Of a stretch of DNA of 64,000 nucleotides, positions 1 to 64,000 are shown piece after piece. The position numbers were made by a program, and so were the translations under genes. The notes under the pieces are model-generated. The model saw nothing but the letters and a program-made list of their open reading frames with translations, was not told the origin of the DNA and made no database searches. Source of the DNA: Elusimicrobiota bacterium (GTDB lineage Bacteria > RUG730 > JBDRED01). The stretch is taken from positions 14,902-78,901 of the forward strand of contig JBDRED010000021.1 of the NCBI GenBank assembly GCA_043820025.1, written 5' to 3'. Within the stretch, counting starts at the first letter, position 1. Each line of letters opens with the position of its first letter.

Positions 1-3000
1 TCATCCATTCTTACCGGATGATTATCATATTTTGCTCCAACCGTTCTTAAAGCATTAAAAACTATTCCGGCGCTTGATGCCTGATCAGCAGTTACAGCAT
101 AATTTTTTGCAGATTGATAATGGAAATAGACTAAAAATGCCTGGTTAAGTTCGCGCGGAGTATAATCCTTGCCAAACATCCTTTTTGTTAAAATCTCTGA
201 CAATGCCTCTGTATACATAAACAGGTTTGTGTCCTCATCAACCCAGTATGCGGGAATGCCTCTTGTATTGAAGGCTTGAAGCTGGTCTTGAGTAGCCGCC
301 TTTTTGGCCTTTCCGCTTTTAACCATATTGTCTAAGTTTCTATATAAACCTGCAAGCCTTCTGAAGTTTACGCCTTTTTGAATATCTCCGCTTATAATAA
401 AGCTCATGTTAAATAAATGAAATTCATCGAAATCAATTACGTTCTGAGCCATGAATGCGTCGAATATACCGCTCGGGTCGCCTCTGTAATGGCCTTTATG
501 TCCAAACTGGTCATGCGTGTCTAATACTATAACATCGGGGTTATTATAAGCCTTTGCTAAGTCATTGAATTTGCCCTGTATAAATAATTCACTGCCATTG
601 ACCATTGTAAGGCCAAATACTTTAAACTGATCCGGAATAGCAATAATATTCTCATCGCCGGGGTCATTTAAGAACTTTAATAAAGCAGCCTCATTTTCAA
701 GCACTAGTGTGCCTCTATATTTGTTGCCTAAGAGCCACTTCATCATCTGATGCCTTGCGACAAGCATTTCGGTTTTACCCATAGCAGTACCTGCCTGAAC
801 AGACTGTCCCAAAGCAAGGTAAACAAGGCCCGCTACCTGCGCAGGCCTAAGCTGAACTCTGTTATTTTTAGTAAACATATAGTCTACAAGAGCAACTGCA
901 TTAAAAAGATTTTTGGAAAGCGAGGTTTTCCAAGTTCCATTATCAACAGCTATTTTTACTGCGCTATATGCGCCAGAATCTCTAAATTTATCAACCTTAT
1001 ATGTAACATTTCCCAATTCATCATAAGTAAAATACTTTTCAAGCTCGTCAAGTCCTGCTGTGCTTACATTGTATGTTTTATAGTAAGCGGCTGTTTTATC
1101 GTCTAGAGTCAGGTCCTTGATTACCGCCGGAGCTGCTTCCTCTCCCACTACCACTTCTTCCTCTTCAACCAGTGACTCTTCCTCTTCCATTTTCAGCTCG
1201 CCTTCTTTATAAACCGTTCTTACAATAGTTCCATTTAATGTTGTATTAACAATAATTTGACCATTTTCCTGTATTACTTCAAAGTTTATTCCCGGCGCTT
1301 CCTTAGTTTTTAATTCATTATAAATTTTAAGCATCACTCGGTAGAATTCTGTTACCTTTGTGAAGTCTTCGCCAAAAGCTTTAAATAATTCAGCATTAAC
1401 CTGCTCAATTATATCTTTGGCTTTTGCAGTATCAAAATCAGCGGCCATTAAATAACTCTGCACCATAAGAGCCTGCGCTGTTTCGCGTCCCGGCAGATAC
1501 TTGCTTGCAAGGTTCTTTGCGCCGTCAAATGCCATACGCTCTGCCTGGCCAAACACGCGCGATAAATAAAGGCCTCTCGAATCTTCCTCAGTTACAGTTG
1601 GCGTTATAATCTCAAATGATACGCCGCGTCCTCTTAAAACCTCTTTTATTCCCTGAGCGTGGTATCCGCCCACAACCATTACCTTTATTTTTGATTTTAG
1701 CTTTTTGCCTATTTTTAACGTATTGTTTACAAGTATCTCGTTACGTTTTTCTGCAAGCTGATAGAATGATTCCATATTATCATCAGCCTCTGCTAAAAGC
1801 TCTTTGTTCTGGGCAAAGTAATTAACATGCGATAACTTTCCAGTTATCTCTCCTGCCTTTGAGTAGAATGCGTCCTTTGCGCCTTTCCATTCTTCCGCGT
1901 CCTGACTGCTGACGCGGTTAGATAAATAATTATCCATAAGGCCCATATAATGATCGCAGTATAAAAGCGTGTTACCATCCGTTCTGCCTCTCATAAACGC
2001 CTGTTTCAATGTATAAGTAAGATGCTCTTTTTCCTCTAAGAGCTTTGAGTCGTCAATTGAGCTGGCATACTCAAGATATTTAAAGTATGCGCTGAGCGCA
2101 GGATATGTGCTTGTAATATCGAGCTGTTTTGTTTTTATAAAATCCTTTAGGAATAAATAGTAGGCGTCTGTGTCCTTATGCGACCATGTTTCTAAGTTGT
2201 CAAACTCTTTCTCAGTAATAACTTCCTTTAAACGGCTCATAATGTATGATGTCTCGGTTAATACTGAGTCTGTGTTAAGGGTCTTTCTTAATGCAGCTGC
2301 GCTCAAAAGATTATTTAACTGCGGATATTGTTTTTCAAACGGGACATTGTATTCATCAGCCTTTGATTTTAAAAATTTTAAGTATGATTCCAGCGAAAGT
2401 TTGCCGTTTAAGTATCTCTTTTCAGTTTCCTCAAACTCCTTTAATGCGTTTGTATATAAATATCTCTTACCTTTTGTAAGAACATTTTTAACCCTGTCCA
2501 TAATGCCCAAAAGCATCATTCTGTATTCAAGCGACTTGTAAAGCATACGGAAGTCATGCTTATAGGTTTGCGGATCCTCAATACCTTCAAGCGTAAGCTT
2601 ACCTGGATTTTCTATTGAATAATATTCAGGGCCGCTTATATCTCCGCTTTCAACAAAATAATTTACAACCCTTTCTTTTACGGTTTTATCAGGTATACTG
2701 GCTAAGATTGCGGTGTCAATCTCTCCCCATGAACCTTCAATACCGACAAACTTAGCGTCTTCGCCATATGTCTCTTTAATTACTCGGATTATCTCTTTAA
2801 TATTTTTCTGCGCCTGGGGGTGACAGTGCAGATCTTTTATACAGATAACCTTTTCATCGCTTTTACCATTAAATGTTTCAACAACCTTTCCATAGCTTGG
2901 AGGCATGTATAGCGCGCTGCCAAGAGCCGGCGCCGGCGCTGCTGCCCAGACAAAGTCATGGCATGTCACAGTAATAAATGTGACAAGCACTGCCAGAGCG

Positions 3001-3107
3001 ACTGTGCGCGTTGTAGACGAGAACCTGCTCCTCCCGTCTTCATGCCACCGCATAATTCTATTTAATAAACGTTTGCCTTTCAACTTAAGATAATCCGAGT
3101 ACTTCAT
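1..3107 (-). CDS. Large membrane-anchored protein with SecA DEAD-like ATPase domain; partial, C-terminus lies beyond window start (not in supplied ORF track)
   Basis: Reverse-strand translation from ATG (revcomp of cat at ~3105-3107, GGTGG RBS upstream) gives MKYSDYLKLKGKRLLNRIMRWHEDGRSRFSSTTRTVALAVLVTFITVTC... with no stop to position 1. TM/signal anchor at aa ~34-48. Motifs LGQSVQAGTAMGKTEMLVA...LGNKYRGTLVLENEAAL (like SecA motif I AEMRTGEGKT...VHVVTVNDYLA) and VIDFDEFHLFNMSFIISGD (like SecA DEVDSILIDEARTPLIISG). Confidence 0.6.
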   Translation of the reverse strand, partial: MKYSDYLKLKGKRLLNRIMRWHEDGRSRFSSTTRTVALAVLVTFITVTCHDFVWAAAPAPALGSALYMPPSYGKVVETFNGKSDEKVICIKDLHCHPQAQKNIKEIIRVIKETYGEDAKFVGIEGSWGEIDTAILASIPDKTVKERVVNYFVESGDISGPEYYSIENPGKLTLEGIEDPQTYKHDFRMLYKSLEYRMMLLGIMDRVKNVLTKGKRYLYTNALKEFEETEKRYLNGKLSLESYLKFLKSKADEYNVPFEKQYPQLNNLLSAAALRKTLNTDSVLTETSYIMSRLKEVITEKEFDNLETWSHKDTDAYYLFLKDFIKTKQLDITSTYPALSAYFKYLEYASSIDDSKLLEEKEHLTYTLKQAFMRGRTDGNTLLYCDHYMGLMDNYLSNRVSSQDAEEWKGAKDAFYSKAGEITGKLSHVNYFAQNKELLAEADDNMESFYQLAEKRNEILVNNTLKIGKKLKSKIKVMVVGGYHAQGIKEVLRGRGVSFEIITPTVTEEDSRGLYLSRVFGQAERMAFDGAKNLASKYLPGRETAQALMVQSYLMAADFDTAKAKDIIEQVNAELFKAFGEDFTKVTEFYRVMLKIYNELKTKEAPGINFEVIQENGQIIVNTTLNGTIVRTVYKEGELKMEEEESLVEEEEVVVGEEAAPAVIKDLTLDDKTAAYYKTYNVSTAGLDELEKYFTYDELGNVTYKVDKFRDSGAYSAVKIAVDNGTWKTSLSKNLFNAVALVDYMFTKNNRVQLRPAQVAGLVYLALGQSVQAGTAMGKTEMLVARHQMMKWLLGNKYRGTLVLENEAALLKFLNDPGDENIIAIPDQFKVFGLTMVNGSELFIQGKFNDLAKAYNNPDVIVLDTHDQFGHKGHYRGDPSGIFDAFMAQNVIDFDEFHLFNMSFIISGDIQKGVNFRRLAGLYRNLDNMVKSGKAKKAATQDQLQAFNTRGIPAYWVDEDTNLFMYTEALSEILTKRMFGKDYTPRELNQAFLVYFHYQSAKNYAVTADQASSAGIVFNALRTVGAKYDNHPVRMD

Positions 3108-3912
3108 GAGTACCACCCCCTAATAAATTTATAGGGGTCAGGTCTCCACATTCCACATTTTTGTGGAATGTGGAGACCTGACCCCTACTTTCTCTGTTTG
3201 ATTTATAATAAAAAAACGCGTTAAGATCTTTTTTAAAAGACCCAAACGCGTTTTTACTGCCATCCATATTCGTTATATTTTCAATATCTTCCTTTTCTGA
3301 CCTCGACTCATCAACACGCTTTAACATACTCCTTATTTTTGTCAAATAATAAAATACGCTAAGCGCCATAAATAAAATATCAGCCTTCCATACGCCAAAC
3401 AGCGATGAAAAGCCGGATCTATCCCTCCAGATTCCGTCTAGTTTATTATGACCGAAATTTTTATTAAACACTCCATTGCTGATATTCTGTTTGTGCCCGC
3501 AAATCTTTTTTAAATACTTGATCAGGTATTCATACATGCTTACAGCAATGATATAGTCGTTTGGTTTAGAAGTATTTTCAAACTCAGTCCCAAAATCATT
3601 ATTGTGTTTTATCTTTGTTTCGGACGAAGCGATTTTTTGAAATTTGACTGAGCGGAATGTAACAATAGAAACATTGCCTGCGCTGCATATAAGCGCAAAT
3701 GAAGCGTCAAATACACGCTTAATACGCGGCCTAACTGCTGCTGAACTCAGTACAGACTTAACTGCGTCAGAGTTAATCAGGCTGTTAGTTGGAACTCCCA
3801 CAGCGCCAACATACGCCTGCGCTGTAACCTGAATACAGAACGCAAAAAGGACTGCTGTGCCCGCAATCTTAGCCCTATTCATATTGGAGATGATATTAGA
3901 TAGTTTCTTCAT
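3085..3912 (-). CDS. Hypothetical secreted protein (N-terminal signal peptide)
   Basis: ORF track 275 aa; N-terminus MKKLSNIISNMNRAKIAGTAVLFAFCIQVTAQA is signal-peptide-like; no recognisable domain. 3' end runs through the 24-bp palindrome, so true C-terminus uncertain. Confidence 0.5.
   Translation of the reverse strand: MKKLSNIISNMNRAKIAGTAVLFAFCIQVTAQAYVGAVGVPTNSLINSDAVKSVLSSAAVRPRIKRVFDASFALICSAGNVSIVTFRSVKFQKIASSETKIKHNNDFGTEFENTSKPNDYIIAVSMYEYLIKYLKKICGHKQNISNGVFNKNFGHNKLDGIWRDRSGFSSLFGVWKADILFMALSVFYYLTKIRSMLKRVDESRSEKEDIENITNMDGSKNAFGSFKKDLNAFFYYKSNRESRGQVSTFHKNVECGDLTPINLLGGGTHEVLGLS
3134..3185. repeat. Perfect 24-bp inverted repeat (stem ggggtcaggtctccacattccaca, loop tttt) between two co-oriented genes
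   Basis: Read directly: ggggtcaggtctccacattccaca tttt tgtggaatgtggagacctgacccc. Lies ~27 nt upstream of the large ORF start and within the last codons of ORF 3085..3912. Confidence 0.8.
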
Positions 3913-3969
3913 TTAAATATAATCCTCCTATGGACTAATATAAAAATACCACAGAAACCATTGAAAACA

Positions 3970-4012
3970 AAGCGAAGTTATTGTGAATTTTTGTGAATTT
4001 TTTGCGAAGATT
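3970..4012 (-). promoter_or_regulatory. Conserved ~40-bp upstream element (copy 1), shared with the copy at 40651..40692
   Basis: aagcgaagttattgtgaatttttgtgaattttttgcgaag vs aagcgaagtttttgtaaaaaatgtgaattttttgcgaaa; both end 53-58 nt upstream of start codons of minus-strand secreted-protein genes. Confidence 0.45.
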
Positions 4013-4315
4013 TTATACACAGATTACACAGATAACGCTCCTGCGTCATCCTGAGTGAAACGAAGGATCTCCGAAAGAGTTACCACTCACGAAGATTTCA
4101 CCGCCTAAGCTGGACCCCGCAAAATGCGGTGGCTTAGTGCAGCAGCCCTCAGAATGAGAGCTGCCTGTCGCAGACGGACCGGGCTGCAGTCCACACATTT
4201 ATTTCTCTTATTTCTTCAATATTCTTTTATAGCAAAATATCATAAGCCCTATTATTACGCTCCATGATACAATAAGCATTATCCATCCAAATATAGTCAT
4301 AAAAATTTCCCCTCT

Positions 4316-4343
4316 GTCATTCCTGCTTTCGCAGGAATGACAA
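4316..4343 (-). terminator. Hairpin (tgtcattcctgc/gcaggaatgaca, loop tttc) followed on minus strand by T-run; candidate terminator of NSS transporter gene
   Basis: Perfect 12-bp inverted repeat read in sequence; on minus strand followed by gaggggaaatttttat. Confidence 0.5.
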
Positions 4344-4416
4344 CAGAAACAGGATTCCCGCCGCAGTTTATCCGGCCATAAGCGGGGCAGGAATAACAGA
4401 ATATCAAAACAATGAA

Positions 4417-6039
4417 TTATAATGACTCTCGAGTCTTTTTTCTCCAGGCGTGGCGTACCAAAAACGCCAATAAAATAAATATTGCCAAAAGCCCAAGCCT
4501 GGTTGCAAGAATATATACTCTATTTTCAGGCGCGATATTATGCATCGAGATTGTAGGCAGACCTTCCTGATAAAACCAAACCGCAAGAATAACCAGCAAA
4601 AATGTTGGAGTTACATACTTAATAACCGGCTTATACCACCCCGGGATTTTCATGTCAGCGCCTTGATGTATCTCATCCCACGCTTTATCCATACCAAATA
4701 TCCAAACAAATAAAAAAGCCTCAACTGTGCCGAATAATACCAGGCAGAATGTGCCGCCCCAGAAATCCAGCTCCCCTATCACGCCTTTACTGATAAACAA
4801 GATAGGAGCATGGCATAAAATAAAACATATTACGGCAATTATTTTAACAGCCTTTTCCCTGGATACATCAAACTCATCCTCTAAAAACGCTATTGCAGGC
4901 TGAAGCAGTGATATTGAAGATGTGATACCTGCCATAAAGAGTAAAAGGAACCATAGGAATGAAAAGAATACGCCCACCGGGATATTATGAAATATTATGG
5001 GCATTGTGACAAAACTAAGGTTAAACGTGCCGCTTTGGGCAATACTAACTATTTGTTTCGGCCCAAAAAACATGTATGCGGCCGGAATAACAATACTACT
5101 TCCTAAAATCACTTCGGCAAATTCGTTTGTGCTTACAGCAGCTAATCCGTTTAATACTACGTCGTCACTTTTTTTTAGATAACTCGCGTATGTGAGTATA
5201 ACACCTATTCCAACGCTAAGCGTAAAAAACACCTGCCCTGCGGCCGCGAGCCAAACCTTTGCGCTTTTAAGATACGCAAAGTTTGGATTCCATAAGAAAC
5301 CCAGCGCGTCTTTAATAGTGTAAGATTCGACAGTTGACGCAGGGGCTTTCAGCGTCAAGACTCTTACTGCCATAATCACGCCCATTAAAAGAAATATTGG
5401 AAGAAAGAGCCTGCATATTTTTTCAATTCCATGTTTTATTCCAAAGTATACGACTAAAAAATTAAGAACAAAGGTAATAAAAAAGAACATATACGCAGGC
5501 CCAATCCCGCTAAAAAACTGATTTTTTTCCAAGCCCTGGTAACCTGCCAGAAAATTCTGCATAAGCCCGGAATTAAGGGCTGCCGCATATTTTGGCGTTA
5601 AACTAAATACGGCGAAGCCCAACAGCCACGACTCAATATAAGTATAATATATTAAAATAATTAAAGGCCCAAAAATACCAATCACACCAAAATATTTAAT
5701 AAATCTATTCTTCTCCCACATAGTATGAAATATTCCGGGAGCCGTACCATGTTCAATACCTCCGCCATATCTGCCGATTGTCCATTCTATCCACATGAGC
5801 GGTATACCAAGAAGTATAAGCGCCACAAAATACGGAATCATGAATGCGCCGCCGCCATTGCTTGCGGCCTGCACAGGAAACCTCAAAAAGTTTCCAAGGC
5901 CTATAGCACTGCCTGCAACAGCAAGAATAATACCAAGCCTCGATCCCCAGGAATCGCGAATCTTTATTCTTTTTGGACCAATAATTGGTTGATTTTGATT
6001 TTCCATAATTCTCAATTCTATTCTTACTCCGTTTTCCAC
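4417..6039 (-). CDS. Neurotransmitter:sodium symporter (NSS/SNF, LeuT-like) family transporter
   Basis: AVAGSAIGLGNFLRFPVQAASNGGGAFMIPYF matches NSS signature GLGNxWRFP; multi-TM. Track start is GTG; the internal ATG (MENQNQPII) is an alternative start. Confidence 0.85.
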   Translation of the reverse strand: MENGVRIELRIMENQNQPIIGPKRIKIRDSWGSRLGIILAVAGSAIGLGNFLRFPVQAASNGGGAFMIPYFVALILLGIPLMWIEWTIGRYGGGIEHGTAPGIFHTMWEKNRFIKYFGVIGIFGPLIILIYYTYIESWLLGFAVFSLTPKYAAALNSGLMQNFLAGYQGLEKNQFFSGIGPAYMFFFITFVLNFLVVYFGIKHGIEKICRLFLPIFLLMGVIMAVRVLTLKAPASTVESYTIKDALGFLWNPNFAYLKSAKVWLAAAGQVFFTLSVGIGVILTYASYLKKSDDVVLNGLAAVSTNEFAEVILGSSIVIPAAYMFFGPKQIVSIAQSGTFNLSFVTMPIIFHNIPVGVFFSFLWFLLLFMAGITSSISLLQPAIAFLEDEFDVSREKAVKIIAVICFILCHAPILFISKGVIGELDFWGGTFCLVLFGTVEAFLFVWIFGMDKAWDEIHQGADMKIPGWYKPVIKYVTPTFLLVILAVWFYQEGLPTISMHNIAPENRVYILATRLGLLAIFILLAFLVRHAWRKKTRESL

Positions 6040-6500
6040 CAGAAATGATGGCCGCAGTTCGGGCAGGTTACCTCAACCTCGCCTTTTTTTTGGTCTTTTG
6101 TCTCCAGCATTATTGTCATATCAATCCAGCTTTTTGCTATAGCGTGAACCTCAACAACAGGGTAGAATGTATCCTGCCGGTCTAAAACCCTGCCTTTAAT
6201 GGTTACTTTATCGGATGTCCGGAGGGAGTTGATAATATCTGTTAAACTATTATCATTTACGTCATAGACATATTCGATTCCTATTGATGTATACGGCCTA
6301 AATTTTCCTGTTTCAGTCTTTGTGTCAAACTTTGTGTAAATTATTACATCCTTCCCTTTATAAAAACCCGGATCAGCAATAATTTTATTAGGATCAGTCA
6401 CTGAGTAAGAAAAAATGTTTGTAGCAGATAATAGCATTAATAGCGCTAACGTAAGTCTTATTATCTTTTTCATAAATCCCCCAAAATATTTTTTGCGCAA
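6024..6500 (-). CDS. Hypothetical exported/lipoprotein-like protein with C-terminal CPNCGHHFWW zinc-ribbon-like motif
   Basis: Track start is TTG; likely real start MKKIIRLTLALLMLLSATNIFS at ~6473 (signal peptide). Confidence 0.5.
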   Translation of the reverse strand: MRKKYFGGFMKKIIRLTLALLMLLSATNIFSYSVTDPNKIIADPGFYKGKDVIIYTKFDTKTETGKFRPYTSIGIEYVYDVNDNSLTDIINSLRTSDKVTIKGRVLDRQDTFYPVVEVHAIAKSWIDMTIMLETKDQKKGEVEVTCPNCGHHFWWKTE

Positions 6501-6559
6501 TTTTTGCGTTGTAGCCGGGGGTCTTTAGACCCCGGGCTGCATCATAAACACTTTCGCAC

Positions 6560-8659
6560 TTATACTATCTGCGAAAAATCCGCAATTCTCGAAAATGTGT
6601 TTGTAAGATGAGTTAACAAAACCAGCCTGTTATTCCTTACAGATTCATCCTTATCCATAATTAAGACATTGTCAAAGAAAGTATCCAGCGCAGGCTTTAA
6701 CTTCGCTAATAATTGAAGAAAAGAAACATATTTTTTCTTGCCTTGAAGTTTGTCATCAAGAACAACCTGCTGCAGGCTGTTCCATAAATTCTTTTCCTCC
6801 TGCATAGCAAATAAATTTTCATCTATTTTTTTGTCCGCAAAATTAAATCCTTTGTCCTTTGCCTGCCTGACAATATTATGCGCGCGTTTATATAGAGCAA
6901 TGAGCTGTTCAAAATCTTTGTCTTTTCTCATATCGTGAATAGCGCTCAACTTTAAATAATCGTCGTGAACAAGTATACCGGACTCTCTTTCGCTGATTGA
7001 ACGAACTTCGTCAACGCTAAACTGTTTATCTATCAGCCAATTTTCAAATCTTTTTTTATAAAAATCATTTAATGCGCTTACCGCTTCCTCTATACTTTCT
7101 TTTGAAAACTTATTTTCAAAAAGCGCTGAAACATTTTTTGCTAAATCAAAAAATGACAAATCCCATTTTTTATCCAAACATATTTCAAATACTCCATAAA
7201 ACTGGCGTCTCATGCCATAAGGGTCGTAAGAGCCTTTTGGCCTGTGTCCTGTAAGAAAGGTTGAGACTACATTATCAATCTTATCGGCTATACTGACTAT
7301 TGCAGACTCGTTTGACCGGGGCAATTTATCTCCCGCAGTTTTTGGCAGATAATTCTCCTCTATCGCGCTCGCTGTTAATTCGTCTTCGCCATTATCTTGA
7401 GCATAAACGCGCCCCATAACACCCTGCAATTCCGGAAATTCCTGAACCATTTCAGTTAAAAGATCTGTCTTTGCAAGCAAGGCAATACGGCTGATCCTGC
7501 TGTTATCCGCATCAATTTTTAGAATATTTACAAGCATCTCTGATATTTTTTGTATTCTATTTACCTTATCATAAACAGAACCCAGCTGTTCTTGATATAC
7601 AACTTTTTTTAAATCATCCACTCTATCAATAAGTTTTTTCTTTCTATCCTGCATATAAAAAAACTCCGCGTCCTTAAGCCTCGCGGTAAGAACCTTTTCA
7701 TAACCCTGACAAACTATTTTTTCATATTTTGTTCTTCCGTTTTTTACGCCGATAAAATGCGGCGTTAATTTTCCATCCTTTGTTTCAAGAGCAAAGAATT
7801 TCTGATGATGCTTTAATACAGTGACGATTACTTCTGCGGGAAGCTGCAGAAAACGTTTGTCAAACGAACCTAAAATAGTAAACGGATATTCGGTAAGAGC
7901 TGAAACCTCGTCTAGTAAATCCTCATGAATTATAGGAATGCCGTATTTTTTATTAATGCCTTTAAACCCGTTAATAACCATTTCCTTTCTCTTGTTCCGG
8001 TCAATAACAACGCTGTTTGCCAGCAATTTTTTATGATAATCATCTCTGTTTTTGACATTAATTTTCTTAGCCCTGAAACCGCTCATACCATATGTTATTT
8101 TGCCTGATTTTATTCCGGCGCATTCAAATGACAATGCCTTATTTCCAAACATACCTAAAAGCCATCTGACAGGCCGCGAAAATCTGGCCTTAGACTTATT
8201 CCAAACCATTGTTTTTGGAAAGTTAAGCGTTATTATAAACTCGTTAAATATCTTTGGCAGTATTTTTTCAGTTTTCTCGGATTTACCCACGATCTCAGCT
8301 GTTATATATTCGCCTTTTGACGTTTCTTTAAATTTTAAATCCTTTACCGCAACGCCGCATTTCTCAGCAAATCCTTTAAGCGCGTTTGTAGGCTTCCCAT
8401 TTTCGTCATACGCTATTCTTTTCGGCGGGCCAATGATTTCTTCCTTGGACACTCTTTGAGCCTCGTCTACATTAAGAGCTTCAATTACTATTCTGCACGG
8501 CGTTATAAAAACATTTATATCGTCATAAGTAATGCTGTTATTATCCATAATATTTTTAAAAAGTGATTTTGCGTTATCTCCGGCAGTCCGCTGAGCTGAA
8601 AGAGGAAGCTCCTCAACGCCTATTTCAAATATTAATTCTTTTTTCATATATTCTCCCAA
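6560..8659 (-). CDS. glyS: Glycyl-tRNA synthetase beta subunit
   Basis: MKKELIFEIGVEELPLSAQRT... typical GlyS N-terminus; ~695 aa; likely ATG at ~8647 preceded by GGGAGA. Confidence 0.9.
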   Translation of the reverse strand: MGEYMKKELIFEIGVEELPLSAQRTAGDNAKSLFKNIMDNNSITYDDINVFITPCRIVIEALNVDEAQRVSKEEIIGPPKRIAYDENGKPTNALKGFAEKCGVAVKDLKFKETSKGEYITAEIVGKSEKTEKILPKIFNEFIITLNFPKTMVWNKSKARFSRPVRWLLGMFGNKALSFECAGIKSGKITYGMSGFRAKKINVKNRDDYHKKLLANSVVIDRNKRKEMVINGFKGINKKYGIPIIHEDLLDEVSALTEYPFTILGSFDKRFLQLPAEVIVTVLKHHQKFFALETKDGKLTPHFIGVKNGRTKYEKIVCQGYEKVLTARLKDAEFFYMQDRKKKLIDRVDDLKKVVYQEQLGSVYDKVNRIQKISEMLVNILKIDADNSRISRIALLAKTDLLTEMVQEFPELQGVMGRVYAQDNGEDELTASAIEENYLPKTAGDKLPRSNESAIVSIADKIDNVVSTFLTGHRPKGSYDPYGMRRQFYGVFEICLDKKWDLSFFDLAKNVSALFENKFSKESIEEAVSALNDFYKKRFENWLIDKQFSVDEVRSISERESGILVHDDYLKLSAIHDMRKDKDFEQLIALYKRAHNIVRQAKDKGFNFADKKIDENLFAMQEEKNLWNSLQQVVLDDKLQGKKKYVSFLQLLAKLKPALDTFFDNVLIMDKDESVRNNRLVLLTHLTNTFSRIADFSQIV

Positions 8660-8764
8660 GAATAAGTTTAATGAGTTATTGAGTTCTCTCCTTCTCCTTC
8701 CCCTTATTTCCTCTTCATCTCTCTCTCTTCATCTCATCTCTCTTTCTTTCCTCTCTCTTTCTTT

Positions 8765-8800
8765 CCTCTCCCCTATGGGGAGAGGATTAAGGTGAGGGGG
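8765..8800 (+). repeat. REP-like 36-bp element copy A (core palindrome cctctcccc-tat-ggggagagg), preceded by polypyrimidine tract 8700..8764
   Basis: cctctcccctatggggagaggattaaggtgaggggg; a direct copy occurs at 9246..9281 and an inverted copy at 9168..9203. Confidence 0.8.
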
Positions 8801-9155
8801 CTTCATCTCTTCTTTTGAAAATAGCCCTCTCAATAACTTGACAAACACCTTCAATATTTTTCAAAATATCCCTATCACTAAAACGTAGAATCTCTATACC
8901 CTGATTATTTAATATATTCGTTCTCTTCGTATCATATATTATATTTTTTTCTTCATAGTGCTGACCGCCATCTGCTTCTATTGCTAATTTATATTTTGAA
9001 GAATAAAAATCTAATATGTACTTTTGGACCGGAACCTGCCTTTTAAATTTTACTCCTGATAATTGCCTATTTCGCAACACTCTCCAAAGCTTTTTCTCTG
9101 TATCTGTCTGCTTTTTTCTTAATGCACGACTTCTCTCGATATTTTTTCGTTTCAT
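8787..9155 (-). CDS. DUF559 (Vsr-like/restriction-endonuclease-fold) domain protein
   Basis: ALRKKQTDTEKKLWRVLRNRQLSGVKFKRQVPVQKYILDFYSSKYKLAIEADGGQHY...ILRFSDRDI matches the DUF559 pattern (LW..LR....G.KFRRQ.P...YI.DF.C....L.IE.DG..H). Confidence 0.85.
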   Translation of the reverse strand: MKRKNIERSRALRKKQTDTEKKLWRVLRNRQLSGVKFKRQVPVQKYILDFYSSKYKLAIEADGGQHYEEKNIIYDTKRTNILNNQGIEILRFSDRDILKNIEGVCQVIERAIFKRRDEAPSP

Positions 9156-9167
9156 AATTCATATTCA

Positions 9168-9203
9168 CCCCCTCACCCTAACCCTCTCCCCACAGGGGAG
9201 AGG
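9168..9203 (-). repeat. REP-like element copy B, inverted relative to A (33/36 identical to revcomp of A)
   Basis: ccccctcaccctaaccctctccccacaggggagagg vs revcomp(A) ccccctcaccttaatcctctccccataggggagagg. Confidence 0.8.
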
Positions 9204-9216
9204 GAAATAATAAACA

Positions 9217-9298
9217 CTCTTCATCTCTTTCCTCTCTCTTTCTTTCCTCTCCCCTATGGGGAGAGGATTAAGGTGAGGGGGCTTCATCTCTTCTTTTG
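9217..9298 (+). repeat. Direct repeat of the polypyrimidine+core+tail unit (copy C, core 9246..9281)
   Basis: ctcttcatctctttcctctctctttctttcctctcccctatggggagaggattaaggtgagggggcttcatctcttcttttg nearly identical to 8720..8817. Confidence 0.8.
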
Positions 9299-9311
9299 TA
9301 GAGAAAACTCT

Positions 9312-10187
9312 TTACCTAACATACGCTTCTGCAACCTTTTTTGCCATATTACGAACGCGCGCGATAAAATGTGTGCGCTCAGTTACGCTTATCACTCCTC
9401 TTGCCTGAAGCATATTAAACAAGTGCGACGCTTTTAAAACATAATCATACGCAGGGCCTATAAGGTTTTTTTCAATCAGCCTCAATGCTTCTTTTTCAGA
9501 AGAATCAAACGATATTCTTAAAAATGCGGTATCAGCCTCTTCAAAATTATATTTTGAGAAATCTTTTTCATCTCTTAAATGAACATCGCCATAAGTAAGC
9601 GGATATTTTTTACCATCAATATTCTGCGTTGTCCATAAAATATCAAATACGCTGTCTTTATTCTGCCTATACATCGCTATTCGCTCAAGCCCATATGTAA
9701 TTTCAACAGTGATTGGATCCAGTTCAATGCCGCCCATCTGCTGAAAATATGTAAACTGCGTGATTTCCATGCCATCCAGCCATACCTCCCAGCCAAGCCC
9801 CCAGGCTCCAAGCGTAGGAGATTCCCAATCATCCTCAACAAACCTTACATCATGTTTTTTTAGGTCTATGCCTATACTCTCAAGGCTCTGCAAATACAAT
9901 GATTGAATATCCTTTGGCGCAGGTTTTATCACAACCTGATATTGATAATAATGCTGAAGCCTGTTTGGATTTTCTCCATATCTTCCGTCAGTAGGCCTGC
10001 GCGACGGTTCAACATAAGCCGCTGCCCACGGCGCAGGGCCCAAGCATCGAAAAAATGTGGCAGGATTAAATGTGCCTGCGCCCTTTTCAATGTCATACGG
10101 CTGCATTATTGCGCATCCTTTTTTCGCCCAGTATTTTTCTAAACTTAAAATCATATCTTGAAATGTCATAATTCTCCTTTTTATCAT
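9312..10187 (-). CDS. glyQ: Glycyl-tRNA synthetase alpha subunit
   Basis: [45 protein letters not shown]...[10 protein letters not shown] is a strong GlyQ match; real start probably MTFQD at ~10169. Confidence 0.9.
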
Positions 10188-10245
10188 ATGGGACAGTCCC
10201 TATACAGTGACAGTCGCCCGCGCTTAGTTTTTCGATCTTACGCGC

Positions 10246-11007
10246 TTAAAATATATTTGCTTTTAATTTTTTCTCAATATAATATTCCATAGTTTTTTTT
10301 GTTAAACACATTGTGTCATTAAAACATTTTTTTGAGCATTCTGCCAAACACTTTTTTATGCTGTCAAATGATCCGCTTTCAACAATACTATTTACGCAAT
10401 CAACCGCTTCTCTTCCAATGCTCAGTTCATTCCTGTTTCCCATCCGGCTTAAACAAGAAAAGCATATTATCCCGCCCGCATGCGGCGAAACAAATATTTT
10501 TTCCGCGTCATTTGTCAGCTGTTTTTTACATTGGGTGCATTCGTCCAACTCAAATGAATATCCCAATAGATGCAAAAATTTAAACCAAAACCAAATCACT
10601 ATTTTCTCAGGATCACCGGAATCTGAAATACCTGTCAATGTATCCTTAATTAAATCAAAAAGTCCGCCATCCTCATTGCTCGCATCATGAATCATATTAT
10701 TAATAATTTCAATTACCATTGACGCAGCCATGAATCTGTCAATATCTTTACGAATATTATATAAAGAATTTTCAAGCTTAGCGCCGGTCAAAATATGATT
10801 ATGCCCAAACGACGGCCTATAAAGCGTAACTTCGTGAATAGAAAACAGATCCAGATTAGAACCATACTTATGCGATGTTTTATTTATTCCTTTTACAACA
10901 CACCTTGTTCTGCCTAAACTTTTTGTAAAAAGGTGCACTATTCTATCGCGTTCTTTTACATTGTATGACTTAATAATTATTGCGTTTGTCGATATATATC
11001 TTGACAT
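10246..11007 (-). CDS. recO: DNA repair protein RecO
   Basis: N-terminal OB-fold region (NAIIIKSYNVKERDRIVHLFTKSLGRTRCVVKG) and C-terminal CxxC...CxxC zinc motif (CTQCKK...CFSC). Confidence 0.7.
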   Translation of the reverse strand: MSRYISTNAIIIKSYNVKERDRIVHLFTKSLGRTRCVVKGINKTSHKYGSNLDLFSIHEVTLYRPSFGHNHILTGAKLENSLYNIRKDIDRFMAASMVIEIINNMIHDASNEDGGLFDLIKDTLTGISDSGDPEKIVIWFWFKFLHLLGYSFELDECTQCKKQLTNDAEKIFVSPHAGGIICFSCLSRMGNRNELSIGREAVDCVNSIVESGSFDSIKKCLAECSKKCFNDTMCLTKKTMEYYIEKKLKANIF

Positions 11008-11029
11008 TCCCCTTCCCCCCGCATAAGCT

Positions 11030-11065
11030 GAACCAAGCCGGCCCCTTTCCCCGCAAGGGAGAGGG
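11030..11065. repeat. Degenerate 4th copy of REP-like palindromic element
   Basis: ccctttccccgcaagggagaggg resembles ccctctccccacaggggagaggg. Confidence 0.45.
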
Positions 11066-11071
11066 AATTTT

Positions 11072-12343
11072 TTATGATTTATAAATTATTACTTCCTTGA
11101 TCACTCGTTTCTCTATCTTTTTTACTACAAATGTGACATTGTCTTTGCGCACGCACTCATTTATTCTAGGTATGCGGCCGACTAAAAACATAATGTAGGC
11201 GGAAAGCGTACGCACACCGGCAGGAGCGTCATCCTCGAGGCCAAGCTTAAGATTTTTATCCAACACATCAAGCTCTATCTCAGGATCAACTAAAAATCTT
11301 CCATTTTCTATAGGTTTAATTGACTCCTCTTCGGAATCGTACTCATCCAATATATCTCCAACTATCTCCTCGATAACATCCTCTATTGTGACAAGCCCTA
11401 ACACAGCGCCATATTCATCCACAACAATCGCCATATGATGATGGCCCGTCTTAAACTCGCGTAACAGTTCGTGTAATTTTTTTGTTGGCGGAATAAAATA
11501 GGCAGGCCGTATAAGATCCTCTAATATTAAAAGATCCTTGTTTTCCCAGGCAAGAAGCAGATCTTTAGAATAAAGCACGCCAATAATATTATCGATATTA
11601 TCACTATACACCGGCACGCGCGAATGTTTCAGTTTAATAACCTTTTTTACAATTGCCTCAAGTCCGTCTTTGTCATTCACACAATCCATCTTTGCCCGCG
11701 CAAGCATTACATCCTCAGCCGTAAGCTCGCCAAAACTAATTAGGCCTTCTAATGCGCTCTTTTCATACTCTTTAATCGTGCCGTCAGACTCGCCTATCTC
11801 AAGCATTTCCTGCATATCATGATCCGTAACCTTTGCTTCTTCCGCGTCAATATCAACTCCAAGTATCATAGACGTCCAAAATGTGAATCTGCTTAGTATT
11901 TTATTAAACGGCCATACAATTTTTTCAAATATTTTTAGCGGCCGGGCTACCAGCGAAATATACTGCCACGCATGCATGCGCGCAATAATTTTTGGAAGCA
12001 CCTCCCCAAAAACCAGAACCAGTATTGTCAGCAAAACGCCGCAGATGATTGTAGAATATGATTCCGGCAAATGATATATCTTTGCCACATCATACGAGGC
12101 GTTAGTAGTTAAAACAGACATAAACATTGCCATCAAATTGTTTCCTATTAAGAGAGCATTTAACATACGCCAAGGAAATTTATGCCAGAGACTTATAATA
12201 AAATTACCGGAATCTGTAAGGTCGCCGGGCTTATGCGCTGTATCATACTGCAAAGACGCAATAGCAGTTTCTCCTCCTGAAAATACGGCGCTAAATCCAA
12301 GCGCTATTATTATTAATAATAATTTTGTTACTAATACAAACAT
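11072..12343 (-). CDS. CNNM/DUF21 + CBS pair + CorC_HlyC transporter-associated domain protein (hemolysin/TlyC family)
   Basis: N-terminal multi-TM DUF21 region, CBS region, C-terminal CorC_HlyC-like tail. Confidence 0.8.
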   Translation of the reverse strand: MFVLVTKLLLIIIALGFSAVFSGGETAIASLQYDTAHKPGDLTDSGNFIISLWHKFPWRMLNALLIGNNLMAMFMSVLTTNASYDVAKIYHLPESYSTIICGVLLTILVLVFGEVLPKIIARMHAWQYISLVARPLKIFEKIVWPFNKILSRFTFWTSMILGVDIDAEEAKVTDHDMQEMLEIGESDGTIKEYEKSALEGLISFGELTAEDVMLARAKMDCVNDKDGLEAIVKKVIKLKHSRVPVYSDNIDNIIGVLYSKDLLLAWENKDLLILEDLIRPAYFIPPTKKLHELLREFKTGHHHMAIVVDEYGAVLGLVTIEDVIEEIVGDILDEYDSEEESIKPIENGRFLVDPEIELDVLDKNLKLGLEDDAPAGVRTLSAYIMFLVGRIPRINECVRKDNVTFVVKKIEKRVIKEVIIYKS

Positions 12344-12385
12344 TAATGCCCCTGACTATTTATAAATAAAAAAATCAAATATTTT

Positions 12386-13465
12386 TTACTTCAAATCATA
12401 TTCATCTAATATCTCGCCTGTAATCTCCTCTAATATATCCTCCATGGTTACCAGCCCTATTGTTTTCCCGCCATCTTTTACTATGAGCATATGCACACGT
12501 TTCTTTTTCATAATATCAAACACACTGCTTAGGCTGTCCTGCGGCGAAACAGTTATAGGCTGCCGTAAAAATTTATTTGTATCAAAATCCTTATCATACG
12601 GCCATACCGACAATATATCCTTTGCGTACAATATTCCTATAATATTATCCAAACTGCCTTTGTATACTGGCGCTCTCGATCTTCCCAGCGCAATCATTCT
12701 CTCCTGTATCCCGGGGGATTTTTCAATATCAATAGACTCAATTGATTCTTTTGGAGTCATTATCTGTCCTATTTTCTTATCCTTCATTTCGAGAAAAGCA
12801 TGTATCATCTGCTCAAGATCTCCTCGTATTATGCCCTGTTTTCTAGCTCGTATAATAAATTGATGAAGGTCACTGCGCGTAAACTTACTTATCTCCTCAT
12901 GCCTTTCTCCCTTAAACCTTCGTTCAATCATTGACACTAGATTAATTATTGGACTAATAATTGTAAGAAAGGATAAAAGAGGCCGGTATATTAAATGAAT
13001 TAACCGTTTTGCGCGCGTCTTGCCGATATTTTTTGGCAGTACTTCGCCAAAAACCAGCAAAAGAATTGACGCTGATACGAATGAGGCTGCGCTTGCGCTT
13101 GTTATTGTTAATCCGAATCGCAAAGCGTATCTAATAAAGAAATATGTATAGCCAATACCAAATCCAATATTTACAACATTATTCCCAATAAGTATGCCTG
13201 TGATAAACCAAGAAGGATTTTCTACCCACTGCGCCAGCTTTTTATACTTTGCTGTTTTCATTAGCTTTCGTATTTCGAATTTTGACAGGCTTAAAAGCAC
13301 CATCTCACTGCACGAAAAAAACGCTGATAATAATAAGAAAAAAACAATTAACGAAAAAATATTATCCTCCCCGAAAAATTTCCGTATCTCAGCGGGGACA
13401 GTCCCAGCGCCTGACTTTTTCGATCTAATTAATCCCGGTACTGCGAAGTATCTTTTTTTCTTCAC
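12386..13465 (-). CDS. Second DUF21-CBS-CorC_HlyC family protein
   Basis: Same architecture as the upstream paralogue; track N-terminus overlaps ybeY so real start is probably internal. Confidence 0.75.
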   Translation of the reverse strand: MKKKRYFAVPGLIRSKKSGAGTVPAEIRKFFGEDNIFSLIVFFLLLSAFFSCSEMVLLSLSKFEIRKLMKTAKYKKLAQWVENPSWFITGILIGNNVVNIGFGIGYTYFFIRYALRFGLTITSASAASFVSASILLLVFGEVLPKNIGKTRAKRLIHLIYRPLLSFLTIISPIINLVSMIERRFKGERHEEISKFTRSDLHQFIIRARKQGIIRGDLEQMIHAFLEMKDKKIGQIMTPKESIESIDIEKSPGIQERMIALGRSRAPVYKGSLDNIIGILYAKDILSVWPYDKDFDTNKFLRQPITVSPQDSLSSVFDIMKKKRVHMLIVKDGGKTIGLVTMEDILEEITGEILDEYDLK

Positions 13466-13925
13466 GCCTCATTACACGCTTATTTTCAACAGTATCATCT
13501 TTATACCCAATAAGATGAAGCAGGCCATGCGCCAACAAAAGTGCGAGTTCTTTTCTTATACCGGTTTTAAACTCCCTGCTCTGTTTTTTTGCAACTTCTG
13601 CGCATATAAATATCTCGCCGAATATACACGGCGCTGTCAAATCATATCCCGCATTATCCGTATTTATTGGCACAGAAATAACATCTGTCGGCTGACTCTT
13701 AGAAAACAAGATTCTATTAAGCTGAATAATTCTGCTAATAGAAACAAATGAAATGTATAATTCGCGATTTGTAATTTGTTTATTCTCAATCCGCGAATAA
13801 ACAAATTTTTCTACCAGGCGTGTATAGTAAACTTTATTGATCGCTGTCTGCCTCTGGCGATTATAAATTTTTATCTTCATTTTTAATCGGCTCCGGATAT
13901 TCCACTCTGTTATGATATATTCCAA
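13425..13925 (-). CDS. ybeY: Endoribonuclease YbeY (rRNA maturation)
   Basis: C-terminal HGLLHLIGYKDD matches the YbeY H..H..GYDH zinc motif; ~166 aa. Confidence 0.8.
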   Translation of the reverse strand: MEYIITEWNIRSRLKMKIKIYNRQRQTAINKVYYTRLVEKFVYSRIENKQITNRELYISFVSISRIIQLNRILFSKSQPTDVISVPINTDNAGYDLTAPCIFGEIFICAEVAKKQSREFKTGIRKELALLLAHGLLHLIGYKDDTVENKRVMRREEKKILRSTGIN

Positions 13926-15354
13926 CTAATGTTTTTACAAAACTATCCGCAATGATATGCAGATCCTTTAGAGTTATATCGCATTCGTCGAGCTGTCCGT
14001 CTACAAACTTATTATTAACAATCTTTCCGACTATATCTTGTATTTTTGCATGGCTGAATTCATCGCCGCTTCGCACAGCCGCCTCAGCGCTGTCAGCCAG
14101 CATAATAATCCCCGCTTCTTTTGTGTTTGGTTTTGGCCCGGGATATCTGTACTTCTCTTCATTTACTTCTTCCTTACTCTCTTTCATTGCCTTATGATAA
14201 AAATATTGTATCAGGCTTGTGCCATGATGCTGTTCGATAATATCTATAATAGCTTTATCAAGTTTATATTTTTTAGCTAAGCTTACTCCATCTTTAACAT
14301 GCGCGGATAATATTAAACTGCTCAAATTCGGAGAAAGCTCATCATGCCTGCTAATAAGCTCAAGCGGCTGGTTCTCAATAAAATATTCAGACTTTTCAAT
14401 CTTTCCTATATCATGATAATAAGCGCCTACGCGCACAAGCATTGGATTAGCGCCTATCAATCTCGCGGCCTGCTCGCCCATTGTGCCAACAAGCTGGCTG
14501 TGATGATATGTGCCCGGAGCCTCGAGCATCATCCTCTTTAAAAGAGGCTGCGTAAAATCCGCAAGCTCTAAAAGCCTTATATTTGTAGTTATACTAAATA
14601 AACTCTCTAAAAATGGCAATACGCCTACAGCAATCATAGACGAAATGATCCCATTGAAGACTCCGCCGATAATATCATTAAATACCTTCTGCGGTAAAAA
14701 TATCTTGCTCATAAATGCCAAAAATAAAATTGAAATCAAATTCATAAAACTTACATATAATCCGGCTTTAGCAATATCACGCCTATGATAAACCTGAATC
14801 GTCCCGACTATAGCGGCAAGCGACGCAAAAAAGACAGTAAAGAAGAGAGCGAAGTTTTTACTATACAGGAAAGTTAAAATAAAAATATTAATCATTGCAA
14901 CTATAAAAGCCGGTAACGGGCCCAGCAGGATTGTTATAAGCATTGTGCCTGCAGGCAGCGGCGTTATCAGTGGCGGCAGATTATGGTTTTTAACTACGAG
15001 AATCAACAATGTTGAAACTAAAAGTATAAGGCCTATTAATGTGATTGAATCATCACAATGAAGAAGCTTAGGAACATATTTTTTTAAAAAATAAATAGCA
15101 AAAAACGTGCATAACGTAAGCAGTAATGAAACAGCAATAATAAGCTCATAATTTGACATAAGCTCTAGAATGAGCACTCCAAAGAAAAGCAAATAAATAA
15201 CTGTCGCAACAAACCATATTGGAATATGTATCTCGCGATGAAATATGCTCACATCCTTACGCACAGCTTTTTTCCGCGCTCTGCCGAGCTTATGCAGAAA
15301 TAATATAAGCATTTTTCTTATAAAATATTTCACATTGCTATTTATCATAAACAC
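13861..15354 (-). CDS. 7TM receptor with intracellular HD (HDIG) hydrolase domain (PgpH/YqfF-like)
   Basis: N-terminal multi-TM, C-terminal GAYYHDIGKI HD motif; classic neighbour of ybeY. Confidence 0.8.
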   Translation of the reverse strand: MFMINSNVKYFIRKMLILFLHKLGRARKKAVRKDVSIFHREIHIPIWFVATVIYLLFFGVLILELMSNYELIIAVSLLLTLCTFFAIYFLKKYVPKLLHCDDSITLIGLILLVSTLLILVVKNHNLPPLITPLPAGTMLITILLGPLPAFIVAMINIFILTFLYSKNFALFFTVFFASLAAIVGTIQVYHRRDIAKAGLYVSFMNLISILFLAFMSKIFLPQKVFNDIIGGVFNGIISSMIAVGVLPFLESLFSITTNIRLLELADFTQPLLKRMMLEAPGTYHHSQLVGTMGEQAARLIGANPMLVRVGAYYHDIGKIEKSEYFIENQPLELISRHDELSPNLSSLILSAHVKDGVSLAKKYKLDKAIIDIIEQHHGTSLIQYFYHKAMKESKEEVNEEKYRYPGPKPNTKEAGIIMLADSAEAAVRSGDEFSHAKIQDIVGKIVNNKFVDGQLDECDITLKDLHIIADSFVKTLVGIYHNRVEYPEPIKNEDKNL

Positions 15355-15469
15355 ACCTTATTATGCTCACCGCGCCGCTTAAGACTCCCGCGCTATTGCT
15401 TAACATGCCTGTTTTGAACGCGGCACTATTTTTTTATATCTATATGTTGTAAAAACAGCCGGATAGCCG

Positions 15470-17258
15470 CTAAATGTTACTATCTTTTGCATTGACTGTC
15501 CTCAACTTTATCCCTAATTCAATAAGCTGTTTCTCATCAACACCTGAAGGCGCATTGGTTAATAAGCACGCTGCTTTTTGCGTTTTGGGAAACGCTATAA
15601 CATCTCGAATAGATTCCTTCTTTGCAAATATCATAATTAATCTATCGAGCCCTAAAGCAAGCCCTCCGTGAGGAGGCGCCCCATACTCTAAAGCGTCTAA
15701 CAAAAACCCGAACTTTGTTTTTGCTTCTTCATCAGAAATATTTATCAGTTCAAACACCTTCTTCTGAATATCCTTTTGATGAATACGAATACTGCCGCCG
15801 CCAATTTCAACGCCATTTACAACAACGTCATAAGCCCTGGACATTATCTTTGACGGATCTTGATTTAATTCATTAATATCTTTAATATCAGGAGCGGTAA
15901 ACGGATGATGAATAGCTTCAAAACGTTTTTCATCCTTATTGTATTCGAAAAGCGGGAAGCTATAGACCCAAACAAAGCTATAAACATTCTTTGGAATCAT
16001 CTCCAGCCTGCGCGCTAAAATAATTCTGAGCTGGCCTAAAACCTTTTGAGCTATCTTTGTTTCGTCGCTCACAATGAGCATTAAATCGCCCTTTTCTAAT
16101 TCAAGCGCTTTTATAATATTTTCAGTAGTAACTTCATCCATAAATTTAGAAACAGGAGATTCCAACCCTTTATCAGTATACTTTCCCCATACCAGCCCTT
16201 TTGCGCCCAGTTCCTTTGCTTTATCTGTAAGCTCATCCAGATCCTTTCTGGAAAATGAACCTGCCTTAGGCGCGCGCAATCCAATAACCTTTCCTCCTGA
16301 TTCTATTACAGACTTAAACACCTTAAATTCAGTATTTGCAAATACTGAAGATACATCATTTAAAAGCATTTCATAACGCGTGTCAGGCGCATCGCTTCCA
16401 TACAAACTCATAGCCTTTTCATAAGTCATTCTGGGAAAGGGTGTAGTAATATTTAAACCAAAAACAGCCAATGCTTCCTTTAACATTCCTTCAATAAGCT
16501 CATATATATCCTCTTCATGAATGAATGACATCTCAAGATCTATCTGTGTGAATTCGGGCTGTCTATCCGCGCGCAGGTCTTCGTCTCTAAAACATTTTGC
16601 TATTTGATAATATCTATCAAAACCCGCAACCATTAAAAGCTGTTTAAATAATTGCGGTGATTGGGGCAAAGCGAAAAAACTGCCGTTAGATACCCTGCTT
16701 GGCACCAAGTAATCACGCGCTCCCTCAGGGGTTGATTTTGTTAGTATTGGCGTTTCTATCTCAACAAAACTGCGCTCGCTAAAAAAACTGCGCACCTTTT
16801 GAAGAAACTGACTGCGATATCTAAAGACTTTTTGCATTTCCGGATTTCTCAAATCAAGATACCTGTATTTCAATCTGACATCCTCTGCTACTCCCATTGA
16901 TTCTTCTATATCAAATATACATGGCTTAGCCTGGTTTAAAACCTCTATATTAGTTAAAATTACCTCTATTTTACCTGTAGGCAAATCCTTATTTACAGTT
17001 CCCTCGGGCCGCATAGCAACCTTTCCTGTTATATTTAAAACAGTCTCAGGCTTTACATTATGTTTTACTATCTCATCAAGGGTTGAACTTGCGATTTCTT
17101 CAGGCCTGTATACAACCTGGACCAATCCTGAATAGTCTCTAAGGTCAAAAAAAAACAACACCGCCATGGTCCCTTCTGCTGTTAACCCAGCCCGCGATCT
17201 TGATATCTTTACCGCATAATTTTTCTGTTATTTCTCCGCACACATTTGTTCTATACAT
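15470..17258 (-). CDS. aspS: Aspartyl-tRNA synthetase, interrupted by an apparent +1 frameshift in a 9-A homopolymer at ~17147..17155
   Basis: Track ORF starts [14 protein letters not shown]; upstream in another frame [37 protein letters not shown] completes the AspS N-terminal anticodon-binding domain (cf. E. coli MRTEYCGQLR...[23 protein letters not shown]). Frames join only if the A9 run is A8. Confidence 0.85.
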
Positions 17259-17413
17259 TGTTTTTCCTTTCAATTTTTTTAATTGCCGCATACATTAATA
17301 TATGCATAAATAATAGCCTAATTTATATGCAAAGTCAATATAGACAAGCAGTTATTAGCGTTAAGTTGCGGAATTGTTATTTAACACTTAAAACTTAGCG
17401 CTTAACACTATTC

Positions 17414-17968
17414 TTATTCCTGAACGCCTTTAATAGATGTTCTTAAATAATCAAAGCCGGAAAGAATTGTTACCAGGCCTGTTAAATAATATAAATAAAT
17501 CAGATATTGTTCAATTGGAATGTATCCTTTTACTAGAATACATAGTACTGTAAGCATCTGCATAAATGTGGTAGATTTCCCAAGCGCGCTTGGACTTACC
17601 TTAGTTATGTTAAACACCAAATATAAAAAAAGCCACCCGTGAACTATCAAAATATCACGCATTAAAATTACTATAGTCAGCCACCACGGAATAACGCCTT
17701 TTATCGCGTAAATCATAAAAGCGCTTATCAAAAGAAGTTTATCTCCGGCAGGGTCAAGAAATGTGCCAAGCCTTGTCTTGCTTTTTGAAAGGCGCGCTAC
17801 TAATCCGTCAAGAGCGTCGCTTATCATGCACAAACTAAATATTCCAAGCGGGATATGTTTAACATTATAGACAACGGTTATAATAAAGGCCGGGACAAAG
17901 AGTATTCTTGCAAATGATATTTTATTCGGCAAGTTCATAATTTTACCTCTAAACCGCAAAACCACCAT
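17414..17968 (-). CDS. CDP-alcohol phosphatidyltransferase family protein (PgsA-like)
   Basis: DALDGLVARLSKSKTRLGTFLDPAGDKLL matches the D-x2-D-G-x2-AR...G-x3-D-x3-D motif; likely start MNLPNK at ~17938. Confidence 0.75.
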   Translation of the reverse strand: MVVLRFRGKIMNLPNKISFARILFVPAFIITVVYNVKHIPLGIFSLCMISDALDGLVARLSKSKTRLGTFLDPAGDKLLLISAFMIYAIKGVIPWWLTIVILMRDILIVHGWLFLYLVFNITKVSPSALGKSTTFMQMLTVLCILVKGYIPIEQYLIYLYYLTGLVTILSGFDYLRTSIKGVQE

Positions 17969-19728
17969 GCTCCGGGCATTGGAACTCCAAGTATTTCTTC
18001 ATAATATTCGCTAAATATATTTTTTCCCTTAACAAAAGCAGTTAAATCGCCAAAGTTTCTTGAAAACCTTACGTCAACATACCCGTATTCTTTGTAATTT
18101 ACCCTATCGTTATATGTGATTGTGAACGCGCTAAGAACATTATAAATCTTGGGCAGAGTAATATCAAATACTAAATTATTTCTAACATAATTAAGTCTGT
18201 ACTTTGAGACATAGTCATTTGCGACTGCGGCATATAAATCAATATAAATATAATTTAACTTAGTTTCACAGCTAAGCGCCTTTATGGTAGTATTAAATTC
18301 GAAACCTCTAACCCGGGCTAAATGGATATTACCCGCTATCCACTTATTATTTTTTAAGTAATAATCAATTACATCAGTTTCATCTCTGGCAAATATATTA
18401 GCCTCCCATATCAGTCCCAAATTATGAACAACGCCTGCCTCATATGTCCATGCTGTTTCGGGTTTTAAATCTAATGTGCCGACATTCGCAGGGCTTAAAT
18501 AATACCTGTCTGTAAAGCTCGGATAACTATGGCCTCTTGAAACAGACGCGCGCCATTTAAGCTCATCAGTCAGATCTCCGCCAAATCCCATATGCGGCAA
18601 AAGAATATTACCGTGCTGATCATTATACTCGTCACGTAGTCCGCACATAACCATTAGACTATTAAACTCTCCTTCATAACCGGCATAGCCTGCTGTGATG
18701 GTTTCTTGATATTCCCCGTTTATAGAGCTATCAAGATCATTCTGCGAAGCGCTGACATTCATACGCAGCGCGCCATTGTCAAGATCTCCGGATAGGCCTA
18801 TATCGCAGCCATAAGCGATTGATTCGGTTTCATTTATATATAATGCCGGATTATCGACAGTTAAAGTAAATTCATCATTATGTTCCTTAAAGAATATTTT
18901 AGGTATTAGCGTTGTTTTATTGTTTATGTAATGTTCTGACTGAATTGTTATAAAACTCTGCTGAAGTTTTTCATGAGAAGGATACGCGCCATAAAAACCG
19001 TTTGCGCCAAAATCTTTTTGATTATATCCCGCAATAAGGCTGAGTTTTGCGTTATTCAAAGAATGCCTGCTTATAAGCGAAACCCCATTCTCGTCAGACT
19101 GTGTTTCCCGTCTATACCCGGATGATTTTATCTTATTAAATGAAATAATATTATCAGTTCCGTTATAAGTAAGCGGTATTGATGCGTTTACTTCATACAG
19201 ATCATGACTGCCGAACATAATTCCTGCATTGATTTTTTTTTGACTCTCTTTTGTAATAATATTAATAACTCCGGCATACGCTCCGCTCCCATACAGCGAT
19301 GATGACGGCCCATAAACAACCTCAATTCTTTCAATATCATTTATCTGAACAGGGATATCCAAATTATGATGGCCTGTCTGTTTTTCATTTATGCTTATTC
19401 CATCAACCATAATAAGCACATGTTCAAAATAACTGCCTCTAACGCTTATATCCGAACTAATGTTTAGAGCGCCGCGCCTGTTAAAAGTTATAGATGGAAT
19501 TAAACTAAAAGCTTCATCAATTGTTGTGACTAAGTTTTTCTTTAATTCTTCGCCGGATATTACAAATGTCTTCCGGGTGGCTGCGACCGGAGCTGAATGG
19601 AACAGACTGCTTCGCACAGTCATTGTCGCAGAATACACCGAAAAATCTGCAGAATAAACAAAGCGGGATAGAATAATTACTAAAAACATTCCTATCCCAA
19701 ATTTTCTCATAATTACCTCCAAACACAT
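17935..19728 (-). CDS. TonB-dependent outer-membrane receptor (BtuB-size)
   Basis: Signal peptide then plug-domain-like region (VISGEELKK..., IERIEVVYGPSSSLYGSGAYAGVINIITK); ~590 aa beta-barrel-like remainder. Confidence 0.75.
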   Translation of the reverse strand: MCLEVIMRKFGIGMFLVIILSRFVYSADFSVYSATMTVRSSLFHSAPVAATRKTFVISGEELKKNLVTTIDEAFSLIPSITFNRRGALNISSDISVRGSYFEHVLIMVDGISINEKQTGHHNLDIPVQINDIERIEVVYGPSSSLYGSGAYAGVINIITKESQKKINAGIMFGSHDLYEVNASIPLTYNGTDNIISFNKIKSSGYRRETQSDENGVSLISRHSLNNAKLSLIAGYNQKDFGANGFYGAYPSHEKLQQSFITIQSEHYINNKTTLIPKIFFKEHNDEFTLTVDNPALYINETESIAYGCDIGLSGDLDNGALRMNVSASQNDLDSSINGEYQETITAGYAGYEGEFNSLMVMCGLRDEYNDQHGNILLPHMGFGGDLTDELKWRASVSRGHSYPSFTDRYYLSPANVGTLDLKPETAWTYEAGVVHNLGLIWEANIFARDETDVIDYYLKNNKWIAGNIHLARVRGFEFNTTIKALSCETKLNYIYIDLYAAVANDYVSKYRLNYVRNNLVFDITLPKIYNVLSAFTITYNDRVNYKEYGYVDVRFSRNFGDLTAFVKGKNIFSEYYEEILGVPMPGAWWFCGLEVKL

Positions 19729-19768
19729 TTCTCTGTCATTCCTAATAACTTTTTATTAAGCCTATAAA

Positions 19769-20746
19769 CTAACACCCTAATTCTTTTTTATAGTTATTCA
19801 AGACCTCTACTACTTCTTCAACCTCAGTTGTAAAATAGCATTTTTTTCTAATATCAGCTGAGCCGGGCAGGCCTTTTGTAAGCCAGCCCACAAATTTTCT
19901 AGACTCTAAAAGGCCTTTCGCGCCGCCAAAATATTCTACTAAAGAATGCACGAAATATATAGCGTAATCTAATCTTTCCAAAGCGCTTTTCTCTGTATAA
20001 AAACCTTTTGTGTAAAAATCAATTATCTGCTCGAAAATCCAGGGGTTAGAATATGCGGCCCTGCCTATCATAATACCATCGCAGCCTGTTTCATTAAACA
20101 TTTTTTGAGCGTCATACACAGTAAACACATTGCCATTTCCAATTACCGGAATACTCAGTGAATTTTTTAATTTTCCAATAATTGACCAGTCAAAATGCGG
20201 CCCGAATCTTTGTGATTTAGTTCTTGCATGAATCGTAACCATTTTTGCGCCCTCACCCTCCGCAATTTTGCCAACTTCAACAGCGTTTATTGTTCTTTCG
20301 TCCCAGCCTGCCCTGATTTTTACAGTAACCGGCGCCTTCACTCTCTGCGCAACCTTATTAACTATTTTTTTTATAAGGCCGGGCTTTTGCATAAGCGCAG
20401 CGCCGCTTCCGCCGTTTACCACCTTTGAAGAGGGACATCCCATATTTAAGTCAATAATATCAGCGCCCATTTCCTCAGCTATTGCAGCGGCTTCTTGAAA
20501 CACCTCAGGATCATTGCCAAAAAGCTGAACGCTTACAGGCCGTTCATTATCGTGAATATCAATCATACTGCGCGTTTTTTCACTCTCATGCGCAAGCGCA
20601 TAACTTGAAATCATTTCAGTATACACAAGCGCAGAGCCAAACCGCTTAATCGCAAGCCTAAAAGGCTGAATAGATATTCCTGCCAGCGGCGCCAGCATTA
20701 AATTATTCTTTATTTGTATATTTCCAATTTTCATTGATTTTAACAT
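19769..20746 (-). CDS. dus: tRNA-dihydrouridine synthase
   Basis: LMLAPLAGISIQPFRLAIKRFGSALVYTEMISS...VQLFGNDPEVFQEAAAIAEEMGADIIDLNMGCP typical Dus. Confidence 0.85.
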   Translation of the reverse strand: MLKSMKIGNIQIKNNLMLAPLAGISIQPFRLAIKRFGSALVYTEMISSYALAHESEKTRSMIDIHDNERPVSVQLFGNDPEVFQEAAAIAEEMGADIIDLNMGCPSSKVVNGGSGAALMQKPGLIKKIVNKVAQRVKAPVTVKIRAGWDERTINAVEVGKIAEGEGAKMVTIHARTKSQRFGPHFDWSIIGKLKNSLSIPVIGNGNVFTVYDAQKMFNETGCDGIMIGRAAYSNPWIFEQIIDFYTKGFYTEKSALERLDYAIYFVHSLVEYFGGAKGLLESRKFVGWLTKGLPGSADIRKKCYFTTEVEEVVEVLNNYKKELGC

Positions 20747-20807
20747 TTTCAGCGCCTAAAAAAATACCATGACTAACTGTCATGGTAATATTAAATTGAT
20801 TATAAAA

Positions 20808-20880
20808 TGCCAGGACCCAGAATTGAACTGGGGACGCAGGGTTTTTCAGACCCTCGCTCTACCAACTGAGCTATCCCGGC
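20808..20880 (-). tRNA. tRNA-Phe (anticodon GAA), 73 nt, CCA not encoded
   Basis: Revcomp folds as GCCGGGA/TCCTGGC acceptor, GCTC/GAGC D-stem, AGGGT-CTGAAAA-ACCCT anticodon arm (GAA), CCCAG-TTCAATT-CTGGG T-arm, discriminator A. Confidence 0.9.
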
Positions 20881-20892
20881 ATTTATATTTTT

Positions 20893-21165
20893 CTACTTCT
20901 TTTCTTTATTATAGGCTTTTTTTCCTGCTTCAAGAACAGAGGTTAATTTCTCTTTTTCTTCGTTTACTATTTCTTTTCCGTCTTCATAAATCTTACGCGC
21001 TTTCATAGCAGTGTTTATTCCTTTTTCCTGCAGCTCATCAACAAGTTTTAAAACTGCGGAACGTGTTTCTTTCCCGGGCCTTGGAGCAAATAAAATTCCA
21101 AGAGTCGCGCCGATCATACCGCCTAAAATAAACGCAAGTAACGAACTTTCTGAATTTTCTGCCAT
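20893..21165 (-). CDS. YtxH-like small membrane protein
   Basis: 90 aa, N-terminal TM (LLAFILGGMIGATLGILFAP) then charged coiled region. Confidence 0.55.
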   Translation of the reverse strand: MAENSESSLLAFILGGMIGATLGILFAPRPGKETRSAVLKLVDELQEKGINTAMKARKIYEDGKEIVNEEKEKLTSVLEAGKKAYNKEKK

Positions 21166-21167
21166 AG

Positions 21168-21485
21168 TTATGCCTCCTTTGAGGTTTTTTTCTTTCTGAA
21201 TTTCTGGATCGCTCCAAAAACCTTTCCTAACGCGACAAGCACGCTTATTATCTTAATACTGCCTTGAGAAAGAAAATCCATTGCGCCTATAGATTTATCC
21301 GCAAGCGATGCGACATTATCAACGGTTGAACCAATTTTTTTTACATGTTCATTTGTTTCATGTAATAATATTTCTAATTCAGAGGAAGCCTTTGCAACTT
21401 TTATAAGAGCAATAATTAGATACACAACAGCCGCGCTGATCGCGCAAGTCACAACAATCAGACATACAATAAAGATAGTATTCAT
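21168..21485 (-). CDS. Small membrane protein (DUF948-like)
   Basis: 105 aa, N-terminal TM, helical remainder. Confidence 0.45.
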   Translation of the reverse strand: MNTIFIVCLIVVTCAISAAVVYLIIALIKVAKASSELEILLHETNEHVKKIGSTVDNVASLADKSIGAMDFLSQGSIKIISVLVALGKVFGAIQKFRKKKTSKEA

Positions 21486-21832
21486 TTGCCCCCCCTAGTT
21501 TTACTCCAGGATTCATAATACTTCTCATACCACTCTGACGCGGCTTTTTTTAATCCAATATCATGATGTAACTTTTCAGATTCTATCCATTTGTGCTTAT
21601 AAATATTCTCCATCACCTCTTGCGCTTCCGCTTCATCTAATGCAATACCAATAAGATCTTTTATCTTTTTGGAATACACATGCTTATCCGCAGAAACCAC
21701 AAGAAACTTGTAAACGTCATTTTTTGCTTCATAACCATCTCCAACTACATCCATTACAGCATAACCCAGTTTACGAAGCCCTTCAAGATCCACAGAAAAT
21801 TTGTCTTTATGCTTATTTTTATCCATTATCAT
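21482..21832 (-). CDS. Hypothetical protein
   Basis: 116 aa ORF, no recognisable motif. Confidence 0.4.
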   Translation of the reverse strand: MIMDKNKHKDKFSVDLEGLRKLGYAVMDVVGDGYEAKNDVYKFLVVSADKHVYSKKIKDLIGIALDEAEAQEVMENIYKHKWIESEKLHHDIGLKKAASEWYEKYYESWSKTRGGK

Positions 21833-22059
21833 CTCCCTAAAAAATGTAGCTAACGAGAAGAATCTTACAAAAGATAGTCATCTTTGTCAATATTATAGAT
21901 CAAATTGTCAACGCAAAATAAAAATGTCCTGTTTTGTGCAAAATAATAATGTCCTATTTCGCTATTGAATTTATAATAGCTTTATAGTCTCTAATTTCTT
22001 CTTCTTTTTTTATCTTATTATTCATTTTATTTCCCAAATCATTAGTTTATGAAATTAAT

Positions 22060-22740
22060 TTAAATTTCATCCAAAGAAACACAGTCTAAATTTGATTTAA
22101 AGTAATTAACCGCAAGTTTTCCCGTACAATGCAAAGGCGTAAAATATTTAACATTCATTTTTTTTAGTTTATCTATAACATTTAATATTTCTTGCGCCTG
22201 CGAACCTTTAAGATGGAATCCGCCAATAACGGCATATATATCGCCGGCAAATTGTTGTTTTGCTTTTTCTATTATTTCCACTATACCGGGATGCGCGCAG
22301 CCAGTGATTAAAATTAATCCTTTTTCAGATTTAATACAAAGAGACTGTTCGTATAATATCCCGTCTTTTGACAATTCGCCTAGAGTAAATATGTTTCTTA
22401 TTATACAGCGCGCTGTGTCTATTTCTTGAAGTATTACGCCATAAGATTTTATTTTTTCTTTTATAGCATTATCAGTATCCAGACATACATAAACTGTAAC
22501 ATTTTTATTAAAAGCCAATATATCCCATAAACCGGACATATGATCCCAATGATCATGCGATATAATGATGTGTTTTATCCGCGAAATATCAACGTTCAGT
22601 TTTTTGATATTTTTCAAAAAAACCCGCGGTTTGCCGAATGTATCAAACAACACATCATCGTCTATTAAAAAGGCTAATCCCCAATTTTTTACAAACCTGT
22701 CCCATTTCGTAGACCCGCATGCTATAAGTTTTATGTTCAC
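22060..22740 (-). CDS. MBL-fold metallo-hydrolase
   Basis: IISHDHWDHMSG matches HxHxDH; later GCAHPG and PLHCTG. Confidence 0.7.
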   Translation of the reverse strand: MNIKLIACGSTKWDRFVKNWGLAFLIDDDVLFDTFGKPRVFLKNIKKLNVDISRIKHIIISHDHWDHMSGLWDILAFNKNVTVYVCLDTDNAIKEKIKSYGVILQEIDTARCIIRNIFTLGELSKDGILYEQSLCIKSEKGLILITGCAHPGIVEIIEKAKQQFAGDIYAVIGGFHLKGSQAQEILNVIDKLKKMNVKYFTPLHCTGKLAVNYFKSNLDCVSLDEI

Positions 22741-22790
22741 GTCAACTCCAAAAATTAGTTTTAAGCTCTATTCTATTTAAGTAAGTTTTA

Positions 22791-23627
22791 TTAACTTAAC
22801 GCTTGAACCTTTGCGCTTATAATTCTATTTACTATTTCCAAAAACGCTTTTTTTGACTCTGTATGTTTTTCAAATAACACAAACGGTTTTCCTGTATCGC
22901 CTGAATGAACAATTTCTATCTCAAAAGGTATTTTTCCAAGGAAAGGCACGTGCAAATCATGCGCAGCCTTTTCTCCGCCGCCTTCTTTGAAAATAGCTGT
23001 TTTTTCTCCGCAATGCGGACATACAAACCCGCTCATATTTTCAATCACTCCTGCAACCGGTATGCCCAGTTTTTTCGCAAACAATACGCTTTTTCGTGAA
23101 TCAAGTATTGCAACATCCTGAGGAGTAGTCACAATAACAACTCCTGCAGCATTTGGTATGAGCTGGCATACGCTCAATGTCTCATCGCCGGTACCCGGAG
23201 GACAATCGATAATCAAATAATCCAATTCTCCCCAATTAACCTCTGTCAAAAATTGTTTTATAACATTTCCTTTAATCGGCCCTCTCCAAATAATAGGATC
23301 ATCGGGATGCACGCCCATTAAGGCTAAGCTCATTGCTTTTAAATGCGGGGTAACCTCAATAGTATCTATTCCAAACTCAGATTGAACGACGCAATCTTTT
23401 TCAATACCGAGCATTTTTGCAATATTCGGTCCATGTATATCAACATCCAAGATACCAACTTTATTATTTTGAAGAGAAAGCGCGTATGCAAGATTAACAG
23501 CAACAGATGTTTTTCCAACTCCGCCTTTTCCGCTCATAACAATAAAGACATTCTTTATTTTTGACATTTTAAATTTCAATAGCATTTCTTTATCTTGTGT
23601 TTGATCTTGACTGCAACCTGTATTCAT
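22791..23627 (-). CDS. Mrp/NBP35/ApbC-family Fe-S cluster carrier ATPase
   Basis: VMSGKGGVGKTSVAVNLAYAL deviant Walker A; C-terminal CPHCGEKTAIF. Confidence 0.85.
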   Translation of the reverse strand: MNTGCSQDQTQDKEMLLKFKMSKIKNVFIVMSGKGGVGKTSVAVNLAYALSLQNNKVGILDVDIHGPNIAKMLGIEKDCVVQSEFGIDTIEVTPHLKAMSLALMGVHPDDPIIWRGPIKGNVIKQFLTEVNWGELDYLIIDCPPGTGDETLSVCQLIPNAAGVVIVTTPQDVAILDSRKSVLFAKKLGIPVAGVIENMSGFVCPHCGEKTAIFKEGGGEKAAHDLHVPFLGKIPFEIEIVHSGDTGKPFVLFEKHTESKKAFLEIVNRIISAKVQALS

Positions 23628-23717
23628 AAAATTCTCCTTGTTAAGATTTTAAAAGATAATCCGCAATCTCTCTATTAAATGTATTCACGGAAAACATAGA
23701 ACAATGCAGATGATTTT

Positions 23718-24578
23718 CTAGCAGATTTTACAAATAATTTTATCCCAAATATTTCTTATTTCCTGCGAAACCTTCCCGTCTGTATATTCTACAAGAGGCA
23801 TACACACCACAATTGATTTACTTACAACGCTGTCAAATGATATTAGTCCTAAAATTTCTATGTTATTTTCAGCGCATAATGATTTGACTTTCTCGCAATT
23901 CTCCAAATTCAAATCAAATTTGTTTATAACGACCTTTGTAGTAATTTTGAAATGTTTTGCGAGTTCCATTACCCTTTGCATATCGTGAATACCCGAAACA
24001 GTCGGTTCAGTGATAATCACAGCCAAATCGATTCCCGCAAGCGATGCCATAACCGGACAGCCAATACCCGGAGGCCCGTCAATAATCACATAATCCGCTT
24101 TTTTTGCTTCTGCCAATTTTTTTGCTTCGTCACGAATTTTTGCAACGAGCTTGCCCGAATTTTCCTCTGCAATCCCAAGTTTTGCATGCACAAAATCTCC
24201 ATACTTGGTTTCTGAAATAAACCATTCGCCCGATATATTATCGCTCATTTTTATTGCGTCAACCGGACATATAATGGAGCAAAAACCACAGCCTTCACAG
24301 GAAATAGGGTCTAAATTAAAATTATCGTCAAACGCCTCAAATCTGCAGACAGTCTTGCATTGTCCGCATTTAATACATAAACTCTCATCAATAACCGCTG
24401 ATTTACCGCCAACAAACTTATTTCGCTCTAGAATTTTTGGTTTCAGTAAAATATATAAGTCTGCGGCGTCTACATCGCAGTCAACCATAATCTTATTCTT
24501 TGCCAATACAGCAAAGGAAGCAGTAAGAACTGTCTTACCTGTTCCTCCTTTTCCGCTAATAACCAATATTTGTTTCAT
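23718..24578 (-). CDS. MinD/ParA-superfamily P-loop ATPase with inserted 2x[4Fe-4S] ferredoxin domain (COG1149-type)
   Basis: ISGKGGTGKT P-loop; CIKCGQCKTVCRFEA and CEGCGFCSIICPVDAI ferredoxin motifs. Confidence 0.8.
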   Translation of the reverse strand: MKQILVISGKGGTGKTVLTASFAVLAKNKIMVDCDVDAADLYILLKPKILERNKFVGGKSAVIDESLCIKCGQCKTVCRFEAFDDNFNLDPISCEGCGFCSIICPVDAIKMSDNISGEWFISETKYGDFVHAKLGIAEENSGKLVAKIRDEAKKLAEAKKADYVIIDGPPGIGCPVMASLAGIDLAVIITEPTVSGIHDMQRVMELAKHFKITTKVVINKFDLNLENCEKVKSLCAENNIEILGLISFDSVVSKSIVVCMPLVEYTDGKVSQEIRNIWDKIICKIC

Positions 24579-24618
24579 TAGATCTTACCTCTGCCGCATA
24601 CAAAAACGTCTACCTTTG

Positions 24619-25485
24619 TCATACAAACCTCCTGGAAATTTCATTAAATAATTCTTGGAAATCTTTTTTATATTCCGGCAATGCCTGAAGAATAGAAATA
24701 CCTTTTGAATATGCATAAGCTATTTTTTTATCAAATGGAATTTTCATTAGAACATCAATATTTTCATTTTTACAATATTTTTCTGTTTTCATATCGCCTA
24801 TATCTGACCGATTTATCACTACGCCAAATGGTATTTTTAATTTTCTTATAACTTCTACAGCCAGCATTAAATCATTAAGGCCAAACGGCGTAGGCTCTGT
24901 GACTAAAACGCAAAAGCCGCTTTCTTTAACTGCCGCAATAACAGGGCATGAAGTCCCGGGAGGCGCGTCTATAATCACTGTCCGGCGAGGATTAATAAAT
25001 CTCTTAACCTGCTTTATAAGCGCCGGAGACATTATCTCGCCAATTGACAATCTTCCTGATACAAACTTTATTCCATCCCTATTGCCAATTTCTATGCTCC
25101 CGATTTTTTTCCCAATTTCTTTTATAGCTTTTTTGGGGCAAATATACGCGCATGCGCCACAGCTATGACAAAGATGCGGAAAGGTTAATACATTGCCTTT
25201 TTTATCATTATTTCCCGGTATAACAGCTATCGCATTGTATGCGCATACTGTTCTGCATTTGCCGCAATAATTACATAATGTTTCATCAATATACGGCGCA
25301 AGAACTACCGCATCAATCTTCTCGTCAATTATAGGCTTTAAAAATAAATGCGCATTTGGTTCTTCAACATCACAATCAAGAAACCAGGCGTTATTTAAAG
25401 CTAATGCGAGATTTACAGCTATTGTTGTTTTACCTGTTCCGCCTTTCCCGCTTGCGATTGATATAATACGGTTATTTATGTCCAT
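24619..25485 (-). CDS. Second MinD-type ATPase with ferredoxin insert (paralogue)
   Basis: ASGKGGTGKT; CNYCGKCRTVCAYNAI and CHSCGACAYICPKKAI. Confidence 0.8.
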   Translation of the reverse strand: MDINNRIISIASGKGGTGKTTIAVNLALALNNAWFLDCDVEEPNAHLFLKPIIDEKIDAVVLAPYIDETLCNYCGKCRTVCAYNAIAVIPGNNDKKGNVLTFPHLCHSCGACAYICPKKAIKEIGKKIGSIEIGNRDGIKFVSGRLSIGEIMSPALIKQVKRFINPRRTVIIDAPPGTSCPVIAAVKESGFCVLVTEPTPFGLNDLMLAVEVIRKLKIPFGVVINRSDIGDMKTEKYCKNENIDVLMKIPFDKKIAYAYSKGISILQALPEYKKDFQELFNEISRRFV

Positions 25486-25517
25486 GCTATTAACACTTCC
25501 TGTTTATCGTCATATCC

Positions 25518-25850
25518 TTAATTCATTTTTTCAAGTTTGCCTGTTTTGTACTGTTCAATTACATTTTTTATACCGCCGCCATTTGATAAATATATTTCTA
25601 TGCCGGCTGTCTTGAGAGTATTATATGCATTCTGTCCAACCTTACCTGTTAGTACGGCCTTTACGCCGCTTGAAATAACCGACTGAGCAGATTGTATTCC
25701 GGCTCCGCCTGTAAGATTTACATTAGTATTTTCTACTGCCTTAAATTCGTTTGTATCAGTATCAAAAATTATAAAATACGCGCACCGTCCAAATCTCATA
25801 TCAAGATTTGATTCTAATGTTTTCCCTTCGGATGTAATACATATCTTCAT
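25518..25850 (-). CDS. NifX/NafY/NifB-C-terminal-like (dinitrogenase FeMo-cofactor-binding family) small protein
   Basis: 110 aa; RFGRCAYFIIFDTDT...GGAGIQSAQSVISSGVKAVLTGKVGQNA pattern of Nitro_FeMo-Co family. Confidence 0.7.
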   Translation of the reverse strand: MKICITSEGKTLESNLDMRFGRCAYFIIFDTDTNEFKAVENTNVNLTGGAGIQSAQSVISSGVKAVLTGKVGQNAYNTLKTAGIEIYLSNGGGIKNVIEQYKTGKLEKMN

Positions 25851-25865
25851 TATGATTCTCCTTTT

Positions 25866-26228
25866 TTATTGGCATTCGCCATGTTCTTTACATCCTTCTA
25901 TGCCTTTAAGGCTGTTTTTTAGAAGTAATTCAATGCCGTCTTTTGCAGAGCCGCTATATCCAAATATTTCTATGTTTGCCATTGCAAATTTTTGCTGCGC
26001 GCCCATGCCCATACCGCCTGCAATAACATGCGTTATGTTATGTTTTAATATCTCATCAACCGCGACACATCCTCCGCCTCCATGCGCGGCAGTATTTGGA
26101 ACAACCTTATTATTTTTTATTTTGCCGTCTTCAATATCTACAATTAAAAAATATTTACACTGTCCAAAATGCTGAGATACTTCGCTCAACAATCCTTGTT
26201 CATCGTCCAACGTTATTCCTATTCTCAT
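25866..26228 (-). CDS. Second NifX/NafY-like cofactor-binding protein
   Basis: 120 aa; HFGQCKYFLIVDIEDG...GGGGCVAVDEILKHNITHVIAGGMGMGA. Confidence 0.7.
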   Translation of the reverse strand: MRIGITLDDEQGLLSEVSQHFGQCKYFLIVDIEDGKIKNNKVVPNTAAHGGGGCVAVDEILKHNITHVIAGGMGMGAQQKFAMANIEIFGYSGSAKDGIELLLKNSLKGIEGCKEHGECQ

Positions 26229-26231
26229 AAA

Positions 26232-26519
26232 TTAGCTCTCCTTTTTTTTTAAAGAATTTATAGTTTGGTTGAGATTATCTAATTCTTGTTTTAGATATTC
26301 AGCGCGCGCAGTTAACGAATCTATATTATTATTTTGTTCGTTGTAACTTCGATTTCTAAAACTTCTATTCAATCCTCTGCCACAGCCTCTTCCAAAACAA
26401 AACAATTTTTCGGTAAAAGACTGCTTATTCTTTTCATCAACAATGCTCACGCAATTCCCCATTCCTTTTCCTGTCATTCGGCCTAATCCATTTGGGCCCG
26501 TTCCATCTAATCTCGGCAT
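26232..26519 (-). CDS. DUF5320-like protein (MPRxDGTGPxG N-terminus, coiled-coil C-terminus)
   Basis: MPRLDGTGPNGLGRMTGKGMGNC... then heptad-like tail; AGGAGG RBS. Confidence 0.6.
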   Translation of the reverse strand: MPRLDGTGPNGLGRMTGKGMGNCVSIVDEKNKQSFTEKLFCFGRGCGRGLNRSFRNRSYNEQNNNIDSLTARAEYLKQELDNLNQTINSLKKKES

Positions 26520-26543
26520 AATTTATACCTCCTTTTATAATAA

Positions 26544-26558
26544 TGGAAACCATTTTCA
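26544..26558. promoter_or_regulatory. Palindromic operator candidate TGGAAAccaTTTTCA (6-3-6, one mismatch) upstream of the DUF5320 gene
   Basis: Read in sequence; ~25 nt upstream of start, immediately 5' of RBS; near-identical to site at 27053..27067. Confidence 0.5.
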
Positions 26559-26578
26559 GTTTATAGGCAAAAAATATA

Positions 26579-27037
26579 TTACCTATTCCTGCATTCTGAA
26601 CAAACTCCGGAAAACTGTATCAAATGATTTTTAATTTCAAACTTATATTTCTTAGATAATCCTTTTTCTGTTTTTGTCAATAGTTCTACTTCTTCGTCGA
26701 TAAAATCCTTATAATCAATAATCCGTTTGCATTCTGTGCAGACTAAATGATGATGGTGATTTTTTCCATCTGCTGCATCAACTATTTCATACCGCGCTCT
26801 TCCATCCCCAAAATCAAATTTTTGCAGCATACCCATATTAGCCAATACATCTAATGTTCTATATACTGTTGTTAATCCTATAGATGAATATTTTTTATGT
26901 ACTTTTAAATATATTTCTTCAGCGCTTAAATGACCTTTGGTATTAGTCAGAACATCTAAGATTGCTTCTCTTCCTATAGTTATTCTATAACCGCATCCTC
27001 GAAATTTGCCGTGCCATTCATCTTTTCTACAAGACAT
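26579..27037 (-). CDS. Fur-family metal-responsive transcriptional regulator (Fur/Zur/PerR class) with Cys-rich N-terminal extension
   Basis: HLSAEEIYLKV...GLTTVYRTLDVL winged helix; HHHHLVCTECKRI and CSECRN metal-site motifs. Confidence 0.8.
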   Translation of the reverse strand: MSCRKDEWHGKFRGCGYRITIGREAILDVLTNTKGHLSAEEIYLKVHKKYSSIGLTTVYRTLDVLANMGMLQKFDFGDGRARYEIVDAADGKNHHHHLVCTECKRIIDYKDFIDEEVELLTKTEKGLSKKYKFEIKNHLIQFSGVCSECRNR

Positions 27038-27052
27038 TTTATATCTCCTTAA

Positions 27053-27067
27053 TGAAAACCATTTTCA
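27053..27067. promoter_or_regulatory. Perfect palindrome TGAAAAccaTTTTCA, 16 nt upstream of the Fur-family gene start (autoregulatory operator candidate)
   Basis: Read in sequence; sits just 5' of AAGGAG RBS. Confidence 0.5.
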
Positions 27068-27169
27068 ATAAGATACATTAATAAACTTTTTATGTCAATA
27101 GTAATATTGTAGATACTCTTTGGAAGTTTTAAAGGTTTAATGAGTAATTATAGATTGCGCCATATGCAC

Positions 27170-28138
27170 TTACTCTGAAATTATTTTTAATATGCTTTGA
27201 AAATCTTCCGGTATTTCAGCCTCAAAATACATTCGTTCATTAGTCAACGGATGAGTAAAGCCTAATTTATACGAATGAAGCATAGGCCTTTTTATGTTAC
27301 CCTTAAACATCTTTGGGTTTACTCCATAAACCGGATCTCCGAGAATAGGAAGGCCTATATACTTAAGGTGAACTCGTATTTGATGCGTCCTGCCGGTCTT
27401 AATTGTCACCTCTAACAAATTTATATCATCTTTAAAACTTTTTACTACCTTGTATTTAGTTATTGCAGGCTTAGCTGATGTGTCAGCTGTAACTGTCATT
27501 TTTTTTCTATTCTGCGCATGGCGTCCGATAGACGCATCAATTATTCCTTCGGTAGATTTTAATTTGCCCTTCACAATCGCTAAATATATTTTCTCAATAG
27601 TCCTGTTATTAAACTGCCTTGCCAGGCCGCTAAGCGCCTTTTCAGTCTTAGCCACAATCATAATCCCGGACGTATCCTTGTCTAATCTATGCACAAGCCC
27701 GGGCCTTATCCATGCCATTGGATCGCGATTGTCCTTTGACGCAGGCAGATCCTTAAAATGATAAACAAGAGCATTAACCAATGTGCCGCCGGTATTGCCG
27801 CACGCAGGATGAACAACCATTCCCGCAGGTTTATTTAATACCACTATCTCATCATCTTCAAAGATAATATTTAGAGGAATATTCTGCGGAATAATTTCTG
27901 TAAACTGCGTATTTTCAATAAGCGATATTTCAATTTCATCGCCATCTCTTAGATGATAACCGGCATTTGATCCTTTTTTATTTACTAAGACATGTGAATC
28001 TTTAATAAGATTTTTAAAATATGTCCGCGAATATTGCGGATAATTTTTTGAGAGAAAAGCGTCTAAACGCCTGCCTTTAAATTCCATTGAAATAATTATT
28101 TTTTCATGTTTCATATTATTACTCATCGCCCAAAGCAT
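27170..28138 (-). CDS. rluD: RluA-family 23S rRNA pseudouridine synthase (RluD-like)
   Basis: S4 domain (RLDAFLSKNYPQYSRTYFKNLIKDSHVLVN) and catalytic HRLDKDTSGIMIVAKT; start codon choice uncertain (overlaps lgt). Confidence 0.85.
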   Translation of the reverse strand: MLWAMSNNMKHEKIIISMEFKGRRLDAFLSKNYPQYSRTYFKNLIKDSHVLVNKKGSNAGYHLRDGDEIEISLIENTQFTEIIPQNIPLNIIFEDDEIVVLNKPAGMVVHPACGNTGGTLVNALVYHFKDLPASKDNRDPMAWIRPGLVHRLDKDTSGIMIVAKTEKALSGLARQFNNRTIEKIYLAIVKGKLKSTEGIIDASIGRHAQNRKKMTVTADTSAKPAITKYKVVKSFKDDINLLEVTIKTGRTHQIRVHLKYIGLPILGDPVYGVNPKMFKGNIKRPMLHSYKLGFTHPLTNERMYFEAEIPEDFQSILKIISE

Positions 28139-28883
28139 AGTTATATATTATTACGGCAACCGCTGTTACAAATAATAAAATGCCTATTCCCTGGGTCATA
28201 CTTAAAACCCCGAGCATACCGCGGTCATCGCCGCGCAAAAATTCTAAAAAGAATCTAAACACCGAGTACATGATAACATAAACGCACAACAGGTACCCGT
28301 TAAATTTATTATGCTTACGCAATTTCCACAACATTAAGAAAATTATTATATCGCCCGCTGACTCAAAAATCTGTACCGGATAAAGCGATACGCCTATGGG
28401 AGCCAAGCTGCGCGGGTCTTTAAACGTAACTCCGCATATACCATGCGTTTCATGCCCATAACAGCATCCTGCAAAAAAACAGCCGATTCTACCAATGGCC
28501 TGGCCAATTATTATTCCGGGCGCAATAGCGTCGCCATAAGCAAATATGCTCTTCACTTTTCTCTGTCGTAAAAATATTACAGAGGCTAAAACAGCTATTA
28601 TAAGCCCGCCGTAAAAAACTAAGCCGCCCTCCCATATTTTAAATACTGCGGTAATATCGCCGGAATAATATTTAATATTCAGCAAAACATAAAATAATCT
28701 TCCGCCAAACACAGCAGATAAAATAATTATCCAAAACAGATCATTAATATTTTTTTCTAAAAGATTTTTTCGCTTTATCTCATTTAGAACAATATACCAC
28801 GCTGCTAAAAACCCAAGCGCAACAAAAAACCCGTAGCTAAAAACCGGTATACCGAATATTTTAAATAAAACCGGATGCATCAT
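28119..28883 (-). CDS. lgt: Prolipoprotein diacylglyceryl transferase
   Basis: Multi-TM; GGRLFYVL and CYGHETHG region typical of Lgt. Confidence 0.85.
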   Translation of the reverse strand: MMHPVLFKIFGIPVFSYGFFVALGFLAAWYIVLNEIKRKNLLEKNINDLFWIIILSAVFGGRLFYVLLNIKYYSGDITAVFKIWEGGLVFYGGLIIAVLASVIFLRQRKVKSIFAYGDAIAPGIIIGQAIGRIGCFFAGCCYGHETHGICGVTFKDPRSLAPIGVSLYPVQIFESAGDIIIFLMLWKLRKHNKFNGYLLCVYVIMYSVFRFFLEFLRGDDRGMLGVLSMTQGIGILLFVTAVAVIIYNYALGDE

Positions 28884-29007
28884 TACTCCTTTCTCTCAGC
28901 GCAAGCTGAGCGCTTTGCGGCTCTAAAATTATTATTTGATTCGTTCCGAACGCGCATAATACCAGAAACTTAATACTGCGGCTATTGTTATGCATGAATC
29001 AGCTGTA

Positions 29008-29400
29008 TTAAACACCGGCCAAACATGAAAAATCAATAAAATCAACTACATTGCCTCGAAATATTCTGTCAAAAATATTTCCTAAACCGCCGCCGATAAA
29101 CAAACCTAAAAGCAGAGCGCATGGCAGTTTTGGATTTATTTTTTTACAATATAGTATTAATTTATTGCATGAGATTATTAATCCAAGAATCAGTAATGAA
29201 GAAAATACCAAAAAAAACAGATTGAGGCCTCTGCCTAAACCGAACGCTACTCCGGTATTTCTTATATGGGTAAAAGAAACAATATTAGGAATTATTTGTT
29301 TAGAAGCGCCAAGCGCGATTGTCTTTAAAACTATAAATTTTGATATTTGATCAAAAGAAAAAACCAAAGAAGAGTATAAAAACACCTTTTTCATCAGCAT
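29008..29400 (-). CDS. lspA: Lipoprotein signal peptidase (signal peptidase II)
   Basis: IRNTGVAFGL and GGGLGNIFDRIFRGNVVDFIDF conserved LspA blocks; directly downstream of ileS as in many bacteria. Confidence 0.85.
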   Translation of the reverse strand: MLMKKVFLYSSLVFSFDQISKFIVLKTIALGASKQIIPNIVSFTHIRNTGVAFGLGRGLNLFFLVFSSLLILGLIISCNKLILYCKKINPKLPCALLLGLFIGGGLGNIFDRIFRGNVVDFIDFSCLAGV

Positions 29401-29401
29401 A

Positions 29402-32245
29402 TTACCAATTTTTTATTATCTCGCTGCAGCGGCTGCAAAGCGAAGGATTTTCCTTATCATTACCCACAGTTGTTGACCAGTTCCAGCAGCGTTCGCATTT
29501 CTTTCCTTCAGCCTTAATGACATTAATATTGCAATGAAAACCTTTTAGCTTGTCTGAAAGGATTTCCGAATCTATATTCGCGGCAACATCTTCTTTAACA
29601 ATAATTTCCACCTGCGAGACTATAAGCGCCATAGCCCACAAAGTTTCATGGCCTTTATCCAGGTAAATGCCTTTATATTCCTTATTTATGGTTAAAACAA
29701 CGCGCGCTTCGAGTGAATTCCCAATAATTCCGGTCTGTCTTTTTTCCTCGATCTTTTTCAAAACAATCTTTCTAAACTCGAACATTTCATCCCACTTTTG
29801 GGCTGATTCTTTACAGCTTTCCCACTGTTTCAGCAAATCATTCTCAAATGAATTGATACCTGTAAAATCCTGCAAAAAAACGCTCTCTTGTTTACTGCCC
29901 GGGATACATTCCCATATCTCCTCAGCTGTGAACGATAAAACCGGCGCTATTAATCGAGTCAGCCAAGTAGCAATATAATACAAAGCTGTCTGCGCTGACC
30001 TGCGCTCCTTGCTCTTTGGGCTCAGCACATATAATCTGTCCTTCAATATATCAAAATATAATGAACTAAGCTCAATTGTGCAAAAATTATAAAACTTTCT
30101 GTACACAATATGAAACTCTCTTTCTTCATACGCTTTTTGAATGGTCTTGGTTAATTCAGCCAGTTTAAATAAAACCCATTTATCAATCTCTAACATATCC
30201 TTGTATTCGCAGGCGTGGTTTTCATGGTCATATTCATTAAGATTGCCTAATATATATCTTGCGGTGTTACGAATTTTACGATACGCGTCAACTAATTGTG
30301 TGATAATATCATCTGAAACACGAACATCTTCGCGATAATTCTCGCTTGAAACCCAAAGCCTGATTATATCAGCCCCATACTTGTCCATAATTTCCTGAGG
30401 AGCTATCACATTACCCTGTGATTTACTCATCTTCTTTCCCTCGCCGTCAACTGTAAATCCATGAGTAAGCACAGTTTTATATGGAGCTCTGTTATATAAA
30501 GCAACAGAGGGAATCAGAGAAGTCTGAAACCAGCCTCTATGCTGATCTGAACCCTCTAAATAAAGATCTGCAGGCCATGAAAGGCCCTCTCTCTGCTTGA
30601 GAACAGCTTCATGACTGACACCTGAATCAAACCATACATCCAGAATATCTGTTTCTTTGCGAAATTTTTTGCCGCCGCATGAACATGTTATATGCTCCGG
30701 AAGAATTTCGCCTGCATTCATATAGAACCATGCATCACTGCCTTTTTGTTCAAAGAGCGAGGCAACAGCTTCTACGCTCTCTTCAGTTAAAAGCTCCTGC
30801 CTGCAGTCCTCGCAGTAAAAAACCGGTATCGGCGTTCCCCACAAACGCTGCCTTGAGAGGCACCAATGCGGCCTATTCTCGATCATGCCTGTAATTCTAT
30901 TATAGCCAAATTCAGGAATCCACTTAACATCTGCGCATGCCTTTTTCAAAGCTTCGCGCAGGCCGTCTTTGTCAATATCAAGAAACCACTGATCCGTTGC
31001 CCTAAATACTATAGGCTCCTTGCATCTCCAGCAATGCGGATAAGAATGATTAATATCTTCTGCGCCAATAAGCAGGCTGTTTTTAATTAAATACTCGATA
31101 ATCAAAGGGTTGCAGCTAAAAACTTCTTTGCCTGCGAAGAGCGCTACATCGTCGGTAAAACATCCCTTATCATCAACAGGCGTTACTATTGGCAGATTAT
31201 ACTTAAGCGCTGTTTTATAATCGTCCTCGCCGTGGCCCGGAGCAATATGCACTATCCCTGTGCCGTCTTCCAGTGTGACAAAATCCGCGCAAACTCCCTG
31301 TGAGAACTCGTCTCTGAATGGAGATTTGCAGGTTAGTCCCTCAAGATCTTTGCCCTTTACCTTTTTTAATTCTTTATACGCCTTGATGCCGCATTTCCGG
31401 CATACATTATCTTTTAACTCGTCAGCAACAATATATCTCTCGCCTGCTTTAGCGCTCCCTTTACCCGACTCAGTAACCTCAAATATTACATAATCAAACT
31501 TCTCATGAAATGCTACAGCCACATTTGCAGGCAGTGTCCAAGGAGTGGTGGTCCATATTATAACGAATAGATTATCTATATCATTTAGTTTAGAATCTTT
31601 CACCGGAAACTTAACAAAAACTGAAGGCGATGTGTGATCTGCGTATTCAACCTCAGCCTCAGCCAGCGCTGTTTCGCACTTTCTGCACCAATATACCGGT
31701 TTTTTACCTCTATAGACATATCCCTTTTTCGCTAATTCTTTAAACATCCTCACAATTACGGCTTCATATTTCGGATCCATAGTAAGATACGGATTTTCCC
31801 AATCTCCCAATATGCCCAATCTTTTAAATTCATCTCTTTGAATCTTAATAAATTTCTGCGCGAATGCCCCTGCCTTTTTTCTAAACTTTAACTGATCAAC
31901 ATGATTTTTGTCTGTATTCATTTCTTTTAAGAGCTGATATTCTATCGGAAGCCCGTGGCAGTCCCATCCGGGAATATATGGAGTAAAAGACCCGTTCATT
32001 GATTCGTATTTAATTATGATATCCTTTAAAATTTTATTCAGCGCATGTCCCAGGTGTATGTGCCCGTTCGCGTATGGCGGCCCGTCATGGAGGATATAAT
32101 GCTTATTGTTTTTATTCTTAGCAAGCATCTTCCCATACAAATCCTGCGCTTCCCAATTCTTTGCCTGCACAGGCTCTCTCTGGGAAAGGTTTGCCTTCAT
32201 TGAAAATTTTGTCTTTGGTAAATTTACCTTCTTTTGATCTTCCAC
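29402..32245 (-). CDS. ileS: Isoleucyl-tRNA synthetase
   Basis: PYANGHIHLGHALNK (HIGH), KMSKSQGN (KMSKS), C-terminal CERCWN...CSRC zinc finger; 947 aa. Confidence 0.95.
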   Translation of the reverse strand: MEDQKKVNLPKTKFSMKANLSQREPVQAKNWEAQDLYGKMLAKNKNNKHYILHDGPPYANGHIHLGHALNKILKDIIIKYESMNGSFTPYIPGWDCHGLPIEYQLLKEMNTDKNHVDQLKFRKKAGAFAQKFIKIQRDEFKRLGILGDWENPYLTMDPKYEAVIVRMFKELAKKGYVYRGKKPVYWCRKCETALAEAEVEYADHTSPSVFVKFPVKDSKLNDIDNLFVIIWTTTPWTLPANVAVAFHEKFDYVIFEVTESGKGSAKAGERYIVADELKDNVCRKCGIKAYKELKKVKGKDLEGLTCKSPFRDEFSQGVCADFVTLEDGTGIVHIAPGHGEDDYKTALKYNLPIVTPVDDKGCFTDDVALFAGKEVFSCNPLIIEYLIKNSLLIGAEDINHSYPHCWRCKEPIVFRATDQWFLDIDKDGLREALKKACADVKWIPEFGYNRITGMIENRPHWCLSRQRLWGTPIPVFYCEDCRQELLTEESVEAVASLFEQKGSDAWFYMNAGEILPEHITCSCGGKKFRKETDILDVWFDSGVSHEAVLKQREGLSWPADLYLEGSDQHRGWFQTSLIPSVALYNRAPYKTVLTHGFTVDGEGKKMSKSQGNVIAPQEIMDKYGADIIRLWVSSENYREDVRVSDDIITQLVDAYRKIRNTARYILGNLNEYDHENHACEYKDMLEIDKWVLFKLAELTKTIQKAYEEREFHIVYRKFYNFCTIELSSLYFDILKDRLYVLSPKSKERRSAQTALYYIATWLTRLIAPVLSFTAEEIWECIPGSKQESVFLQDFTGINSFENDLLKQWESCKESAQKWDEMFEFRKIVLKKIEEKRQTGIIGNSLEARVVLTINKEYKGIYLDKGHETLWAMALIVSQVEIIVKEDVAANIDSEILSDKLKGFHCNINVIKAEGKKCERCWNWSTTVGNDKENPSLCSRCSEIIKNW

Positions 32246-32287
32246 AACAAAAACTCCTGTTATCTTAACACATCCATCTTTATAGTA

Positions 32288-33346
32288 TTAATTACTTGGT
32301 TGTTCGCCGATTTCTGCGTTTGGTTCTTCGCTCTTTGCTTCTTCCATCTTTGCTTGTTTTTTATCTTTGGATTTTTCTTTATCCTTAACTTTTTTTTCCT
32401 TTTCCGGCTTAGCTTCTTTTTGTTTTTCATTCTGTTTTTTATCTTCTTTACTCTTATCTCCCTTTTTCTCAAACTTTGACACAGCCTTTTCCATCATCTT
32501 AATAACCTTAGGATTACCTTTTATCTTTGCGATTGCCAGAGCGTCATTTCCCTTATTATTCTTAGCTGTAACATACGCCTTTTGCTTTATTATGCTATCA
32601 ATAAGTTTAACATTATCAGTCCTAATAGCGTACATAAGAGCTGTATTTCCTGTTTTGTCGGCAATATTCACGTCGAGATTCTTCTGTTTTTGGAGTATTG
32701 GCGTTATAGCATCGCATCCCTTTGATATTGAATACATAAAAGGAGTGACGCCATTTACATCTTGAAGATTGACATCAATCTTTGCCTTTAGGAGAACATT
32801 AACAAGTTGCGCATTCTTTTTTTCAACTGCAAATCTTAAAGCTGAAAATCCATTATCATCCACTGCGTTTATATTAGCGCCATGCTCCAAAAGAAATGAT
32901 ACAACTTCTACACGTTCTTCCCTGCTCGCAATTAAAAGAGCGGTCAAATCATTTTTTGTTTTATTATTAATGTCAAGGCCTCTGGTAAGAAGAAGTCCAA
33001 GTCCCGCTTGATCGCCTCTTCTCGCGAACACAAAAAACGCGCCGTAGAGAGCGTTTGTTTCCTCTATATCTCTCTTTGCCTCGTCAATATTTTCCAATCC
33101 GCTCAGCATTACGTTTTTTTCTACCGGTGTTACAGGCATAGCTGTCTGCGCAGGCTCAGCCTCAATATTTGAATTTGCAGCATCCGCTGAAGCCAGCATC
33201 ATTGGCACAGCTGTATATGTAGACATCGCAATAAGAATATTTGACTGTTCTTCATTTGGGGCCTGAACAGCGGAATCCTCTGCGTAAAGATTAGTTAATC
33301 CTAAAAAAAGACCTGCGGCTAAAAACATTACAAACATTTTTTTCAT
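32288..33346 (-). CDS. Secreted ankyrin-repeat protein with lysine/glutamate-rich C-terminal tail
   Basis: Signal peptide MKKMFVMFLAAGLFLGLTNLYA; at least 4 ANK repeats (NDLTALLIASREERVEVVSFLLEHGANINAVDDNGFSALRFAVEKKNAQLVNVLLKAKIDVN...); tail KEDKKQNEKQKEAKPEKEKKVKDKEKSKDKKQAK. Confidence 0.75.
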   Translation of the reverse strand: MKKMFVMFLAAGLFLGLTNLYAEDSAVQAPNEEQSNILIAMSTYTAVPMMLASADAANSNIEAEPAQTAMPVTPVEKNVMLSGLENIDEAKRDIEETNALYGAFFVFARRGDQAGLGLLLTRGLDINNKTKNDLTALLIASREERVEVVSFLLEHGANINAVDDNGFSALRFAVEKKNAQLVNVLLKAKIDVNLQDVNGVTPFMYSISKGCDAITPILQKQKNLDVNIADKTGNTALMYAIRTDNVKLIDSIIKQKAYVTAKNNKGNDALAIAKIKGNPKVIKMMEKAVSKFEKKGDKSKEDKKQNEKQKEAKPEKEKKVKDKEKSKDKKQAKMEEAKSEEPNAEIGEQPSN

Positions 33347-33442
33347 AAAATGCCCTCCTTTAATTGTAAAAATTGTTTACGCGGCGAGCGCGTAAATTAT
33401 TATAATGTTGTATTATACAAATTTATGGAAATATATCAAATT

Positions 33443-34675
33443 TTAATTCTTTGTAATTAGGTTAATCAAGGAAAGATAGTCGCATATATGGCGGGTTATT
33501 AGGAAATTATTACGAATATATTCTTTAGCGCGCCTGCCGAGTTTTTCAGAAAAATCCGGATTGTTTAATAAATACCTAACCCTGTACGCGCAGCCCTCTA
33601 CAGAATTAACCGTAAATCCGGTTTTTCCATAAATAATCTGTGTTGTTATTCCACCCACAGCGCCGCCTATAACAGGTTTTCCCTTCCACATAGCTTCTGC
33701 GACAGTAAGCCCAAATCCTTCTCTTAAAGATTTTTGCAAAATAACGCTCGCAGCGCTTTGAAGAGCGTTAATATCATGATGCGCATTGGGAGAAAGATTT
33801 AAAATAAACATATCAGGATCGCCCTCTGCAGCTGCGTTAACATACTCTAAAACCTGCAGGCCTTCAGGATCGTCATCAGCGCTGCCTCCTGCTAAGACTA
33901 AACAACAATCATTATACTGCTTCACTAGTTTATACGCTCTGATAACTCCTAACGGGTCTTTAAATTTATCAAACCTGGAAACTTGAAGTATTATTGGTTT
34001 ATCATTAGGTATCTTATATTTGTCCAGCACAGCTCTTATCTCATCTTTTGTCAGGTCTCTGCTTTTTTCGCTTAATGGATCTATAGACGGATAAATAAGA
34101 TATTGAGGTATAGCGAGCCTTTGAGAAAAACTCGGCAAAGAAAATATCGCGCTATCATACTTATCAATGTATTGTTTTAAAAAGTGCCAAACCTTTCTCT
34201 GCGGCCTTGAAGCGTCTACATGACAGCGCCAAACCCATTTTGAATTTTTCGGTTTAAAATTTACCAATGCAGCCGGCTGAGGATCATGAATAATCGCGAC
34301 GTCAGCTTTCAAATCAATCTTTTGCGCAGCAATCGTATTTATTCGTTTATATTCTTCATACAATTCATCCGATACATTTACCATCATTCCCTGCAAAGCA
34401 TTATGAAATGTTTTCGTGCATTTATAAAAAAGCGGAGAACCTTCAATTACCTCCCACCTTGCCTTTATATCCAATTCATTAAAAAGAGGCATCAGCCTAT
34501 TCAGCATCTCAGCAACGCCTCCGCCTGTGCGCGTTGAGTTTACATGCAGAAAGGTCTTGCCCTTCACGGTATCAGCCAGTTTATAAACTAAATCTAATGT
34601 GCCTCTTGGAGCAATATCCCTATAAGCCTCTAATATTGGATGCGTTTCACTCATTTTGACATTTCCTCGTCGCAT
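33443..34675 (-). CDS. treT: Trehalose glycosyltransferring synthase (GT4 family)
   Basis: FLHVNSTRTGGGVAEML, KTFHNALQG, HDPQPAAL, WVWRCHVD, PSIDPLSEK, ILQVSRFDKFKDP, DDPEG, REGFGLTVAEAMWKGKPVIGGAVGGI all align to the archaeal/bacterial TreT sequence as I recall it. Confidence 0.85.
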   Translation of the reverse strand: MRRGNVKMSETHPILEAYRDIAPRGTLDLVYKLADTVKGKTFLHVNSTRTGGGVAEMLNRLMPLFNELDIKARWEVIEGSPLFYKCTKTFHNALQGMMVNVSDELYEEYKRINTIAAQKIDLKADVAIIHDPQPAALVNFKPKNSKWVWRCHVDASRPQRKVWHFLKQYIDKYDSAIFSLPSFSQRLAIPQYLIYPSIDPLSEKSRDLTKDEIRAVLDKYKIPNDKPIILQVSRFDKFKDPLGVIRAYKLVKQYNDCCLVLAGGSADDDPEGLQVLEYVNAAAEGDPDMFILNLSPNAHHDINALQSAASVILQKSLREGFGLTVAEAMWKGKPVIGGAVGGITTQIIYGKTGFTVNSVEGCAYRVRYLLNNPDFSEKLGRRAKEYIRNNFLITRHICDYLSLINLITKN

Positions 34676-35301
34676 AAGAGCAATAACTTCGCCCTTAATC
34701 CTTCAAGATTATACATATAACAATCTATATTTTCTATCTTTTGCGCCAAATCAGTAAGCTGTAAATTATTTCCAATCCAGGACGCAAAATCACTCACTCC
34801 CTTACCGCTCCTAAGACGCGCGTCAAATATATGAAAATATATTACGCTTGCATCAATCGCTTTGATTGTATTTCTAAAATCCTTTAATGTTTTGACACTT
34901 ATTCCTGTAGGAACATCAACAATACATGACTTCATAAAATAGAAAGGCTGTCCATGCGTCAACGTGGGAATAGATCCAAGTTCAGATAAATGTTCGTCTA
35001 AAATCTCTACCAGGATATTTCTAACATCTTCCATACGCATTTTTTGAAGAGGAGTAACTGACGCAAGTTTTTCGCCTAATACACGATCCCTAAGCTGAAT
35101 AGAAGTCCAGTTTGCAAAATCATTTGGATATGGCCCGCCAATATTATAATCTGAATGTTTAAAATAAAAGGTATGCATGTGATAATAAATAGAATCTAAA
35201 GGAACCTCTTCCATAAGCTCCATCAGCTTTAATTCATTATCAGCTCTTCTTCCCAGAAGTTCAGTTATTTGATAACAGCTTTTGAAAACAAAATTTTTCA
35301 T
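34651..35301 (-). CDS. Hypothetical protein translationally coupled to treT
   Basis: 216 aa, no motif recognised; stop overlaps treT start region. Confidence 0.5.
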   Translation of the reverse strand: MKNFVFKSCYQITELLGRRADNELKLMELMEEVPLDSIYYHMHTFYFKHSDYNIGGPYPNDFANWTSIQLRDRVLGEKLASVTPLQKMRMEDVRNILVEILDEHLSELGSIPTLTHGQPFYFMKSCIVDVPTGISVKTLKDFRNTIKAIDASVIYFHIFDARLRSGKGVSDFASWIGNNLQLTDLAQKIENIDCYMYNLEGLRAKLLLLCDEEMSK

Positions 35302-35365
35302 TACTCATACCCCGCGGCGCGTAAACGCGCTAAGTATTTTATTCTCTCAAATATCCCCGTTCTTA

Positions 35366-36586
35366 TTACTCTAACACATCCTCTAAAAGAGCGCTTGTTT
35401 CAACTGCGGGAATTTCTTCAACATCTTTAAGCTTTCTCTGTATGGTTCTTGATTTTTTTGCGGCATCCTCGATTGTATTATGCGCTTCCATTAATTTTTT
35501 CTGCGTTTTATCCAATATATCGCCAAATTTGCCGAATTCATTCTTTACAGCTCCCAGAAGATTCCACACCTCGCTCGACCTTCTTTCTATTACCAATGTC
35601 CTAAAACCCATCTGCAGGCTGTTTAATAATGCTGACAATGTAGTCGGGCCTGTTACAATTATTCTGCATTCTCTCTGCAGTTTTTCGCAAAGATCGCTTC
35701 TCCTAATCACCTCAGCGTATAATCCTTCTGTCGGCAAAAACATAATACCAAAATCCGTTGTGTTTGGCGGATCTAAATATTTTTCCTGGATTGCTTTTGC
35801 CTCAAGCTTTATACGCGTTTCTAATTGTTTAATCGCCTGATCAACATCCTCATGATTTCCTCGTTCTTCAGCCTCTTGAAGACGCTGATAATCTTCCTGA
35901 GGAAATTTTGCGTCAATAGGCAGCCATACCACATCGTCCGTATTGTTTCTGCCCGGAAGTTTTATGGCAAACTCAACGCGTTCATTGCTCCCTTTCTTGG
36001 TTATGACATTACTGCTGTACTGTTCCTGGGTCAGTATCTGTTCTAATAGCGCGCCAAGCTGTATTTCGCCCCATGTGCCTCTTGTCTTAACATTGGTGAG
36101 AACCCTTTTCAAATCGCCAACGTTCGACGCCAAACTCTGCATTTCTCCCAGTCCTTTGTACACAGCTTCTAAACGCTCGCTCACAACCTTAAATGAATCT
36201 CCCAATCTCTTTTCCAATGTGGCATGCAGTTTTTCATCAACCGTCTCGCGCATCTTTTCTAATTTTTGATTATTATCTTCCTGAAGATTTCTTATACGTT
36301 CTTCAAGCATAACTCTCATATTTTCAAATTTCTCTTCATTGAGCCTTGAGATACCGGTCATATGCTTTACAATGGAATCATTAAATAGTTTCAGAGAAGA
36401 ACCAATTTCCTCTCTCTGCATACGCGCGTTTTTATCCATAGCGTCTCTTGTGTCCCTTAATAATCGTTCCAAATAAGTATATCCGCTATTATCCGCGCCT
36501 CTTTTAAATAATTGAACGAGCTGTATCGCAAAAATCCCAAGCGCCAAACAGCTGATAGTAATTAGTAGTGAAAACATATTTGTCAT
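35366..36586 (-). CDS. rmuC: DNA recombination protein RmuC
   Basis: N-terminal TM, long coiled-coil, C-terminal RmuC nuclease-like domain (TRGTWGEIQLGALLEQ). Confidence 0.8.
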   Translation of the reverse strand: MTNMFSLLITISCLALGIFAIQLVQLFKRGADNSGYTYLERLLRDTRDAMDKNARMQREEIGSSLKLFNDSIVKHMTGISRLNEEKFENMRVMLEERIRNLQEDNNQKLEKMRETVDEKLHATLEKRLGDSFKVVSERLEAVYKGLGEMQSLASNVGDLKRVLTNVKTRGTWGEIQLGALLEQILTQEQYSSNVITKKGSNERVEFAIKLPGRNNTDDVVWLPIDAKFPQEDYQRLQEAEERGNHEDVDQAIKQLETRIKLEAKAIQEKYLDPPNTTDFGIMFLPTEGLYAEVIRRSDLCEKLQRECRIIVTGPTTLSALLNSLQMGFRTLVIERRSSEVWNLLGAVKNEFGKFGDILDKTQKKLMEAHNTIEDAAKKSRTIQRKLKDVEEIPAVETSALLEDVLE

Positions 36587-36673
36587 CCTGAATTCTAAAC
36601 TTTAAAACTTTTTATTATAATAACTCAATGATTTTAATTATATATCATTATGTATCAAGATAGAAGAATAAAA

Positions 36674-36706
36674 AAAGCCGCTTTAAAATTTTTCAAAGCG
36701 GCTTCT
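36674..36706 (-). terminator. Rho-independent terminator candidate downstream of DUF3276 gene
   Basis: aagccgcttt ... aaagcggctt 10-bp stem; on minus strand followed by TTTTTTTATTCTT. Confidence 0.6.
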
Positions 36707-36727
36707 AAAAAATCCCTTCATTCATTA

Positions 36728-36958
36728 TTAATTATTTTTTACGAACTCCATCACCTTATTAAGACTCTCTGTAAAAGCATCAAAATGTTCCTGAAAGACC
36801 ATTACTCTTGTTCTTTCAGACTTTCCTTCAGTTGACCGCTTCTCTGTAATAACCAAATACTTTTGATTATCTTTTGTTTCCTTCACGTCGAAAAAATACA
36901 ACCTTCTACCAGCTGCCAGCTTCTCGGTAAACAGCTCCTTTTTTTCTTGTACGATCAT
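36728..36958 (-). CDS. DUF3276 (PUR-alpha-like ssDNA/RNA-binding) protein
   Basis: 76 aa; RRLYFFDVKETKDNQKYLVITEKR matches the PUR-like pattern (R.FFFDVK....G.YLKI.E). Confidence 0.7.
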   Translation of the reverse strand: MIVQEKKELFTEKLAAGRRLYFFDVKETKDNQKYLVITEKRSTEGKSERTRVMVFQEHFDAFTESLNKVMEFVKNN

Positions 36959-37065
36959 ACTAATCTCCTTATCTCAGAGAAATTAAGCGCCGGTAATTAT
37001 GTCTATGTATTATTAACAAGTATTACATAATAATGTGAGATATATCAAGCAAAAATTTATTTTTT

Positions 37066-37737
37066 TTACATTTTTTTATTTTCCATGAAACTATAGTATG
37101 AACCGGCGCCAACTATAATATGGTCAATTAAAGAAATGTCTACGGTTTTAAGCGCCTGCTTAACAGCCTCAGTCGCTTTCATATCATCTGCTGAAGGTTC
37201 GGTGAGTCCGCTCGGATGGTTATGCGCTATTATCACGCTAACAGCATGGTTTAACAAGGCTCTTTCAACAATATTTCTCGGATATATAACCGACTCATTA
37301 ACGGTTCCTGTCTGAAGCTGTTCAGATGCGATTACATGATTTTTACTATCCAGGAACAAAACAAAAAACTCCTCGTTTTTTTTGCCTTTCATTATAATCT
37401 TAAGGTAATCATAAACATTATTTGGAGATGATAAAATATCAACATCTATTATTCTTTTCTCGAGAAACTTCTCAGCAATGTCTTTGAATAGTTTAAGTAA
37501 TATTGCGCTGTGTTCAGCTATTCCCGTGACCTTCTGAAGTTCTTTAATATCCGCTGTTAAAACTGAATCAAATGTTTTAAATTTAGAAAGTAATCTCTTG
37601 GCAATTGGTTTTGTATCTTTCTGCGGGATAGCGTAAGTGAGCAGAAGTTCAAGCACCTCATAGTCATGCCATCCGGCAATGCCTTTTTTTAAATATTTTT
37701 CCTTAATACGCTTTCTATGGCCTATATTTTTATTCAT
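37066..37737 (-). CDS. radC: RadC-like JAB/MPN domain protein (UPF0758)
   Basis: HhH-like N-terminus; JAMM motif AHNHPSG...D. Confidence 0.85.
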   Translation of the reverse strand: MNKNIGHRKRIKEKYLKKGIAGWHDYEVLELLLTYAIPQKDTKPIAKRLLSKFKTFDSVLTADIKELQKVTGIAEHSAILLKLFKDIAEKFLEKRIIDVDILSSPNNVYDYLKIIMKGKKNEEFFVLFLDSKNHVIASEQLQTGTVNESVIYPRNIVERALLNHAVSVIIAHNHPSGLTEPSADDMKATEAVKQALKTVDISLIDHIIVGAGSYYSFMENKKM

Positions 37738-37754
37738 GTTATATTATATATTTA

Positions 37755-40598
37755 TTAGCTCTCAACTGCAAGCCCGTGAGCTCTAAGCGCATCCAGTATT
37801 TGATTAATTTTTCTACCTAATTCATTAAGCGCTGCATTCGTATTATCCACACGAGCTCCTGATAAACTTTGCTCGCCAACACTATAGCCGGTATTTGCAT
37901 CCGTTATCACAGGATGCGTGCTTCCAATTACTTGATATCCATTTATCCCAATATTACCGGCCACATCCAGTAAAAGAGTTGGAGTACTATCGCCAATGCC
38001 TACATTACCTGCCGAACTAATATAAAGAGCATTCGTCTTGCCGGAACTTGATAATCTCAAATCGCTTGCGCCCTGGAGCTCATCCAAGTTAAATATACTG
38101 CCTTCTGTTCCGTAAAATTTCATATCGCCGTTAACTTCTAATTTTTTGGTTGGATTAGTAATTCCTATACCCACATTACCTGTACCTGCCACATTGAGAG
38201 ATGTTTGACTGCCATACATACCAAGGCTTAAATAATTTGAAGCTGACCCTGCGCCTACATGGGTATAGCTTAGTTGAGCAGTATTGTTTGTTGAGTCAGC
38301 GTTACCCAAATTTATTCTTAACGCATGGCCTGCGCTCATAACCGGATCATATATTTTAGATATAACCGTTGTTACTGAATAATCTTTTTCTAAATCCAAC
38401 AAAGCGCCGGGCGCTGTTGTCCCTATTCCTACATTGCCTGTTCCCTTAATTGTAAACAATTCATTCCCTGCAGGCGCGTCTAAAAACGAAAATCTTCCGC
38501 TATTATTTCCAACATGAAGCCTAAATTGATTGGATTGTATTCCCATGCCATAAAATATACTCCCCCCGTCATATAATGCTAATTTGGTATTTCCAAAACT
38601 GTTATTTAAAGATACTAACGCCAGCGGATTTGTTGTGCCTATACCTATGTTTCCTCCCACCCTCTTTATTACAAATGTATCGTTTTGCCAGCCGCTGTCA
38701 TTTCTTGTTATATAAAAATCACCTGATAAATTTTTTCCAAACGCTACCTTATCAACGCCTGCTTCTTGAAAGGTGAATGTAGTATATCCTGCCGCTCCTG
38801 TATCATTAAAAACAATATCCGGTTCATCATTACTTAATGATAAAGGAGCAGTAGGATTCGTTGTGCCAATACCTACATAACCGGAGCCTGTTATTAAAAC
38901 ATTATTTGCCGCATTATTAATATATAACGGCGACTTTGTATTTATAGTCGAAATATATATATCAGAAAAATCTCCTATAGGCGCGTATACTGTCGTGCTT
39001 GACGCAATATCTCCTAACACATACAATTTCTCTGAAGGATCGTTTGTTCCCACTCCAATATTCCCGCCTGCTTTAATTACAAGTTTTGGGGTACCTTGAT
39101 ACCAATCTGAAAAATATAAATCAGCTGAAGAACCTGTAACTGTTGATGATGATGGTTGTATATATAATGCTCCGCCAGCTCCAACCATTCTTAATAATGA
39201 TGTTCCACTTCCAATAATAGTATCTCCTGCCACTTGTAATTTTCCAATCGGAGCAACTGTGCCTATGCCCACATTGCCGTCTGATTTTATCGTCATTTTT
39301 GTTGAGCCGTTTGTCCCGAAATATATACTATCAGTCCCTGTTGCATTTAGATGTACATAATTATCTAAAATAGTACTATTTGTGTTTAGGATTATATGTT
39401 TATCCGGGGTAGTTAATTGAAGCGCTGATAGGCCGGTTACCGAATAACTTGAATATCCTATTGTAGCTCTGTCTTGAAAAGCAAGATAAGCTGATTCTCC
39501 ATCAACACTTCCTGTTCTTATTCTTATATAGCCGCCATTACTCACTATAGCATCTAATTTCGCCAATGGATTTGTTGTGCCTATACCCACATTACCGCCG
39601 TCTTTAATAAATATTCCATTATTCCCATCATCATACAATTTTAATCCGTCTGCTCCTCTTGCATAAACGCCTGATGATTTCATTATACCTACTACTTCAA
39701 ATTTTTGCGCCGGAGCTATTGTTCCTATTCCTACATTCGCTATCGAGCCTGAAACTCTATCAATAAATAATGTGCCATCTGTTGCGGGATCTGTTGTAGT
39801 GCCGGATATTCCAAGACTCAATCCATAAACCCCCATTCCAATAAAACCTGATTCTGATCCGGTTCTGGTAAACACTATTTTTGGAATATCGCTTGCTCCA
39901 TTTGATGTTACTATTGATAAGGATTGCGTATCGGTTGCTGCTGAATGACCTATTTGCAATTTTGAACCCGGATTATTTGTGCCTATTCCGACAAATCCGC
40001 CATCTTCAATAAATATTCCGTTATTCCCATCATCTACTAAATATAATCCGGATGCGTCTACAGCTGAAACAGTGCTTGTTCTTATTTCATTTGCCTTTAT
40101 TTCTCCTACCACTTCAATCTCTTCTGCAGGCTGGGTTGTGCCTATTCCCATTCGCCCTGTCCCCACAAAATGGGCAATGCTTTTTCCATATAAACCTATT
40201 GTGTAATAATTGCTTGTAGAATTATCACCTACATATGAAAATGTATTTTCTACTGCATTATAGTTTGTTTCTTCTTTTCCAAATTGGAATCTTACAGCAT
40301 CGGTAACACTCATAACTGAATCAAACATTTTCAAGAGCTTACCACCGTCTATAACATTTTTATATATATACAAAGGCGATGAAGGGATTGACGTCCCCAC
40401 ACCTAGGTATCCTGCAAAATATGCGTCACCATTTGAGCTTATTGTTGATACAACAACCTCGCTCGAATCCTGTATACTTATACCGCTTGATCCGTCATTT
40501 GTTTCCAGCTTGATTGTTACGTCTGCAGCTGCATATAGGCATGTTAGAAGAGTCCCGCTGATAAATATATATACAAAAGTATTTCTTAAAATTTGCAT
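37755..40598 (-). CDS. Large secreted repeat protein with tail-fibre-like G(N/Y)VGIGTTNP...KL.V repeats
   Basis: Signal peptide (MQILRNTFVYIFISGTLLTCLYAAA); more than 10 copies of GNVGIGTTNP / GFVGIGTNNP / GYVGIGTTNP-type motifs across 947 aa. Confidence 0.7.
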   Translation of the reverse strand: MQILRNTFVYIFISGTLLTCLYAAADVTIKLETNDGSSGISIQDSSEVVVSTISSNGDAYFAGYLGVGTSIPSSPLYIYKNVIDGGKLLKMFDSVMSVTDAVRFQFGKEETNYNAVENTFSYVGDNSTSNYYTIGLYGKSIAHFVGTGRMGIGTTQPAEEIEVVGEIKANEIRTSTVSAVDASGLYLVDDGNNGIFIEDGGFVGIGTNNPGSKLQIGHSAATDTQSLSIVTSNGASDIPKIVFTRTGSESGFIGMGVYGLSLGISGTTTDPATDGTLFIDRVSGSIANVGIGTIAPAQKFEVVGIMKSSGVYARGADGLKLYDDGNNGIFIKDGGNVGIGTTNPLAKLDAIVSNGGYIRIRTGSVDGESAYLAFQDRATIGYSSYSVTGLSALQLTTPDKHIILNTNSTILDNYVHLNATGTDSIYFGTNGSTKMTIKSDGNVGIGTVAPIGKLQVAGDTIIGSGTSLLRMVGAGGALYIQPSSSTVTGSSADLYFSDWYQGTPKLVIKAGGNIGVGTNDPSEKLYVLGDIASSTTVYAPIGDFSDIYISTINTKSPLYINNAANNVLITGSGYVGIGTTNPTAPLSLSNDEPDIVFNDTGAAGYTTFTFQEAGVDKVAFGKNLSGDFYITRNDSGWQNDTFVIKRVGGNIGIGTTNPLALVSLNNSFGNTKLALYDGGSIFYGMGIQSNQFRLHVGNNSGRFSFLDAPAGNELFTIKGTGNVGIGTTAPGALLDLEKDYSVTTVISKIYDPVMSAGHALRINLGNADSTNNTAQLSYTHVGAGSASNYLSLGMYGSQTSLNVAGTGNVGIGITNPTKKLEVNGDMKFYGTEGSIFNLDELQGASDLRLSSSGKTNALYISSAGNVGIGDSTPTLLLDVAGNIGINGYQVIGSTHPVITDANTGYSVGEQSLSGARVDNTNAALNELGRKINQILDALRAHGLAVES

Positions 40599-40650
40599 AT
40601 ATCACTCCTCCTATGTTCTATTATAATTAAATCATTAATCTGTAAATAAA

Positions 40651-40692
40651 CAAGCGAAGTTTTTGTAAAAAATGTGAATTTTTTGCGAAAGC
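40651..40692 (-). promoter_or_regulatory. Conserved ~40-bp upstream element (copy 2)
   Basis: See 3970..4012; 53 nt upstream of the repeat-protein start. Confidence 0.45.
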
Positions 40693-40735
40693 TGAAATTA
40701 GGGAAGAGAAAAGAAACTATGATAATAATAAATAA

Positions 40736-40771
40736 AAATACCCCGCAGTATGATTTTATTGCGGGGTATTT
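40736..40771 (-). terminator. Rho-independent terminator candidate downstream of gltB-like gene
   Basis: aaataccccgc ... gcggggtattt 11-bp stem, 14-nt loop; minus strand followed by TTTTTATTTATT. Confidence 0.6.
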
Positions 40772-40790
40772 TATTTTTCTATTACTATGC

Positions 40791-42437
40791 CTACGCCTTT
40801 ACAGTAACCTTTTCTCCATCGAGAATAGCCTCTGCTTCTTCTCTATAAGCATTCATCACATATGGAATACCTGAAACAACGCTCGCTTCTTCTGTTAAAG
40901 CCATAAGGTCAGCTCTTGATATTGAAGAAATATTAAAGTTTCTGCTTCCGGCCATAAGCTGCTGCAATCCTACTCTGATTTTTTCTGAGAAACTATAAAT
41001 ACCAATAGCTCCTAACGGTATCTTCTTTATCTCATCACTGCCGTATTTATCACGCAGCTCCTCGTAAGAGACAAATATCTCTTCCGGAGTTGTTCCAAAT
41101 TCAGACACAGTTTTTGGAAGATCATTTGATTTTATCCATGCTTCAATATTTTTGCCTACCATACCCGGAATCATAAGAGCCCTGCCCATACAAACAGCTT
41201 TTGTGTATGGAGCGCCCATTGCTAAAACCTTAAATATATGATCTTCGCTCGAGAATCCGCCTGCTATTGCAATATCGGGAATTCTCATTCCTTTCTTTGC
41301 TAATTTATCGCAAAATTCCTGAGTTAACGACTGAAGATAAAATGTAGGTATACCCCACTCTTCCATCATCCGCCATGGGCTCATACCTGTTCCGCCCGGC
41401 GCTCCGTCAATTGTCAAAAGATCAATCTTTGCTAATGAGCTGTATCTTATTGCCATAGCCAATTCTTTCATTGAATACGCGCCTGTTTTTAATGTAATTC
41501 TCTCATATCCTAAATCTCTCAGCCTTTTAACCTCTGCCAAGAATGATTCTTCTGTTACAAAACCAAGCCTTGAATGCCTTTCAAATTCCTTTATTGCTCC
41601 TGTTTTATATGCTTCTTGGTTTGCGTGTACAGACGGGTCAGGAGTAACAATATAGCCTCTCTTTTGAAGTTCAATCGCCCTGTCTAAACTCTTAACCTTT
41701 ATTTCTCCGCCAATACATTTCGCTCCCTGTCCCCACTTAAGCTCAATTGTCTTTAAATCATGTTTCTTTCTTAAATATTCAGCAACGCCTAATCTTGTAT
41801 CTTCAACATTCATCTGTACCAATATTTCGCCATAACCGTCATGGAGTCTTTTATATGTTTCAATTCTTCTGTCCATTTCAGGGGCTTTAACTACCTTTTT
41901 ATTAGCATCAAGAACTAACTCCGGATCTATGCCGCAAACATTTTCTCCACAAACAAGAGTTACACCTGAGATAGCCGCGCCTACAGCAAAATGCTCCCAG
42001 TTTTTCCTGGCGATTTCAGTTGAACCAAGCGCGCCTGTAAAAATAGGCACCTTCATCTTTACCTTTTTGCTCCAGCCGTATGAAGTTGTTGTATCAACAT
42101 CCGGGAATTTACATGTATCCGGATTTCCCACAACTCCGGCCGGCAGGCCTTTTGCTCCCTGGGCATAACCCTGGATATTTAGATGCGAATAATCCAGCGG
42201 ATAATTTTTATCTCCGCCTGCGGTAACATCGCCGAATGGGCCCGGATAAATAACTTCTCTGCCTCTAAATGTTGCTTTAAAAACCTCGCAATTGCCTTTG
42301 CATCCATCAATACATCTTGAACAAAGCCCTGAACCGGGAACAACACTTTTTGAACGGTTAAACGTCCTGGTTGCGTCATTAGCATTAGGTGTCTGTAAAT
42401 TCATGTAAAACTCCCCCTTAATATGAATATATGCCAA
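40791..42437 (-). CDS. Glutamate synthase large-subunit FMN/Fe-S domain family protein (archaeal-type GltB-like)
   Basis: N-terminal Cys cluster CSRCIDGCKGNCEVF; central GltS-FMN-like domain with GAPGGTGMSPW. Confidence 0.75.
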   Translation of the reverse strand: MAYIHIKGEFYMNLQTPNANDATRTFNRSKSVVPGSGLCSRCIDGCKGNCEVFKATFRGREVIYPGPFGDVTAGGDKNYPLDYSHLNIQGYAQGAKGLPAGVVGNPDTCKFPDVDTTTSYGWSKKVKMKVPIFTGALGSTEIARKNWEHFAVGAAISGVTLVCGENVCGIDPELVLDANKKVVKAPEMDRRIETYKRLHDGYGEILVQMNVEDTRLGVAEYLRKKHDLKTIELKWGQGAKCIGGEIKVKSLDRAIELQKRGYIVTPDPSVHANQEAYKTGAIKEFERHSRLGFVTEESFLAEVKRLRDLGYERITLKTGAYSMKELAMAIRYSSLAKIDLLTIDGAPGGTGMSPWRMMEEWGIPTFYLQSLTQEFCDKLAKKGMRIPDIAIAGGFSSEDHIFKVLAMGAPYTKAVCMGRALMIPGMVGKNIEAWIKSNDLPKTVSEFGTTPEEIFVSYEELRDKYGSDEIKKIPLGAIGIYSFSEKIRVGLQQLMAGSRNFNISSISRADLMALTEEASVVSGIPYVMNAYREEAEAILDGEKVTVKA

Positions 42438-42468
42438 AATAACGACAATAAATTCTTCTTTGAATTCA

Positions 42469-42486
42469 ATATGACATCTTTGTCAT
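42469..42486. promoter_or_regulatory. Perfect palindrome TATGACA-tctt-TGTCATA upstream of gltB-like gene
   Basis: Read in sequence ~35-50 nt upstream of start; second IR ttttgcatat-N14-atatgcaaaa at 42559..42592. Confidence 0.4.
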
Positions 42487-42652
42487 AAGAAAAGCCGTTA
42501 ATAGGTTAGATTTTTCAGATTATACATATTTTATAACGTTTGGGAAGTTTTTTTTACGATTTTGCATATTTCAAACTATATTAATATGCAAAACACGTTT
42601 ATTTCAACCCTTTTGAAGAGTTTTAAGATAATTTATAAATCTTTTTATTTTT

Positions 42653-44065
42653 TTATGAAATGTATTTTAGGATTGATTCTGCCGCTGTTTTACCCATACC
42701 CATTGCTTCTATTACAGTTCCTTCTCCTCCAACAATATCACCGCCTGCATATACGCCGGAAATAGAAGTCTCCATAGTTTCCCTATTAACAATAAGGTCT
42801 CCCTTTGCGTCAATCTTTAAATCCTGCGTTTCTCTGGTTAAAATTTTATTTGCTTTTAGGCCAATAGCAATGATTGCAACATCGCAGTCCAGATCAAATT
42901 CACTGTTCTTAATAGGCACAGGCCTTGGCCTGCCTGATTTATCTAAATCTCCAAGCGCGCATTTTAATGAACGCATCTTTTTTACATAATTATTTTCATC
43001 GCCGATAAAAGATATGGGCTGTACTAACACCTTAAAAATAATTCCTTCTTCCTTTGCATGGCTAAGCTCAAGCCTTCTGGCAGGCATTTCTTCTTCTGTG
43101 CGCCGGTAAACTATCGTAACATTTGGTTTTAAACCATTTAATTTTTGAAGCCTTAAAGCAACTCTCGCTGAGTCCATGGCAGTATTGCCGCCGCCGATAA
43201 CCAGCATGCTTTTTCCAATGTTGATTGGCGTATGGTATTCGGGAAATTTATACGCTGACATTAGATTCACCCTTGTTAAGAATTCATTAGCAGAATAAAC
43301 ATTACATAGATTTTCACCCGGTATTTTCATAAACGCCGGAGTGCCTGCGCCAAGCCCTAAAAACACAGCGCTAAATCCTTTTTTAAAAAGTTCTCTTAAT
43401 CCGCCGGTTCTTCCAATAATATAGTTTTGCACTATCTCAACGCCTAATTTTTTTAAATAATTTATTTCAAAATCCAAAATTTCCCCGGGAAGCCTAAAAG
43501 GAGGAATACCATAACGAAGAACACCGCCCGGAGTATGCAGACTTTCAAAAATAACAACCTTAACGCCTTTTCGCGCCAGTTCGCCTGCAACGCACAATCC
43601 TGCAGGGCCGCTGCCAACCACCGCAACCTTTTTGCCATTTGTCTTAGATAGTTTAATATCTATATCCGACTCGTGTTCTTTGCCATAATCGCCGGCAAAC
43701 CGCTCGAGAAAATGAATATTAATCGCGTTATCTGACGCGAATCTCTCGCCTTTCTTAGTCAAAACACACGCTTTTCTGCACTGAAACTCAGCCGGGCAAA
43801 CCCTGCCGCAGACAGATGGAAAATTGTTTTTTTCTTTTATAGTTTTATAGGCGTCTAGAAATTTGCGGTTTTTTATCTCTTCAATAAATTGTTTAATATT
43901 AATCCCTACAGGACAGCCTTCAATACATACGGGATTTTTACACTGAAGGCATCTTCCGGCCTCCATAACAGCCTGTTCTTCATTATAACCAAGAATCACC
44001 TCGTCAAAAGTATCCATCCTTTTTTCAAGAGGCATTTCATTGATTGAAACCTGTTTTGTTTTCAT
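42653..44065 (-). CDS. GltD-like NAD(P)H oxidoreductase beta subunit (NfnB/SudA-like)
   Basis: CLQCKNPVCIEGCPVGINI Fe-S motif; VAVVGSGPAGLCVAGELARKG FAD dinucleotide fold; 470 aa. Confidence 0.8.
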   Translation of the reverse strand: MKTKQVSINEMPLEKRMDTFDEVILGYNEEQAVMEAGRCLQCKNPVCIEGCPVGINIKQFIEEIKNRKFLDAYKTIKEKNNFPSVCGRVCPAEFQCRKACVLTKKGERFASDNAINIHFLERFAGDYGKEHESDIDIKLSKTNGKKVAVVGSGPAGLCVAGELARKGVKVVIFESLHTPGGVLRYGIPPFRLPGEILDFEINYLKKLGVEIVQNYIIGRTGGLRELFKKGFSAVFLGLGAGTPAFMKIPGENLCNVYSANEFLTRVNLMSAYKFPEYHTPINIGKSMLVIGGGNTAMDSARVALRLQKLNGLKPNVTIVYRRTEEEMPARRLELSHAKEEGIIFKVLVQPISFIGDENNYVKKMRSLKCALGDLDKSGRPRPVPIKNSEFDLDCDVAIIAIGLKANKILTRETQDLKIDAKGDLIVNRETMETSISGVYAGGDIVGGEGTVIEAMGMGKTAAESILKYIS

Positions 44066-44943
44066 TTTTTATAAAGTTTGCAAATATGTTCTTCTTTAGG
44101 CTTATAAACGCCGGTTCTGCTCATTAGTTCCTTCCAATCCACTAAATGAGCGTCAAACTCAGGCCCGTCGACACATGCAAACCTTACCTCCCCTCCAATA
44201 GTTACTCTGCAGCAGCCGCACATTCCTGTGCCATCCAAGATTAATGAATTTAAACAAGCAACGGTTTTTATTCCTTTTTCCTTTGTTATTTCCGCAGCCT
44301 TTTGCATCATTAAAATCGGGCCGACTGTATACACTAAGTCATATCTATTACTATTTATTTTTTCTTTCATAATATTGGTAGTAAATCCTTTTTCTCCATA
44401 GGATCCATCGTCAGTAACAATATAAATTTCATCAGATACATTCCGTAATTCATCTTCTAATATAATTAATGACTTTGTTTTAGAACCAATAACAATACAA
44501 ACATGATTTCCTTCTTCTTTCATCTTAGAGGCAATAGGCAGAATTTCAGCAATACCCACTCCGCCTGCCACAAGCATTACTCTGCCGTAGTTTTTAATCT
44601 TTGACGCATGTCCAAGAGGCCCGACAAGCGCGAACAGCCTGCCGCCTTCATCTAATCTGCCCAAAAGCTTTGTGGAATAGCCTATCTCTTGAAAAATAAT
44701 TGTGACTAATTCACTCTCAGCTTTAACAACTGTAAATGGCAGCCTCTCTCCTTTCTCATTTACCATAAGCACAATAAACTGGCCCGGCTTAACAGTATCC
44801 GCTATTTCAGGCGAAAATATCCGCATTTTGACAATACGAACATCTCCTAAAGACGCAATAATATTTTTATTAACTATTGTATTTTTTTCCACGATATTTC
44901 CTTTTATTATTAATATATTATTTACCTGTGAAATTATACACAC
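44062..44943 (-). CDS. PyrK-like FAD/NAD(P)-binding [2Fe-2S] subunit (NfnA/SudB-like)
   Basis: KPGQFIVLMV..., C-terminal CLNSLILDGTGMCGCCRVTIGGEVRFAC cluster motif; overlaps the beta-subunit gene by 4 nt. Likely real start GTG ~44892 after AAAGGA. Confidence 0.75.
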   Translation of the reverse strand: MCIISQVNNILIIKGNIVEKNTIVNKNIIASLGDVRIVKMRIFSPEIADTVKPGQFIVLMVNEKGERLPFTVVKAESELVTIIFQEIGYSTKLLGRLDEGGRLFALVGPLGHASKIKNYGRVMLVAGGVGIAEILPIASKMKEEGNHVCIVIGSKTKSLIILEDELRNVSDEIYIVTDDGSYGEKGFTTNIMKEKINSNRYDLVYTVGPILMMQKAAEITKEKGIKTVACLNSLILDGTGMCGCCRVTIGGEVRFACVDGPEFDAHLVDWKELMSRTGVYKPKEEHICKLYKK

Positions 44944-44960
44944 ACAATATGAAATGTCAA
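44926..44960 (-). promoter_or_regulatory. Consensus sigma70-type promoter (TTGACA-N16-TATAAT on minus strand) with overlapping Rex-like half-sites TGTGAAattaTACACA
   Basis: Minus strand reads attgacatttcatattgtgtgtgtataatttcacagg; + strand cTGTGAAATTATACACAc resembles TTGTGAA-N4-TTCACAA. Confidence 0.5.
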
Positions 44961-45050
44961 TAATTATACATTTCGCTCAATCATTATAATACTGATGCTG
45001 GTCAATTTTTACAATAACAAAAATAATAATTTAATAATTTTTAATAGTTC

Positions 45051-45078
45051 TTGACATCGAAATCATAATGGTTAAAAT
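45051..45078 (+). promoter_or_regulatory. Candidate promoter TTGACA-N16-TAAAAT for the hydrogenase operon
   Basis: ttgacatcgaaatcataatggttaaaat ~65 nt upstream of the NuoE-like gene. Confidence 0.45.
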
Positions 45079-45140
45079 ATCAATAATATCTTACCATCTT
45101 TGTTAATTCCGATTTTATCAAAATAAATGAGGAGTCCATT

Positions 45141-45617
45141 ATGTCCAATTTTAATCCGAAACTAAGCAAACATGAAAAAAACGGCAAATCAATGTTTGTC
45201 TGTGATCAAACCAGGACACAGCTTTTGCCAAGACTTCAAGAAATTCAAATCAAACAAGGATACATTTCAGACAGGGATATGCAGGAACTTGCTGATGAGC
45301 TCGGACTTCATCCTGTGGAAGTTTACTCTATTGTAACCTTTTACTCATTTCTTTCAATAAAACCTAAAAGCCGCCACATTATTCGCGTCAGTAACTGCAT
45401 CTCCTGCAAGATGGCCGGAAGTGAAATCATTTTAAAGGAATTTGAAAATGAATTAGGCATTAAGACCGGCAAAACATCGCAAGATAATATCACACTTGAA
45501 TTGACAAGCTGTATTGGAATGTGCGACCAAGCGCCTGCTCTTATAGCCGATGATGTTGTGTATAGCAGTGTAACTCGAGAAACCGTAAAAAAAATAGTGC
45601 AAAATTTAAGAAAATAA
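45141..45617 (+). CDS. NuoE/HndA-like [2Fe-2S] thioredoxin-fold subunit of bifurcating-type hydrogenase
   Basis: CISCKMAGSE...LELTSCIGMCDQAPALIADDVVY Cys pattern of NuoE family. Confidence 0.8.
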   Translation: MSNFNPKLSKHEKNGKSMFVCDQTRTQLLPRLQEIQIKQGYISDRDMQELADELGLHPVEVYSIVTFYSFLSIKPKSRHIIRVSNCISCKMAGSEIILKEFENELGIKTGKTSQDNITLELTSCIGMCDQAPALIADDVVYSSVTRETVKKIVQNLRK

Positions 45618-45627
45618 GGAGAACTAA

Positions 45628-46833
45628 ATGGCAAAAAGAAATGGCCCTGTAATATTTAGTGAGATCAAATCAAATTCAGCACTAGAAAAAGCAATCCTGC
45701 TTGGCAGTGAAAAAATAATAAGCCTAATAAAAGATTCTAATCTCCGCGGCAGAGGCGGGGCCGGCTTCCCCACAGGCCTTAAATGGCAGTTTGTGGCAGA
45801 TTCGCAATCCTTAGAAAAATATGTTGTATGCAACGCGGACGAAGGCGAACCCGGAACATTTAAAGACAGAGTGTTATTATCCGAATACCCCGGGCTAATA
45901 TTCGACGGCATGGTAATCGCAGGACTTGCTATAGGAGCAAATAAAGGATTTCTTTATTTGCGCGGCGAATATAGGTATATGCTTGCTGATTTGGAAAAAG
46001 AACTTACAGAAATGAGAAAAGGCGGAGCGCTTGGCAAAGACATTTTAGGCGCTAAAGAATTTAATTTTGATATAGAGATTAAACTTGGATCAGGCGCGTA
46101 TGTATGCGGAGAAGAAACAGCGCTCATTGAATCAATGGAGGGCTATAGAGGCGAACCTAGAAACAGGCCTCCATTTCCTGTAGATACCGGATACACTTGC
46201 TTTCCAACTATTGTAAATAATGTTGAGACATTCGCAACTATTCCCCATATTATTGCAAAAGGCGCAGATTGGTTTAAATCCTTTGGCACAGAAAAATCAT
46301 CCGGTTCAAAACTTTTAAGCATTTCAGGAGACTGCTCTAATCCCGGAGTATACGAGGTTGTATTTGGCACAACTGTACAAGAAGCGCTCGACATTGCCGG
46401 AGCAAACGATACAAAGGCTGTTCAAATCGGAGGAGCATCCGGTATATGTATTGGAAAAAAGGATTTTAATAGAAAAATAGCCTATGAAGATATTCCGACA
46501 GGCGGTTCATTTATAATATTTAATAAATCAAGAAACTTAATAGACGCTATTGAAAACTTTTTAGATTTTTTCAAGGAAGAATCCTGCGGCCAATGCACGC
46601 CATGCCGCGAAGGCATACCTGTTCTAATTGAGGCAGTATCATTATTAAGAAAAGGCGATTGTTCAGCGGATTATTTAAATGACATTCAGTCATTATGCGA
46701 AACAATGCAGTTAGCGTCAAAATGCGGACTGGGACAATCAGCGCCTAACGCATTTTTATCTGTTATAAAGAATTTTCAAGACGAATATGTTCTATCAAAA
46801 AAATCTAAAAAGGAGATATCATTCAATGGATAA
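45628..46833 (+). CDS. NuoF-like NADH/FMN-binding subunit of [FeFe] hydrogenase complex
   Basis: GRGGAGFPTGLKW, SGAYVCGEETALIESMEG, ESCGQCTPCREG. Confidence 0.85.
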   Translation: MAKRNGPVIFSEIKSNSALEKAILLGSEKIISLIKDSNLRGRGGAGFPTGLKWQFVADSQSLEKYVVCNADEGEPGTFKDRVLLSEYPGLIFDGMVIAGLAIGANKGFLYLRGEYRYMLADLEKELTEMRKGGALGKDILGAKEFNFDIEIKLGSGAYVCGEETALIESMEGYRGEPRNRPPFPVDTGYTCFPTIVNNVETFATIPHIIAKGADWFKSFGTEKSSGSKLLSISGDCSNPGVYEVVFGTTVQEALDIAGANDTKAVQIGGASGICIGKKDFNRKIAYEDIPTGGSFIIFNKSRNLIDAIENFLDFFKEESCGQCTPCREGIPVLIEAVSLLRKGDCSADYLNDIQSLCETMQLASKCGLGQSAPNAFLSVIKNFQDEYVLSKKSKKEISFNG

Positions 46834-48724
46834 TAAACCATTTGGAGGGCCTGCTTCACGCGCCCCAAGAAGCCAAAGTTTAAGAGATGTCACAAATGAT
46901 TCAAGAATTAATCTTGAAGGCAAGGAAATGATTGATATTACCATTGATCATCTGAAACATAAAATATTAAAGGGCTCAACAATACTACAGGCAGCAAAAG
47001 AGCTTAATATTAAAATCCCCACACTCTGCCAGCACGACGATCTTTGCCTTGCAGGCGTATGCCGCGTATGTGTTGTTGAAGTCAGCGGAGAACGCACTCT
47101 TCAATCCGCGTGTTCATATCCTATATTAAAATCAATTGAGGTTAACACTTACTCGCCAAAGGTTAGACGCGCGCGAAAAAATATTCTCCAGCTTCTATTA
47201 AGAAACCATTATGGCGAATGCTATTCCTGCAGAAGAAACAATAACTGCGAACTTCAAGAACTTGCGAAGGAATACGGCGTTACAAACTATAAATTCGGAC
47301 ATATAAATAAACCAAGATATGCTCAAGACTCGTCAAGTTATTCAGTTGAAAGAGATATGAATAAATGCGTGCTTTGCAGAAGATGCGTCAGAACTTGTAT
47401 TGACCTTCAAGAAGTAGGCGTATTAGAAGCAGGCTTTAGAGGATCTGATACAAAAATTGTAACATATTTAGATAAACCTCTTGCTGACGTGATTTGTATA
47501 AATTGCGGCCAATGCATAAACCGCTGTCCCACAGGCGCGCTAAAAGCAAAAAGCGCTGTTGACTTAGCGTGGGAAGCAATCGATAATCCTGAAAAACACG
47601 TTATCATTCAGACTGCGCCCAGCCCAAGAGCCGCAATAGGCGAAGAGTTCGGGCTTCCTGCCGGAACAAGCGTTACGAAAAAACTAAATACAGCTCTAAA
47701 AAGAGTAGGATTTAATAAAGTTTTTGACACAAATTTTACAGCTGATTTAACAATTATGGAAGAAGGCACAGAACTCTTAATAAAACTAAAAAAGGCTCTT
47801 GTTGATAAAGATAAAAGCGTAATGCTTCCTCAATTTACTTCCTGCTCTCCGGGATGGGTTAAATATATTGAGCACTTTTATCCTGAAAAACTTGGACATG
47901 TTTCAACAGCAAAAAGCCCGCAGCAGATGTTCGGCGCAATAGTAAAAACATGGTACGCTCAAAAAAATAATATAGACCCAAAAAACATTGTAAGCGTTTC
48001 TCTTATGCCTTGTTCTGCCAAAAAATTTGAATGCGAACGTCCGGAGATGAACAGCTCGGGCTTCAAAGATGTTGATATAGCTCTTACTACGCGCGAGCTT
48101 GCTGATATGATAAAGGAATGCGGCATTGACCTCCCGAATCTACCGGAATCCGCATTTGATGACCCTCTGGGTATCGGATCAGGAGCAGCATTAATTTTTG
48201 GAGCAACAGGCGGAGTTATGGAAGCTGCAATTAGAACTGTTTATGAAATAGTTACAGGCGAAGAGGTTCCTTTTAAAAATCTTGATATCATGCCTGTGCG
48301 CGGAATGGAAGGAATACGAGAAGCATCCCTCCCAATTCCAAAGGCTGTAGCAGAATGGAAGTTTTTAGAAGGAGCGACTCTTAAGGTCATGGTAGGCCAT
48401 GGCACGGCTAATGCTAAGGAAATAATGGACATGCTTGTAAGAGGCGAACTTAATGATTATCATTTTGTAGAGATAATGGCCTGCCCCGGCGGATGCTTGG
48501 GCGGCGGCGGACAGCCTATACCAACAAGCCCGGAAATAAGACAAGCGCGCGCAAACGCGATATATGCGGAAGACGAAGGCCTGCCGCTTAGAAAGTCTCA
48601 CGAAAATCCTATAGTAAAGGAAATATATAAAGAATTTTTAACAGACGGGCCATGCGGCCATAAGAGCCATAAATTATTGCATACTTCGTATTTAAAACGC
48701 GGCAAATGGATTGGAAAAAAATAG
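46787..48724 (+). CDS. hydA: [FeFe] hydrogenase catalytic subunit (M3-type, CpI-like cluster complement)
   Basis: N-terminal 2Fe-2S and 4Fe-4S motifs (CRVCVVEV, HYGECYSCRRNNNC, CVLCRRCVRTC, CINCGQCINRCP); H-cluster motifs FTSCSPGW (L1 variant), MPCSAKKFE (L2), EIMACPGGCLGGGGQP (L3). Likely start MDNKPF at ~46826 overlapping upstream stop. Confidence 0.9.
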   Translation: MFYQKNLKRRYHSMDNKPFGGPASRAPRSQSLRDVTNDSRINLEGKEMIDITIDHLKHKILKGSTILQAAKELNIKIPTLCQHDDLCLAGVCRVCVVEVSGERTLQSACSYPILKSIEVNTYSPKVRRARKNILQLLLRNHYGECYSCRRNNNCELQELAKEYGVTNYKFGHINKPRYAQDSSSYSVERDMNKCVLCRRCVRTCIDLQEVGVLEAGFRGSDTKIVTYLDKPLADVICINCGQCINRCPTGALKAKSAVDLAWEAIDNPEKHVIIQTAPSPRAAIGEEFGLPAGTSVTKKLNTALKRVGFNKVFDTNFTADLTIMEEGTELLIKLKKALVDKDKSVMLPQFTSCSPGWVKYIEHFYPEKLGHVSTAKSPQQMFGAIVKTWYAQKNNIDPKNIVSVSLMPCSAKKFECERPEMNSSGFKDVDIALTTRELADMIKECGIDLPNLPESAFDDPLGIGSGAALIFGATGGVMEAAIRTVYEIVTGEEVPFKNLDIMPVRGMEGIREASLPIPKAVAEWKFLEGATLKVMVGHGTANAKEIMDMLVRGELNDYHFVEIMACPGGCLGGGGQPIPTSPEIRQARANAIYAEDEGLPLRKSHENPIVKEIYKEFLTDGPCGHKSHKLLHTSYLKRGKWIGKK

Positions 48725-48817
48725 CAGATTGAGCAAGAAAACGCATTCATAATTATAAAAAGATTTAATAGTATTAGATTTTATTAATCGTAATATAGGT
48801 TAGAAGTCATAAAAGCT

Positions 48818-49093
48818 TTGAAATTCCGGGAGGGTTTAATGAAAAAAGATATTCTTTTAATTTTAGTTAACAAAAGAAAGGAAACAGCTGTAAATGTTCA
48901 AAAGATTTTGACAGAATGGGGATGCTTAATTAAAACCAGGCTTGGCATACACGATGGAATACTCGACGATTGCTCAAACACAGGCCTGATTATGCTTGAA
49001 TTAGTCGGTGACCGGGCAAAGATCAATGAACTAACGCATAAGCTTGGACTGCTTGACGGCGTTAACGCAAAACTGGTAGAGCTTGCTCTATAA
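48818..49093 (+). CDS. TM1266-family putative iron-only hydrogenase system regulator (ACT-like)
   Basis: ~85 aa; ILTEWGCLIKTRLGIHDG...GLIMLELVGDRAKINELTHKLGLLDGVNAKLVEL fits the TM1266-family pattern; ATG ~48839 after GGGAGGG. Confidence 0.6.
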   Translation: MKFREGLMKKDILLILVNKRKETAVNVQKILTEWGCLIKTRLGIHDGILDDCSNTGLIMLELVGDRAKINELTHKLGLLDGVNAKLVELAL

Positions 49094-49209
49094 AGATAAA
49101 TGGGGTATATTGGCCGCTCGAATTTGCAACGGAATTTTAAAACAATAACTTCTATTAATGTGTCTGAGAATTATTGTTGTTAATCAGCTATATTGATCAT
49201 CAAATAACA

Positions 49210-50262
49210 CTAATTTTTTAAAGTATCTCCTCTTCCTTGCGCAATATATCGTCCAATTTCAACGCTCATCATACGCATACAACCGCTACACTGACCAGCC
49301 TCTTCGTTCACACAACGTTTATTTGGATATATTTCATAATATTCTCTGTATGGACCGGGAGTAAAGTTTGGCATCATTACATTTGCCCCTGCTTTTAATC
49401 CGTCAATCCTATAATCTTGTCCCATACTTCCTAGCGCTGTTGTAGCCGGAATATGCGCGTTCTTTGTCATTATTCTGGCTATTGCCATTACCTTCAAAGT
49501 TTCTTTAACATCTGCAATTTTAGAATCTTTTAGGCTTGTGAGCGGATGCGGAATAAAAGGGCTGATACTAACCATATCAAAATTTTCATTTCTAAAATAA
49601 ATCAAGTCATTGGCGATTGACTCATTTGTCTGGTTTGGAAGCCCGACAATATTTCCTGACCCGGTCTGATAACCTAATTCTTTCAGCCGCGCAAGGCAAT
49701 TTTTTCTATTTTCAAAACTCATCCCGGGATGCAGGCTATCGTACAAATTCTTATCAAGTGTTTCCATTTTCAGCAGGAACCTGTCAGCTCCGCTCTCTTT
49801 CCAAAGTTTGTAATCTTCAAAAGTTTTTTCGCCTACTGAAAGTGTAATAGCCAGATTTTTATAAAGAGATCTAATGGTTTTTATTACGTCAGCGAACCAT
49901 TGCGGGTCAAGTCCATCATACTCTCCTGACTGCAGGACAACTGTGCCTATATTATGTTTTACTATAAGTCCAACTGACTCTAGAATCTCTGCTTTTGTCA
50001 TACAATAGCGTCTTAGTTTTGTATTTAGACTTGTCAGCCCGCAGTACGCGCAGTTATTGCCGCAAAAATTTGAAAATTCAAGCAAACCTCTTAAATAAAT
50101 TCCGTCTCCGAGACATTCCTTTCTAATTTTACTCGCTGTATCGAATATTAATTTAATATTATCGTCGGAAGCAGCGGATAATAATTCCACACAGCCATCT
50201 TTTGTAATATTGGGCGATGTTAATATGTTATTAATATTATACATACTCATCCCGCTTGCCAT
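49210..50262 (-). CDS. hydE: [FeFe] hydrogenase maturase HydE (radical SAM, BioB-like)
   Basis: CGNNCAYCG radical-SAM CxxxCxxC; ~350 aa. Confidence 0.85.
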   Translation of the reverse strand: MASGMSMYNINNILTSPNITKDGCVELLSAASDDNIKLIFDTASKIRKECLGDGIYLRGLLEFSNFCGNNCAYCGLTSLNTKLRRYCMTKAEILESVGLIVKHNIGTVVLQSGEYDGLDPQWFADVIKTIRSLYKNLAITLSVGEKTFEDYKLWKESGADRFLLKMETLDKNLYDSLHPGMSFENRKNCLARLKELGYQTGSGNIVGLPNQTNESIANDLIYFRNENFDMVSISPFIPHPLTSLKDSKIADVKETLKVMAIARIMTKNAHIPATTALGSMGQDYRIDGLKAGANVMMPNFTPGPYREYYEIYPNKRCVNEEAGQCSGCMRMMSVEIGRYIAQGRGDTLKN

Positions 50263-51619
50263 TCTTCATTTTGCAAAATATCTCATTTAACATATTTTTA
50301 TCGTCGCCGGATAAATCTTTAAACCCGGATTCAATAAGTTTTCTACCTTTCTCTTTTACATCAGCCGAAGCAAAATCGTCGAGGTACTCGGTAAGAGTCA
50401 ATAAAGCGTTCATACTGCACTTGCCTTTGATATTACCGGGTTTCGCAAGGCCCATAAACGCCTCTCCTGTCCTGCCCGAACGGTAACAAGCTGTGCAAAA
50501 ACTTGGGACACAACCATGATCTATTAATGAAGATATTATTTCATCAAGGCTTCTCTCATCATGCACGCCAAACTGAGCGTTCTTACCCCCATTTTCATTT
50601 TTATAGCCTCCGGGAGATGTTTTAGACTCGGCGCTTATTTGAGAGATCCCATAATTAAAAAGTTCATCCCGTAATTTCGCAGTCTCCCTTGTAGAAAGTA
50701 TCAGCCCGGTATATGGCACCGCTAATCTTAAAATCGCGGCCAGTTTTTTAAATTCAATATCTTGTAATTTATATGGCGGATTTAATGTGTAAGGAGCGCC
50801 GTCAGCTGACTCGATTCTCGGAACAGAAATTGTATGAGGCCCTACATTAAACTTATTCTCCAAATGTTCAATATGCGCCATAAGCGCAAGTGTTTCAAAT
50901 TTCCAGTCATAAAGCCCGTATAATACGCCTATGCCAACATCGTCTATTCCGCATTCAAAAGCGTCATCAATTGCCTGCATTCTTATGTCAGGATCGCTTT
51001 TGGGGCCGTTTAAATGCACCCTTTTATAAGTTTCGTCATGATATGTTTCTTGAAACAGCTGATATGTCCCTATTCCCGCTGTTTTTAATATCTTAAACTC
51101 TTCTTTGCTTAGCGGCGCTACATTTACATTAACACGCCTAATACTATTATTCTCATATTTAGCTTCATAAATCGCTCGAATTGAATCTATATAAAAATCT
51201 ATCTTCTTTTTATTTTGCGGCGCAGACTCTCCGGCTACCATGAGTATTCTTTTATGTCCTCTTTTAAGCAGCCAGGCAATCTGTTCTTTTATTTCTTCCT
51301 CTGTTAAAGCCTTCCTGACAATTGCCTTATTATCAGCTCTAAAACCACAGTAAAGACAGTTATTACAGCATTGGTTGCTAATGTACATTGGCGCAAAAAG
51401 CACTACTCTTTTTCCATATATTTTTTCCTTAACATACGCGGCTGTTTCAAATAATTTATTAACTAAATCCTCATCGGTAATTTTTAAAAGCTGTCCCACT
51501 TCTTGCAGTGACAACCTGCCAAGAGATTTAGATTTTTCAAGAATATCCTTGATCTGAAATTTATCAACCTTAGCTCCTTCAAGGATAGAATATATTTTGT
51601 TGTTTTCAATATACTTCAT
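50237..51619 (-). CDS. hydG: [FeFe] hydrogenase maturase HydG (radical SAM, ThiH-like)
   Basis: CCNNCLYCGF radical-SAM motif; C-terminal CTACYRSGRTG...GKCSMNAL second-cluster motif; 460 aa. Confidence 0.85.
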   Translation of the reverse strand: MKYIENNKIYSILEGAKVDKFQIKDILEKSKSLGRLSLQEVGQLLKITDEDLVNKLFETAAYVKEKIYGKRVVLFAPMYISNQCCNNCLYCGFRADNKAIVRKALTEEEIKEQIAWLLKRGHKRILMVAGESAPQNKKKIDFYIDSIRAIYEAKYENNSIRRVNVNVAPLSKEEFKILKTAGIGTYQLFQETYHDETYKRVHLNGPKSDPDIRMQAIDDAFECGIDDVGIGVLYGLYDWKFETLALMAHIEHLENKFNVGPHTISVPRIESADGAPYTLNPPYKLQDIEFKKLAAILRLAVPYTGLILSTRETAKLRDELFNYGISQISAESKTSPGGYKNENGGKNAQFGVHDERSLDEIISSLIDHGCVPSFCTACYRSGRTGEAFMGLAKPGNIKGKCSMNALLTLTEYLDDFASADVKEKGRKLIESGFKDLSGDDKNMLNEIFCKMKNGKRDEYV

Positions 51620-51621
51620 AA

Positions 51622-52293
51622 TTATTTTATTCCTTCTTTGATTTGATTTTGCGCGTTAACAAAATAAATTACATTTTCGAGCTCTAACTCTAAATTAACA
51701 TTATTAACAACCGCTCCTATAGGAACATTCAGATTAATCGGAGCAAAATTAAGAATACCTTTAACCCCTGCTTTAATTATTCTATCAGCAATACTCTGAG
51801 CAACTTCATGAGGCACAGCAAGAATCGCCAGTCTTACATCTTCATTTTTTATTATAGCCTCTAATTCCTCCATTGGCTTAATAACCATATTTCCCATTCC
51901 GTTATTCTTGCCTGGATTAATATCAAAGGCAGCGGCAATTTCTATACCCTCATTTTCAAACCCGCTGTAATTCATAAGCGCTGTTCCAATATTTCCAACA
52001 CCTATAACAATCACCTTCTGCACTACATTCTTTCCAAGTATCTTATTTAAATTTTCAATAAGCTCCTCAATAATATATCCACCCTTCTTATTGCCGGTAA
52101 TACCAAATACTGAAAAATCCTTTCTTACCTGTACAGGAGAAATCCCTAAAGAATCCCCTAAGTTATCAGAATATACCTTCACAAATCCAATATCTTTTAA
52201 TCTATTTAAAGCATTCTTGTAACCGGATAATCTCATTATTACATTTTTATTATTTGTCATTTTATTGTTCCTTTTTGGTACATATACTTGCAA
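51622..52293 (-). CDS. rex: Redox-sensing transcriptional repressor Rex
   Basis: N-terminal winged helix (RLSGYKNALNRLKDIGFVKVYSDNLGDSLGISPVQVRKDFSVFG) and Rossmann VIVIGVGNIGTAL; probable start MTNNKN at ~52260 after AAGGAA. Confidence 0.8.
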   Translation of the reverse strand: MQVYVPKRNNKMTNNKNVIMRLSGYKNALNRLKDIGFVKVYSDNLGDSLGISPVQVRKDFSVFGITGNKKGGYIIEELIENLNKILGKNVVQKVIVIGVGNIGTALMNYSGFENEGIEIAAAFDINPGKNNGMGNMVIKPMEELEAIIKNEDVRLAILAVPHEVAQSIADRIIKAGVKGILNFAPINLNVPIGAVVNNVNLELELENVIYFVNAQNQIKEGIK

Positions 52294-52470
52294 TATACTA
52301 TCATATTATTTACTCTTGTCAATTTTTATTACGATAGTTTAGCACAATACATCCATAAGAGCCATTATTCTCAACACTAATTCTTAAAGGCAGACTGATA
52401 TTATTTTTTTCCAATAAATAAAAAAGGCCTATGCAATAAAGCGCAGGCCTTTTAAAATAGCTTTCATTTT

Positions 52471-53115
52471 TTATTTTTCACGCTCTTCTTCAAAATATTC
52501 TGTAAACTCACCGTGTTCTTTGTACCATTCTTTGTATGCGCCAATTGGCAGACCTTCGACTCTATCATACCTTGGATATTGTTTTTCAGTTTCATAGGAA
52601 ACCTTTCTGCTTTCATCTTGAAAAATGCTTTCTTCGATAGCTCTAACCATATCCTGAGGCGTAAAAAATATTCCGGTATCTAATCTGAGTTTTGTATACA
52701 ATGTTTCTAATGTTTTAAAATAATATAGCGCTTTAAGTATTGATTTTGGATTGAGCGCGTTTTCTTTATTTAAAACAAAGTCAACCTTTTCATAAAGCTT
52801 TGACATATCAAACGGCTTTTTCATATAACAAAAAGCGTGCATAACCTTTCTGACTATTTCCTCAGTTACGTCAACTTTGCCGGATATGATAATAACATTA
52901 AACATTTTTCCAAGCTCGGTTAATTGCAAACCGGATTTATCAGGTAAATCAACATCAAGTAATATTATATCAGGCTGTATCTGCTCAGCGCTTTTAACGC
53001 CATCCATAGCTGTGTGCGCCATATGCACCTCATAATCATTCTCCTCAAAAAAACCTTTTACAAGTTCGCATAATGTTACTTCATCGTCTATAATTAACAT
53101 CTTATTTTTTTTCAT
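52471..53115 (-). CDS. Response regulator (REC domain) with uncharacterised non-HTH C-terminal domain
   Basis: MLIIDDEVTLCELVKGFFEENDYEVHMAHTAMDG...DIILLDVDLPDKSG REC signature; C-terminal ~90 aa unrecognised. Confidence 0.75.
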   Translation of the reverse strand: MKKNKMLIIDDEVTLCELVKGFFEENDYEVHMAHTAMDGVKSAEQIQPDIILLDVDLPDKSGLQLTELGKMFNVIIISGKVDVTEEIVRKVMHAFCYMKKPFDMSKLYEKVDFVLNKENALNPKSILKALYYFKTLETLYTKLRLDTGIFFTPQDMVRAIEESIFQDESRKVSYETEKQYPRYDRVEGLPIGAYKEWYKEHGEFTEYFEEEREK

Positions 53116-53238
53116 TTAGACCCTCCTCTTAAATACTGATTACGCTGATGCGCCATAGATTTCTCAAATAACGCAAATCAGTATATACGCCGTACAAATC
53201 TTCTTCATTTTTTTATTTGCATCACCTGCCTAAATTTA

Positions 53239-55425
53239 TCATTTTTCCTGTTTATCTTTGTATATTGGGAGATACACAGTGAATGTTGTGCCCTCGCCTT
53301 CCTTGCTTGCGACCTCAATATCTCCTCTATTATCCGTCACCATCCTGTGCACAAGAGAAACTCCCATACCTGTGCCCTGAGAACCTTTTGTTGTAAAAAA
53401 TAAATCAAAAATCTTATTTTTAATATTATCAGGTATGCCATGTCCTGTATCCGATATCTTCATTTCCACAAACCCAAGCCTGCTCATTGAGTCTTGGGCA
53501 TTTATTGTGATCGTACCGCCGCGATCATTTGCCATTGCCTCAATAGCGTTTATGCAAAGATTCATTATTACCTGCTGTATATCTATAGCTTTGACCAAAA
53601 CCGGTGATAACCCGGGTTCAATGCTTTTTATTACGTTTATTTTAAAATCGTTAAACTTTTTAGAAGGTATCATATTGAGCCCCTCATTAATTATTTCTAA
53701 AAGATTTTCTCTTTGGAAATCCCCGGGCTTTGCAAATCCCATTATACCCTGAATAATATGCGCAATACGAAAAGCCATTTTTTTAATAATTTCGATATTC
53801 TTTATTTGCCAATCAGTAAATTCCTGCCTTAATTCAGAACTTAATCCTTCTTTTTCAATTCTATCTAAAAACCTGGGAAACTTTAAAGAACACAAATCAG
53901 CAGCTCCAACAACAGTCCCTAAAGGATTATTAATCTGATGCGCAAAACCGGCAGCCATCTCGCCTAAAGTAGATAGTTTTGCTGTTTGAATCAAATGCAT
54001 TTCATGTTCTTTTATTCTTTCAAAAAACTCAGCATTCTCAATAGCAAGAGAAACCTGATTAATCAAAGTTACAAGCACATTTAAGTCATATTTTGTATAA
54101 AGCTCTTTATTTATCTTTGCGCCCAGCGTAATAAAACCCTCTAAACGCTTATTCGAAAATCTAGGCAGTACTATGGAAGCTCCCAATGCTCTGATTTCTT
54201 TATACACTTCGTCATAATCTATTTGATATTTATTCAAAACAAATCGATCTAAATCTTCTATAACCAAAGGATTTCTTTCTCTATTTAATAGTTTAATCAA
54301 ATGATGTTCATCATTAAGCGCCTTTCCGGATTGATAACGCCTCTCTATGCCTCTGGATGCGACTAATTCATATTGCACGCGTTCTTCGTTATATTCAAAA
54401 AACCTAACATGGCTTATATTAATTTCTTTTGTGAGAATATCAACCACACTCTCTCTTATAGACTTTATATCTCTTACAAATATCATTTCTTTTGAAGCCT
54501 TAAGCAAAGATTCATAATATTGCCGATGTTTTCTTATCAGCCTTTCTTCAGCTTTATTTCTCAAATAGTGATAAATAATCTGACCTATATACGCTAAAAC
54601 TACGCCAAAAATAAAAAATCCAATCCACCAGCGCTCGCCAAGCAGCTGCGCAAAGTATTTCTCGCCTGAAATAGCAATAAATATCGAAACAGCGAGTATT
54701 AATCCATAAACAATAATAAAAATTGTTCCAACTGTTAATACGGTATTAATCTCCATTAAACGATGTTTAACAATAGAATAAAATAATACTATACTGCCAA
54801 GTCCGATCAAATATCCTGCCGGCGCAAAAACATTTATGAGCCCAAAAATTGTAGCGAAATATATACCATATCCTATATAAAACAATAAGTAGCCTAAAAA
54901 CACAAACTTGAATTGATCCCTCCTTATACCTATAGCGGATTTCATGCCATCATAAAGTAAAAAAATACAATAACCGCATCCCAGCGCAATAGATAAAAAG
55001 AAAATGTAATAAATTATGCCCGGATCAGATTGAACTAAAGTTGATCCTTTCACATTTACTAATCCTTTGATAAACAGCGAAGTTGGCAAAAAAACCAATA
55101 AAATTCCTGTAACAGCATACACTGCTTTTCTTGACCAATTATTCCATATTTCATTTCTCATTGTATATGCAAAATGGATTGATAGCAGAGGTAAAATAAT
55201 ACCAAAAATATAACAAAATCTATGAACATTTAATATAAAATTAGGGAAGTCTGACAGGAGATTGATAAAGAAAGCTCCCAAACACCACATACCAATAGAA
55301 AAATTTAAAAAAACAAAAGATTTATTTAATTTCGGCTCAATATTTCTATTAAACACAATAATAGCTAGAAGAAATGTAACTAAAACCGCAAATAAATTCC
55401 CTCCTATAATAAGAACCTTTAGCAT
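53239..55425 (-). CDS. Sensor histidine kinase (N-terminal 7TM, GAF-like, HisKA, HATPase_c)
   Basis: ~8 TM N-terminus; GAF-like segment; H-box LSTLGEMAAGFAHQINNPL; DTGHGIP...GTGMGVSL ATPase motifs. Confidence 0.85.
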   Translation of the reverse strand: MLKVLIIGGNLFAVLVTFLLAIIVFNRNIEPKLNKSFVFLNFSIGMWCLGAFFINLLSDFPNFILNVHRFCYIFGIILPLLSIHFAYTMRNEIWNNWSRKAVYAVTGILLVFLPTSLFIKGLVNVKGSTLVQSDPGIIYYIFFLSIALGCGYCIFLLYDGMKSAIGIRRDQFKFVFLGYLLFYIGYGIYFATIFGLINVFAPAGYLIGLGSIVLFYSIVKHRLMEINTVLTVGTIFIIVYGLILAVSIFIAISGEKYFAQLLGERWWIGFFIFGVVLAYIGQIIYHYLRNKAEERLIRKHRQYYESLLKASKEMIFVRDIKSIRESVVDILTKEINISHVRFFEYNEERVQYELVASRGIERRYQSGKALNDEHHLIKLLNRERNPLVIEDLDRFVLNKYQIDYDEVYKEIRALGASIVLPRFSNKRLEGFITLGAKINKELYTKYDLNVLVTLINQVSLAIENAEFFERIKEHEMHLIQTAKLSTLGEMAAGFAHQINNPLGTVVGAADLCSLKFPRFLDRIEKEGLSSELRQEFTDWQIKNIEIIKKMAFRIAHIIQGIMGFAKPGDFQRENLLEIINEGLNMIPSKKFNDFKINVIKSIEPGLSPVLVKAIDIQQVIMNLCINAIEAMANDRGGTITINAQDSMSRLGFVEMKISDTGHGIPDNIKNKIFDLFFTTKGSQGTGMGVSLVHRMVTDNRGDIEVASKEGEGTTFTVYLPIYKDKQEK

Positions 55426-55662
55426 TATTTGCTCCTATATTTTCTTTACTCTACAGCAAACGCCAAACTTGTCAGTAGAGCAATAAATGAATCAATTACA
55501 TTTTCTCCTCAGTTATTAATAAGAGAATCTCCGGTATTGTGATTTTTTCTTATTTTTAAGTCTAACAAATTCCACCTTGTTTTTCAATGATTAGTTACAT
55601 CACTTCTCTCCGGCAACAGGCCTTTTGGGACAAAATATTGCTTCATGATTTTTTATATTAAC

Positions 55663-56151
55663 TCACTGTATATTTTGATTGATCTTATCAATAATCACTT
55701 TTTCGGTTTCATCGAGATTCTCAAATACAGATGCTGCGGTTATTGCGTCAACATTCACATCTTTGGCCTTCCATCCCTCATCTCCTGCTGTTGTTATTAA
55801 AATTACCTTTTTTTCCTGCTCAGGAAATAAACTTTTTAAAAACTTTTTAACATCGCCATTTATTTTCCACATCTTACATGTATTCATCAAAACTATAGCA
55901 TCTAAATCATCGGTGTTTACTTCTCGAAGAGCCTTTAAATCTACAATTTTAACTTCATATTTAGGCGAAGGATAAGCGTTTACTATCCGCGCAACAAGCC
56001 TGTCTTTGTACTCACTGGCGCCGGCAGCGATAAGAATTTTTTTAGTAACTACTTTTTCCATAACTACAGTTCCAAGATTTTCGATCTCCTGAGAACCAAC
56101 CCATCCGGTTAAAATGCTCAATGTAATAATTACAGTTAAAATCTTTTTCAT
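55663..56151 (-). CDS. Hypothetical exported protein
   Basis: Signal peptide MKKILTVIITLSILTGWVGS; no recognised domain. Confidence 0.45.
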   Translation of the reverse strand: MKKILTVIITLSILTGWVGSQEIENLGTVVMEKVVTKKILIAAGASEYKDRLVARIVNAYPSPKYEVKIVDLKALREVNTDDLDAIVLMNTCKMWKINGDVKKFLKSLFPEQEKKVILITTAGDEGWKAKDVNVDAITAASVFENLDETEKVIIDKINQNIQ

Positions 56152-56212
56152 ATTGCCTCCTTTTTGCCGTTATATTACCTTAAATTCGTAAAATCATGTT
56201 TATACGGCCTTT

Positions 56213-56551
56213 TCACCATGACATTTTGTCGCCTTCGGACAAATCCGCATTCCGCGCCGTTCCCTCAGGCAATTCAAACACATATTTTGCTCTTAAAATG
56301 TAGCTTGTAACACGCCAGGGCTTTAGATTATGATAAATTTTAATTACCTTTTTCCTTTTATCTAAAAAAACCACATCTATGGTAAACCCCATAAAAAAAC
56401 AATGTATTTGTTTAGCGCCTGTAAAAAGCATTCCTGTATCTTGAGGCAGACTTTTTCTTCCGAGAAGCCCTTTCATTTTTTTGTAAAACGAGTCTGCAAA
56501 GATAATATTTTTTATTACAATGTTGTTTTTTGTCAGATTAATAATCGGCAT
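56213..56551 (-). CDS. DUF192 (COG1430) family protein
   Basis: KGLLGRKSL..DTGMLFTG...IHCFFMGFTIDVVFLD...LKPW pattern. Confidence 0.7.
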   Translation of the reverse strand: MPIINLTKNNIVIKNIIFADSFYKKMKGLLGRKSLPQDTGMLFTGAKQIHCFFMGFTIDVVFLDKRKKVIKIYHNLKPWRVTSYILRAKYVFELPEGTARNADLSEGDKMSW

Positions 56552-56560
56552 TTTATCACC

Positions 56561-58021
56561 TTATTGCTTAAGAAACTTTTTAACAAATGCGTACGCGTCC
56601 TTCTTTGTTTTAATCTTTCCTTCCACCCGCGCTTCAGCTATGGCATTAAGAATTTCGCCAATTAGTTTACTTTGCGGCAAACCAAACTTCGTCATGATTT
56701 CATTCCCGTCTATTATAGGCTTCTTATTAATAATTTTCTCTTTTTTATCAAACCAATCAATTATTCTCTCAATAAATTTCTGATAATCCGCGAAATTTTT
56801 CGAACCGCATTCATCGAGGCTGATACCGTCTTCGAATGACTTTTTCTGTATTCCTCTGATTGAAGCCAGGCAATCTGCCAATGTAAACAACATCACTCCT
56901 TTTGCCGCGTCGCCGGCGCGTTTAAAGAATCTGTAATACGCTTTTTCAGTCACAGTACCGGCCTGCGCAACCATGTTCCCGATATACATGTGATATTTCG
57001 CTAAAAGCTGAGCCACTGCCTTATCTTTATTGCTAAACCTCAGCCTTTTCATAATGAAACCTATTTGTTGTCTTGAAATTTCTTCATGCCCGAAAAACCT
57101 AACCTTTTCATCTATAATTTTTAATGTATCAGGCTTGCCTAAATCATGAAATAGACAATTTAGTATAAAACATACTCTCATATTCACCGGTTTTACATAC
57201 TCAAGAAAAAATGACGCGCGGCTTTTCTTAAATATTTTTGTTAAATTATTTATTATAAATTCAAAACAGTATAATACTTCAAGAGAATGCCCCCACAATC
57301 CATATTTGTGATAATAATATTCTAAATCTTTTCTTATTTCTGTAATTTCAGGAAAGATAACGTCTAATATTCCAATATCATCCATTTGTTTTATAATTTT
57401 AAATGTATTTCCAGCCGCGCATATTTTAACCCACTCATCATGTATTCTTTCTTGAGAAACATTCTTTAATAATTCAACATGCTGAGCAATAACCTTCTTT
57501 GTCCCCGCATCAATTTTAAATTTATACTGTGAAGAGAATCTGAACGCTCTGATTATTCGCAAACTATCCTCTTTAAAAGCGCTCTCAGCCATCATTCGAA
57601 TAATTCCGCCCTTTAAATCCTTTAAACCGCCGGCATAATCAACAACATTTTGGAAATCACACTCTTCGGAAACTTTCCAATAAAGCGCGTTAAAGGTAAA
57701 GTCCCTTCTTTTCGCGTCTTCTTTTAAATTTTTTCCATGCATGGTTGTGAAATCAATATAGTAATCGCCTGCCTGCGTTTTATGAACTATTCTGTATGTT
57801 TCCTCATCCTCATCAAGAACGACTAATGCGCCGCCATGTTTCTTTTGAAAAAGCTCCGCAGCTTTTTTCGCGTTTTTTGAAACCACACAATCTATATCCA
57901 GAGTAACATTACCTAAAATATAATCGCGCAGGAACCCGCCTACCAAATATATCTCTGCCTTTAATTCTTTCTCAATAGCCAATAATGATTTGATATATTT
58001 TTTTATTGTTTTTTCATGCAT
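56561..58021 (-). CDS. cca: CCA-adding tRNA nucleotidyltransferase / poly(A) polymerase family with HD domain
   Basis: LVGGFLRDYILG...DIDCVV head-domain motif; later HD-type region (LFHDLGK). Confidence 0.8.
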   Translation of the reverse strand: MHEKTIKKYIKSLLAIEKELKAEIYLVGGFLRDYILGNVTLDIDCVVSKNAKKAAELFQKKHGGALVVLDEDEETYRIVHKTQAGDYYIDFTTMHGKNLKEDAKRRDFTFNALYWKVSEECDFQNVVDYAGGLKDLKGGIIRMMAESAFKEDSLRIIRAFRFSSQYKFKIDAGTKKVIAQHVELLKNVSQERIHDEWVKICAAGNTFKIIKQMDDIGILDVIFPEITEIRKDLEYYYHKYGLWGHSLEVLYCFEFIINNLTKIFKKSRASFFLEYVKPVNMRVCFILNCLFHDLGKPDTLKIIDEKVRFFGHEEISRQQIGFIMKRLRFSNKDKAVAQLLAKYHMYIGNMVAQAGTVTEKAYYRFFKRAGDAAKGVMLFTLADCLASIRGIQKKSFEDGISLDECGSKNFADYQKFIERIIDWFDKKEKIINKKPIIDGNEIMTKFGLPQSKLIGEILNAIAEARVEGKIKTKKDAYAFVKKFLKQ

Positions 58022-58061
58022 GATAATAATTCCTTTATATCAGCGCGTTGAACGCGATTCG

Positions 58062-58877
58062 TTATAATTCACCCATAGATTCTTCTTTTGAGAGCTGTTC
58101 TTGCTGAGAAAATCTATCAAAATTAGCCCCGCTCATATATTTCAATAGTGTTTTTTTGAACTCTGAAAAAGGAAAACTTGATTTTGAAAAAAGCATCATT
58201 TTCCAGCCATCGTGTTCTTTTATAAAGAAACATACAGTCGGTTCAGTTAGAACATTTAGCTTTAACCGCCTATATTCCTTAACCTTTGCCGGAGTATCCT
58301 TTTCTTTATTCAATACGCTTTTTAATTCTTTTATCTTATCATTTGGAAAAGTAAAATTTGACCGGCAAATAATTAGCGCATAATTTCCTTGAATTCTCTC
58401 CTCTATAACATTGCCGAATATATCACTTACCGCCACAGAAAACACAAGCTCCTTTTCCAAGTCCAATGCCATATTGTCATTTGAAAGGCCTAACTCATTC
58501 CAATCTTCTGCATCATCCACTATCGGCTGATCCATCGCCTCTGCGCTATATGCGAGCTTTGCCTCAGTTAATGTCTGCAGTTCTTCAGCTTTTGCTTTTT
58601 TTGTTTCAGCGTCAAACTGAAACATCCACATTCTCTCAAGCTCCTTTTCCAAGGTATTACTCTCGTCAAACGCTATACCTGATTCCCCTAAATCAATATC
58701 TTCATATAACATATGGTCGGCTGACGATAAGTACTTAGCCGCTTCATAAAATTCCCTTGCCTTAAAGTGTTTACTAAATGAAAAATAACTCCCCTTTAAA
58801 TTATTTACAGGTTCCGCTCCTGATACTACGCTAAGCGTAAAAAAGCTTATGATTAATAAAAGCAGTCTTTGCTTCAT
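58062..58877 (-). CDS. Hypothetical exported protein
   Basis: Signal peptide MKQRLLLLIISFFTLSVVSGA. Confidence 0.45.
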   Translation of the reverse strand: MKQRLLLLIISFFTLSVVSGAEPVNNLKGSYFSFSKHFKAREFYEAAKYLSSADHMLYEDIDLGESGIAFDESNTLEKELERMWMFQFDAETKKAKAEELQTLTEAKLAYSAEAMDQPIVDDAEDWNELGLSNDNMALDLEKELVFSVAVSDIFGNVIEERIQGNYALIICRSNFTFPNDKIKELKSVLNKEKDTPAKVKEYRRLKLNVLTEPTVCFFIKEHDGWKMMLFSKSSFPFSEFKKTLLKYMSGANFDRFSQQEQLSKEESMGEL

Positions 58878-58889
58878 AATGATCTCCTG

Positions 58890-59810
58890 TTACATGCTAT
58901 CCTTTGATATTTTATATTTTTTTCCATCTGTTGTAATTACAATATCTCCGTCTTCAGTCGAGTATATTTTAGACCCAAAAGAATAATTCGCGTTTGTAAT
59001 ACCCGCGTCAATTATACCTCTTAAACTTAATGACAATCCGCTGACAATCATTACCTCAGGCTTTACAAAATAAATAAATGGATAACTCCATGAACCACCC
59101 AGCCCATGATGCGGATATTTCATAATATTAGATCTTAGTTTTGGGCCGTATTTTGTCAGATCAGCGGCCGCAATACTTGTAATATCAGACCCAAACAGAA
59201 AACCAATCTTATCGTACTCAAGCTTAAAAACAAATGAGTCAGTATCCCGGGGATTATCATACTGTTCTAATGGCCCAAGAGTTCGTAATTTTAAAAATGG
59301 ATCTAAATCAAACACCTTCCCAATAGCTAATCGTTTATACTCTATTTCAGGATGCCTCTTTAAGTATGCTAAAACATCTTTGTATACTATTGTATCACCT
59401 TTTCCGATTCCGTCAATAATTTCTCCAACAGGTATATTCATTAAAATATATAACAAACTGCCTATATAGTCATGATTTGGATTAGTTATGATAATTTTAT
59501 CAAGCGCGTAAATCTCATTCTCTAATAAATATTTCATAACCTCACTTCTATCTCCTCTCACCTGGCCGGGCAGTTCGCGCAGTAATCTGCCGGTATCTAT
59601 AAGAATATACTTCCCTGTAGGCGTCTTTACAAGGCACGAATCATTATTCCCTAAACTAAAAAACCTTACAGACATAAATTTACTTTCATATGCTTTCGGG
59701 TAAAAGAAATCCGTATAAATTTCCGTGTATCTTGAGATAAAGTACTGTAATAAACATAAATTGATAAGCAATAATAAAACAATAAATATCCCTGTCCTAC
59801 TTACCTTCAT
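58890..59810 (-). CDS. Membrane-anchored ComEC-C-terminal-like MBL-fold domain protein with degenerate metal motif
   Basis: SLGNNDSCLVKTPTGKYILIDTG resembles ComEC [25 protein letters not shown]; metal motif position reads NPNHDY instead of HxHxDH. Confidence 0.45.
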   Translation of the reverse strand: MKVSRTGIFIVLLLLINLCLLQYFISRYTEIYTDFFYPKAYESKFMSVRFFSLGNNDSCLVKTPTGKYILIDTGRLLRELPGQVRGDRSEVMKYLLENEIYALDKIIITNPNHDYIGSLLYILMNIPVGEIIDGIGKGDTIVYKDVLAYLKRHPEIEYKRLAIGKVFDLDPFLKLRTLGPLEQYDNPRDTDSFVFKLEYDKIGFLFGSDITSIAAADLTKYGPKLRSNIMKYPHHGLGGSWSYPFIYFVKPEVMIVSGLSLSLRGIIDAGITNANYSFGSKIYSTEDGDIVITTDGKKYKISKDSM

Positions 59811-62595
59811 TTAACAACTCCCTGCCAAAAACGCGCATTTTATCCTTTTTTATAACAGCCTTAAATCTTGTGTTATTTGCAGTTCCGATTTCATACTCAT
59901 TATTGCGAACCAGGCCTTTACCAAATAACCCTTTTCTCAAAATCGGAGCATATATAAGCATGGTTGTATCCGCATGAGACACCTTATCCACAAGATTAAT
60001 TCTGCTCCACCCGGATTTATTTTCCGTATCTTCGCTTCCCGGGTATTCTGTGATATCATCCGCTCCATAATATACAAACGTGTCGTCATTGATAATACGC
60101 AAAACCCAGGCAGATTTCTTTTCATCACCCATATCAATTATTCCCAGCATAAAAAGTCCGCCATTTTCTTCCTCGTATATTCGCTCCTCTCCAATTACAG
60201 GAAAGTAGTATAACGACGGCGATAATTGTTTCAGCGCTTGATTTAATTCCTGAATTAAAGAATATTTTTTACCTGTGACATTATAATTATTTTCATTCAA
60301 AAATTGCATGATATTACTGTAATCATCCCCGGATAAACTATACCTGTTTTGTTCCTGCAAAGCGCTGAACGTAAAGTCAGATTGAATAGTATATAAACCT
60401 AAATCGGCAGCAATCATTTTACAAGACAAAGACCGGGCGATATTGCCTATTTCTCTTACAATCCGGAAACTATTCTGCGCATTCCGAATAATAATAATAT
60501 CCGGCGATTGTAAACCATGTTTTAAGCAGTAATCTATATTACCCCAGCCTCTATTGAGAATTAAATTAAGAGAACTTTCATCTTTATTAATAACATCAAA
60601 CACTACTATTTTTTTACCTATCGGCGTTTCAACCAATACGCATCTAAAAATATCATTTGATGAAATAGTAAGCGATGTTGATTTACCATTAAAAACAATA
60701 AAAACACAGCCAGCCAAGACCACGGCAAGAAATACTATTTTTTTTGGGCTATGCTTAGCCGCATATCCCTTAATTCGGCTAAAATTGCTGCGTATTTTCC
60801 CATAATTAGTAACAATATAATATCCTGCCACAACTATTAGAAAATATGCAAACACTACAGTTAATGAATTTTTTATTCTAAAAATAAATTCTCCGGAAAA
60901 ATTAGTATACGTAAAAAATAAAAACTGCGTAAATATTCTGCTCAATCTACTTGTAAATTCATAATACCAAACCACATACGCGGCGCTATATGAAATCCAA
61001 TTGATACTCGACAAAAACATAGCTGTAACTATACCGGTAAACCCCAACTGCATAAATATCACTAAAAATGCTAAGATGAAAATCCCTAAAAAAATATCTG
61101 AAAGACTGAGAGGGTCTACAAAGAATATTGAGGCCGGTATGAATACGCAAACATACGCAGACAAAATCCATGAAATATATTTTTTAAAAATAAAATTAAA
61201 ATCTTTAAATTCAAGTCCTTTCCATGGCAATAATTTCTGTAATAAAATTGCCGCGATAAATGTCAGAAATACTAATATAACAAGCGCAGCTCTTAATGAA
61301 TAATATTGTAATATATAAGGGAATATACCTAAAACGCATAAAAATAAACCCACACAAAAGCTAAACCATATCAGCCACCCTGAAAAAAATCTCTCGAGCA
61401 AAGCTTCCATTCGTTTCGTTCCATAAACTGTAGCTAATAACAATAATAATAAATATACAAACCATTTATCAGTAAAAATAAATGGATCAAATATACTCAA
61501 TATGAAAACTCCCCAGGTCAAAGCATAATAAAGGCTCTTTTCCCAGGAATAGTGAGTCGCTAAGAAAATAAAGCCGGCAAACAACAAGACAGTTCTTATA
61601 ACTTCGACGGAAAAACCATTTAAAAGCCCATAAAACAATATTAAAGGCAGAGCGATAATGTACGCCAGTCTCCTTTTCCAGCCTAACGAACCGCCAATAA
61701 TAAGGAAAACAAGCAGTATTGTAATAAGATAGAATTTAGATTTTACAACCAAGTATAAAATTCTGTTTGGCTGATGCTCTCCTCGAAGAAACATCGGAAT
61801 ACTTGATTGTTCATTAAAAAACAGCCAATATAAAAGCCCTGCGCCTTGTTTTGGGATCATCTCTTCAGCGCTTGAAAGCGCCACATCTTTGATCATTCGT
61901 AATCCTTGATTAATCCATGATCTCGAATAATATGGAATCTTTTCAATATTATCAATATTATCTGCAATCCAAACAACATTATAAGGAATACCTGTCTGCA
62001 TCCCATACTTACGCTCTGATTCTCGTAAAAGCCTTATTTTACCTCTAAACGCTAAAAGATCATTTGGATATGAAATGTTTTCAATTTCGCTTACAGGAAG
62101 AGCGACTGCGATATAGCCATGATAAAAACGACGAACAAATATTTTATTTGAAGGCGCTGATGCATCTGCTATTGAATATGGTTTAAAAACAATTATAGCC
62201 TTATCATCAAAAAGCAATGGCTCTCTCGCAACAGCTCCGGTAACGATAATTGACGTATTCTTTTTTAATAGATCATTAGAAAATGTCGGATTATTAAGAC
62301 AAAATTTAGAGAAGAAAAGAAAATTTACGCCAAATATAAAAACACTCGCATAAACCAAATATTTCCATAAGGGCCTGAATCTCTTTATGAAAAGAAGCGC
62401 AAATAATAAAACACTAACCGCTAAAATAACCAGAAGTAATATTATAGATATTGCCGGCCATGATTGAGTTAATAAAATTATTTGCGCGGTGATTATTCCG
62501 GATAAGAAAATTACTATACTTTTTGTGGCAGAACGTACAATAAGTTTTATGCTATTCTCAATCCTATATAAAAGGCCGGCGAAAAGCTTTCTCAT
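59797..62595 (-). CDS. ComEC/Rec2-like polytopic membrane protein (DUF4131 + competence domain; C-terminal region MBL-like but lacking HxHxDH)
   Basis: N-terminal TM+OB-like region, central ~10 TM competence-domain-like block, C-terminal VLVETPIGKKIVVFDV segment. Confidence 0.55.
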   Translation of the reverse strand: MRKLFAGLLYRIENSIKLIVRSATKSIVIFLSGIITAQIILLTQSWPAISIILLLVILAVSVLLFALLFIKRFRPLWKYLVYASVFIFGVNFLFFSKFCLNNPTFSNDLLKKNTSIIVTGAVAREPLLFDDKAIIVFKPYSIADASAPSNKIFVRRFYHGYIAVALPVSEIENISYPNDLLAFRGKIRLLRESERKYGMQTGIPYNVVWIADNIDNIEKIPYYSRSWINQGLRMIKDVALSSAEEMIPKQGAGLLYWLFFNEQSSIPMFLRGEHQPNRILYLVVKSKFYLITILLVFLIIGGSLGWKRRLAYIIALPLILFYGLLNGFSVEVIRTVLLFAGFIFLATHYSWEKSLYYALTWGVFILSIFDPFIFTDKWFVYLLLLLLATVYGTKRMEALLERFFSGWLIWFSFCVGLFLCVLGIFPYILQYYSLRAALVILVFLTFIAAILLQKLLPWKGLEFKDFNFIFKKYISWILSAYVCVFIPASIFFVDPLSLSDIFLGIFILAFLVIFMQLGFTGIVTAMFLSSINWISYSAAYVVWYYEFTSRLSRIFTQFLFFTYTNFSGEFIFRIKNSLTVVFAYFLIVVAGYYIVTNYGKIRSNFSRIKGYAAKHSPKKIVFLAVVLAGCVFIVFNGKSTSLTISSNDIFRCVLVETPIGKKIVVFDVINKDESSLNLILNRGWGNIDYCLKHGLQSPDIIIIRNAQNSFRIVREIGNIARSLSCKMIAADLGLYTIQSDFTFSALQEQNRYSLSGDDYSNIMQFLNENNYNVTGKKYSLIQELNQALKQLSPSLYYFPVIGEERIYEEENGGLFMLGIIDMGDEKKSAWVLRIINDDTFVYYGADDITEYPGSEDTENKSGWSRINLVDKVSHADTTMLIYAPILRKGLFGKGLVRNNEYEIGTANNTRFKAVIKKDKMRVFGRELLNEGK

Positions 62596-62599
62596 AATC

Positions 62600-62956
62600 T
62601 CAGATTACCATATTATCCAAATACTCTTTTATTGATTGCGTAGTCATCTGACTAATGCTGATAAAAACCATTGCAGTTATATAATTGCTCCCTATTTTAA
62701 CCTGTCTTACAACCTTGCCTTTTATATGTTCAAGAACAGTTCCATTCGGCAGACTGATACTTAAAAAATGGCATGTATTTTCTTTAAACGCCTTTTTTGA
62801 ATGAAAGGCCAAACCCTTTCCGCTTATATCTATTAAGGAACCGCTTATTTTTTCCTTTGAATTATCCAGCATTAAAGTTACATTACCTGAAACTTTAATT
62901 CGCGGTTCGCTTCTACGTTCGTGAAAATTATTTTTGTTATTATCTTGATCAGACAT
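62600..62956 (-). CDS. PilZ domain protein (c-di-GMP receptor-like)
   Basis: ERRSEPRIKV (RxxxR) and DISGKGLAF (DxSxxG). Confidence 0.7.
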   Translation of the reverse strand: MSDQDNNKNNFHERRSEPRIKVSGNVTLMLDNSKEKISGSLIDISGKGLAFHSKKAFKENTCHFLSISLPNGTVLEHIKGKVVRQVKIGSNYITAMVFISISQMTTQSIKEYLDNMVI

Positions 62957-63019
62957 AACAACCTCCCAAAAATAGGCTTTTCCCCATACAGACGGGGATT
63001 CAGTTATAATATAAATAAC

Positions 63020-63883
63020 CTATACACTCAGTATATCCGGAATATACTGCTCAGTGCCAATTGCCATAATATGAACTCCCGGAGCATGCTTCTTTAATTC
63101 CTTAACTAATTCACCGGCTATCTTAATTCCCTCTTTTAGTTCATCTTTCGACGATTTAAGGCGCTTAAGAATATCCTCTGGAATAGTAATACCCGGAATC
63201 TGCGATATGTACTCAGCGAATTTGTATGACTTAAGCAAAAAAACGCCAACAATAATTTTTGAATCCAAAAACAAGACGCTCTTTTTAAAATCCAAATAGG
63301 TTTGGATATGAAAAATAGGCTGGGACTGAAAAAACTGCGCTCCGGCTTTTATTTTTTTTTCTAATGTTAATACCGCAAGCTCTGAAGGAGTAGATGAAGG
63401 ATTTATTGCAGCGCCAAGAAAGAAAGAAGGACTGCCTTTTAGGGCCTTACCCGCTATATCCGCGCCTTGTTCCATATCCTTAATAGTTTTAATCAGTTGA
63501 ATAGTATCTAAATCATAAACAGGTTTTGCGTCAGGATGATCTCCGGCTGTCGGATAGTCTCCGCTAATAATTAAAATATTTCTAACGCCAAGCGCGTATG
63601 CCCCTAAAATATCCGACTGCAGAGCAAGCCTGTTTCTATCGCGGCAAGTTAGTTGATAAACAGGCTCCACACCCTTATCTATTAAAAGTTTTGAAACCGC
63701 CAGAGAACTTATACGCATCACAGCTCTCTGACAATCAGTCACATTAACAGCGTCGACATACGGCTTAATAATATCAACCTTTGAAAACATAACAGATAGA
63801 TCAACTCCCTTAGGCGGAAATATCTCTGCTGTTATTACAAATTCATTATTTTTTATTTTAGTTTCTAATTTTGAAACTGCCAT
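63020..63883 (-). CDS. metF: 5,10-methylenetetrahydrofolate reductase
   Basis: EIFPPKG...VNVTDCQRAVMRISSL...LTCRDRNRLALQSDILGAYALGVRNILIISGD TIM-barrel MetF signature; 287 aa short form. Confidence 0.85.
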   Translation of the reverse strand: MAVSKLETKIKNNEFVITAEIFPPKGVDLSVMFSKVDIIKPYVDAVNVTDCQRAVMRISSLAVSKLLIDKGVEPVYQLTCRDRNRLALQSDILGAYALGVRNILIISGDYPTAGDHPDAKPVYDLDTIQLIKTIKDMEQGADIAGKALKGSPSFFLGAAINPSSTPSELAVLTLEKKIKAGAQFFQSQPIFHIQTYLDFKKSVLFLDSKIIVGVFLLKSYKFAEYISQIPGITIPEDILKRLKSSKDELKEGIKIAGELVKELKKHAPGVHIMAIGTEQYIPDILSV

Positions 63884-63902
63884 CCCTCACACCTTTATTA
63901 TA

Positions 63903-64000
63903 TTACTTATTGTTTATTATCCTCTTGCTCTTCGCAAATCCTTTAATAGCCTTATACCCGCCTAATGATTTTTTCTTTTTATATATTCTATACCAAATAC
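63903..64000 (-). CDS. C-terminal 32 codons of an ORF entering from beyond the window end
   Basis: Revcomp reads ...IWYRIYKKKKSLGGYKAIKGFAKSKRIINNK* with stop ~63903; too short to identify. Confidence 0.3.
   Translation of the reverse strand, partial: IWYRIYKKKKSLGGYKAIKGFAKSKRIINNK

Follow-up and report, generated by a model that had tools for sequence, protein, structure and literature searches.

The 5' end of an unlisted Elusimicrobiota gene pairs a predicted TIKI-like hydrolase head with a divergent SecA-like ATPase module

We analyzed a 64,000-nucleotide stretch of DNA (the window) from an 81,396-bp contig of an Elusimicrobiota MAG and found a genuine open reading frame (ORF) running off its edge. 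Translation of the minus strand over window positions 1–3200 placed a methionine codon at 3107 behind a stop codon, followed by 1,035 stop-free codons down to base 1, where the frame is truncated by the window edge. A preliminary description had reported an ORF of more than 1,000 aa that was absent from the ORF list, and the frame from the ATG at 3107 bears this out; it is missing from the list because it runs off the edge. Assuming approximately 6% stop codons, we estimate the chance of 1,035 consecutive open codons to be <1e-25. The features around the start of the gene are as follows.

1–3107, minus strand: 5'-terminal 1,035 codons (aa 1–1035) of a gene read as very large, based on the open frame and homologues
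3113–3120, minus strand: Shine–Dalgarno-like GGGGGTGG, 5 nt 5' of the ATG at 3105–3107, from sequence reading
2949–3005, minus strand: hydrophobic helix TVALAVLVTFITVTCHDFV, aa 35–53, predicted signal anchor or signal peptide, from a Kyte–Doolittle scan
3085–3912, minus strand: co-oriented ORF of 275 aa with an N-terminal hydrophobic segment, hypothetical protein ABH857_02020, overlapping the start of the large ORF by 23 nt

The coding status of the frame is backed by homologues. In phmmer searches of a small local database, the proteins P0014, P0009 and P0010 aligned with aa 8–933, 25–912 and 34–819, respectively (E-values from 1e-127 to 1e-150), and the N-terminal extension could be aligned with those of P0009 and P0014. 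The N-terminal module (aa 1–540) showed 36–42% identity to the relatives, and the alignments to all three proteins continued through aa 700–930. Together with the unbroken frame, the good ribosome-binding site and the retention of all invariant residues in the head and ATPase modules described below, this conservation argues against a pseudogene in decay, or an artefact of assembly, that yields no functional protein. Such an explanation could draw on the absence of the protein from both large collections, which do contain its contig neighbors from the same MAG and in which the absence would fit an annotation as pseudogene, as well as on contig L002, which carries one of the relatives and is a fold-back chimera, indicating that assemblies of such loci are error-prone. 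We nevertheless consider it extremely improbable.

The N-terminus is predicted to be a Sec-type signal anchor or signal peptide, in agreement with the signal anchor proposed in the preliminary description. The anchor-like helix at aa 35–53 is the only strongly hydrophobic stretch in the 1,035 residues; it follows an N-region with a net charge of +7 and is itself followed by VWA/AAP, and the same helix and net-positive N-region were present in 50 of 50 aligned family members. A hydropathy scan predicted no further transmembrane (TM) segment between this helix and the ATPase. Several TM segments were found in the relatives, and the closest ones bearing the ATPase, P0014 and P0007, have TM hairpins both inside the motor, within its insert, and after it.

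The approximately 700 residues preceding the ATPase had been described as unrecognizable. We found them to consist instead of a conserved module, predicted to be TIKI/TraB/ChaN-like and here called the head, and a linker, with the following features.

1533–2906, minus strand: conserved head, aa ~68–525, predicted TIKI/TraB/ChaN/EreA-like hydrolase fold
2826–2834, minus strand: D92-L-H94 at a predicted β-strand end, candidate first half of a TIKI-type 2His/2acid set, from conservation and the structure model
2736–2738, minus strand: E124 (IEGS), 30 residues past H94, invariant in 50 sequences
1788–2576, minus strand: all-helical insertion of ~260 aa within the head, aa ~178–440
1743–1745, minus strand: R455 (KRNE), invariant, 28 residues before H483, from conservation
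1659–1670, minus strand: G480-G481-Y-H483 (GGYH) behind a β-strand, candidate second catalytic His, from conservation and the model
888–1532, minus strand: linker, aa 526–740, with an acidic run MEEEESLVEEEEVVVGEE, traversed by the phmmer alignments of P0014, P0009 and P0010

Across 50 sequences, H94 and H483 were invariant and D92 nearly so. In the structure model, the strands at aa 86–91, 118–123 and 474–479 end at D92/H94, E124 and H483, respectively, and conservation and the model thus place a 2His/2acid pattern at the strand ends of a parallel β-sheet core. TIKI enzymes follow an ExH…28 aa…E…H pattern (PMC6254334), and the distance from H94 to E124 agrees with the spacing of 28 between His and Glu in RRSP and Bcr135. 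The head is predicted to adopt a TIKI/TraB/EreA/ChaN-type hydrolase fold. Like the TIKI superfamily (Tiki, TraB/PrgY/GumN, EreA/EreB/Bcr135, ChaN, RRSP/PMT-C2 and HopBA1), it combines a predicted parallel β-sheet core with an acid-x-His after strand 1, a Glu approximately 30 residues on after the next strand, and an Arg and a G-x-x-His behind a late strand; the TraB protein YbaP likewise has QRN…GALH, comparable with R455 and GGYH. Unlike the superfamily, the head has its core split by the helical insertion, uses Asp rather than Glu as the first acid and forms the N-terminal part of very large fusion proteins, and neither TraB nor the TIKI members in the PDB gave a significant sequence or profile match to it. 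The linker is kept only in the closest relatives, its last ~80 aa being common to P0007.

Behind the linker, aa ~741–1035 belong to a very divergent SF2 ATPase, of which they cover the first RecA-like domain and the beginning of a PPXD-like insert. The features are as follows.

387–887, minus strand: first RecA-like domain (NBD1) of the SecA-like SF2 ATPase, aa ~741–907
771–794, minus strand: motif I/Walker A AGTAMGKT, aa 772–779, aligned with SecA MRTGEGKT
594–617, minus strand: FGLTMVNG, aa 831–838, opposite SecA F-LGLTVG in unforced MAFFT and hhalign alignments
498–506, minus strand: FGH, aa 868–870, family motif FGHLxN, opposite the SecA E(F/Y)GFDYLRDN segment in the alignments
387–428, minus strand: motif II/Walker B DEFH (aa 894–897), then SFIISG (aa 902–907), comparable with SecA DEVDSILIDEARTPLIISG, from sequence reading
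3–386, minus strand: start of the NBD1 insertion, aa 908–1035, placed where SecA has its preprotein-crosslinking domain, from family alignments; the window ends inside it

In the family alignment (A2), the G-K of Walker A and the D-E of Walker B were invariant and the following T and H, respectively, nearly so. The window carries less than half of the motor, including the ~128 first residues of the insert, which were modeled at low confidence; the mean pLDDT of the C-terminal model, built from a 10-sequence alignment, was 62.9. All relatives contain an insert of 150–250 aa between motifs II and III. They show the full SF2 motif set, motif III being of the GxTGT type and the second RecA domain carrying GxGTD and NQxRGRxxR; the NBD2 motifs were found in P0014 and P0007, the closest relatives.

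The preliminary description had reported clear matches to SecA. The strings on which it relied are all present (AGTAMGKTE at aa 772–780, LVLENEAAL at 801–809, DEFH at 894–897 and FIISGD at 903–908), but their clarity did not hold at the sequence level. The query had no match to PF07517 SecA_DEAD, PF01043 SecA_PP_bind or NCBIfam SecA even at E ≤ 10, the SecA models matched none of the 10 family modules scanned, SecA_DEAD included, and no curated model recognized either the head or the ATPase. HMM and single-sequence tests failed to separate SecA from other SF2 proteins, and for the NBD1 core alone, the DEAD-box profile was favored (56.8 vs. 39.3 for SecA NBD1). At the level of profiles, the proposed affinity to SecA rather than to a generic helicase fold was supported: hhalign matched the family profile to one built from 10 SecA/SecA2 sequences at 97.0% (E = 1e-10) over 467 collinear columns, spanning NBD1, PPXD and NBD2 in order, while shuffled and reversed controls gave at most 0.2% and the DEAD-box profile 88.8% over 127 columns in NBD1 only. 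The family insert resembled the SecA PPXD weakly (24.3, P = 0.0035), all controls, including shuffled and cross-domain ones, remaining at or below 16.8. The closest solved structures were those of SecA by two structure-search methods, with longer alignments and higher identity.

These comparisons bear on the alternative of a generic SF2 helicase or translocase that works on nucleic acid within a polyvalent protein and whose likeness to SecA reflects no more than shared SF2 ancestry and an unrelated insertion. Consistent with this, Pfam yielded only DEAD (two of 10 relatives, best E = 1e-4), ResIII (one of 10) and Helicase_C (one of 10) and never SecA_DEAD; the A2 profile, searched against PDB sequences, retrieved XPBII (E = 0.03) before SecA (E = 0.31); and the advantage of the DEAD-box profile on NBD1 is accompanied by a 96.8% match between the SecA and DEAD-box profiles themselves. 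Against it, only the SecA profile spans NBD1, the insert and NBD2, the insert scores higher against PPXD than any control does, both structure searches rank SecA first, the NBD2 motifs are akin to the SecA versions, and the relatives scanned contain no detected nucleic-acid-binding domain. We regard a generic helicase as unlikely. Judged by its sequence, the module also appears to fall outside the DEAD-box/DExH helicases, in which PF00270 is matched at its cut-off and RecA1 has no large insert: PF00270 was not found in the query and stayed below the cut-off in the two relatives with a DEAD match and in P0008 (19.1 bits vs. a cut-off of 26).

The SecA-like module shares with canonical SecA and SecA2 the order of its elements: motif I, motif Ia, GL-T-V, FG…, motif II with (I/V)ISG, an insert at the PPXD position and GxTGT, followed, in the relatives, by an NBD2 with GxGTD and NQxRGRxxR. 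It differs in its identity of only ~14–18%, below the Pfam thresholds, in following a signal anchor and a hydrolase-like head of 500 aa within a multi-thousand-residue protein, in the TM hairpin in the insert of its closest relatives, and in that no HSD, HWD (Pfam) or C-terminal zinc-finger region was detected in the relatives.

Searches with the C-terminal part gave 14 matches (E-values from 2e-13 to 9e-4), most of them inside partial proteins of 2,985–7,074 aa from Omnitrophota, Elusimicrobiota or unclassified bacteria. The search for the same fusion in other genomes, suggested in the preliminary description, succeeded with P0014 (3,842 aa, partial), P0009 and P0010; the fusion of a TIKI-like head with the motor is nonetheless rare, with four cases found, and unannotated. 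The reading as a divergent SecA paralogue that is merely extended at its N-terminus was not supported; the relatives are multi-domain proteins of 3,000–7,000+ aa.

A related explanation would make the protein an N-terminally extended accessory translocase of the SecA2 type, exporting a protein such as the 275-aa one through SecYEG. The co-orientation noted in the preliminary description stands, with the 23-nt overlap and the hydrophobic N-terminus of the upstream ORF, and small signal-peptide-like ORFs also lie directly upstream of P0009 and of P0014. Conservation of the 275-aa ORF was not detected: it has no Pfam match, similarity among the three upstream ORFs was not detectable (E-values from 0.01 to 0.5), and it is at most a putative member of the system. 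SecA2 measures ~800 aa, far less than the relatives, and the window contains no accessory SecY2 or Asp genes, the neighbors being SNF, glyS, glyQ and recO. We also know of no signal-anchored SecA and find a SecA2-like role very unlikely.

We consider it reasonably probable that the ORF encodes the beginning of a much larger multi-domain, membrane-associated protein belonging to the "giant gene" class of Omnitrophota and related phyla, with a hydrolase-like head and a SecA-like motor. Most giant proteins of Omnitrophota and some actinobacterial ones contain divergent SecA DEAD and preprotein-binding domains and lack the scaffold and wing (West-Roberts et al. 2023, bioRxiv 10.1101/2023.11.21.568195), and a PF07517 architecture cluster is listed among long proteins in a 2026 preprint (bioRxiv 10.64898/2026.06.07.730766). 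As SecA-like domains in giant membrane proteins were thus described in 2023, the architecture cannot be called undescribed, as had been claimed, and the window protein is a variant of the reported SecA-motor giant proteins. Like those, it appears to be a huge membrane-associated protein, for the most part unannotatable, whose SecA-like motor lacks a recognizable scaffold or wing and whose N-terminal signal sequence is followed by a putative peptidase; the features of the class (a divergent SecA-like and preprotein-binding region, TM segments and a signal-proximal N-terminal peptidase) were found, the peptidase being putative. Relatives of the module occur in MAGs of Omnitrophota, Ca. Gygaella obscura among them. 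Upstream of P0014 lie two Rotamase genes and a weak PilZ gene, and genes of these types have been reported near the giant genes of Omnitrophota (West-Roberts et al. 2023). The window protein differs from the described giants in its phylum, in a module too divergent for PF07517, in a motor near the N-terminus (from aa ~741) rather than after TM anchors near the C-terminus, and in a TIKI-like instead of a C39 or S8 N-terminal domain. In that study, proteins of at least 10,000 aa are called very large and those of at least 30,000 aa giant; the relatives found here are partial sequences of 3,000–7,000+ aa.

The protein starts with the positively charged N-region and the single hydrophobic helix; the conserved head comes next and, behind the linker, the first half of the very divergent SF2 ATPase, whose Walker A (GKT) and Walker B (DE) are both intact. 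In the proposed mechanism, the head would be an active hydrolase, most likely a peptidase, processing either its own protein or a target. The SecA-like motor may spend ATP on pushing or holding an unfolded polypeptide, not nucleic acid, and, by analogy with the self-export idea put forward for the giant proteins of Omnitrophota (West-Roberts et al. 2023), would probably aid the insertion or export of its own downstream giant polypeptide. The topology presents a difficulty: the positive-inside rule puts the part after the helix outside the cytoplasm and no later TM segment is predicted before the ATPase, so the ATP-using motor would be misplaced, except if the helix does not direct translocation or the protein works in a different cell.

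The SecA-like domains inside giant bacterial proteins were recognized only recently and pose the puzzle of how a polypeptide of many thousand residues is inserted or exported. The position of the present motor close to the N-terminus, right behind the signal anchor, sharpens the paradox, and P0014 offers a compact construct of ~1,500 aa suited to testing self-export. New are a motor branch too divergent for curated models, which links proteins of Elusimicrobiota and Omnitrophota, and a predicted fold with candidate catalytic residues, testable by mutagenesis, for an unannotated head common to dozens of large polymorphic proteins. Being edge-truncated and invisible to Pfam, such genes are dropped or called hypothetical.

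Among the family members, the head is a reusable N-terminal module, and the cargo behind it varies: we found Pkinase, cytidylate kinase, PRK, DnaJ, PPDK_N, GT1, GH77, deaminase and Arm repeats, as well as glycosidases, glycosyltransferases and LOG-like domains. PPDK_N and Lysine_decarbox, both present in this cargo, are also named on Omnitrophota giant proteins in a supplementary-figure legend (West-Roberts et al. 2023). The FCPU426 MAG CSMAG_1987 contains at least 11 family loci, and members are also found in Endomicrobium MAGs from termite guts.

The protein could instead be a secreted polymorphic effector, in which the signal and the TIKI-like head serve export, release or targeting and the variable C-terminal enzymes, here the ATPase, act not in self-export but in another cell (prey, host or neighbor) where ATP is available. 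The constant N-terminal head before swappable cargo typical of cytoplasmic enzymes, the many paralogues in some genomes, the export-type N-terminus in all 50 members, the lack of a detected TM segment from the head to the ATPase and the termite-gut members would suit such a role, and TIKI-fold domains are found in the delivered toxins RRSP, PMT and HopBA1 (PMC6254334). Polymorphic toxins and MARTX-type effectors similarly combine a conserved N-terminal export or processing part with variable enzymes and many paralogues per genome, and TIKI-fold domains occur in RRSP and PMT; in contrast to them, the family showed neither immunity genes nor repeats-in-toxin regions nor dedicated secretion genes, and its cargo is often of metabolic type instead of being recognizable as toxins. 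No secretion apparatus or immunity-like gene is apparent beside the gene in the window, where the neighbors are housekeeping genes, the TM hairpins of P0014 and P0007 are more in keeping with a protein residing in the membrane than with a soluble effector, and it is not obvious what a SecA-like polypeptide motor would do as a toxin. An effector function is on balance unlikely.

The giant-gene reading could be extended further. The signal-anchored head may mark an undescribed and widespread family of polymorphic mega-proteins that has as many as 11 or more paralogues in a genome and spans Elusimicrobiota, FCPU426, Goldiibacteriota, Firestonebacteria and Omnitrophota. In the branch of the window protein, a SecA-derived motor in cis would pass the downstream part of its own polypeptide through the membrane, and the head would then cut this part up. 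If true, this would be a self-contained, autonomous mechanism of protein delivery distinct from the known secretion systems; we regard it as speculative and quite unlikely.

An internal SecA module was also found in another large "hypothetical protein", which a Legionella geestiana plasmid encodes (WP_135842960.1, 2,947 aa; NZ_CP041715.1). It comes from another phylum and is a clear relative of SecA, with 25% identity to the E. coli protein and a 99.8% match to the SecA profile (E = 1.7e-29, 476 columns), compared with only 0.6% to the family profile.

Translation of the minus strand over window positions 1–3200 gave a stop, then a methionine at 3107, and from there 1,035 stop-free codons to base 1. 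The preliminary description had claimed such a long open reverse-strand frame from about 3107 and had put its omission from the ORF list down to edge truncation; both points are borne out, the frame running off the window. A GGGGGTGG site can be read 5 nt 5' of the ATG, and 3107 is a credible start because the N-terminal extension preceding the hydrophobic helix can be aligned with the same region in relatives. The sole strongly hydrophobic stretch in a simple hydropathy scan, our means of transmembrane prediction throughout, spans residues 35–53 behind a region of net charge +7, in agreement with the N-terminal signal anchor proposed earlier. The motif strings quoted at that stage were all recovered: AGTAMGKTE at residues 772–780, LVLENEAAL at 801–809, DEFH at 894–897, and FIISGD at 903–908. 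Plus-strand ORFs in the region (750–1106, 2170–2541, and others) were taken as shadows of the long reverse frame. The features of the window are as follows.

1–3107, minus strand: large protein, truncated by the window edge; N-terminal head module at residues ~68–525, ATPase (motor) at ~741–1035
3085–3912, minus strand: small ORF of 275 aa (ABH857_02020) directly upstream of the large protein
6560–8659: glyS
8787–9155, minus strand: DUF559 / REase_MTES_1575-type endonuclease gene, 122 aa
9312–10187: glyQ
37755–40598, minus strand: 947-aa ORF, a second large unannotated protein, with no Pfam family at E <=1e-5

Nearly all genes of the window (G+C ~38%) lie on the minus strand, and the neighbourhood is a housekeeping one, with an SNF-family symporter, glyS, glyQ, recO, CNNM-type transporters, and a 7TM-HD protein; the flanking proteins include RecO (MFH1714961.1), DusB, the DUF559 endonuclease, and the 275-aa ORF ABH857_02020 (MFH1714955.1). 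The genes glyQ and glyS usually form an adjacent pair, which the DUF559 gene interrupts in the window. The large protein itself was missing from both protein collections searched, and a genome-contig scan with it as the query returned zero relatives. Of two metagenome-contig scans, one yielded none and the other just 6 loci, which have a distant head module and lack the ATPase. The word-indexed protein search with the 1,035-aa query found only three proteins (P0001–P0003), each matching the N-terminal module alone, and the same kind of search with alignments of the ATPase family (A2) and of the head (A6) found one and two proteins, respectively.

The C-terminal part of the large protein is certainly an SF2 ATPase. 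Residues ~741–1035 had no matches in Pfam, NCBIfam, or PDB sequences, and an exhaustive HMMER search with residues 660–1035 identified 14 relatives (E 2e-13 to 9e-4). Most of these lie inside proteins of 2,985–7,074 aa, nearly all flagged partial, and their hosts are Omnitrophota (including Ca. Gygaella obscura), Elusimicrobiota, and unclassified bacteria. The full SF2 ATPase motif set is visible in the aligned segments.

Table. Conserved elements of the aligned ATPase relatives, in order
Motif I: (A/G)xxxGKT
After motif I: conserved FGLxLVNG
Before motif II: FGHLxN
Motif II: DExH, then S(Y/F)I(I/V)xG
After motif II: insert of 150–250 aa
After the insert: G(A/M)(S/T)(A/G)T
Then: NERGxTGxD(Y/F), followed by QxxGRxxR

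P0014 and P0007 are the closest relatives; their second domains carry GTGTDF or ATGTDY, followed by AQRRGRVVR or NQRRGRVVR, and a transmembrane hairpin is predicted within the insert, the segment at the position of the SecA PPXD. The window edge falls inside this insert, and the window covers less than half of the motor. Judged from the aligned motifs, Walker A and B are intact in the large protein, and its relatives carry a complete SecA-like succession of NBD1, insert, and NBD2. Past motif VI, the columns of alignment A8 (e.g., P0014 residues ~1580–1630 and P0007 residues ~1230–1280) contain a conserved helical stretch that follows NBD2 in the giant relatives; its consensus, …SE.L….LRDKYLIEP.K.MI…, was read by eye from the consensus only, and the stretch might mark where a SecA-like scaffold helix begins.

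The preliminary description had assigned the module to SecA over a generic helicase fold. The structure search favours SecA, while the tests on sequence alone are undecided and curated SecA models miss the module. SecA_DEAD was never matched by Pfam in the large protein or the relatives scanned, and a few relatives gave weak DEAD, ResIII, and Helicase_C matches. Against PDB sequences, the family profile reached XPBII at E 0.03 and Thermus thermophilus SecA at E 0.31; hhalign gave 7% against one Escherichia coli SecA sequence and 16% against Mfd; and the family HMM scored every one of 11 E. coli and locus SF1/SF2 proteins below 10 bits. On these scores, single-sequence hhalign and HMM scoring are unable to separate SecA from other SF1/SF2 proteins. 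We then compared profiles, using a SecA/SecA2 profile of E. coli SecA and nine diverse sequences from PLSDB records and an equally sized DEAD-box profile, both small at 10 sequences each; with these, the family aligned to SecA across NBD1, insert, and NBD2 and to the DEAD-box profile in NBD1 only.

Table. Comparisons by hhalign (probability; E or P; score; aligned columns)
Family vs SecA, whole module: 97.0%; E 1e-10; 92.6; 467
Family vs shuffled or reversed SecA: <=0.2%; score <=20
Family vs DEAD-box: 88.8%; E 2.5e-6; 56.8; 127
Family NBD1 vs SecA NBD1: 66.5%; E 5.4e-5; 39.3; 92
Family NBD1 vs DEAD-box: 92.8%; E 4e-7; 56.8; 127
Family NBD2 vs SecA NBD2: 92.0%; E 6.7e-7; 50.5; 169
Family NBD2 vs DEAD-box: 62.5%; E 7.3e-5; 40.0; 106
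Family insert vs SecA PPXD: 9.3%; P 0.0035; 24.3; 106
Family insert vs controls: <=0.8%; P >=0.067; score <=16.8
SecA vs DEAD-box: 96.8%; E 2e-10; 85.8; 327

When aligned by MAFFT without forcing, E. coli SecA (residues 1–640) and ten family modules were collinear across most elements of NBD1, insert, and NBD2. We modeled residues 660–1035 with AF2 on a shallow alignment (mean pLDDT 62.9, core 75–92), and all five Foldseek matches of this model at E <=1e-3 were Bacillus subtilis SecA; SecA or SecA2 accounted for 15 of the top 18 matches, with alignments of 313–375 columns. As modeled, the ATPase is SecA-like in overall organisation and predicted structure and most likely descends from SecA, on an architectural and structural basis with no clean sequence signal; by curated criteria, it falls short of SecA family membership.

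The head has a wider distribution. P0001, a 1,664-aa protein annotated as a protein kinase, is matched by residues ~34–620 of the large protein; the match to P0002, a 686-aa fragment, is split and reaches residue ~522, and that to P0003 covers residues ~55–520. The C-terminal parts of these three, where present, are unrelated to that of the large protein. In P0001, two regions stand out, residues ~620–700 and 881–1204: Pfam detects a protein kinase domain of eukaryotic type (1.2e-31), and a GDCGLYALSRA stretch resembles, by eye only, the catalytic motif found in cysteine peptidases of the OTU type. When GTDB species representatives were scanned with a degenerate pattern, the head was located at 58 loci, in Endomicrobiales and Elusimicrobiales (termite-gut Endomicrobium included), candidate division FCPU426, Goldiibacteriota, Firestonebacteria, Omnitrophota, and Ca. 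Theseobacter. It is N-terminal in every scanned locus, in ORFs of ~1,000 to >3,800 aa, and the ATPase is also present only at the P0014 locus. Among 20 complete members, the cargo comprises GH77, GDE_C, GT1, Pkinase, DnaJ, Lysine_decarbox/SLOG, and PPDK_N, as well as cytidylate kinase, PRK, Metallophos, LysM, deaminase, HTH, and Arm. Single genomes hold many head loci, indicating a large paralogous expansion: at least 11 separate ones in the FCPU426 MAG DAOWGI01 (L026, L029, L030, L032, L035, L040, L041, L048, L053, L060, and others) and at least 7–8 each in MFD02923.bin.1.27 and binchicken_co224_182.

The N-terminus of all 50 aligned head members combines a positively charged region with a hydrophobic helix. 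Across this alignment, H94, E124, G155, G175, Y449, R455, G480, G481, and H483 are invariant and D92, C95, Q100, and E177 nearly so, a hydrolase-like set. In the AF2 head model (pLDDT 75.6, shallow alignment), D-x-H, E124, and GG-x-H cap strands 86–91, 118–123, and 474–479, and a helical insertion of ~260 aa lies between these strands. The head profiles A3 and A6 gave no confirmation of TIKI among PDB sequences, and the comparison of A6 with YbaP was not significant. A TIKI-like head is thus rated probable and unproven, the sequence and profile searches having given no confirmation.

We found four cases of the head-to-motor fusion; P0014, P0009, and P0010 have head, linker, and ATPase all arranged as in the large protein. 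P0009 (1,016 aa, not flagged partial) was rejected as a short complete form: its contig, JBHPMO010000014.1 (L002), is a fold-back chimera in which positions 1–3618 (radical SAM, adh_short, Pyr_redox_2) are mirrored at 13014–16631, and the protein was probably cut by the chimeric assembly junction near 12.2 kb.

The preliminary description had held the architecture to be undescribed, a claim that does not stand, as West-Roberts et al. (bioRxiv 10.1101/2023.11.21.568195) report SecA-like domains in giant proteins. The same study reports very large genes in Elusimicrobiota, and a 2026 preprint (bioRxiv 10.64898/2026.06.07.730766) lists, for long proteins of Omnitrophota, a cluster with a PF07517 architecture. 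In these two works, we found neither the divergent, Pfam-invisible motor branch, nor a motor near the N-terminus behind a signal anchor, nor its fusion to a TIKI-like head, nor the head family and its fold assignment. An internal SecA-like module also occurs in a 2,947-aa hypothetical protein on a 13.8-kb Legionella geestiana plasmid (NZ_CP041715.1, CDS 453–9296; Walker A KTGEGKT; hhalign against the SecA profile 99.8%, E 1.7e-29, 476 columns); this module is bona fide SecA-like and unrelated to the ATPase family of the large protein.

The large protein has an export-type N-terminus and is one of a group of very large proteins that are in part embedded in the membrane. Its head may be a peptidase or esterase that matures its own protein or attacks a target, a parallel to Omnitrophota giant proteins, in which N-terminal C39 and S8 peptidases are reported close to the signal peptide. 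The substrate of the motor would be unfolded polypeptide, plausibly the stretch of its own chain that lies downstream, as likewise proposed for Omnitrophota giant proteins (West-Roberts et al., bioRxiv 10.1101/2023.11.21.568195). Topology is the weak point of this explanation: with an N-in helix and no second transmembrane segment before the ATPase, the motor would sit outside the cytoplasm. That placement, predicted from the hydropathy scan, fits a delivered effector acting in another cell, as does the head family's exchangeable cargo of cytoplasm-type domains; we consider such delivery unlikely, although the position of the motor leaves it a substantial share of the probability.

The gene in the window has no Rotamase or PilZ neighbours within 10 kb upstream. 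At the three head-plus-ATPase fusion loci, a small ORF (212–275 aa) immediately precedes the fusion gene on its strand (the one in the window, L002 8489–9172, and L003 9339–9977), each with an N-terminal hydrophobic segment and without a Pfam match; pairwise BLASTP among them gave E 0.01 to 0.5, no detectable similarity. Upstream of the P0014 gene (L003/L010 6149–9977) are two Rotamase/SurA-like genes, a weak PilZ gene, and the unknown ORF of 212 aa. According to West-Roberts et al. (bioRxiv 10.1101/2023.11.21.568195), secretion loci close to Omnitrophota giant genes encode a conserved Rotamase_2 isomerase, and most of the giant genes are immediately followed by small pilZ genes.

Follow-up and report, generated by a model that had tools for sequence, protein, structure and literature searches.

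A likely shared cis-regulatory element of phased hexamer repeats in two promoter regions of an Elusimicrobiota genome

Results

Two copies of one upstream block

A block of about 40 bp was found in two promoter regions lying 36 kb apart in the same Elusimicrobiota genome, and judged from its sequence it is likely a shared cis-regulatory element, which is the best reading of the two sites. The window (the whole stretch of 64,000 nucleotides that was analysed) is chromosomal DNA of an uncultured, metagenome-assembled member of the phylum, and the neighbouring genes are housekeeping ones (IleRS, GlyQS, AspRS, HydABC, Rex and Fur). The sequences are given for the minus strand, on which both downstream genes lie: site 1 (4008-3972) corresponds to TTCGCAAAAAATTCACAAAAATTCACAATAACTTCGC and site 2 (40689-40654) to TTCGCAAAAAATTCACATTTTTTACAAAAACTTCGC. 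The BLAST alignment of 3970-4008 with 40652-40689 showed 33 identical positions in 39 columns (84.6%) with one gap and a score of 37.1 bits, and an exact 16-mer (TTCGCAAAAAATTCAC) as well as an exact 10-mer (AACTTCGCTT) were common to the two sites. The near end of the element was located 57 nt from the ATG at site 1 (ATG 3912) and 53 nt from the ATG at site 2 (ATG 40598). The first-pass annotation had described a conserved element at these two distant loci, 53-58 nt before minus-strand genes, and both copies were indeed recovered there with matching offsets; its identity of about 35/41 was essentially right, if slightly generous.

The resemblance extends past the block, as 69 of the 98 columns aligned from the outermost hexamer (H1) to the ATG were identical, and it is distributed unevenly. 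The two sites agreed at 17 of 17 positions across hexamers H1-H2 and at 15 of 15 positions at H4 with its flanks, the spacer between H2 and H3 displayed zero identity, and the part from the -10 sequence through the Shine-Dalgarno sequence was identical at 17 of 20 positions. Such patchy conservation looks footprint-like. Taken alone, the 52 nt separating the block from the ATG ranked sixth in similarity among 1596 upstream pairs; as this stretch is not uniquely similar, the signal resides mainly in the 40-bp block.

This distribution bears on the idea that both promoter regions are copies of one ancestral promoter cassette of about 100 bp, which travelled with lineage-specific genes. The likeness would then be residual homology and the effects on expression would be generic, caused by phased A/T tracts (UP-element-like or bending), a good -10 and a Shine-Dalgarno sequence. 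Similarity exceeding the block, including TTATAWTAG..CATAGGAGGA, would be expected of such a cassette, and the A6, A5 and AATAA tracts of site 1 are placed about 10.5 bp apart. Moreover, the downstream units are lineage-specific, one product being an orphan and the gene of the other, a fibre protein, being absent from a syntenic neighbourhood. Neutral decay, however, would not leave fully identical stretches of 17 and 15 nt beside a spacer without any identity. Site 2 has a T-tract where site 1 has its middle A-tract, with changed phasing, and the hexamers are nonetheless kept, and no mutual similarity was detected between the coding regions downstream of site 1 and site 2. A common cassette is unlikely on this evidence, albeit a credible alternative to the shared regulatory site.

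Anatomy of the arrays

Each copy is composed of four to five TTCRCA-like hexamers in direct orientation, spaced by 9-12 bp from start to start, which is about one helical turn (Table 1). The order of features is the same at both sites, with the array followed by a strong -10 sequence, then AGGAGGA and then the ATG; the -10 hexamer is followed after about 8 nt by the Shine-Dalgarno sequence. When TATATT and TATAAT are taken as the -10 hexamers, the conserved block spans from about -78 to -40.

Folding of the element as RNA gave -0.6 and -1.7 kcal/mol with z-scores above 0, which means no secondary structure, so that the element is taken to act as duplex DNA. An Rfam scan with a relaxed threshold, performed at site 1 only, returned no match at that site. 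A structured RNA or hairpin was ruled out as the identity of the element by the folding energies and the scan of site 1.

Table 1. Positions of the two arrays, their promoter elements and the adjoining genes in the 64-kb window.
Feature	Position	Strand	Remarks
Site 1 conserved block, H1-H4	3970..4008	-	steps of 11, 10 and 11 bp
Site 1 H1 TTCGCA	4008-4003	-	
Site 1 H2 TTCACA	3997-3992	-	
Site 1 H3 TTCACA	3987-3982	-	
Site 1 H4 TTCGCT	3976-3971	-	
Site 1 H5 TTCAAT	3960..3965	-	11 bp past H4; at the -35 position, 17 nt before the -10
Site 1 -10-like hexamer TATATT	3937..3942	-	
Site 1 Shine-Dalgarno GGAGGA	3923..3928	-	inside CATAGGAGGA
Gene for 275-aa orphan protein	3085..3912	-	NCBI ABH857_02020 (100% identical); signal-peptide-like N-terminus, by eye
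Large ORF, at least 1035 aa	1..3107	-	start at 3107; runs off the window
Site 2 conserved block, H1-H4	40652..40689	-	steps of 11, 9 and 11 bp
Site 2 H1 TTCGCA	40689-40684	-	
Site 2 H2 TTCACA	40678-40673	-	
Site 2 H3 TTTACA	40669-40664	-	
Site 2 H4 TTCGCT	40658-40653	-	
Site 2 H5 TTTACA, -35-like	40641..40646	-	12 bp past H4; 15 nt before the -10
Site 2 -10 hexamer TATAAT	40620..40625	-	
Site 2 Shine-Dalgarno GGAGGA	40606..40611	-	inside CATAGGAGGAG
Gene for 947-aa tail-fibre-like protein	37755..40598	-	GNVGIGT repeats; NCBI ABH857_02205 (100% identical); signal-peptide-like N-terminus, by eye
RadC-like JAB-domain gene	37066..37737	-	17 nt downstream of the fibre gene
Terminator-like hairpin	40735..40772		16 pairs, A- and T-runs on the two sides; ends the FMN-binding glutamate-synthase-family gene

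Similarity and phasing compared with chance

Two AT-rich intergenic stretches may resemble each other by chance and share no function. In 64-kb windows generated with an order-2 Markov model, self-matches of at least 37.1 bits averaged 0.875 per window and were present in 25 of the 40 windows, so the similarity taken alone over the whole window is at chance level and not significant. Also in agreement with chance, neither the window nor any of the collections scanned yielded more copies. Against it, when only intergenic DNA was shuffled (35 regions, 4.67 kb, 33% GC), the score of 37.1 bits was reached in none of the 200 shuffles, with a maximum of 35.2. The pair was the top match between intergenic regions, a REP-like family near glyQS excepted, and among intergenic DNA its similarity is significantly beyond chance. 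The common gene strand and the near-equal offset from the start codon add to the case beyond the similarity itself.

The phasing of the hexamers was evaluated on both strands of the 64 kb. Runs of at least three hexamers TT[ACT][AG]C[AT] at steps of 10-12 bp were present only at site 1 and site 2. The run at site 1 comprised four hexamers, the null expectation being 0.24 runs of at least three per window and none of 100 shuffled windows containing a run of at least four, a statistic that is partly circular because the hexamer pattern was set after the sites had been seen. Set against the shuffles, strand and offsets, a purely accidental resemblance is distinctly unlikely.

A separate repeat was noticed in the glyQS region. 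Between glyS and glyQ, an inserted DUF559 endonuclease-like gene (8787-9155) is flanked by an 86-nt direct repeat (8745-8830 and 9226-9311), 93% identical overall with 73 nt identical. The repeat holds the hairpin CCTCTCCCCTATGGGGAGAGG as well as CT-rich runs, and hairpins related to it occur nearby, also at 9182-9206 and 11043-11067. From its sequence, the repeat looks REP-like or insertion-associated.

Promoter context of the two sites

Other promoters in the window had the canonical form TTGACA-N17-TATAAT, as seen for the hydrogenase operon (45141), rex (51622) and the gene at 21482. The two target genes possess a strong -10, with TTCAAT-N17 or TTTACA-N15 in place of the canonical -35, and the consensus promoter scan reported no standard promoter for either the 275-aa or the 947-aa gene. 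The terminator-like hairpin (Table 1) is located directly upstream of site 2, and the 947-aa gene therefore needs its own promoter within the approximately 135 nt that hold the element. The FMN-binding glutamate-synthase-family protein encoded beyond the terminator (40791-42437) is 83-85% identical to Candidatus Omnitrophota proteins, which is unusually high between phyla; its length is 537 aa in the NCBI annotation versus 548 aa for the longest ORF.

The element had been proposed in the first-pass annotation to be either a promoter for an alternative sigma factor or a shared transcription-factor site. The phasing of the repeats favours a shared site, which is likely, whereas the length and position of the block do not support an alternative sigma factor. 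Were the block itself the core promoter, recognised by an alternative sigma or as a weak sigma-70 promoter (TTCGCA-N17-CACAAT at site 1 and TTCGCA-N16-TACAAA at site 2), it would be followed by a leader of about 55 nt. The centres of the two conserved blocks are about 23 bp apart, in agreement with -35/-10 geometry, and the sigma-70-like reading fits 8 of the 12 consensus positions at both sites, the -10-like hexamer of site 2 being without the final T. However, the conserved blocks of 17 and 15 nt are far longer than sigma contacts, and the conserved block as a whole has neither the length nor the position of such contacts, being too long and located too far upstream. Inspection revealed no ECF-type AAC...CGT and no sigma-54-type GG-N10-GC at consistent spacing, the consensus scan reported no promoter at the block, and much better -10 boxes are present at conserved downstream positions. 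A core promoter within the block is thus very improbable. The first-pass annotation had advised looking for a cognate ECF sigma factor or regulator; the Pfam search of the 64-kb window detected no sigma or anti-sigma gene.

Search for further copies and relatives

Searches of the 64-kb window with each half of the element at 2-3 mismatches, with a gapped pattern and with degenerate hexamer pairs returned only the two sites. In the GTDB species-representative genomes 11 matches were obtained, all of them single, in unrelated phyla and contexts and chance-like. The four-hexamer pattern gave 0 matches in the JGI metagenomes and a looser H1-H2-H4 pattern gave four, which were GC-rich and attributed to chance. 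No matches to the element were found in the IMG/VR viral contigs, and blastn against the phage and plasmid collections yielded only E-values of 0.08 or worse.

The closest fibre homologues retrieved (P0006 and P0005) were inspected as well, and the element was not found upstream of either; the gene for P0006 (39% identity) is internal to an operon, and P0005 is a genuine tail fibre of a phage. In the closest syntenic contig retrieved (L016), the fibre gene was not found in the glutamate-synthase neighbourhood, and this contig consequently offers no orthologous promoter.

The first-pass annotation had left room for a repeated mobile fragment, that is, for the block being the end or remnant of a mobile or repeated element such as a MITE, a REP-associated sequence or a part of a GC-rich island with a hairpin motif. 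Such an island, carrying a motif widespread in viral contigs, does lie 36 nt upstream of site 1, and in one viral contig (L051) a pair of the hairpin motifs is flanked by inverted arms TTCGCTCAAAAAATTCACAAAC resembling H1-H2. Site 2, however, is without a GC-rich island, and the two sites share neither an inverted-repeat partner nor common flanks. The association of the motif with AAAAATTCAC was limited to L051 among all IMG/VR contigs, and the element was absent from the phage and plasmid collections. Unlike a MITE or REP family, the element was present in two copies only, both at promoter offsets and without secondary structure. A mobile origin of the block is accordingly the least credible of the explanations and extremely improbable. 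An invertible promoter or MITE was ruled out, no flanking inverted repeats being common to both sites.

The island itself (4020-4190, minus strand) is situated between a gene for an SNF-family symporter and site 1. Its G+C content is visibly above the 37% average of the window, it folds better than shuffled sequences (z = -3.2) and it contains GATCCTTCGTTTCACTCAGGATGAC. Exact matches to the degenerate 22-mer CCTTCGYTTCRCTCAGGATGAC were found in 32 IMG/VR contigs. Most of these contigs are GC-rich, and the 22-mer is frequently arranged there in inverted pairs that make up long hairpins. No Rfam family corresponded to the island or the hairpin motif, and no paper mentioning the motif was found. 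In L051 (IMGVR_UViG_3300027905_000080, approximately 1010-1210), the hairpin motif forms the inner arms of a long palindromic element, whose outer arms, GTTTGTGAATTTTTTGAGCG and CGCTCAAAAAATTCACAAAC, resemble H1-H2; this was the sole IMG/VR contig with such a combination. A general link between the element and the hairpin motif beside site 1 was ruled out, as the association is confined to L051.

Genes downstream of the two sites

The 275-aa ORF downstream of site 1 had a borderline coding score that nevertheless favours its reading frame, and no homologue of its product was found among 5.8 billion proteins. It overlaps by 23 nt with the large ORF, with which it probably shares one transcription unit. 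The N-terminus encoded by the large ORF carries a hydrophobic segment, recognised by eye, and no match to this protein was found in Pfam, NCBIfam, PHROG or PDB sequences. A 56-nt near-perfect palindrome with a 24-bp stem (3132-3187) was noticed within the 3' end of the 275-aa ORF, shortly before the large ORF starts at 3107. It may represent a hairpin between the two cistrons, or else indicate that the 275-aa ORF is not truly coding at its end.

The 947-aa protein encoded downstream of site 2 matched PHROG tail-fibre families with E = 8e-33 and the Bdellovibrio fibre protein Bd2133 (PDB 8OND) with E = 2e-6. Bd2133 is a MAT fibre protein of Bdellovibrio (PMC10769870). Several paralogues of the fibre protein are encoded on other contigs of the same genome (for example ABH857_05615, _05225 and _00035, as well as 'tail fiber domain-containing' entries), and these are akin to the MAT adhesin fibres of Bdellovibrio. 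A fibre protein with 53% identity (P0002) is encoded in a related Elusimicrobiota genome. The NCBI entries for the 275-aa and 947-aa proteins belong to an 81-kb contig. The RadC-like gene is probably co-transcribed with the fibre gene. That the proteins downstream of both sites bear signal peptides, as had been noted previously, agrees with the N-termini of the 275-aa and 947-aa proteins (Table 1).

Discussion

Comparison with known operators

At ompF and ompC, OmpR binds three tandem 20-bp sites, equal to six phased half-sites, from about -100 to -40. Operators of Streptomyces PhoP comprise from 2 to 8 direct repeats, each of 11 nt and with TTCA at its core, to which the protein binds cooperatively near the -35 (PMC2275107). 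The arrays described here are like both types of operators in having several half-sites in tandem along a single helix face, placed upstream of the -35 and abutting it, and in combining well-conserved core repeats with weaker extension repeats. Weaker extension repeats of this kind would explain the degenerate H3 or H5. The half-sites themselves differ from those of OmpR (GTTACA/TTTACA-type) and Streptomyces PhoP (G(G/T)TCAYYYR(G/C)G), and such a protein is here a candidate binder.

In promoters that PhoP of B. subtilis activates, the coding strand carries the Pho box, a set of four hexamers resembling TT(A/T/C)ACA that recur every 11 bp (PMC11870197). The present arrays resemble it: the coding strand holds at least four direct repeats, about 10-11 bp from one to the next, and these reach the -35 region of a promoter whose -10 is good and whose -35 is poor. 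Of the hexamers, TTCACA and TTTACA fit the Pho hexamer exactly, and TTCGCA is off at one position; altogether, two of the five hexamers at site 1 and three of the five at site 2 match TT(A/T/C)ACA exactly, with the outer TTCGCA/TTCGCT deviating. Unlike the Pho box (TTHAC), the outer hexamers here have TTCGC, and the array reaches back to about -78, farther upstream than the Pho box does. The genes that follow also differ from a Pho regulon, as they encode an orphan, a large protein of no family, a tail-fibre-like protein and RadC, none of them linked with phosphate. In contrast to the B. subtilis Pho system, no PhoP/PhoR pair was seen in the 64-kb window, and the host belongs to Elusimicrobiota. 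Because the outer hexamers deviate and the downstream genes are not phosphate-related, the element was not classed as a Pho box.

The consensus of the ResD site is TTTGTGAAT. The half-sites show likeness to ResD and to the TGTGA of Rex/CRP on the plus strand: site 1 contains two occurrences of TTGTGAAT and site 2 a single TGTGAAT. The window also carries the gene for Rex (51622-52293). Rex and CRP need an inverted repeat, TTGTGAA-N4-TTCACAA (18 bp, Rex) or TGTGA-N6-TCACA, whereas the half-sites here are direct repeats. A scan for Rex/CRP-type palindromes with up to 3 mismatches revealed none beyond chance, the best Rex match at site 1 having 3 mismatches. A Rex operator was ruled out as the identity of the element, given direct half-site repeats without a palindrome and a window-wide count at chance level.

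A candidate operator for an OmpR/PhoB-type activator

In its specific form, the reading as a shared cis-regulatory element is that both blocks are an upstream operator for an activator binding direct repeats, of the OmpR/PhoB type, at the sigma-70-type promoters of both units. This proposal is tentative, its chance of being correct falling slightly short of even. At least two direct half-sites of about 6-7 bp, about 10-11 bp apart from centre to centre, as generally found in OmpR/PhoB operators, are present at both sites. They lie upstream of or overlap the -35 next to a recognisable -10, with the transcription start predicted from the sequence. Four to five hexamers phased by one helical turn fit the operator of an activator; with the 9-bp step between H2 and H3 at site 2, H3 would be off-phase.

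According to this proposal, H1-H4 together with the weaker fifth hexamer at the -35 position would constitute the upstream operator, and a protein binding head-to-tail direct repeats on one helix face would occupy the array. The bound protein would act as an activator rather than a repressor, recruiting RNA polymerase to a promoter that has no proper -35 or has a wrong spacer. A winged-helix response regulator of the OmpR/PhoB family would be the most likely binder. As a result, the unit of the 275-aa gene and the large ORF and the unit of the fibre and RadC-like genes would be switched on together.

No regulator of the OmpR/PhoB type (Trans_reg_C) is encoded in the 64-kb window. Apart from Rex, the regulators of the window are limited to a Fur-family protein and a receiver-domain protein, and none of the three is an obvious binder of direct repeats. 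In the last of these, the response regulator (52471-53115), the receiver domain is joined to a C-terminal domain that is acidic, about 95 aa long and without a family match; this regulator is paired with a histidine kinase (53239-55425) that has a 7TM N-terminal region.

A co-regulated exported-protein regulon, as suggested in the first-pass annotation, is unproven on the basis of two copies in 64 kb. Regulatory elements of this kind are ordinary, and the evidence so far makes the present one a plausible if unremarkable two-site operator. A more far-reaching possibility, speculative and rather improbable, is that the array would be the operator of a lineage-specific regulator for surface and exported proteins, including the fibre paralogues and giant proteins of no family, and would thus serve a switchable cell-surface or host-attachment programme.

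To our knowledge, Elusimicrobiota is a phylum without characterised transcriptional regulation. If the element is real, it would be among the first cis-regulatory motifs defined for this phylum and would place a phage-tail-fibre-like surface protein and an unknown exported-protein operon under one control signal. It would also provide a handle on the rest of the regulon and on the signal behind it.

Follow-up and report, generated by a model that had tools for sequence, protein, structure and literature searches.

A YcjD-like DUF559 nuclease gene between inverted BoxC/PIT/TM motifs at the glyQ-glyS junction of an Elusimicrobiota bacterium: a candidate repeat-plus-nuclease element

In relatives with a GlyQ 73-75% identical to that of the Elusimicrobiota bacterium considered here, the genes for the two subunits of glycyl-tRNA synthetase, glyQ and glyS, share 8 nt at an overlapping junction, which carries neither a DUF559 gene nor a repeat. 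In the window, by which is meant the whole 64-kb stretch of DNA analysed, a small DUF559 gene bracketed by inverted repeats sits between the two, all three genes being on the minus strand (Table 1). What is this unit, and does its nuclease gene have anything to do with the repeats around it? Since the glyQ and glyS of relatives overlap without the repeat, the comparison supports the proposal of an earlier note on this DNA that the intervening stretch is an insertion, placed in the orientation of the operon. The C-terminus of the window GlyQ is 3-6 residues shorter than those of its relatives. The junction holds no intron or intein and the relatives' glyQ and glyS are uninterrupted, but at 73-79% protein identity these are too distant to define a target sequence for homing. 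The GlyQ protein matches an Elusimicrobiota MAG protein at 100%, and the NCBI call for glyQ is 285 aa long with its start at 10169; the glyS ATG at 8647 has GGGAGAA just before it.

Table 1. Features of the glyQ-DUF559-glyS locus and of one further site, in window coordinates
Feature	Position	Strand	Remarks
Possible degenerate solo hairpin, G-rich box after it	11043..11067	-	Immediately ahead of the recO start; weak
glyQ (glycyl-tRNA synthetase alpha)	9312..10187	-	Pfam PF02091 tRNA-synt_2e, E 3e-145
17-nt duplicate of the DUF559 coding 3' end	9282..9298	-	Remnant in the 73-nt repeat
Extra BoxC motif	9243..9281	-	Right-end orientation; nhmmer repeat profile E 5.5e-13
Purine-rich spacer, 36 nt	9207..9242	-	Extra right-type copy to left repeat
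Left terminal repeat	9168..9206	-	BoxC/TM type A motif TTCCCTCTCCCCTGTGGGGAGAGGGTTAGGGTGAGGGGG
DUF559 (YcjD-like, Vsr-fold PD-(D/E)XK) nuclease gene	8787..9155	-	122 aa, intact ORF
Right terminal repeat (inverted BoxC)	8762..8800	-	Repeat profile E 4.7e-13
Purine-rich tract, right repeat to glyS	8676..8761	-	~91% purine on sense strand
glyS (glycyl-tRNA synthetase beta)	6560..8647 (or 8659)	-	Pfam PF02092, E 1.7e-183

The repeats of the window carry the three-block motif CCCTC(T/G)CCCC - loop - GGGGAGAGGG - loop - GGGTGAGGGG, and the left repeat, CCCTCTCCCCTGTGGGGAGAGGGTTAGGGTGAGGGG, is identical at 34 of 36 positions to TMECO no. 9 of E. coli K-12, CCCTCGCCCCTCTGGGGAGAGGGTTAGGGTGAGGGG. On this match the window repeat is the intrastrand-triplex motif known as BoxC, PIT or TM(ECO) (Bergler 1992; Bachellier 1999; Hoyne & Maher 2000; Holder et al. 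2015, PMC4666352), which has been known since 1992 and occurs in more than 260 genomes, no function, origin or partner protein having been found for it. The left repeat consists of a 10-bp hairpin, a TTA loop and a mirror-repeat G-box; folded as DNA, its hairpin reaches -11.7 kcal/mol (z -3.9) and that of the right repeat -11.2 kcal/mol (z -3.6). Within the right repeat lie the last DUF559 codons (..APSP) and the TAA stop.

Recomputation reproduced the 36-bp inverted repeat of the earlier note, with 33 of 36 positions complementary between 8765-8800 and 9168-9203, and lengthened the arms to 39 nt at 90% (8762-8800 and 9168-9206). Its core palindrome, CCTCTCCCCnnnGGGGAGAGG, was likewise recovered in three exact copies and, at 11044-11064, one copy with two mismatches, where 100 shuffled sequences give an expectation of 0. 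The direct copies that had been claimed at 8720..8817 and 9217..9298 hold over 73 nt, which are exact (8745-8817 and 9226-9298), whereas the distal polypyrimidine parts are only 79-82% alike. This direct repeat takes in the first 17 nt of the purine-rich tract and the last 17 nt of the DUF559 gene, the duplicate of the latter lying just after the glyQ stop, where tblastn gives a remnant match to DUF559 (9315-9271). The extra BoxC motif, which lies within the exact direct repeat, has the complement of the G-box first and then the hairpin, and with the left repeat makes up a doublet able to fold as one long hairpin (-39 kcal/mol, z -9.4, for the DNA fold of 9160-9300). The stretch 9226-9298, upstream of the unit, is best explained as what remains of a second copy at its 3' end. 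The degenerate copy that the earlier note placed at ~11030..11065 stands as a two-mismatch match, but with an nhmmer E of about 0.07-0.16 and a fold no better than those of shuffled sequence it was rejected as a bona fide element on these weak scores and kept as a possible one; in the closest relative CNNM and recO abut, no spacer of this kind lying between them. All three full BoxC copies of the window are at the glyQ-glyS locus, as are its only homopurine/homopyrimidine runs of at least 25 nt, and no copies dispersed beyond the locus were found in the 64 kb apart from this one weak solo hairpin. Rfam gave no match at gathering score over 8500-9500, and a known RNA family was rejected, the best matches being miRNA-precursor models that fit the long 9166-9283 hairpin.

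The protein belongs to DUF559 (Pfam PF04480, 123.8 bits against a cut-off of 20.6, E 3.7e-36), a very large nuclease family that comprises 9,166 clusters when grouped at 50% identity (E up to 1e-10), and shows no Pfam domains other than DUF559 and MTES_1575. Its score for the YcjD equivalog model NCBIfam PRK09767, 89 bits, is below the cut-off of 218, and it is therefore not a YcjD equivalog. All 25 invariant residues of the family are present, among them D49, E60, D62 and H66, invariant across 39 homologues, to which catalytic roles may be assigned by analogy. Sequence searches of the PDB return 3HRL (NGO0050, E 3e-26) and 3R3P (the homing endonuclease I-Bth0305I, E 0.0035). These two are also the closest solved structures to the AF2 model (pLDDT 85) in Foldseek, with 3HRL best at E 1.4e-6 (TM 0.84, target-normalised) and 3R3P at E 2e-5, and Vsr (1VSR/1CW0) is matched at a probability of 0.97-0.98; the protein is accordingly predicted to adopt a Vsr-type fold. 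PADLOC gave weak and partial matches only (DpdF, a methyl-directed restriction enzyme, a homing endonuclease), and with no defence genes among the neighbours a reading as a defence system was set aside.

A scan of a genome collection with the single protein yielded six distant relatives only, and the main set came from a metagenome scan with an alignment. Among 45 closer loci (metagenomic relatives of 52-66% identity, window included) 34 have both repeats in the canonical places, that is, BoxC just before the DUF559 start and inverted BoxC over the stop, and most of the others have one repeat or end at a contig edge. With distant relatives included, the left G-box is present at 64 and the right G-box at 68 of 87 loci. 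Units measure from 421 to 501 bp, with a median of 437 bp (~445 bp in the window, 8762-9206), conservation ends at the outer edge of the hairpins, and 47 loci represent 33 distinct flank contexts in many bacterial phyla. The mobile-element-like architecture that the earlier note saw in a single place therefore recurs in dozens of unrelated contexts. Units fall between co-oriented genes, often 1-27 nt from a neighbour on either side, and one of them splits two methylmalonyl-CoA mutase subunits.

Constraint on the repeats of these units is much stronger than that on synonymous sites. Their pairwise identity is 0.91-0.92 (inflated by the requirement of a match of at least 78% to the consensus) against 0.44 at codon position 3, where synonymous sites are saturated. 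The right repeat encodes a conserved C-terminal PSP in its box, yet among homologues it is read in different frames or stopped, so that its conservation is not a coding constraint. In 131 distinct copies positions 8, 9 and 10 undergo the coordinated change C.G*G to T.A*A across the three blocks (Fisher p 1e-6, 2e-7 and 4e-18, from counts that are not phylogenetically independent and with position 10 largely reflecting the left-versus-right difference). The aligned copies show in this way that the blocks co-vary as those of a triplex or mirror repeat would.

Gene and repeat are nevertheless not associated one to one, since most BoxC copies have no DUF559 gene adjacent to them. In a motif-first sample of viral contigs the gene adjoined 3 of 72 BoxC copies, and in E. 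coli K-12, from a species with a median of 19 BoxC places per genome, 1 of 23. The earlier note had allowed that the repeat might turn out to be a ubiquitous REP family with no link to DUF559; it is indeed a widespread known repeat, but one with which this DUF559 subfamily is tightly associated. In the 221 kb of sequence flanking the units there are 39 extra BoxC copies against 1 in shuffled sequence, and near units there occur right-left doublets as well as gene-less left-right pairs separated by 26 or 28 nt, whose spacers resemble both gene ends. Gene-less pairs with spacers of 16 or 28 nt exist in E. coli and at metagenomic loci. In E. coli, BoxC no. 9 follows ycjD at a distance of 168 nt. 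The stop codon of ycjD sits in a degenerate right BoxC end, the 3' end of ycjD is partly duplicated between the gene and BoxC no. 9, and no left repeat is recognisable at ycjD. Compared in this way, E. coli ycjD is seen to be a degenerate version of the unit: its right end has decayed, and a BoxC copy lies close by. No paper linking DUF559 or ycjD with BoxC was found in open-access PMC and bioRxiv, and the link appears to be unreported so far.

The 33 contexts across phyla, together with the sharp ends, argue that the unit must have moved many times. A classical transposon was rejected because the 445-bp unit holds no transposase ORF and no target-site duplications were found (the longest k-mer common to the junctions averaged 2.75 nt, and re-paired controls gave 2.83 +/- 0.13, n = 36); Holder et al. 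likewise "never found ... remnants of transposases or integrases" at BoxC (PMC4666352). No second DUF559 unit was found in the 64-kb window. Syntenic copies in other lineages have diverged neither faster nor more slowly than the sequence around them, being inherited vertically, and active mobility may for this reason be rare or extinct. Identical proteins in several contigs do not prove recent transposition either: one (P0041) occurs in a single context in many samples, and another (P0029) in one context and in a second (L108) that switches exactly at the edge of the right repeat and may be chimeric, misassembled at that repeat.

We consider the most probable reading, with a probability of about 60%, to be that the locus is a complete gene-carrying BoxC element (8762-9206), its nuclease gene lying between inverted 39-nt motifs, and that it represents a system of a repeat plus its cognate nuclease. 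We infer from the sequence that the DUF559 protein may act as a nuclease on BoxC. As the cognate nuclease it would recognise the motif (hairpin and G-box) when folded or extruded, and nick or cut there. BoxC copies would then arise, move and be lost through break-induced recombination or by a single-strand mechanism, while the gene itself would be kept as a master copy, mostly single and passed on vertically, as in RAYT/REP or SsnA/NTS. In the window, DUF559 would be read through from the glyQ promoter, with the left G-box probably serving as its ribosome-binding site and glyS having its own. The wider proposition is tentative and put at somewhat below even chances: that YcjD-like DUF559 proteins are the missing cognate proteins of BoxC/PIT/TM, making up the third independent system of a nuclease with its own repeat after RAYT/REP and Ssn/NTS and the first with an intrastrand-triplex element, and that the 440-bp unit is the master copy.

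Two alternatives attribute nuclease activity to the protein but explain its association with BoxC differently. The gene could be a free-standing, selfish homing endonuclease gene. BoxC pairs would then exist independently of it, the enzyme would cut an empty left-spacer-right pair, and repair would copy the gene into that pair, with the repeats as homology arms. The similarity in sequence and fold to the catalytic domain of I-Bth0305I and the weak PADLOC homing-endonuclease match agree with this, as does the absence of target-site duplications, which homing predicts, and the gene-less pairs of E. coli and the metagenomic loci could be the empty sites. The spacers of two such pairs (L012 and L101), however, look like fused 5' and 3' remnants of the gene, which points, if weakly, to deletion derivatives rather than virgin targets; the left G-box abutting the start and the right box encoding PSP suggest that gene and repeats evolve as one unit; and the overlapping glyQ/glyS junction of relatives offers no BoxC pair. 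Homing endonuclease genes usually decay once fixed, whereas old syntenic copies of the DUF559 gene are intact. Taken together, homing appears unlikely.

The second of these alternatives is a domesticated, Ssn-type nuclease serving the host, which would cut single-stranded or extruded BoxC. Its task would be to keep incoming DNA or recombination under control, or to clear obstacles formed by triplexes or hairpins, the gene and repeats being no longer mobile. An intact ORF has been kept vertically in at least five syntenic groups, a single gene usually faces many repeats, as in E. coli, and Ssn/NTS provides a precedent; moreover, single strands of the E. coli BoxC sequence fold in vitro into triplexes that are stable, and hypervariability has been reported for BoxC loci (PMC4666352). 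A host function of an immobile unit does not readily account for the many contexts with sharp conserved ends or for gene-less derivatives clustered beside units, and we give it little credence as a separate explanation, the more so as it overlaps with the cognate-nuclease reading and differs from it mainly on who benefits.

More doubtful still is that the inverted motifs are merely cis-regulatory packaging of a possibly toxic nuclease gene, for example by a pairing of the 5' and 3' boxes that hides the ribosome-binding site, the likeness to dispersed BoxC then having no meaning for the protein. In about a third of loci the left G-box (GAGGGGG) indeed precedes the start codon by 1-7 nt, and left and right boxes are complementary. 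Neither terminal hairpin in the window has a T-run after it, and no sense-strand promoter or terminator-like sites were found in the glyQ-glyS spacer, the few matches being on the plus strand and antisense to the genes of the locus; this absence also bears on whether glyQ, DUF559 and glyS are co-transcribed. Such packaging leaves unexplained the dispersed gene-less copies with the three-block motif and the three-way covariation, which includes a mirror block superfluous for base pairing, and purine-motif triplexes do not form in RNA (PMC4666352). Chance similarity or an assembly artefact has a negligible probability: the window does come from a metagenome-assembled genome, where repeats can cause mis-joins such as may underlie the L108 switch, but DUF559 and GlyQ proteins identical to those of the window are encoded on the deposited contig of 81 kb, dozens of assemblies made independently of one another show the architecture, as do finished genomes of E. 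coli, and no match to the core palindrome is expected by chance.

Returning to the cognate-nuclease reading, the unit shares features with several known systems and differs from each. From BoxC/PIT/TM as described it has the pyrimidine block, loop, purine block, loop and mirror G-box, the intergenic position, the inverted pairs and the wide distribution, but BoxC was described as an orphan repeat, whereas in the window two inverted copies surround a nuclease gene as a conserved unit. As in REP/REPIN-RAYT, a usually single-copy, vertically inherited gene lies between inverted copies of a dispersed hairpin repeat, the doublets resemble REPINs and BIMEs, and target-site duplications are absent; RAYT, however, is an HUH/Y1 (IS200/IS605-type) transposase while the window protein is a Vsr-fold PD-(D/E)XK protein, BoxC has a third, mirror block with triplex potential, and the DUF559 unit occurs in many contexts across phyla. 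Ssn is a small single-domain GIY-YIG nuclease whose gene lies between its own 20-50-nt hairpin repeats (NTS/SRM) and which has been demonstrated to cleave its repeat as single-stranded DNA (PMC11893778). Its repeats, too, have an oriented non-palindromic extension and are dispersed in genomes of many phyla (PMC11893778), but nuclease superfamily and repeat are both different, the window protein not being GIY-YIG. With I-Bth0305I (EDxHD, 3R3P), Vsr and NGO0050 (3HRL) the protein shares its fold and a detectable sequence relationship, and I-Bth0305I illustrates that a Vsr-type fold can serve selfish, site-specific DNA cutting. In contrast to EDxHD homing endonucleases, the DUF559 gene lies outside any intron or intein and has no added DNA-binding domain, and unlike classical homing endonuclease genes it has flanking inverted repeats. 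Insertion sequences and MITEs resemble the unit in their terminal inverted repeats around one small gene, their gene-less deletion derivatives of ~100 nt and their many contexts; the unit, however, has no known transposase fold and no target-site duplication, and is only ~440 bp long.

For the annotation of genomes, the unit explains the frequent spurious N- and C-terminal extensions of the "PSPxPLPxGERG" type on DUF559 gene calls. If it is a folded single-stranded motif that is recognised, the protein could be a useful site-specific single-strand or structure-specific nuclease, as Ssn has proved to be. The BoxC-DUF559-inverted BoxC unit would join two orphans, the BoxC repeats and the DUF559 proteins, including YcjD of E. 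coli, and if this is true, the hypervariability of BoxC loci would be the footprint of DUF559.

The genes of this stretch run in the order recO, glyQ, a 122-aa DUF559 ORF and glyS, all in one orientation. The inverted repeats that an earlier note had described at the two ends of the DUF559 gene are borne out, with a 36-nt core that is complementary at 33 of 36 positions; in 64 kb the core palindrome is matched exactly three times and once with 2 mismatches, where 0 matches are expected by chance. Read along the transcript, the glyQ stop is followed after 13 nt by the 3'-terminal 17 nt of the DUF559 gene, then by a repeat of the right type and a purine tail, which leads into the left repeat, the DUF559 gene, the right repeat overlapping its stop codon, a purine tract of ~85 nt, and glyS. 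The 73-nt direct repeat may have been left by a tandem copy or by integration through recombination, and recombination across it would yield a solo right end with a 17-nt gene remnant. The purine-rich tract after the right repeat (8676-8764 and 9207-9255) contains internal repeats of the GAAAGAGAG type and, on the sense strand, ~91% purine; homopurine/homopyrimidine runs of at least 25 nt occur in the 64-kb window at the DUF559 locus only, and a comparably long purine tail is generally absent from other loci. Rfam matches to models of miRNA precursors from plants and animals (9166-9283) are artefacts of a 114-nt perfect-stem doublet hairpin.

Features of the glyQ-glyS region and its repeats
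Feature	Position	Strand	Remarks
recO	10246-11007	minus	
glyQ, glycyl-tRNA synthetase alpha subunit	9312-10187	minus	Pfam
DUF559 ORF, 122 aa	8787-9155	minus	Pfam DUF559, E 3.7e-36
glyS, glycyl-tRNA synthetase beta subunit	6560-8647	minus	Pfam
Inverted repeat arms	8762-8800 and 9168-9206		90% complementary
Third repeat copy	9243-9281		within exact 73-nt direct repeat
Direct repeat, 73 nt, exact	8745-8817 = 9226-9298		

The window DUF559 and GlyQ proteins match deposited proteins of an Elusimicrobiota MAG at 100%. That the gene and its repeats were inserted between glyQ and glyS, as first proposed from the sequence, is upheld by the junctions of relatives, in which the two genes overlap by 8 nt where GlyQ is 75% and 73% identical. 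The closest relative (GlyQ 79%; locus L087, 4001-5997) keeps the ybeY-CNNM-CNNM-recO-glyQ synteny without glyS next after glyQ, so that separation of the two genes is tolerated in the clade; a 207-aa membrane protein gene and a DUF2062 gene are found there instead. Neither the DUF559 gene nor the repeat is present at the glyQ loci of any of these relatives, and the window GlyQ ends 3-6 residues short of theirs. No promoter-like or terminator-like sites were found on the sense strand of the 664-nt glyQ-glyS spacer and no T-run follows either hairpin; read-through from glyQ into the DUF559 gene is thus the simplest expectation. Toxin-antitoxin-like genes (Gp49/HTH, PemK toxin) lie directly upstream of glyQ in relatives (L089, 2437-3917, and L090), and small selfish cassettes seem to accumulate around glyQ. 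CNNM and recO abut in the closest relative; in the window a 64-nt spacer (11012-11067) lies between them, with CCCTCTCCCTTGCGGGGAAAGG, a degenerate hairpin, and GGGGGGAAGGGG, a G-rich box, just before the recO ATG; this may be a solo left end that has decayed and come to act as the recO ribosome-binding site.

All 25 invariant subfamily residues, including D49, E60, D62 and H66, are present in the protein. NGO0050 (3HRL; sequence E 3e-26) and the catalytic domain of the homing endonuclease I-Bth0305I, a fold relative (3R3P; E 0.0035), are the solved structures nearest to it, Vsr being more remote than both. The DUF559 family is a very large one, comprising 9,166 clusters at 50% identity (E up to 1e-10), and homologues at 57-69% identity are found in Zixibacteria, Omnitrophota, Nitrospirota, Thermodesulfobacteriota and others. 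Gene calls of many homologues extend into translated repeat at both ends, e.g. "...PPHLNPLPKGERK", "...PSPQSSPLRGEE" and N-terminal "SPLPQGERAEGEG". Longer DUF559 hits (P0243, P0251 and others) have 300-1200 aa with the domain internal or C-terminal, one containing three stretches of DUF559; such hits may reflect tandem units or fusion to upstream host genes by read-through of the repeat, or they may be genuine multidomain proteins.

The unit occurs again in other phyla; scanning metagenomes yielded 80 loci. In the closer set (52-66% identity, window included) both repeats are in place at 34 of 45 loci, the left shortly before the gene's start, the inverted right over or just after the stop, and at the remainder mostly one repeat is present or a contig end cuts the locus. 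The left motif is CCCTCTCCCCnnnGGGGAGAGGGTTAGGGTGAGGGGG and the right its inverted form, CCCCCTCACCTYAATCCTCTCCCCnnnGGGGAGAGGA. Units measure 421-501 bp (median 437) between outer hairpin edges, where conservation stops abruptly. More distant relatives (42-50% identity, high GC) share the same blocks but carry, to each side of the gene, one more GC hairpin in the second loop, which thus accommodates an insertion of 15-20 nt, as expected of a triplex loop; at L056, L059, L061, L062, L064 and L070-L080 this hairpin lies between the purine block and the G-box. Among 47 loci there are 33 unrelated flank contexts, with neighbours mostly co-oriented (upstream 26/33, downstream 25/31) and often only 1-27 nt away on either side. 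In one more case a two-subunit enzyme is split, with the unit between the large and the B12-binding subunit of methylmalonyl-CoA mutase.

Selection acts on the repeats themselves. Codon position 3 within units is saturated (44% pairwise identity) and identity at the 27 fixed repeat positions is 91-92% among copies selected at ≥78% match to consensus. Across homologues the right repeat is read in varied frames, or is stop-terminated as in the window, so that coding constraint does not account for its conservation. The blocks also co-vary, G to A at positions 8/9/10 of the purine block being accompanied by C to T in the pyrimidine block and G to A at the mirrored position of the G-box (Fisher p = 1e-6, 2e-7 and 4e-18 for positions 8, 9 and 10, from 131 distinct copies that are not phylogenetically independent, position 10 being largely a left/right difference).

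The repeat belongs to a known orphan family, named BoxC, then PIT, then TM. In the stretch of E. coli K-12 that was covered, ycjD is the sole annotated DUF559 gene; downstream of it lies CCCTCGCCCCTCTGGGGAGAGGGTTAGGGTGAGGGG, listed as TMECO no. 9 by Holder et al. 2015 (PMC4666352); the window left repeat is identical to it at 34/36 positions. MG1655 has 23 copies and the family occurs in >260 genomes; copies are always intergenic, their loci are hypervariable, their single-stranded DNA folds in vitro into an intrastrand triplex that is stable, promoter or terminator activity is absent, and no function is reported, with "never ... remnants of transposases or integrases" (PMC4666352). A 64-nt K-12 copy matches 5,426/5,426 complete E. 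coli genomes, at a median of 19 places per genome. The YcjD coding sequence itself ends (..RSPSP*) in a degenerate right end, together with the flank found after other right ends of K-12, and between this stop and BoxC no. 9 its last ~45 nt are partially duplicated (L110, 5190-5420, the ycjD-fabI spacer), echoing the 17-nt duplicate in the window.

Association of gene and repeat is one-way: nearly every gene of the subfamily has repeats, and most repeats have no gene. Only 1/23 K-12 copies and, in a motif-first sample of viral contigs, 3/72 adjoin a DUF559 gene, and 39 extra copies occur in 221 kb of flanks. The pattern matches that of REP with RAYT and NTS with SsnA, the latter a small single-domain GIY-YIG nuclease with its own hairpin targets on both sides, a layout compared by its authors with insertion sequences and REP/RAYT (PMC11893778).

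Alongside the anatomy, insertion, conservation, covariation, association and E. coli parallel observed here, we hold it probable, at roughly 0.6, that the DUF559 protein is BoxC's cognate nuclease, which would bind and cleave the folded or extruded motif; the breaks so made would cause BoxC copies and the gene-carrying unit to be gained, lost and occasionally transferred. In the window the unit would be a passenger inside the glyQS operon, presumably co-transcribed with it. A reading modelled on Ssn differs on whether the system is now purely host-serving. A homing reading differs on whether BoxC pairs predate the gene. In K-12, 4/5 inverted pairs have the layout left-16/27 nt-right with a conserved spacer, the same as that of gene-less left-26/28 nt-right pairs beside DUF559 units in the metagenomic loci L012 and L101, whose spacers resemble fused gene ends. 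Among gene-less arrangements, right-left doublets such as that at 9168-9281 are the most frequent (10 cases), and a single-hairpin form of ~50 nt (box, hairpin, box) occurs too.

That the unit has moved is evidenced by the many contexts it occupies, its sharp ends, the existence of deletion derivatives and its absence in relatives. Frequent movement is argued against by the lack of target-site duplications (shared k-mer 2.75 vs 2.83 in controls), the single DUF559 gene in the window, coding GC at or below host level (0.325 vs 0.372), and divergence of the gene in step with its flanks in five syntenic groups (nucleotide identity 0.66-0.87 vs 0.70-0.90). At L108 the DUF559 unit is identical to that of L101, and precisely at the right hairpin's outer edge the downstream sequence passes into a different context; L108 represents a second copy in the genome, or else a chimera assembled at the repeat.

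Repeat and protein family are each known separately and their union appears to be new: in the open-access library searched, papers naming DUF559, ycjD, BoxC or triplex make no mention of DUF559/ycjD together with the BoxC/triplex repeat. We propose that the system is of the repeat plus cognate nuclease kind, in what would be a new combination.
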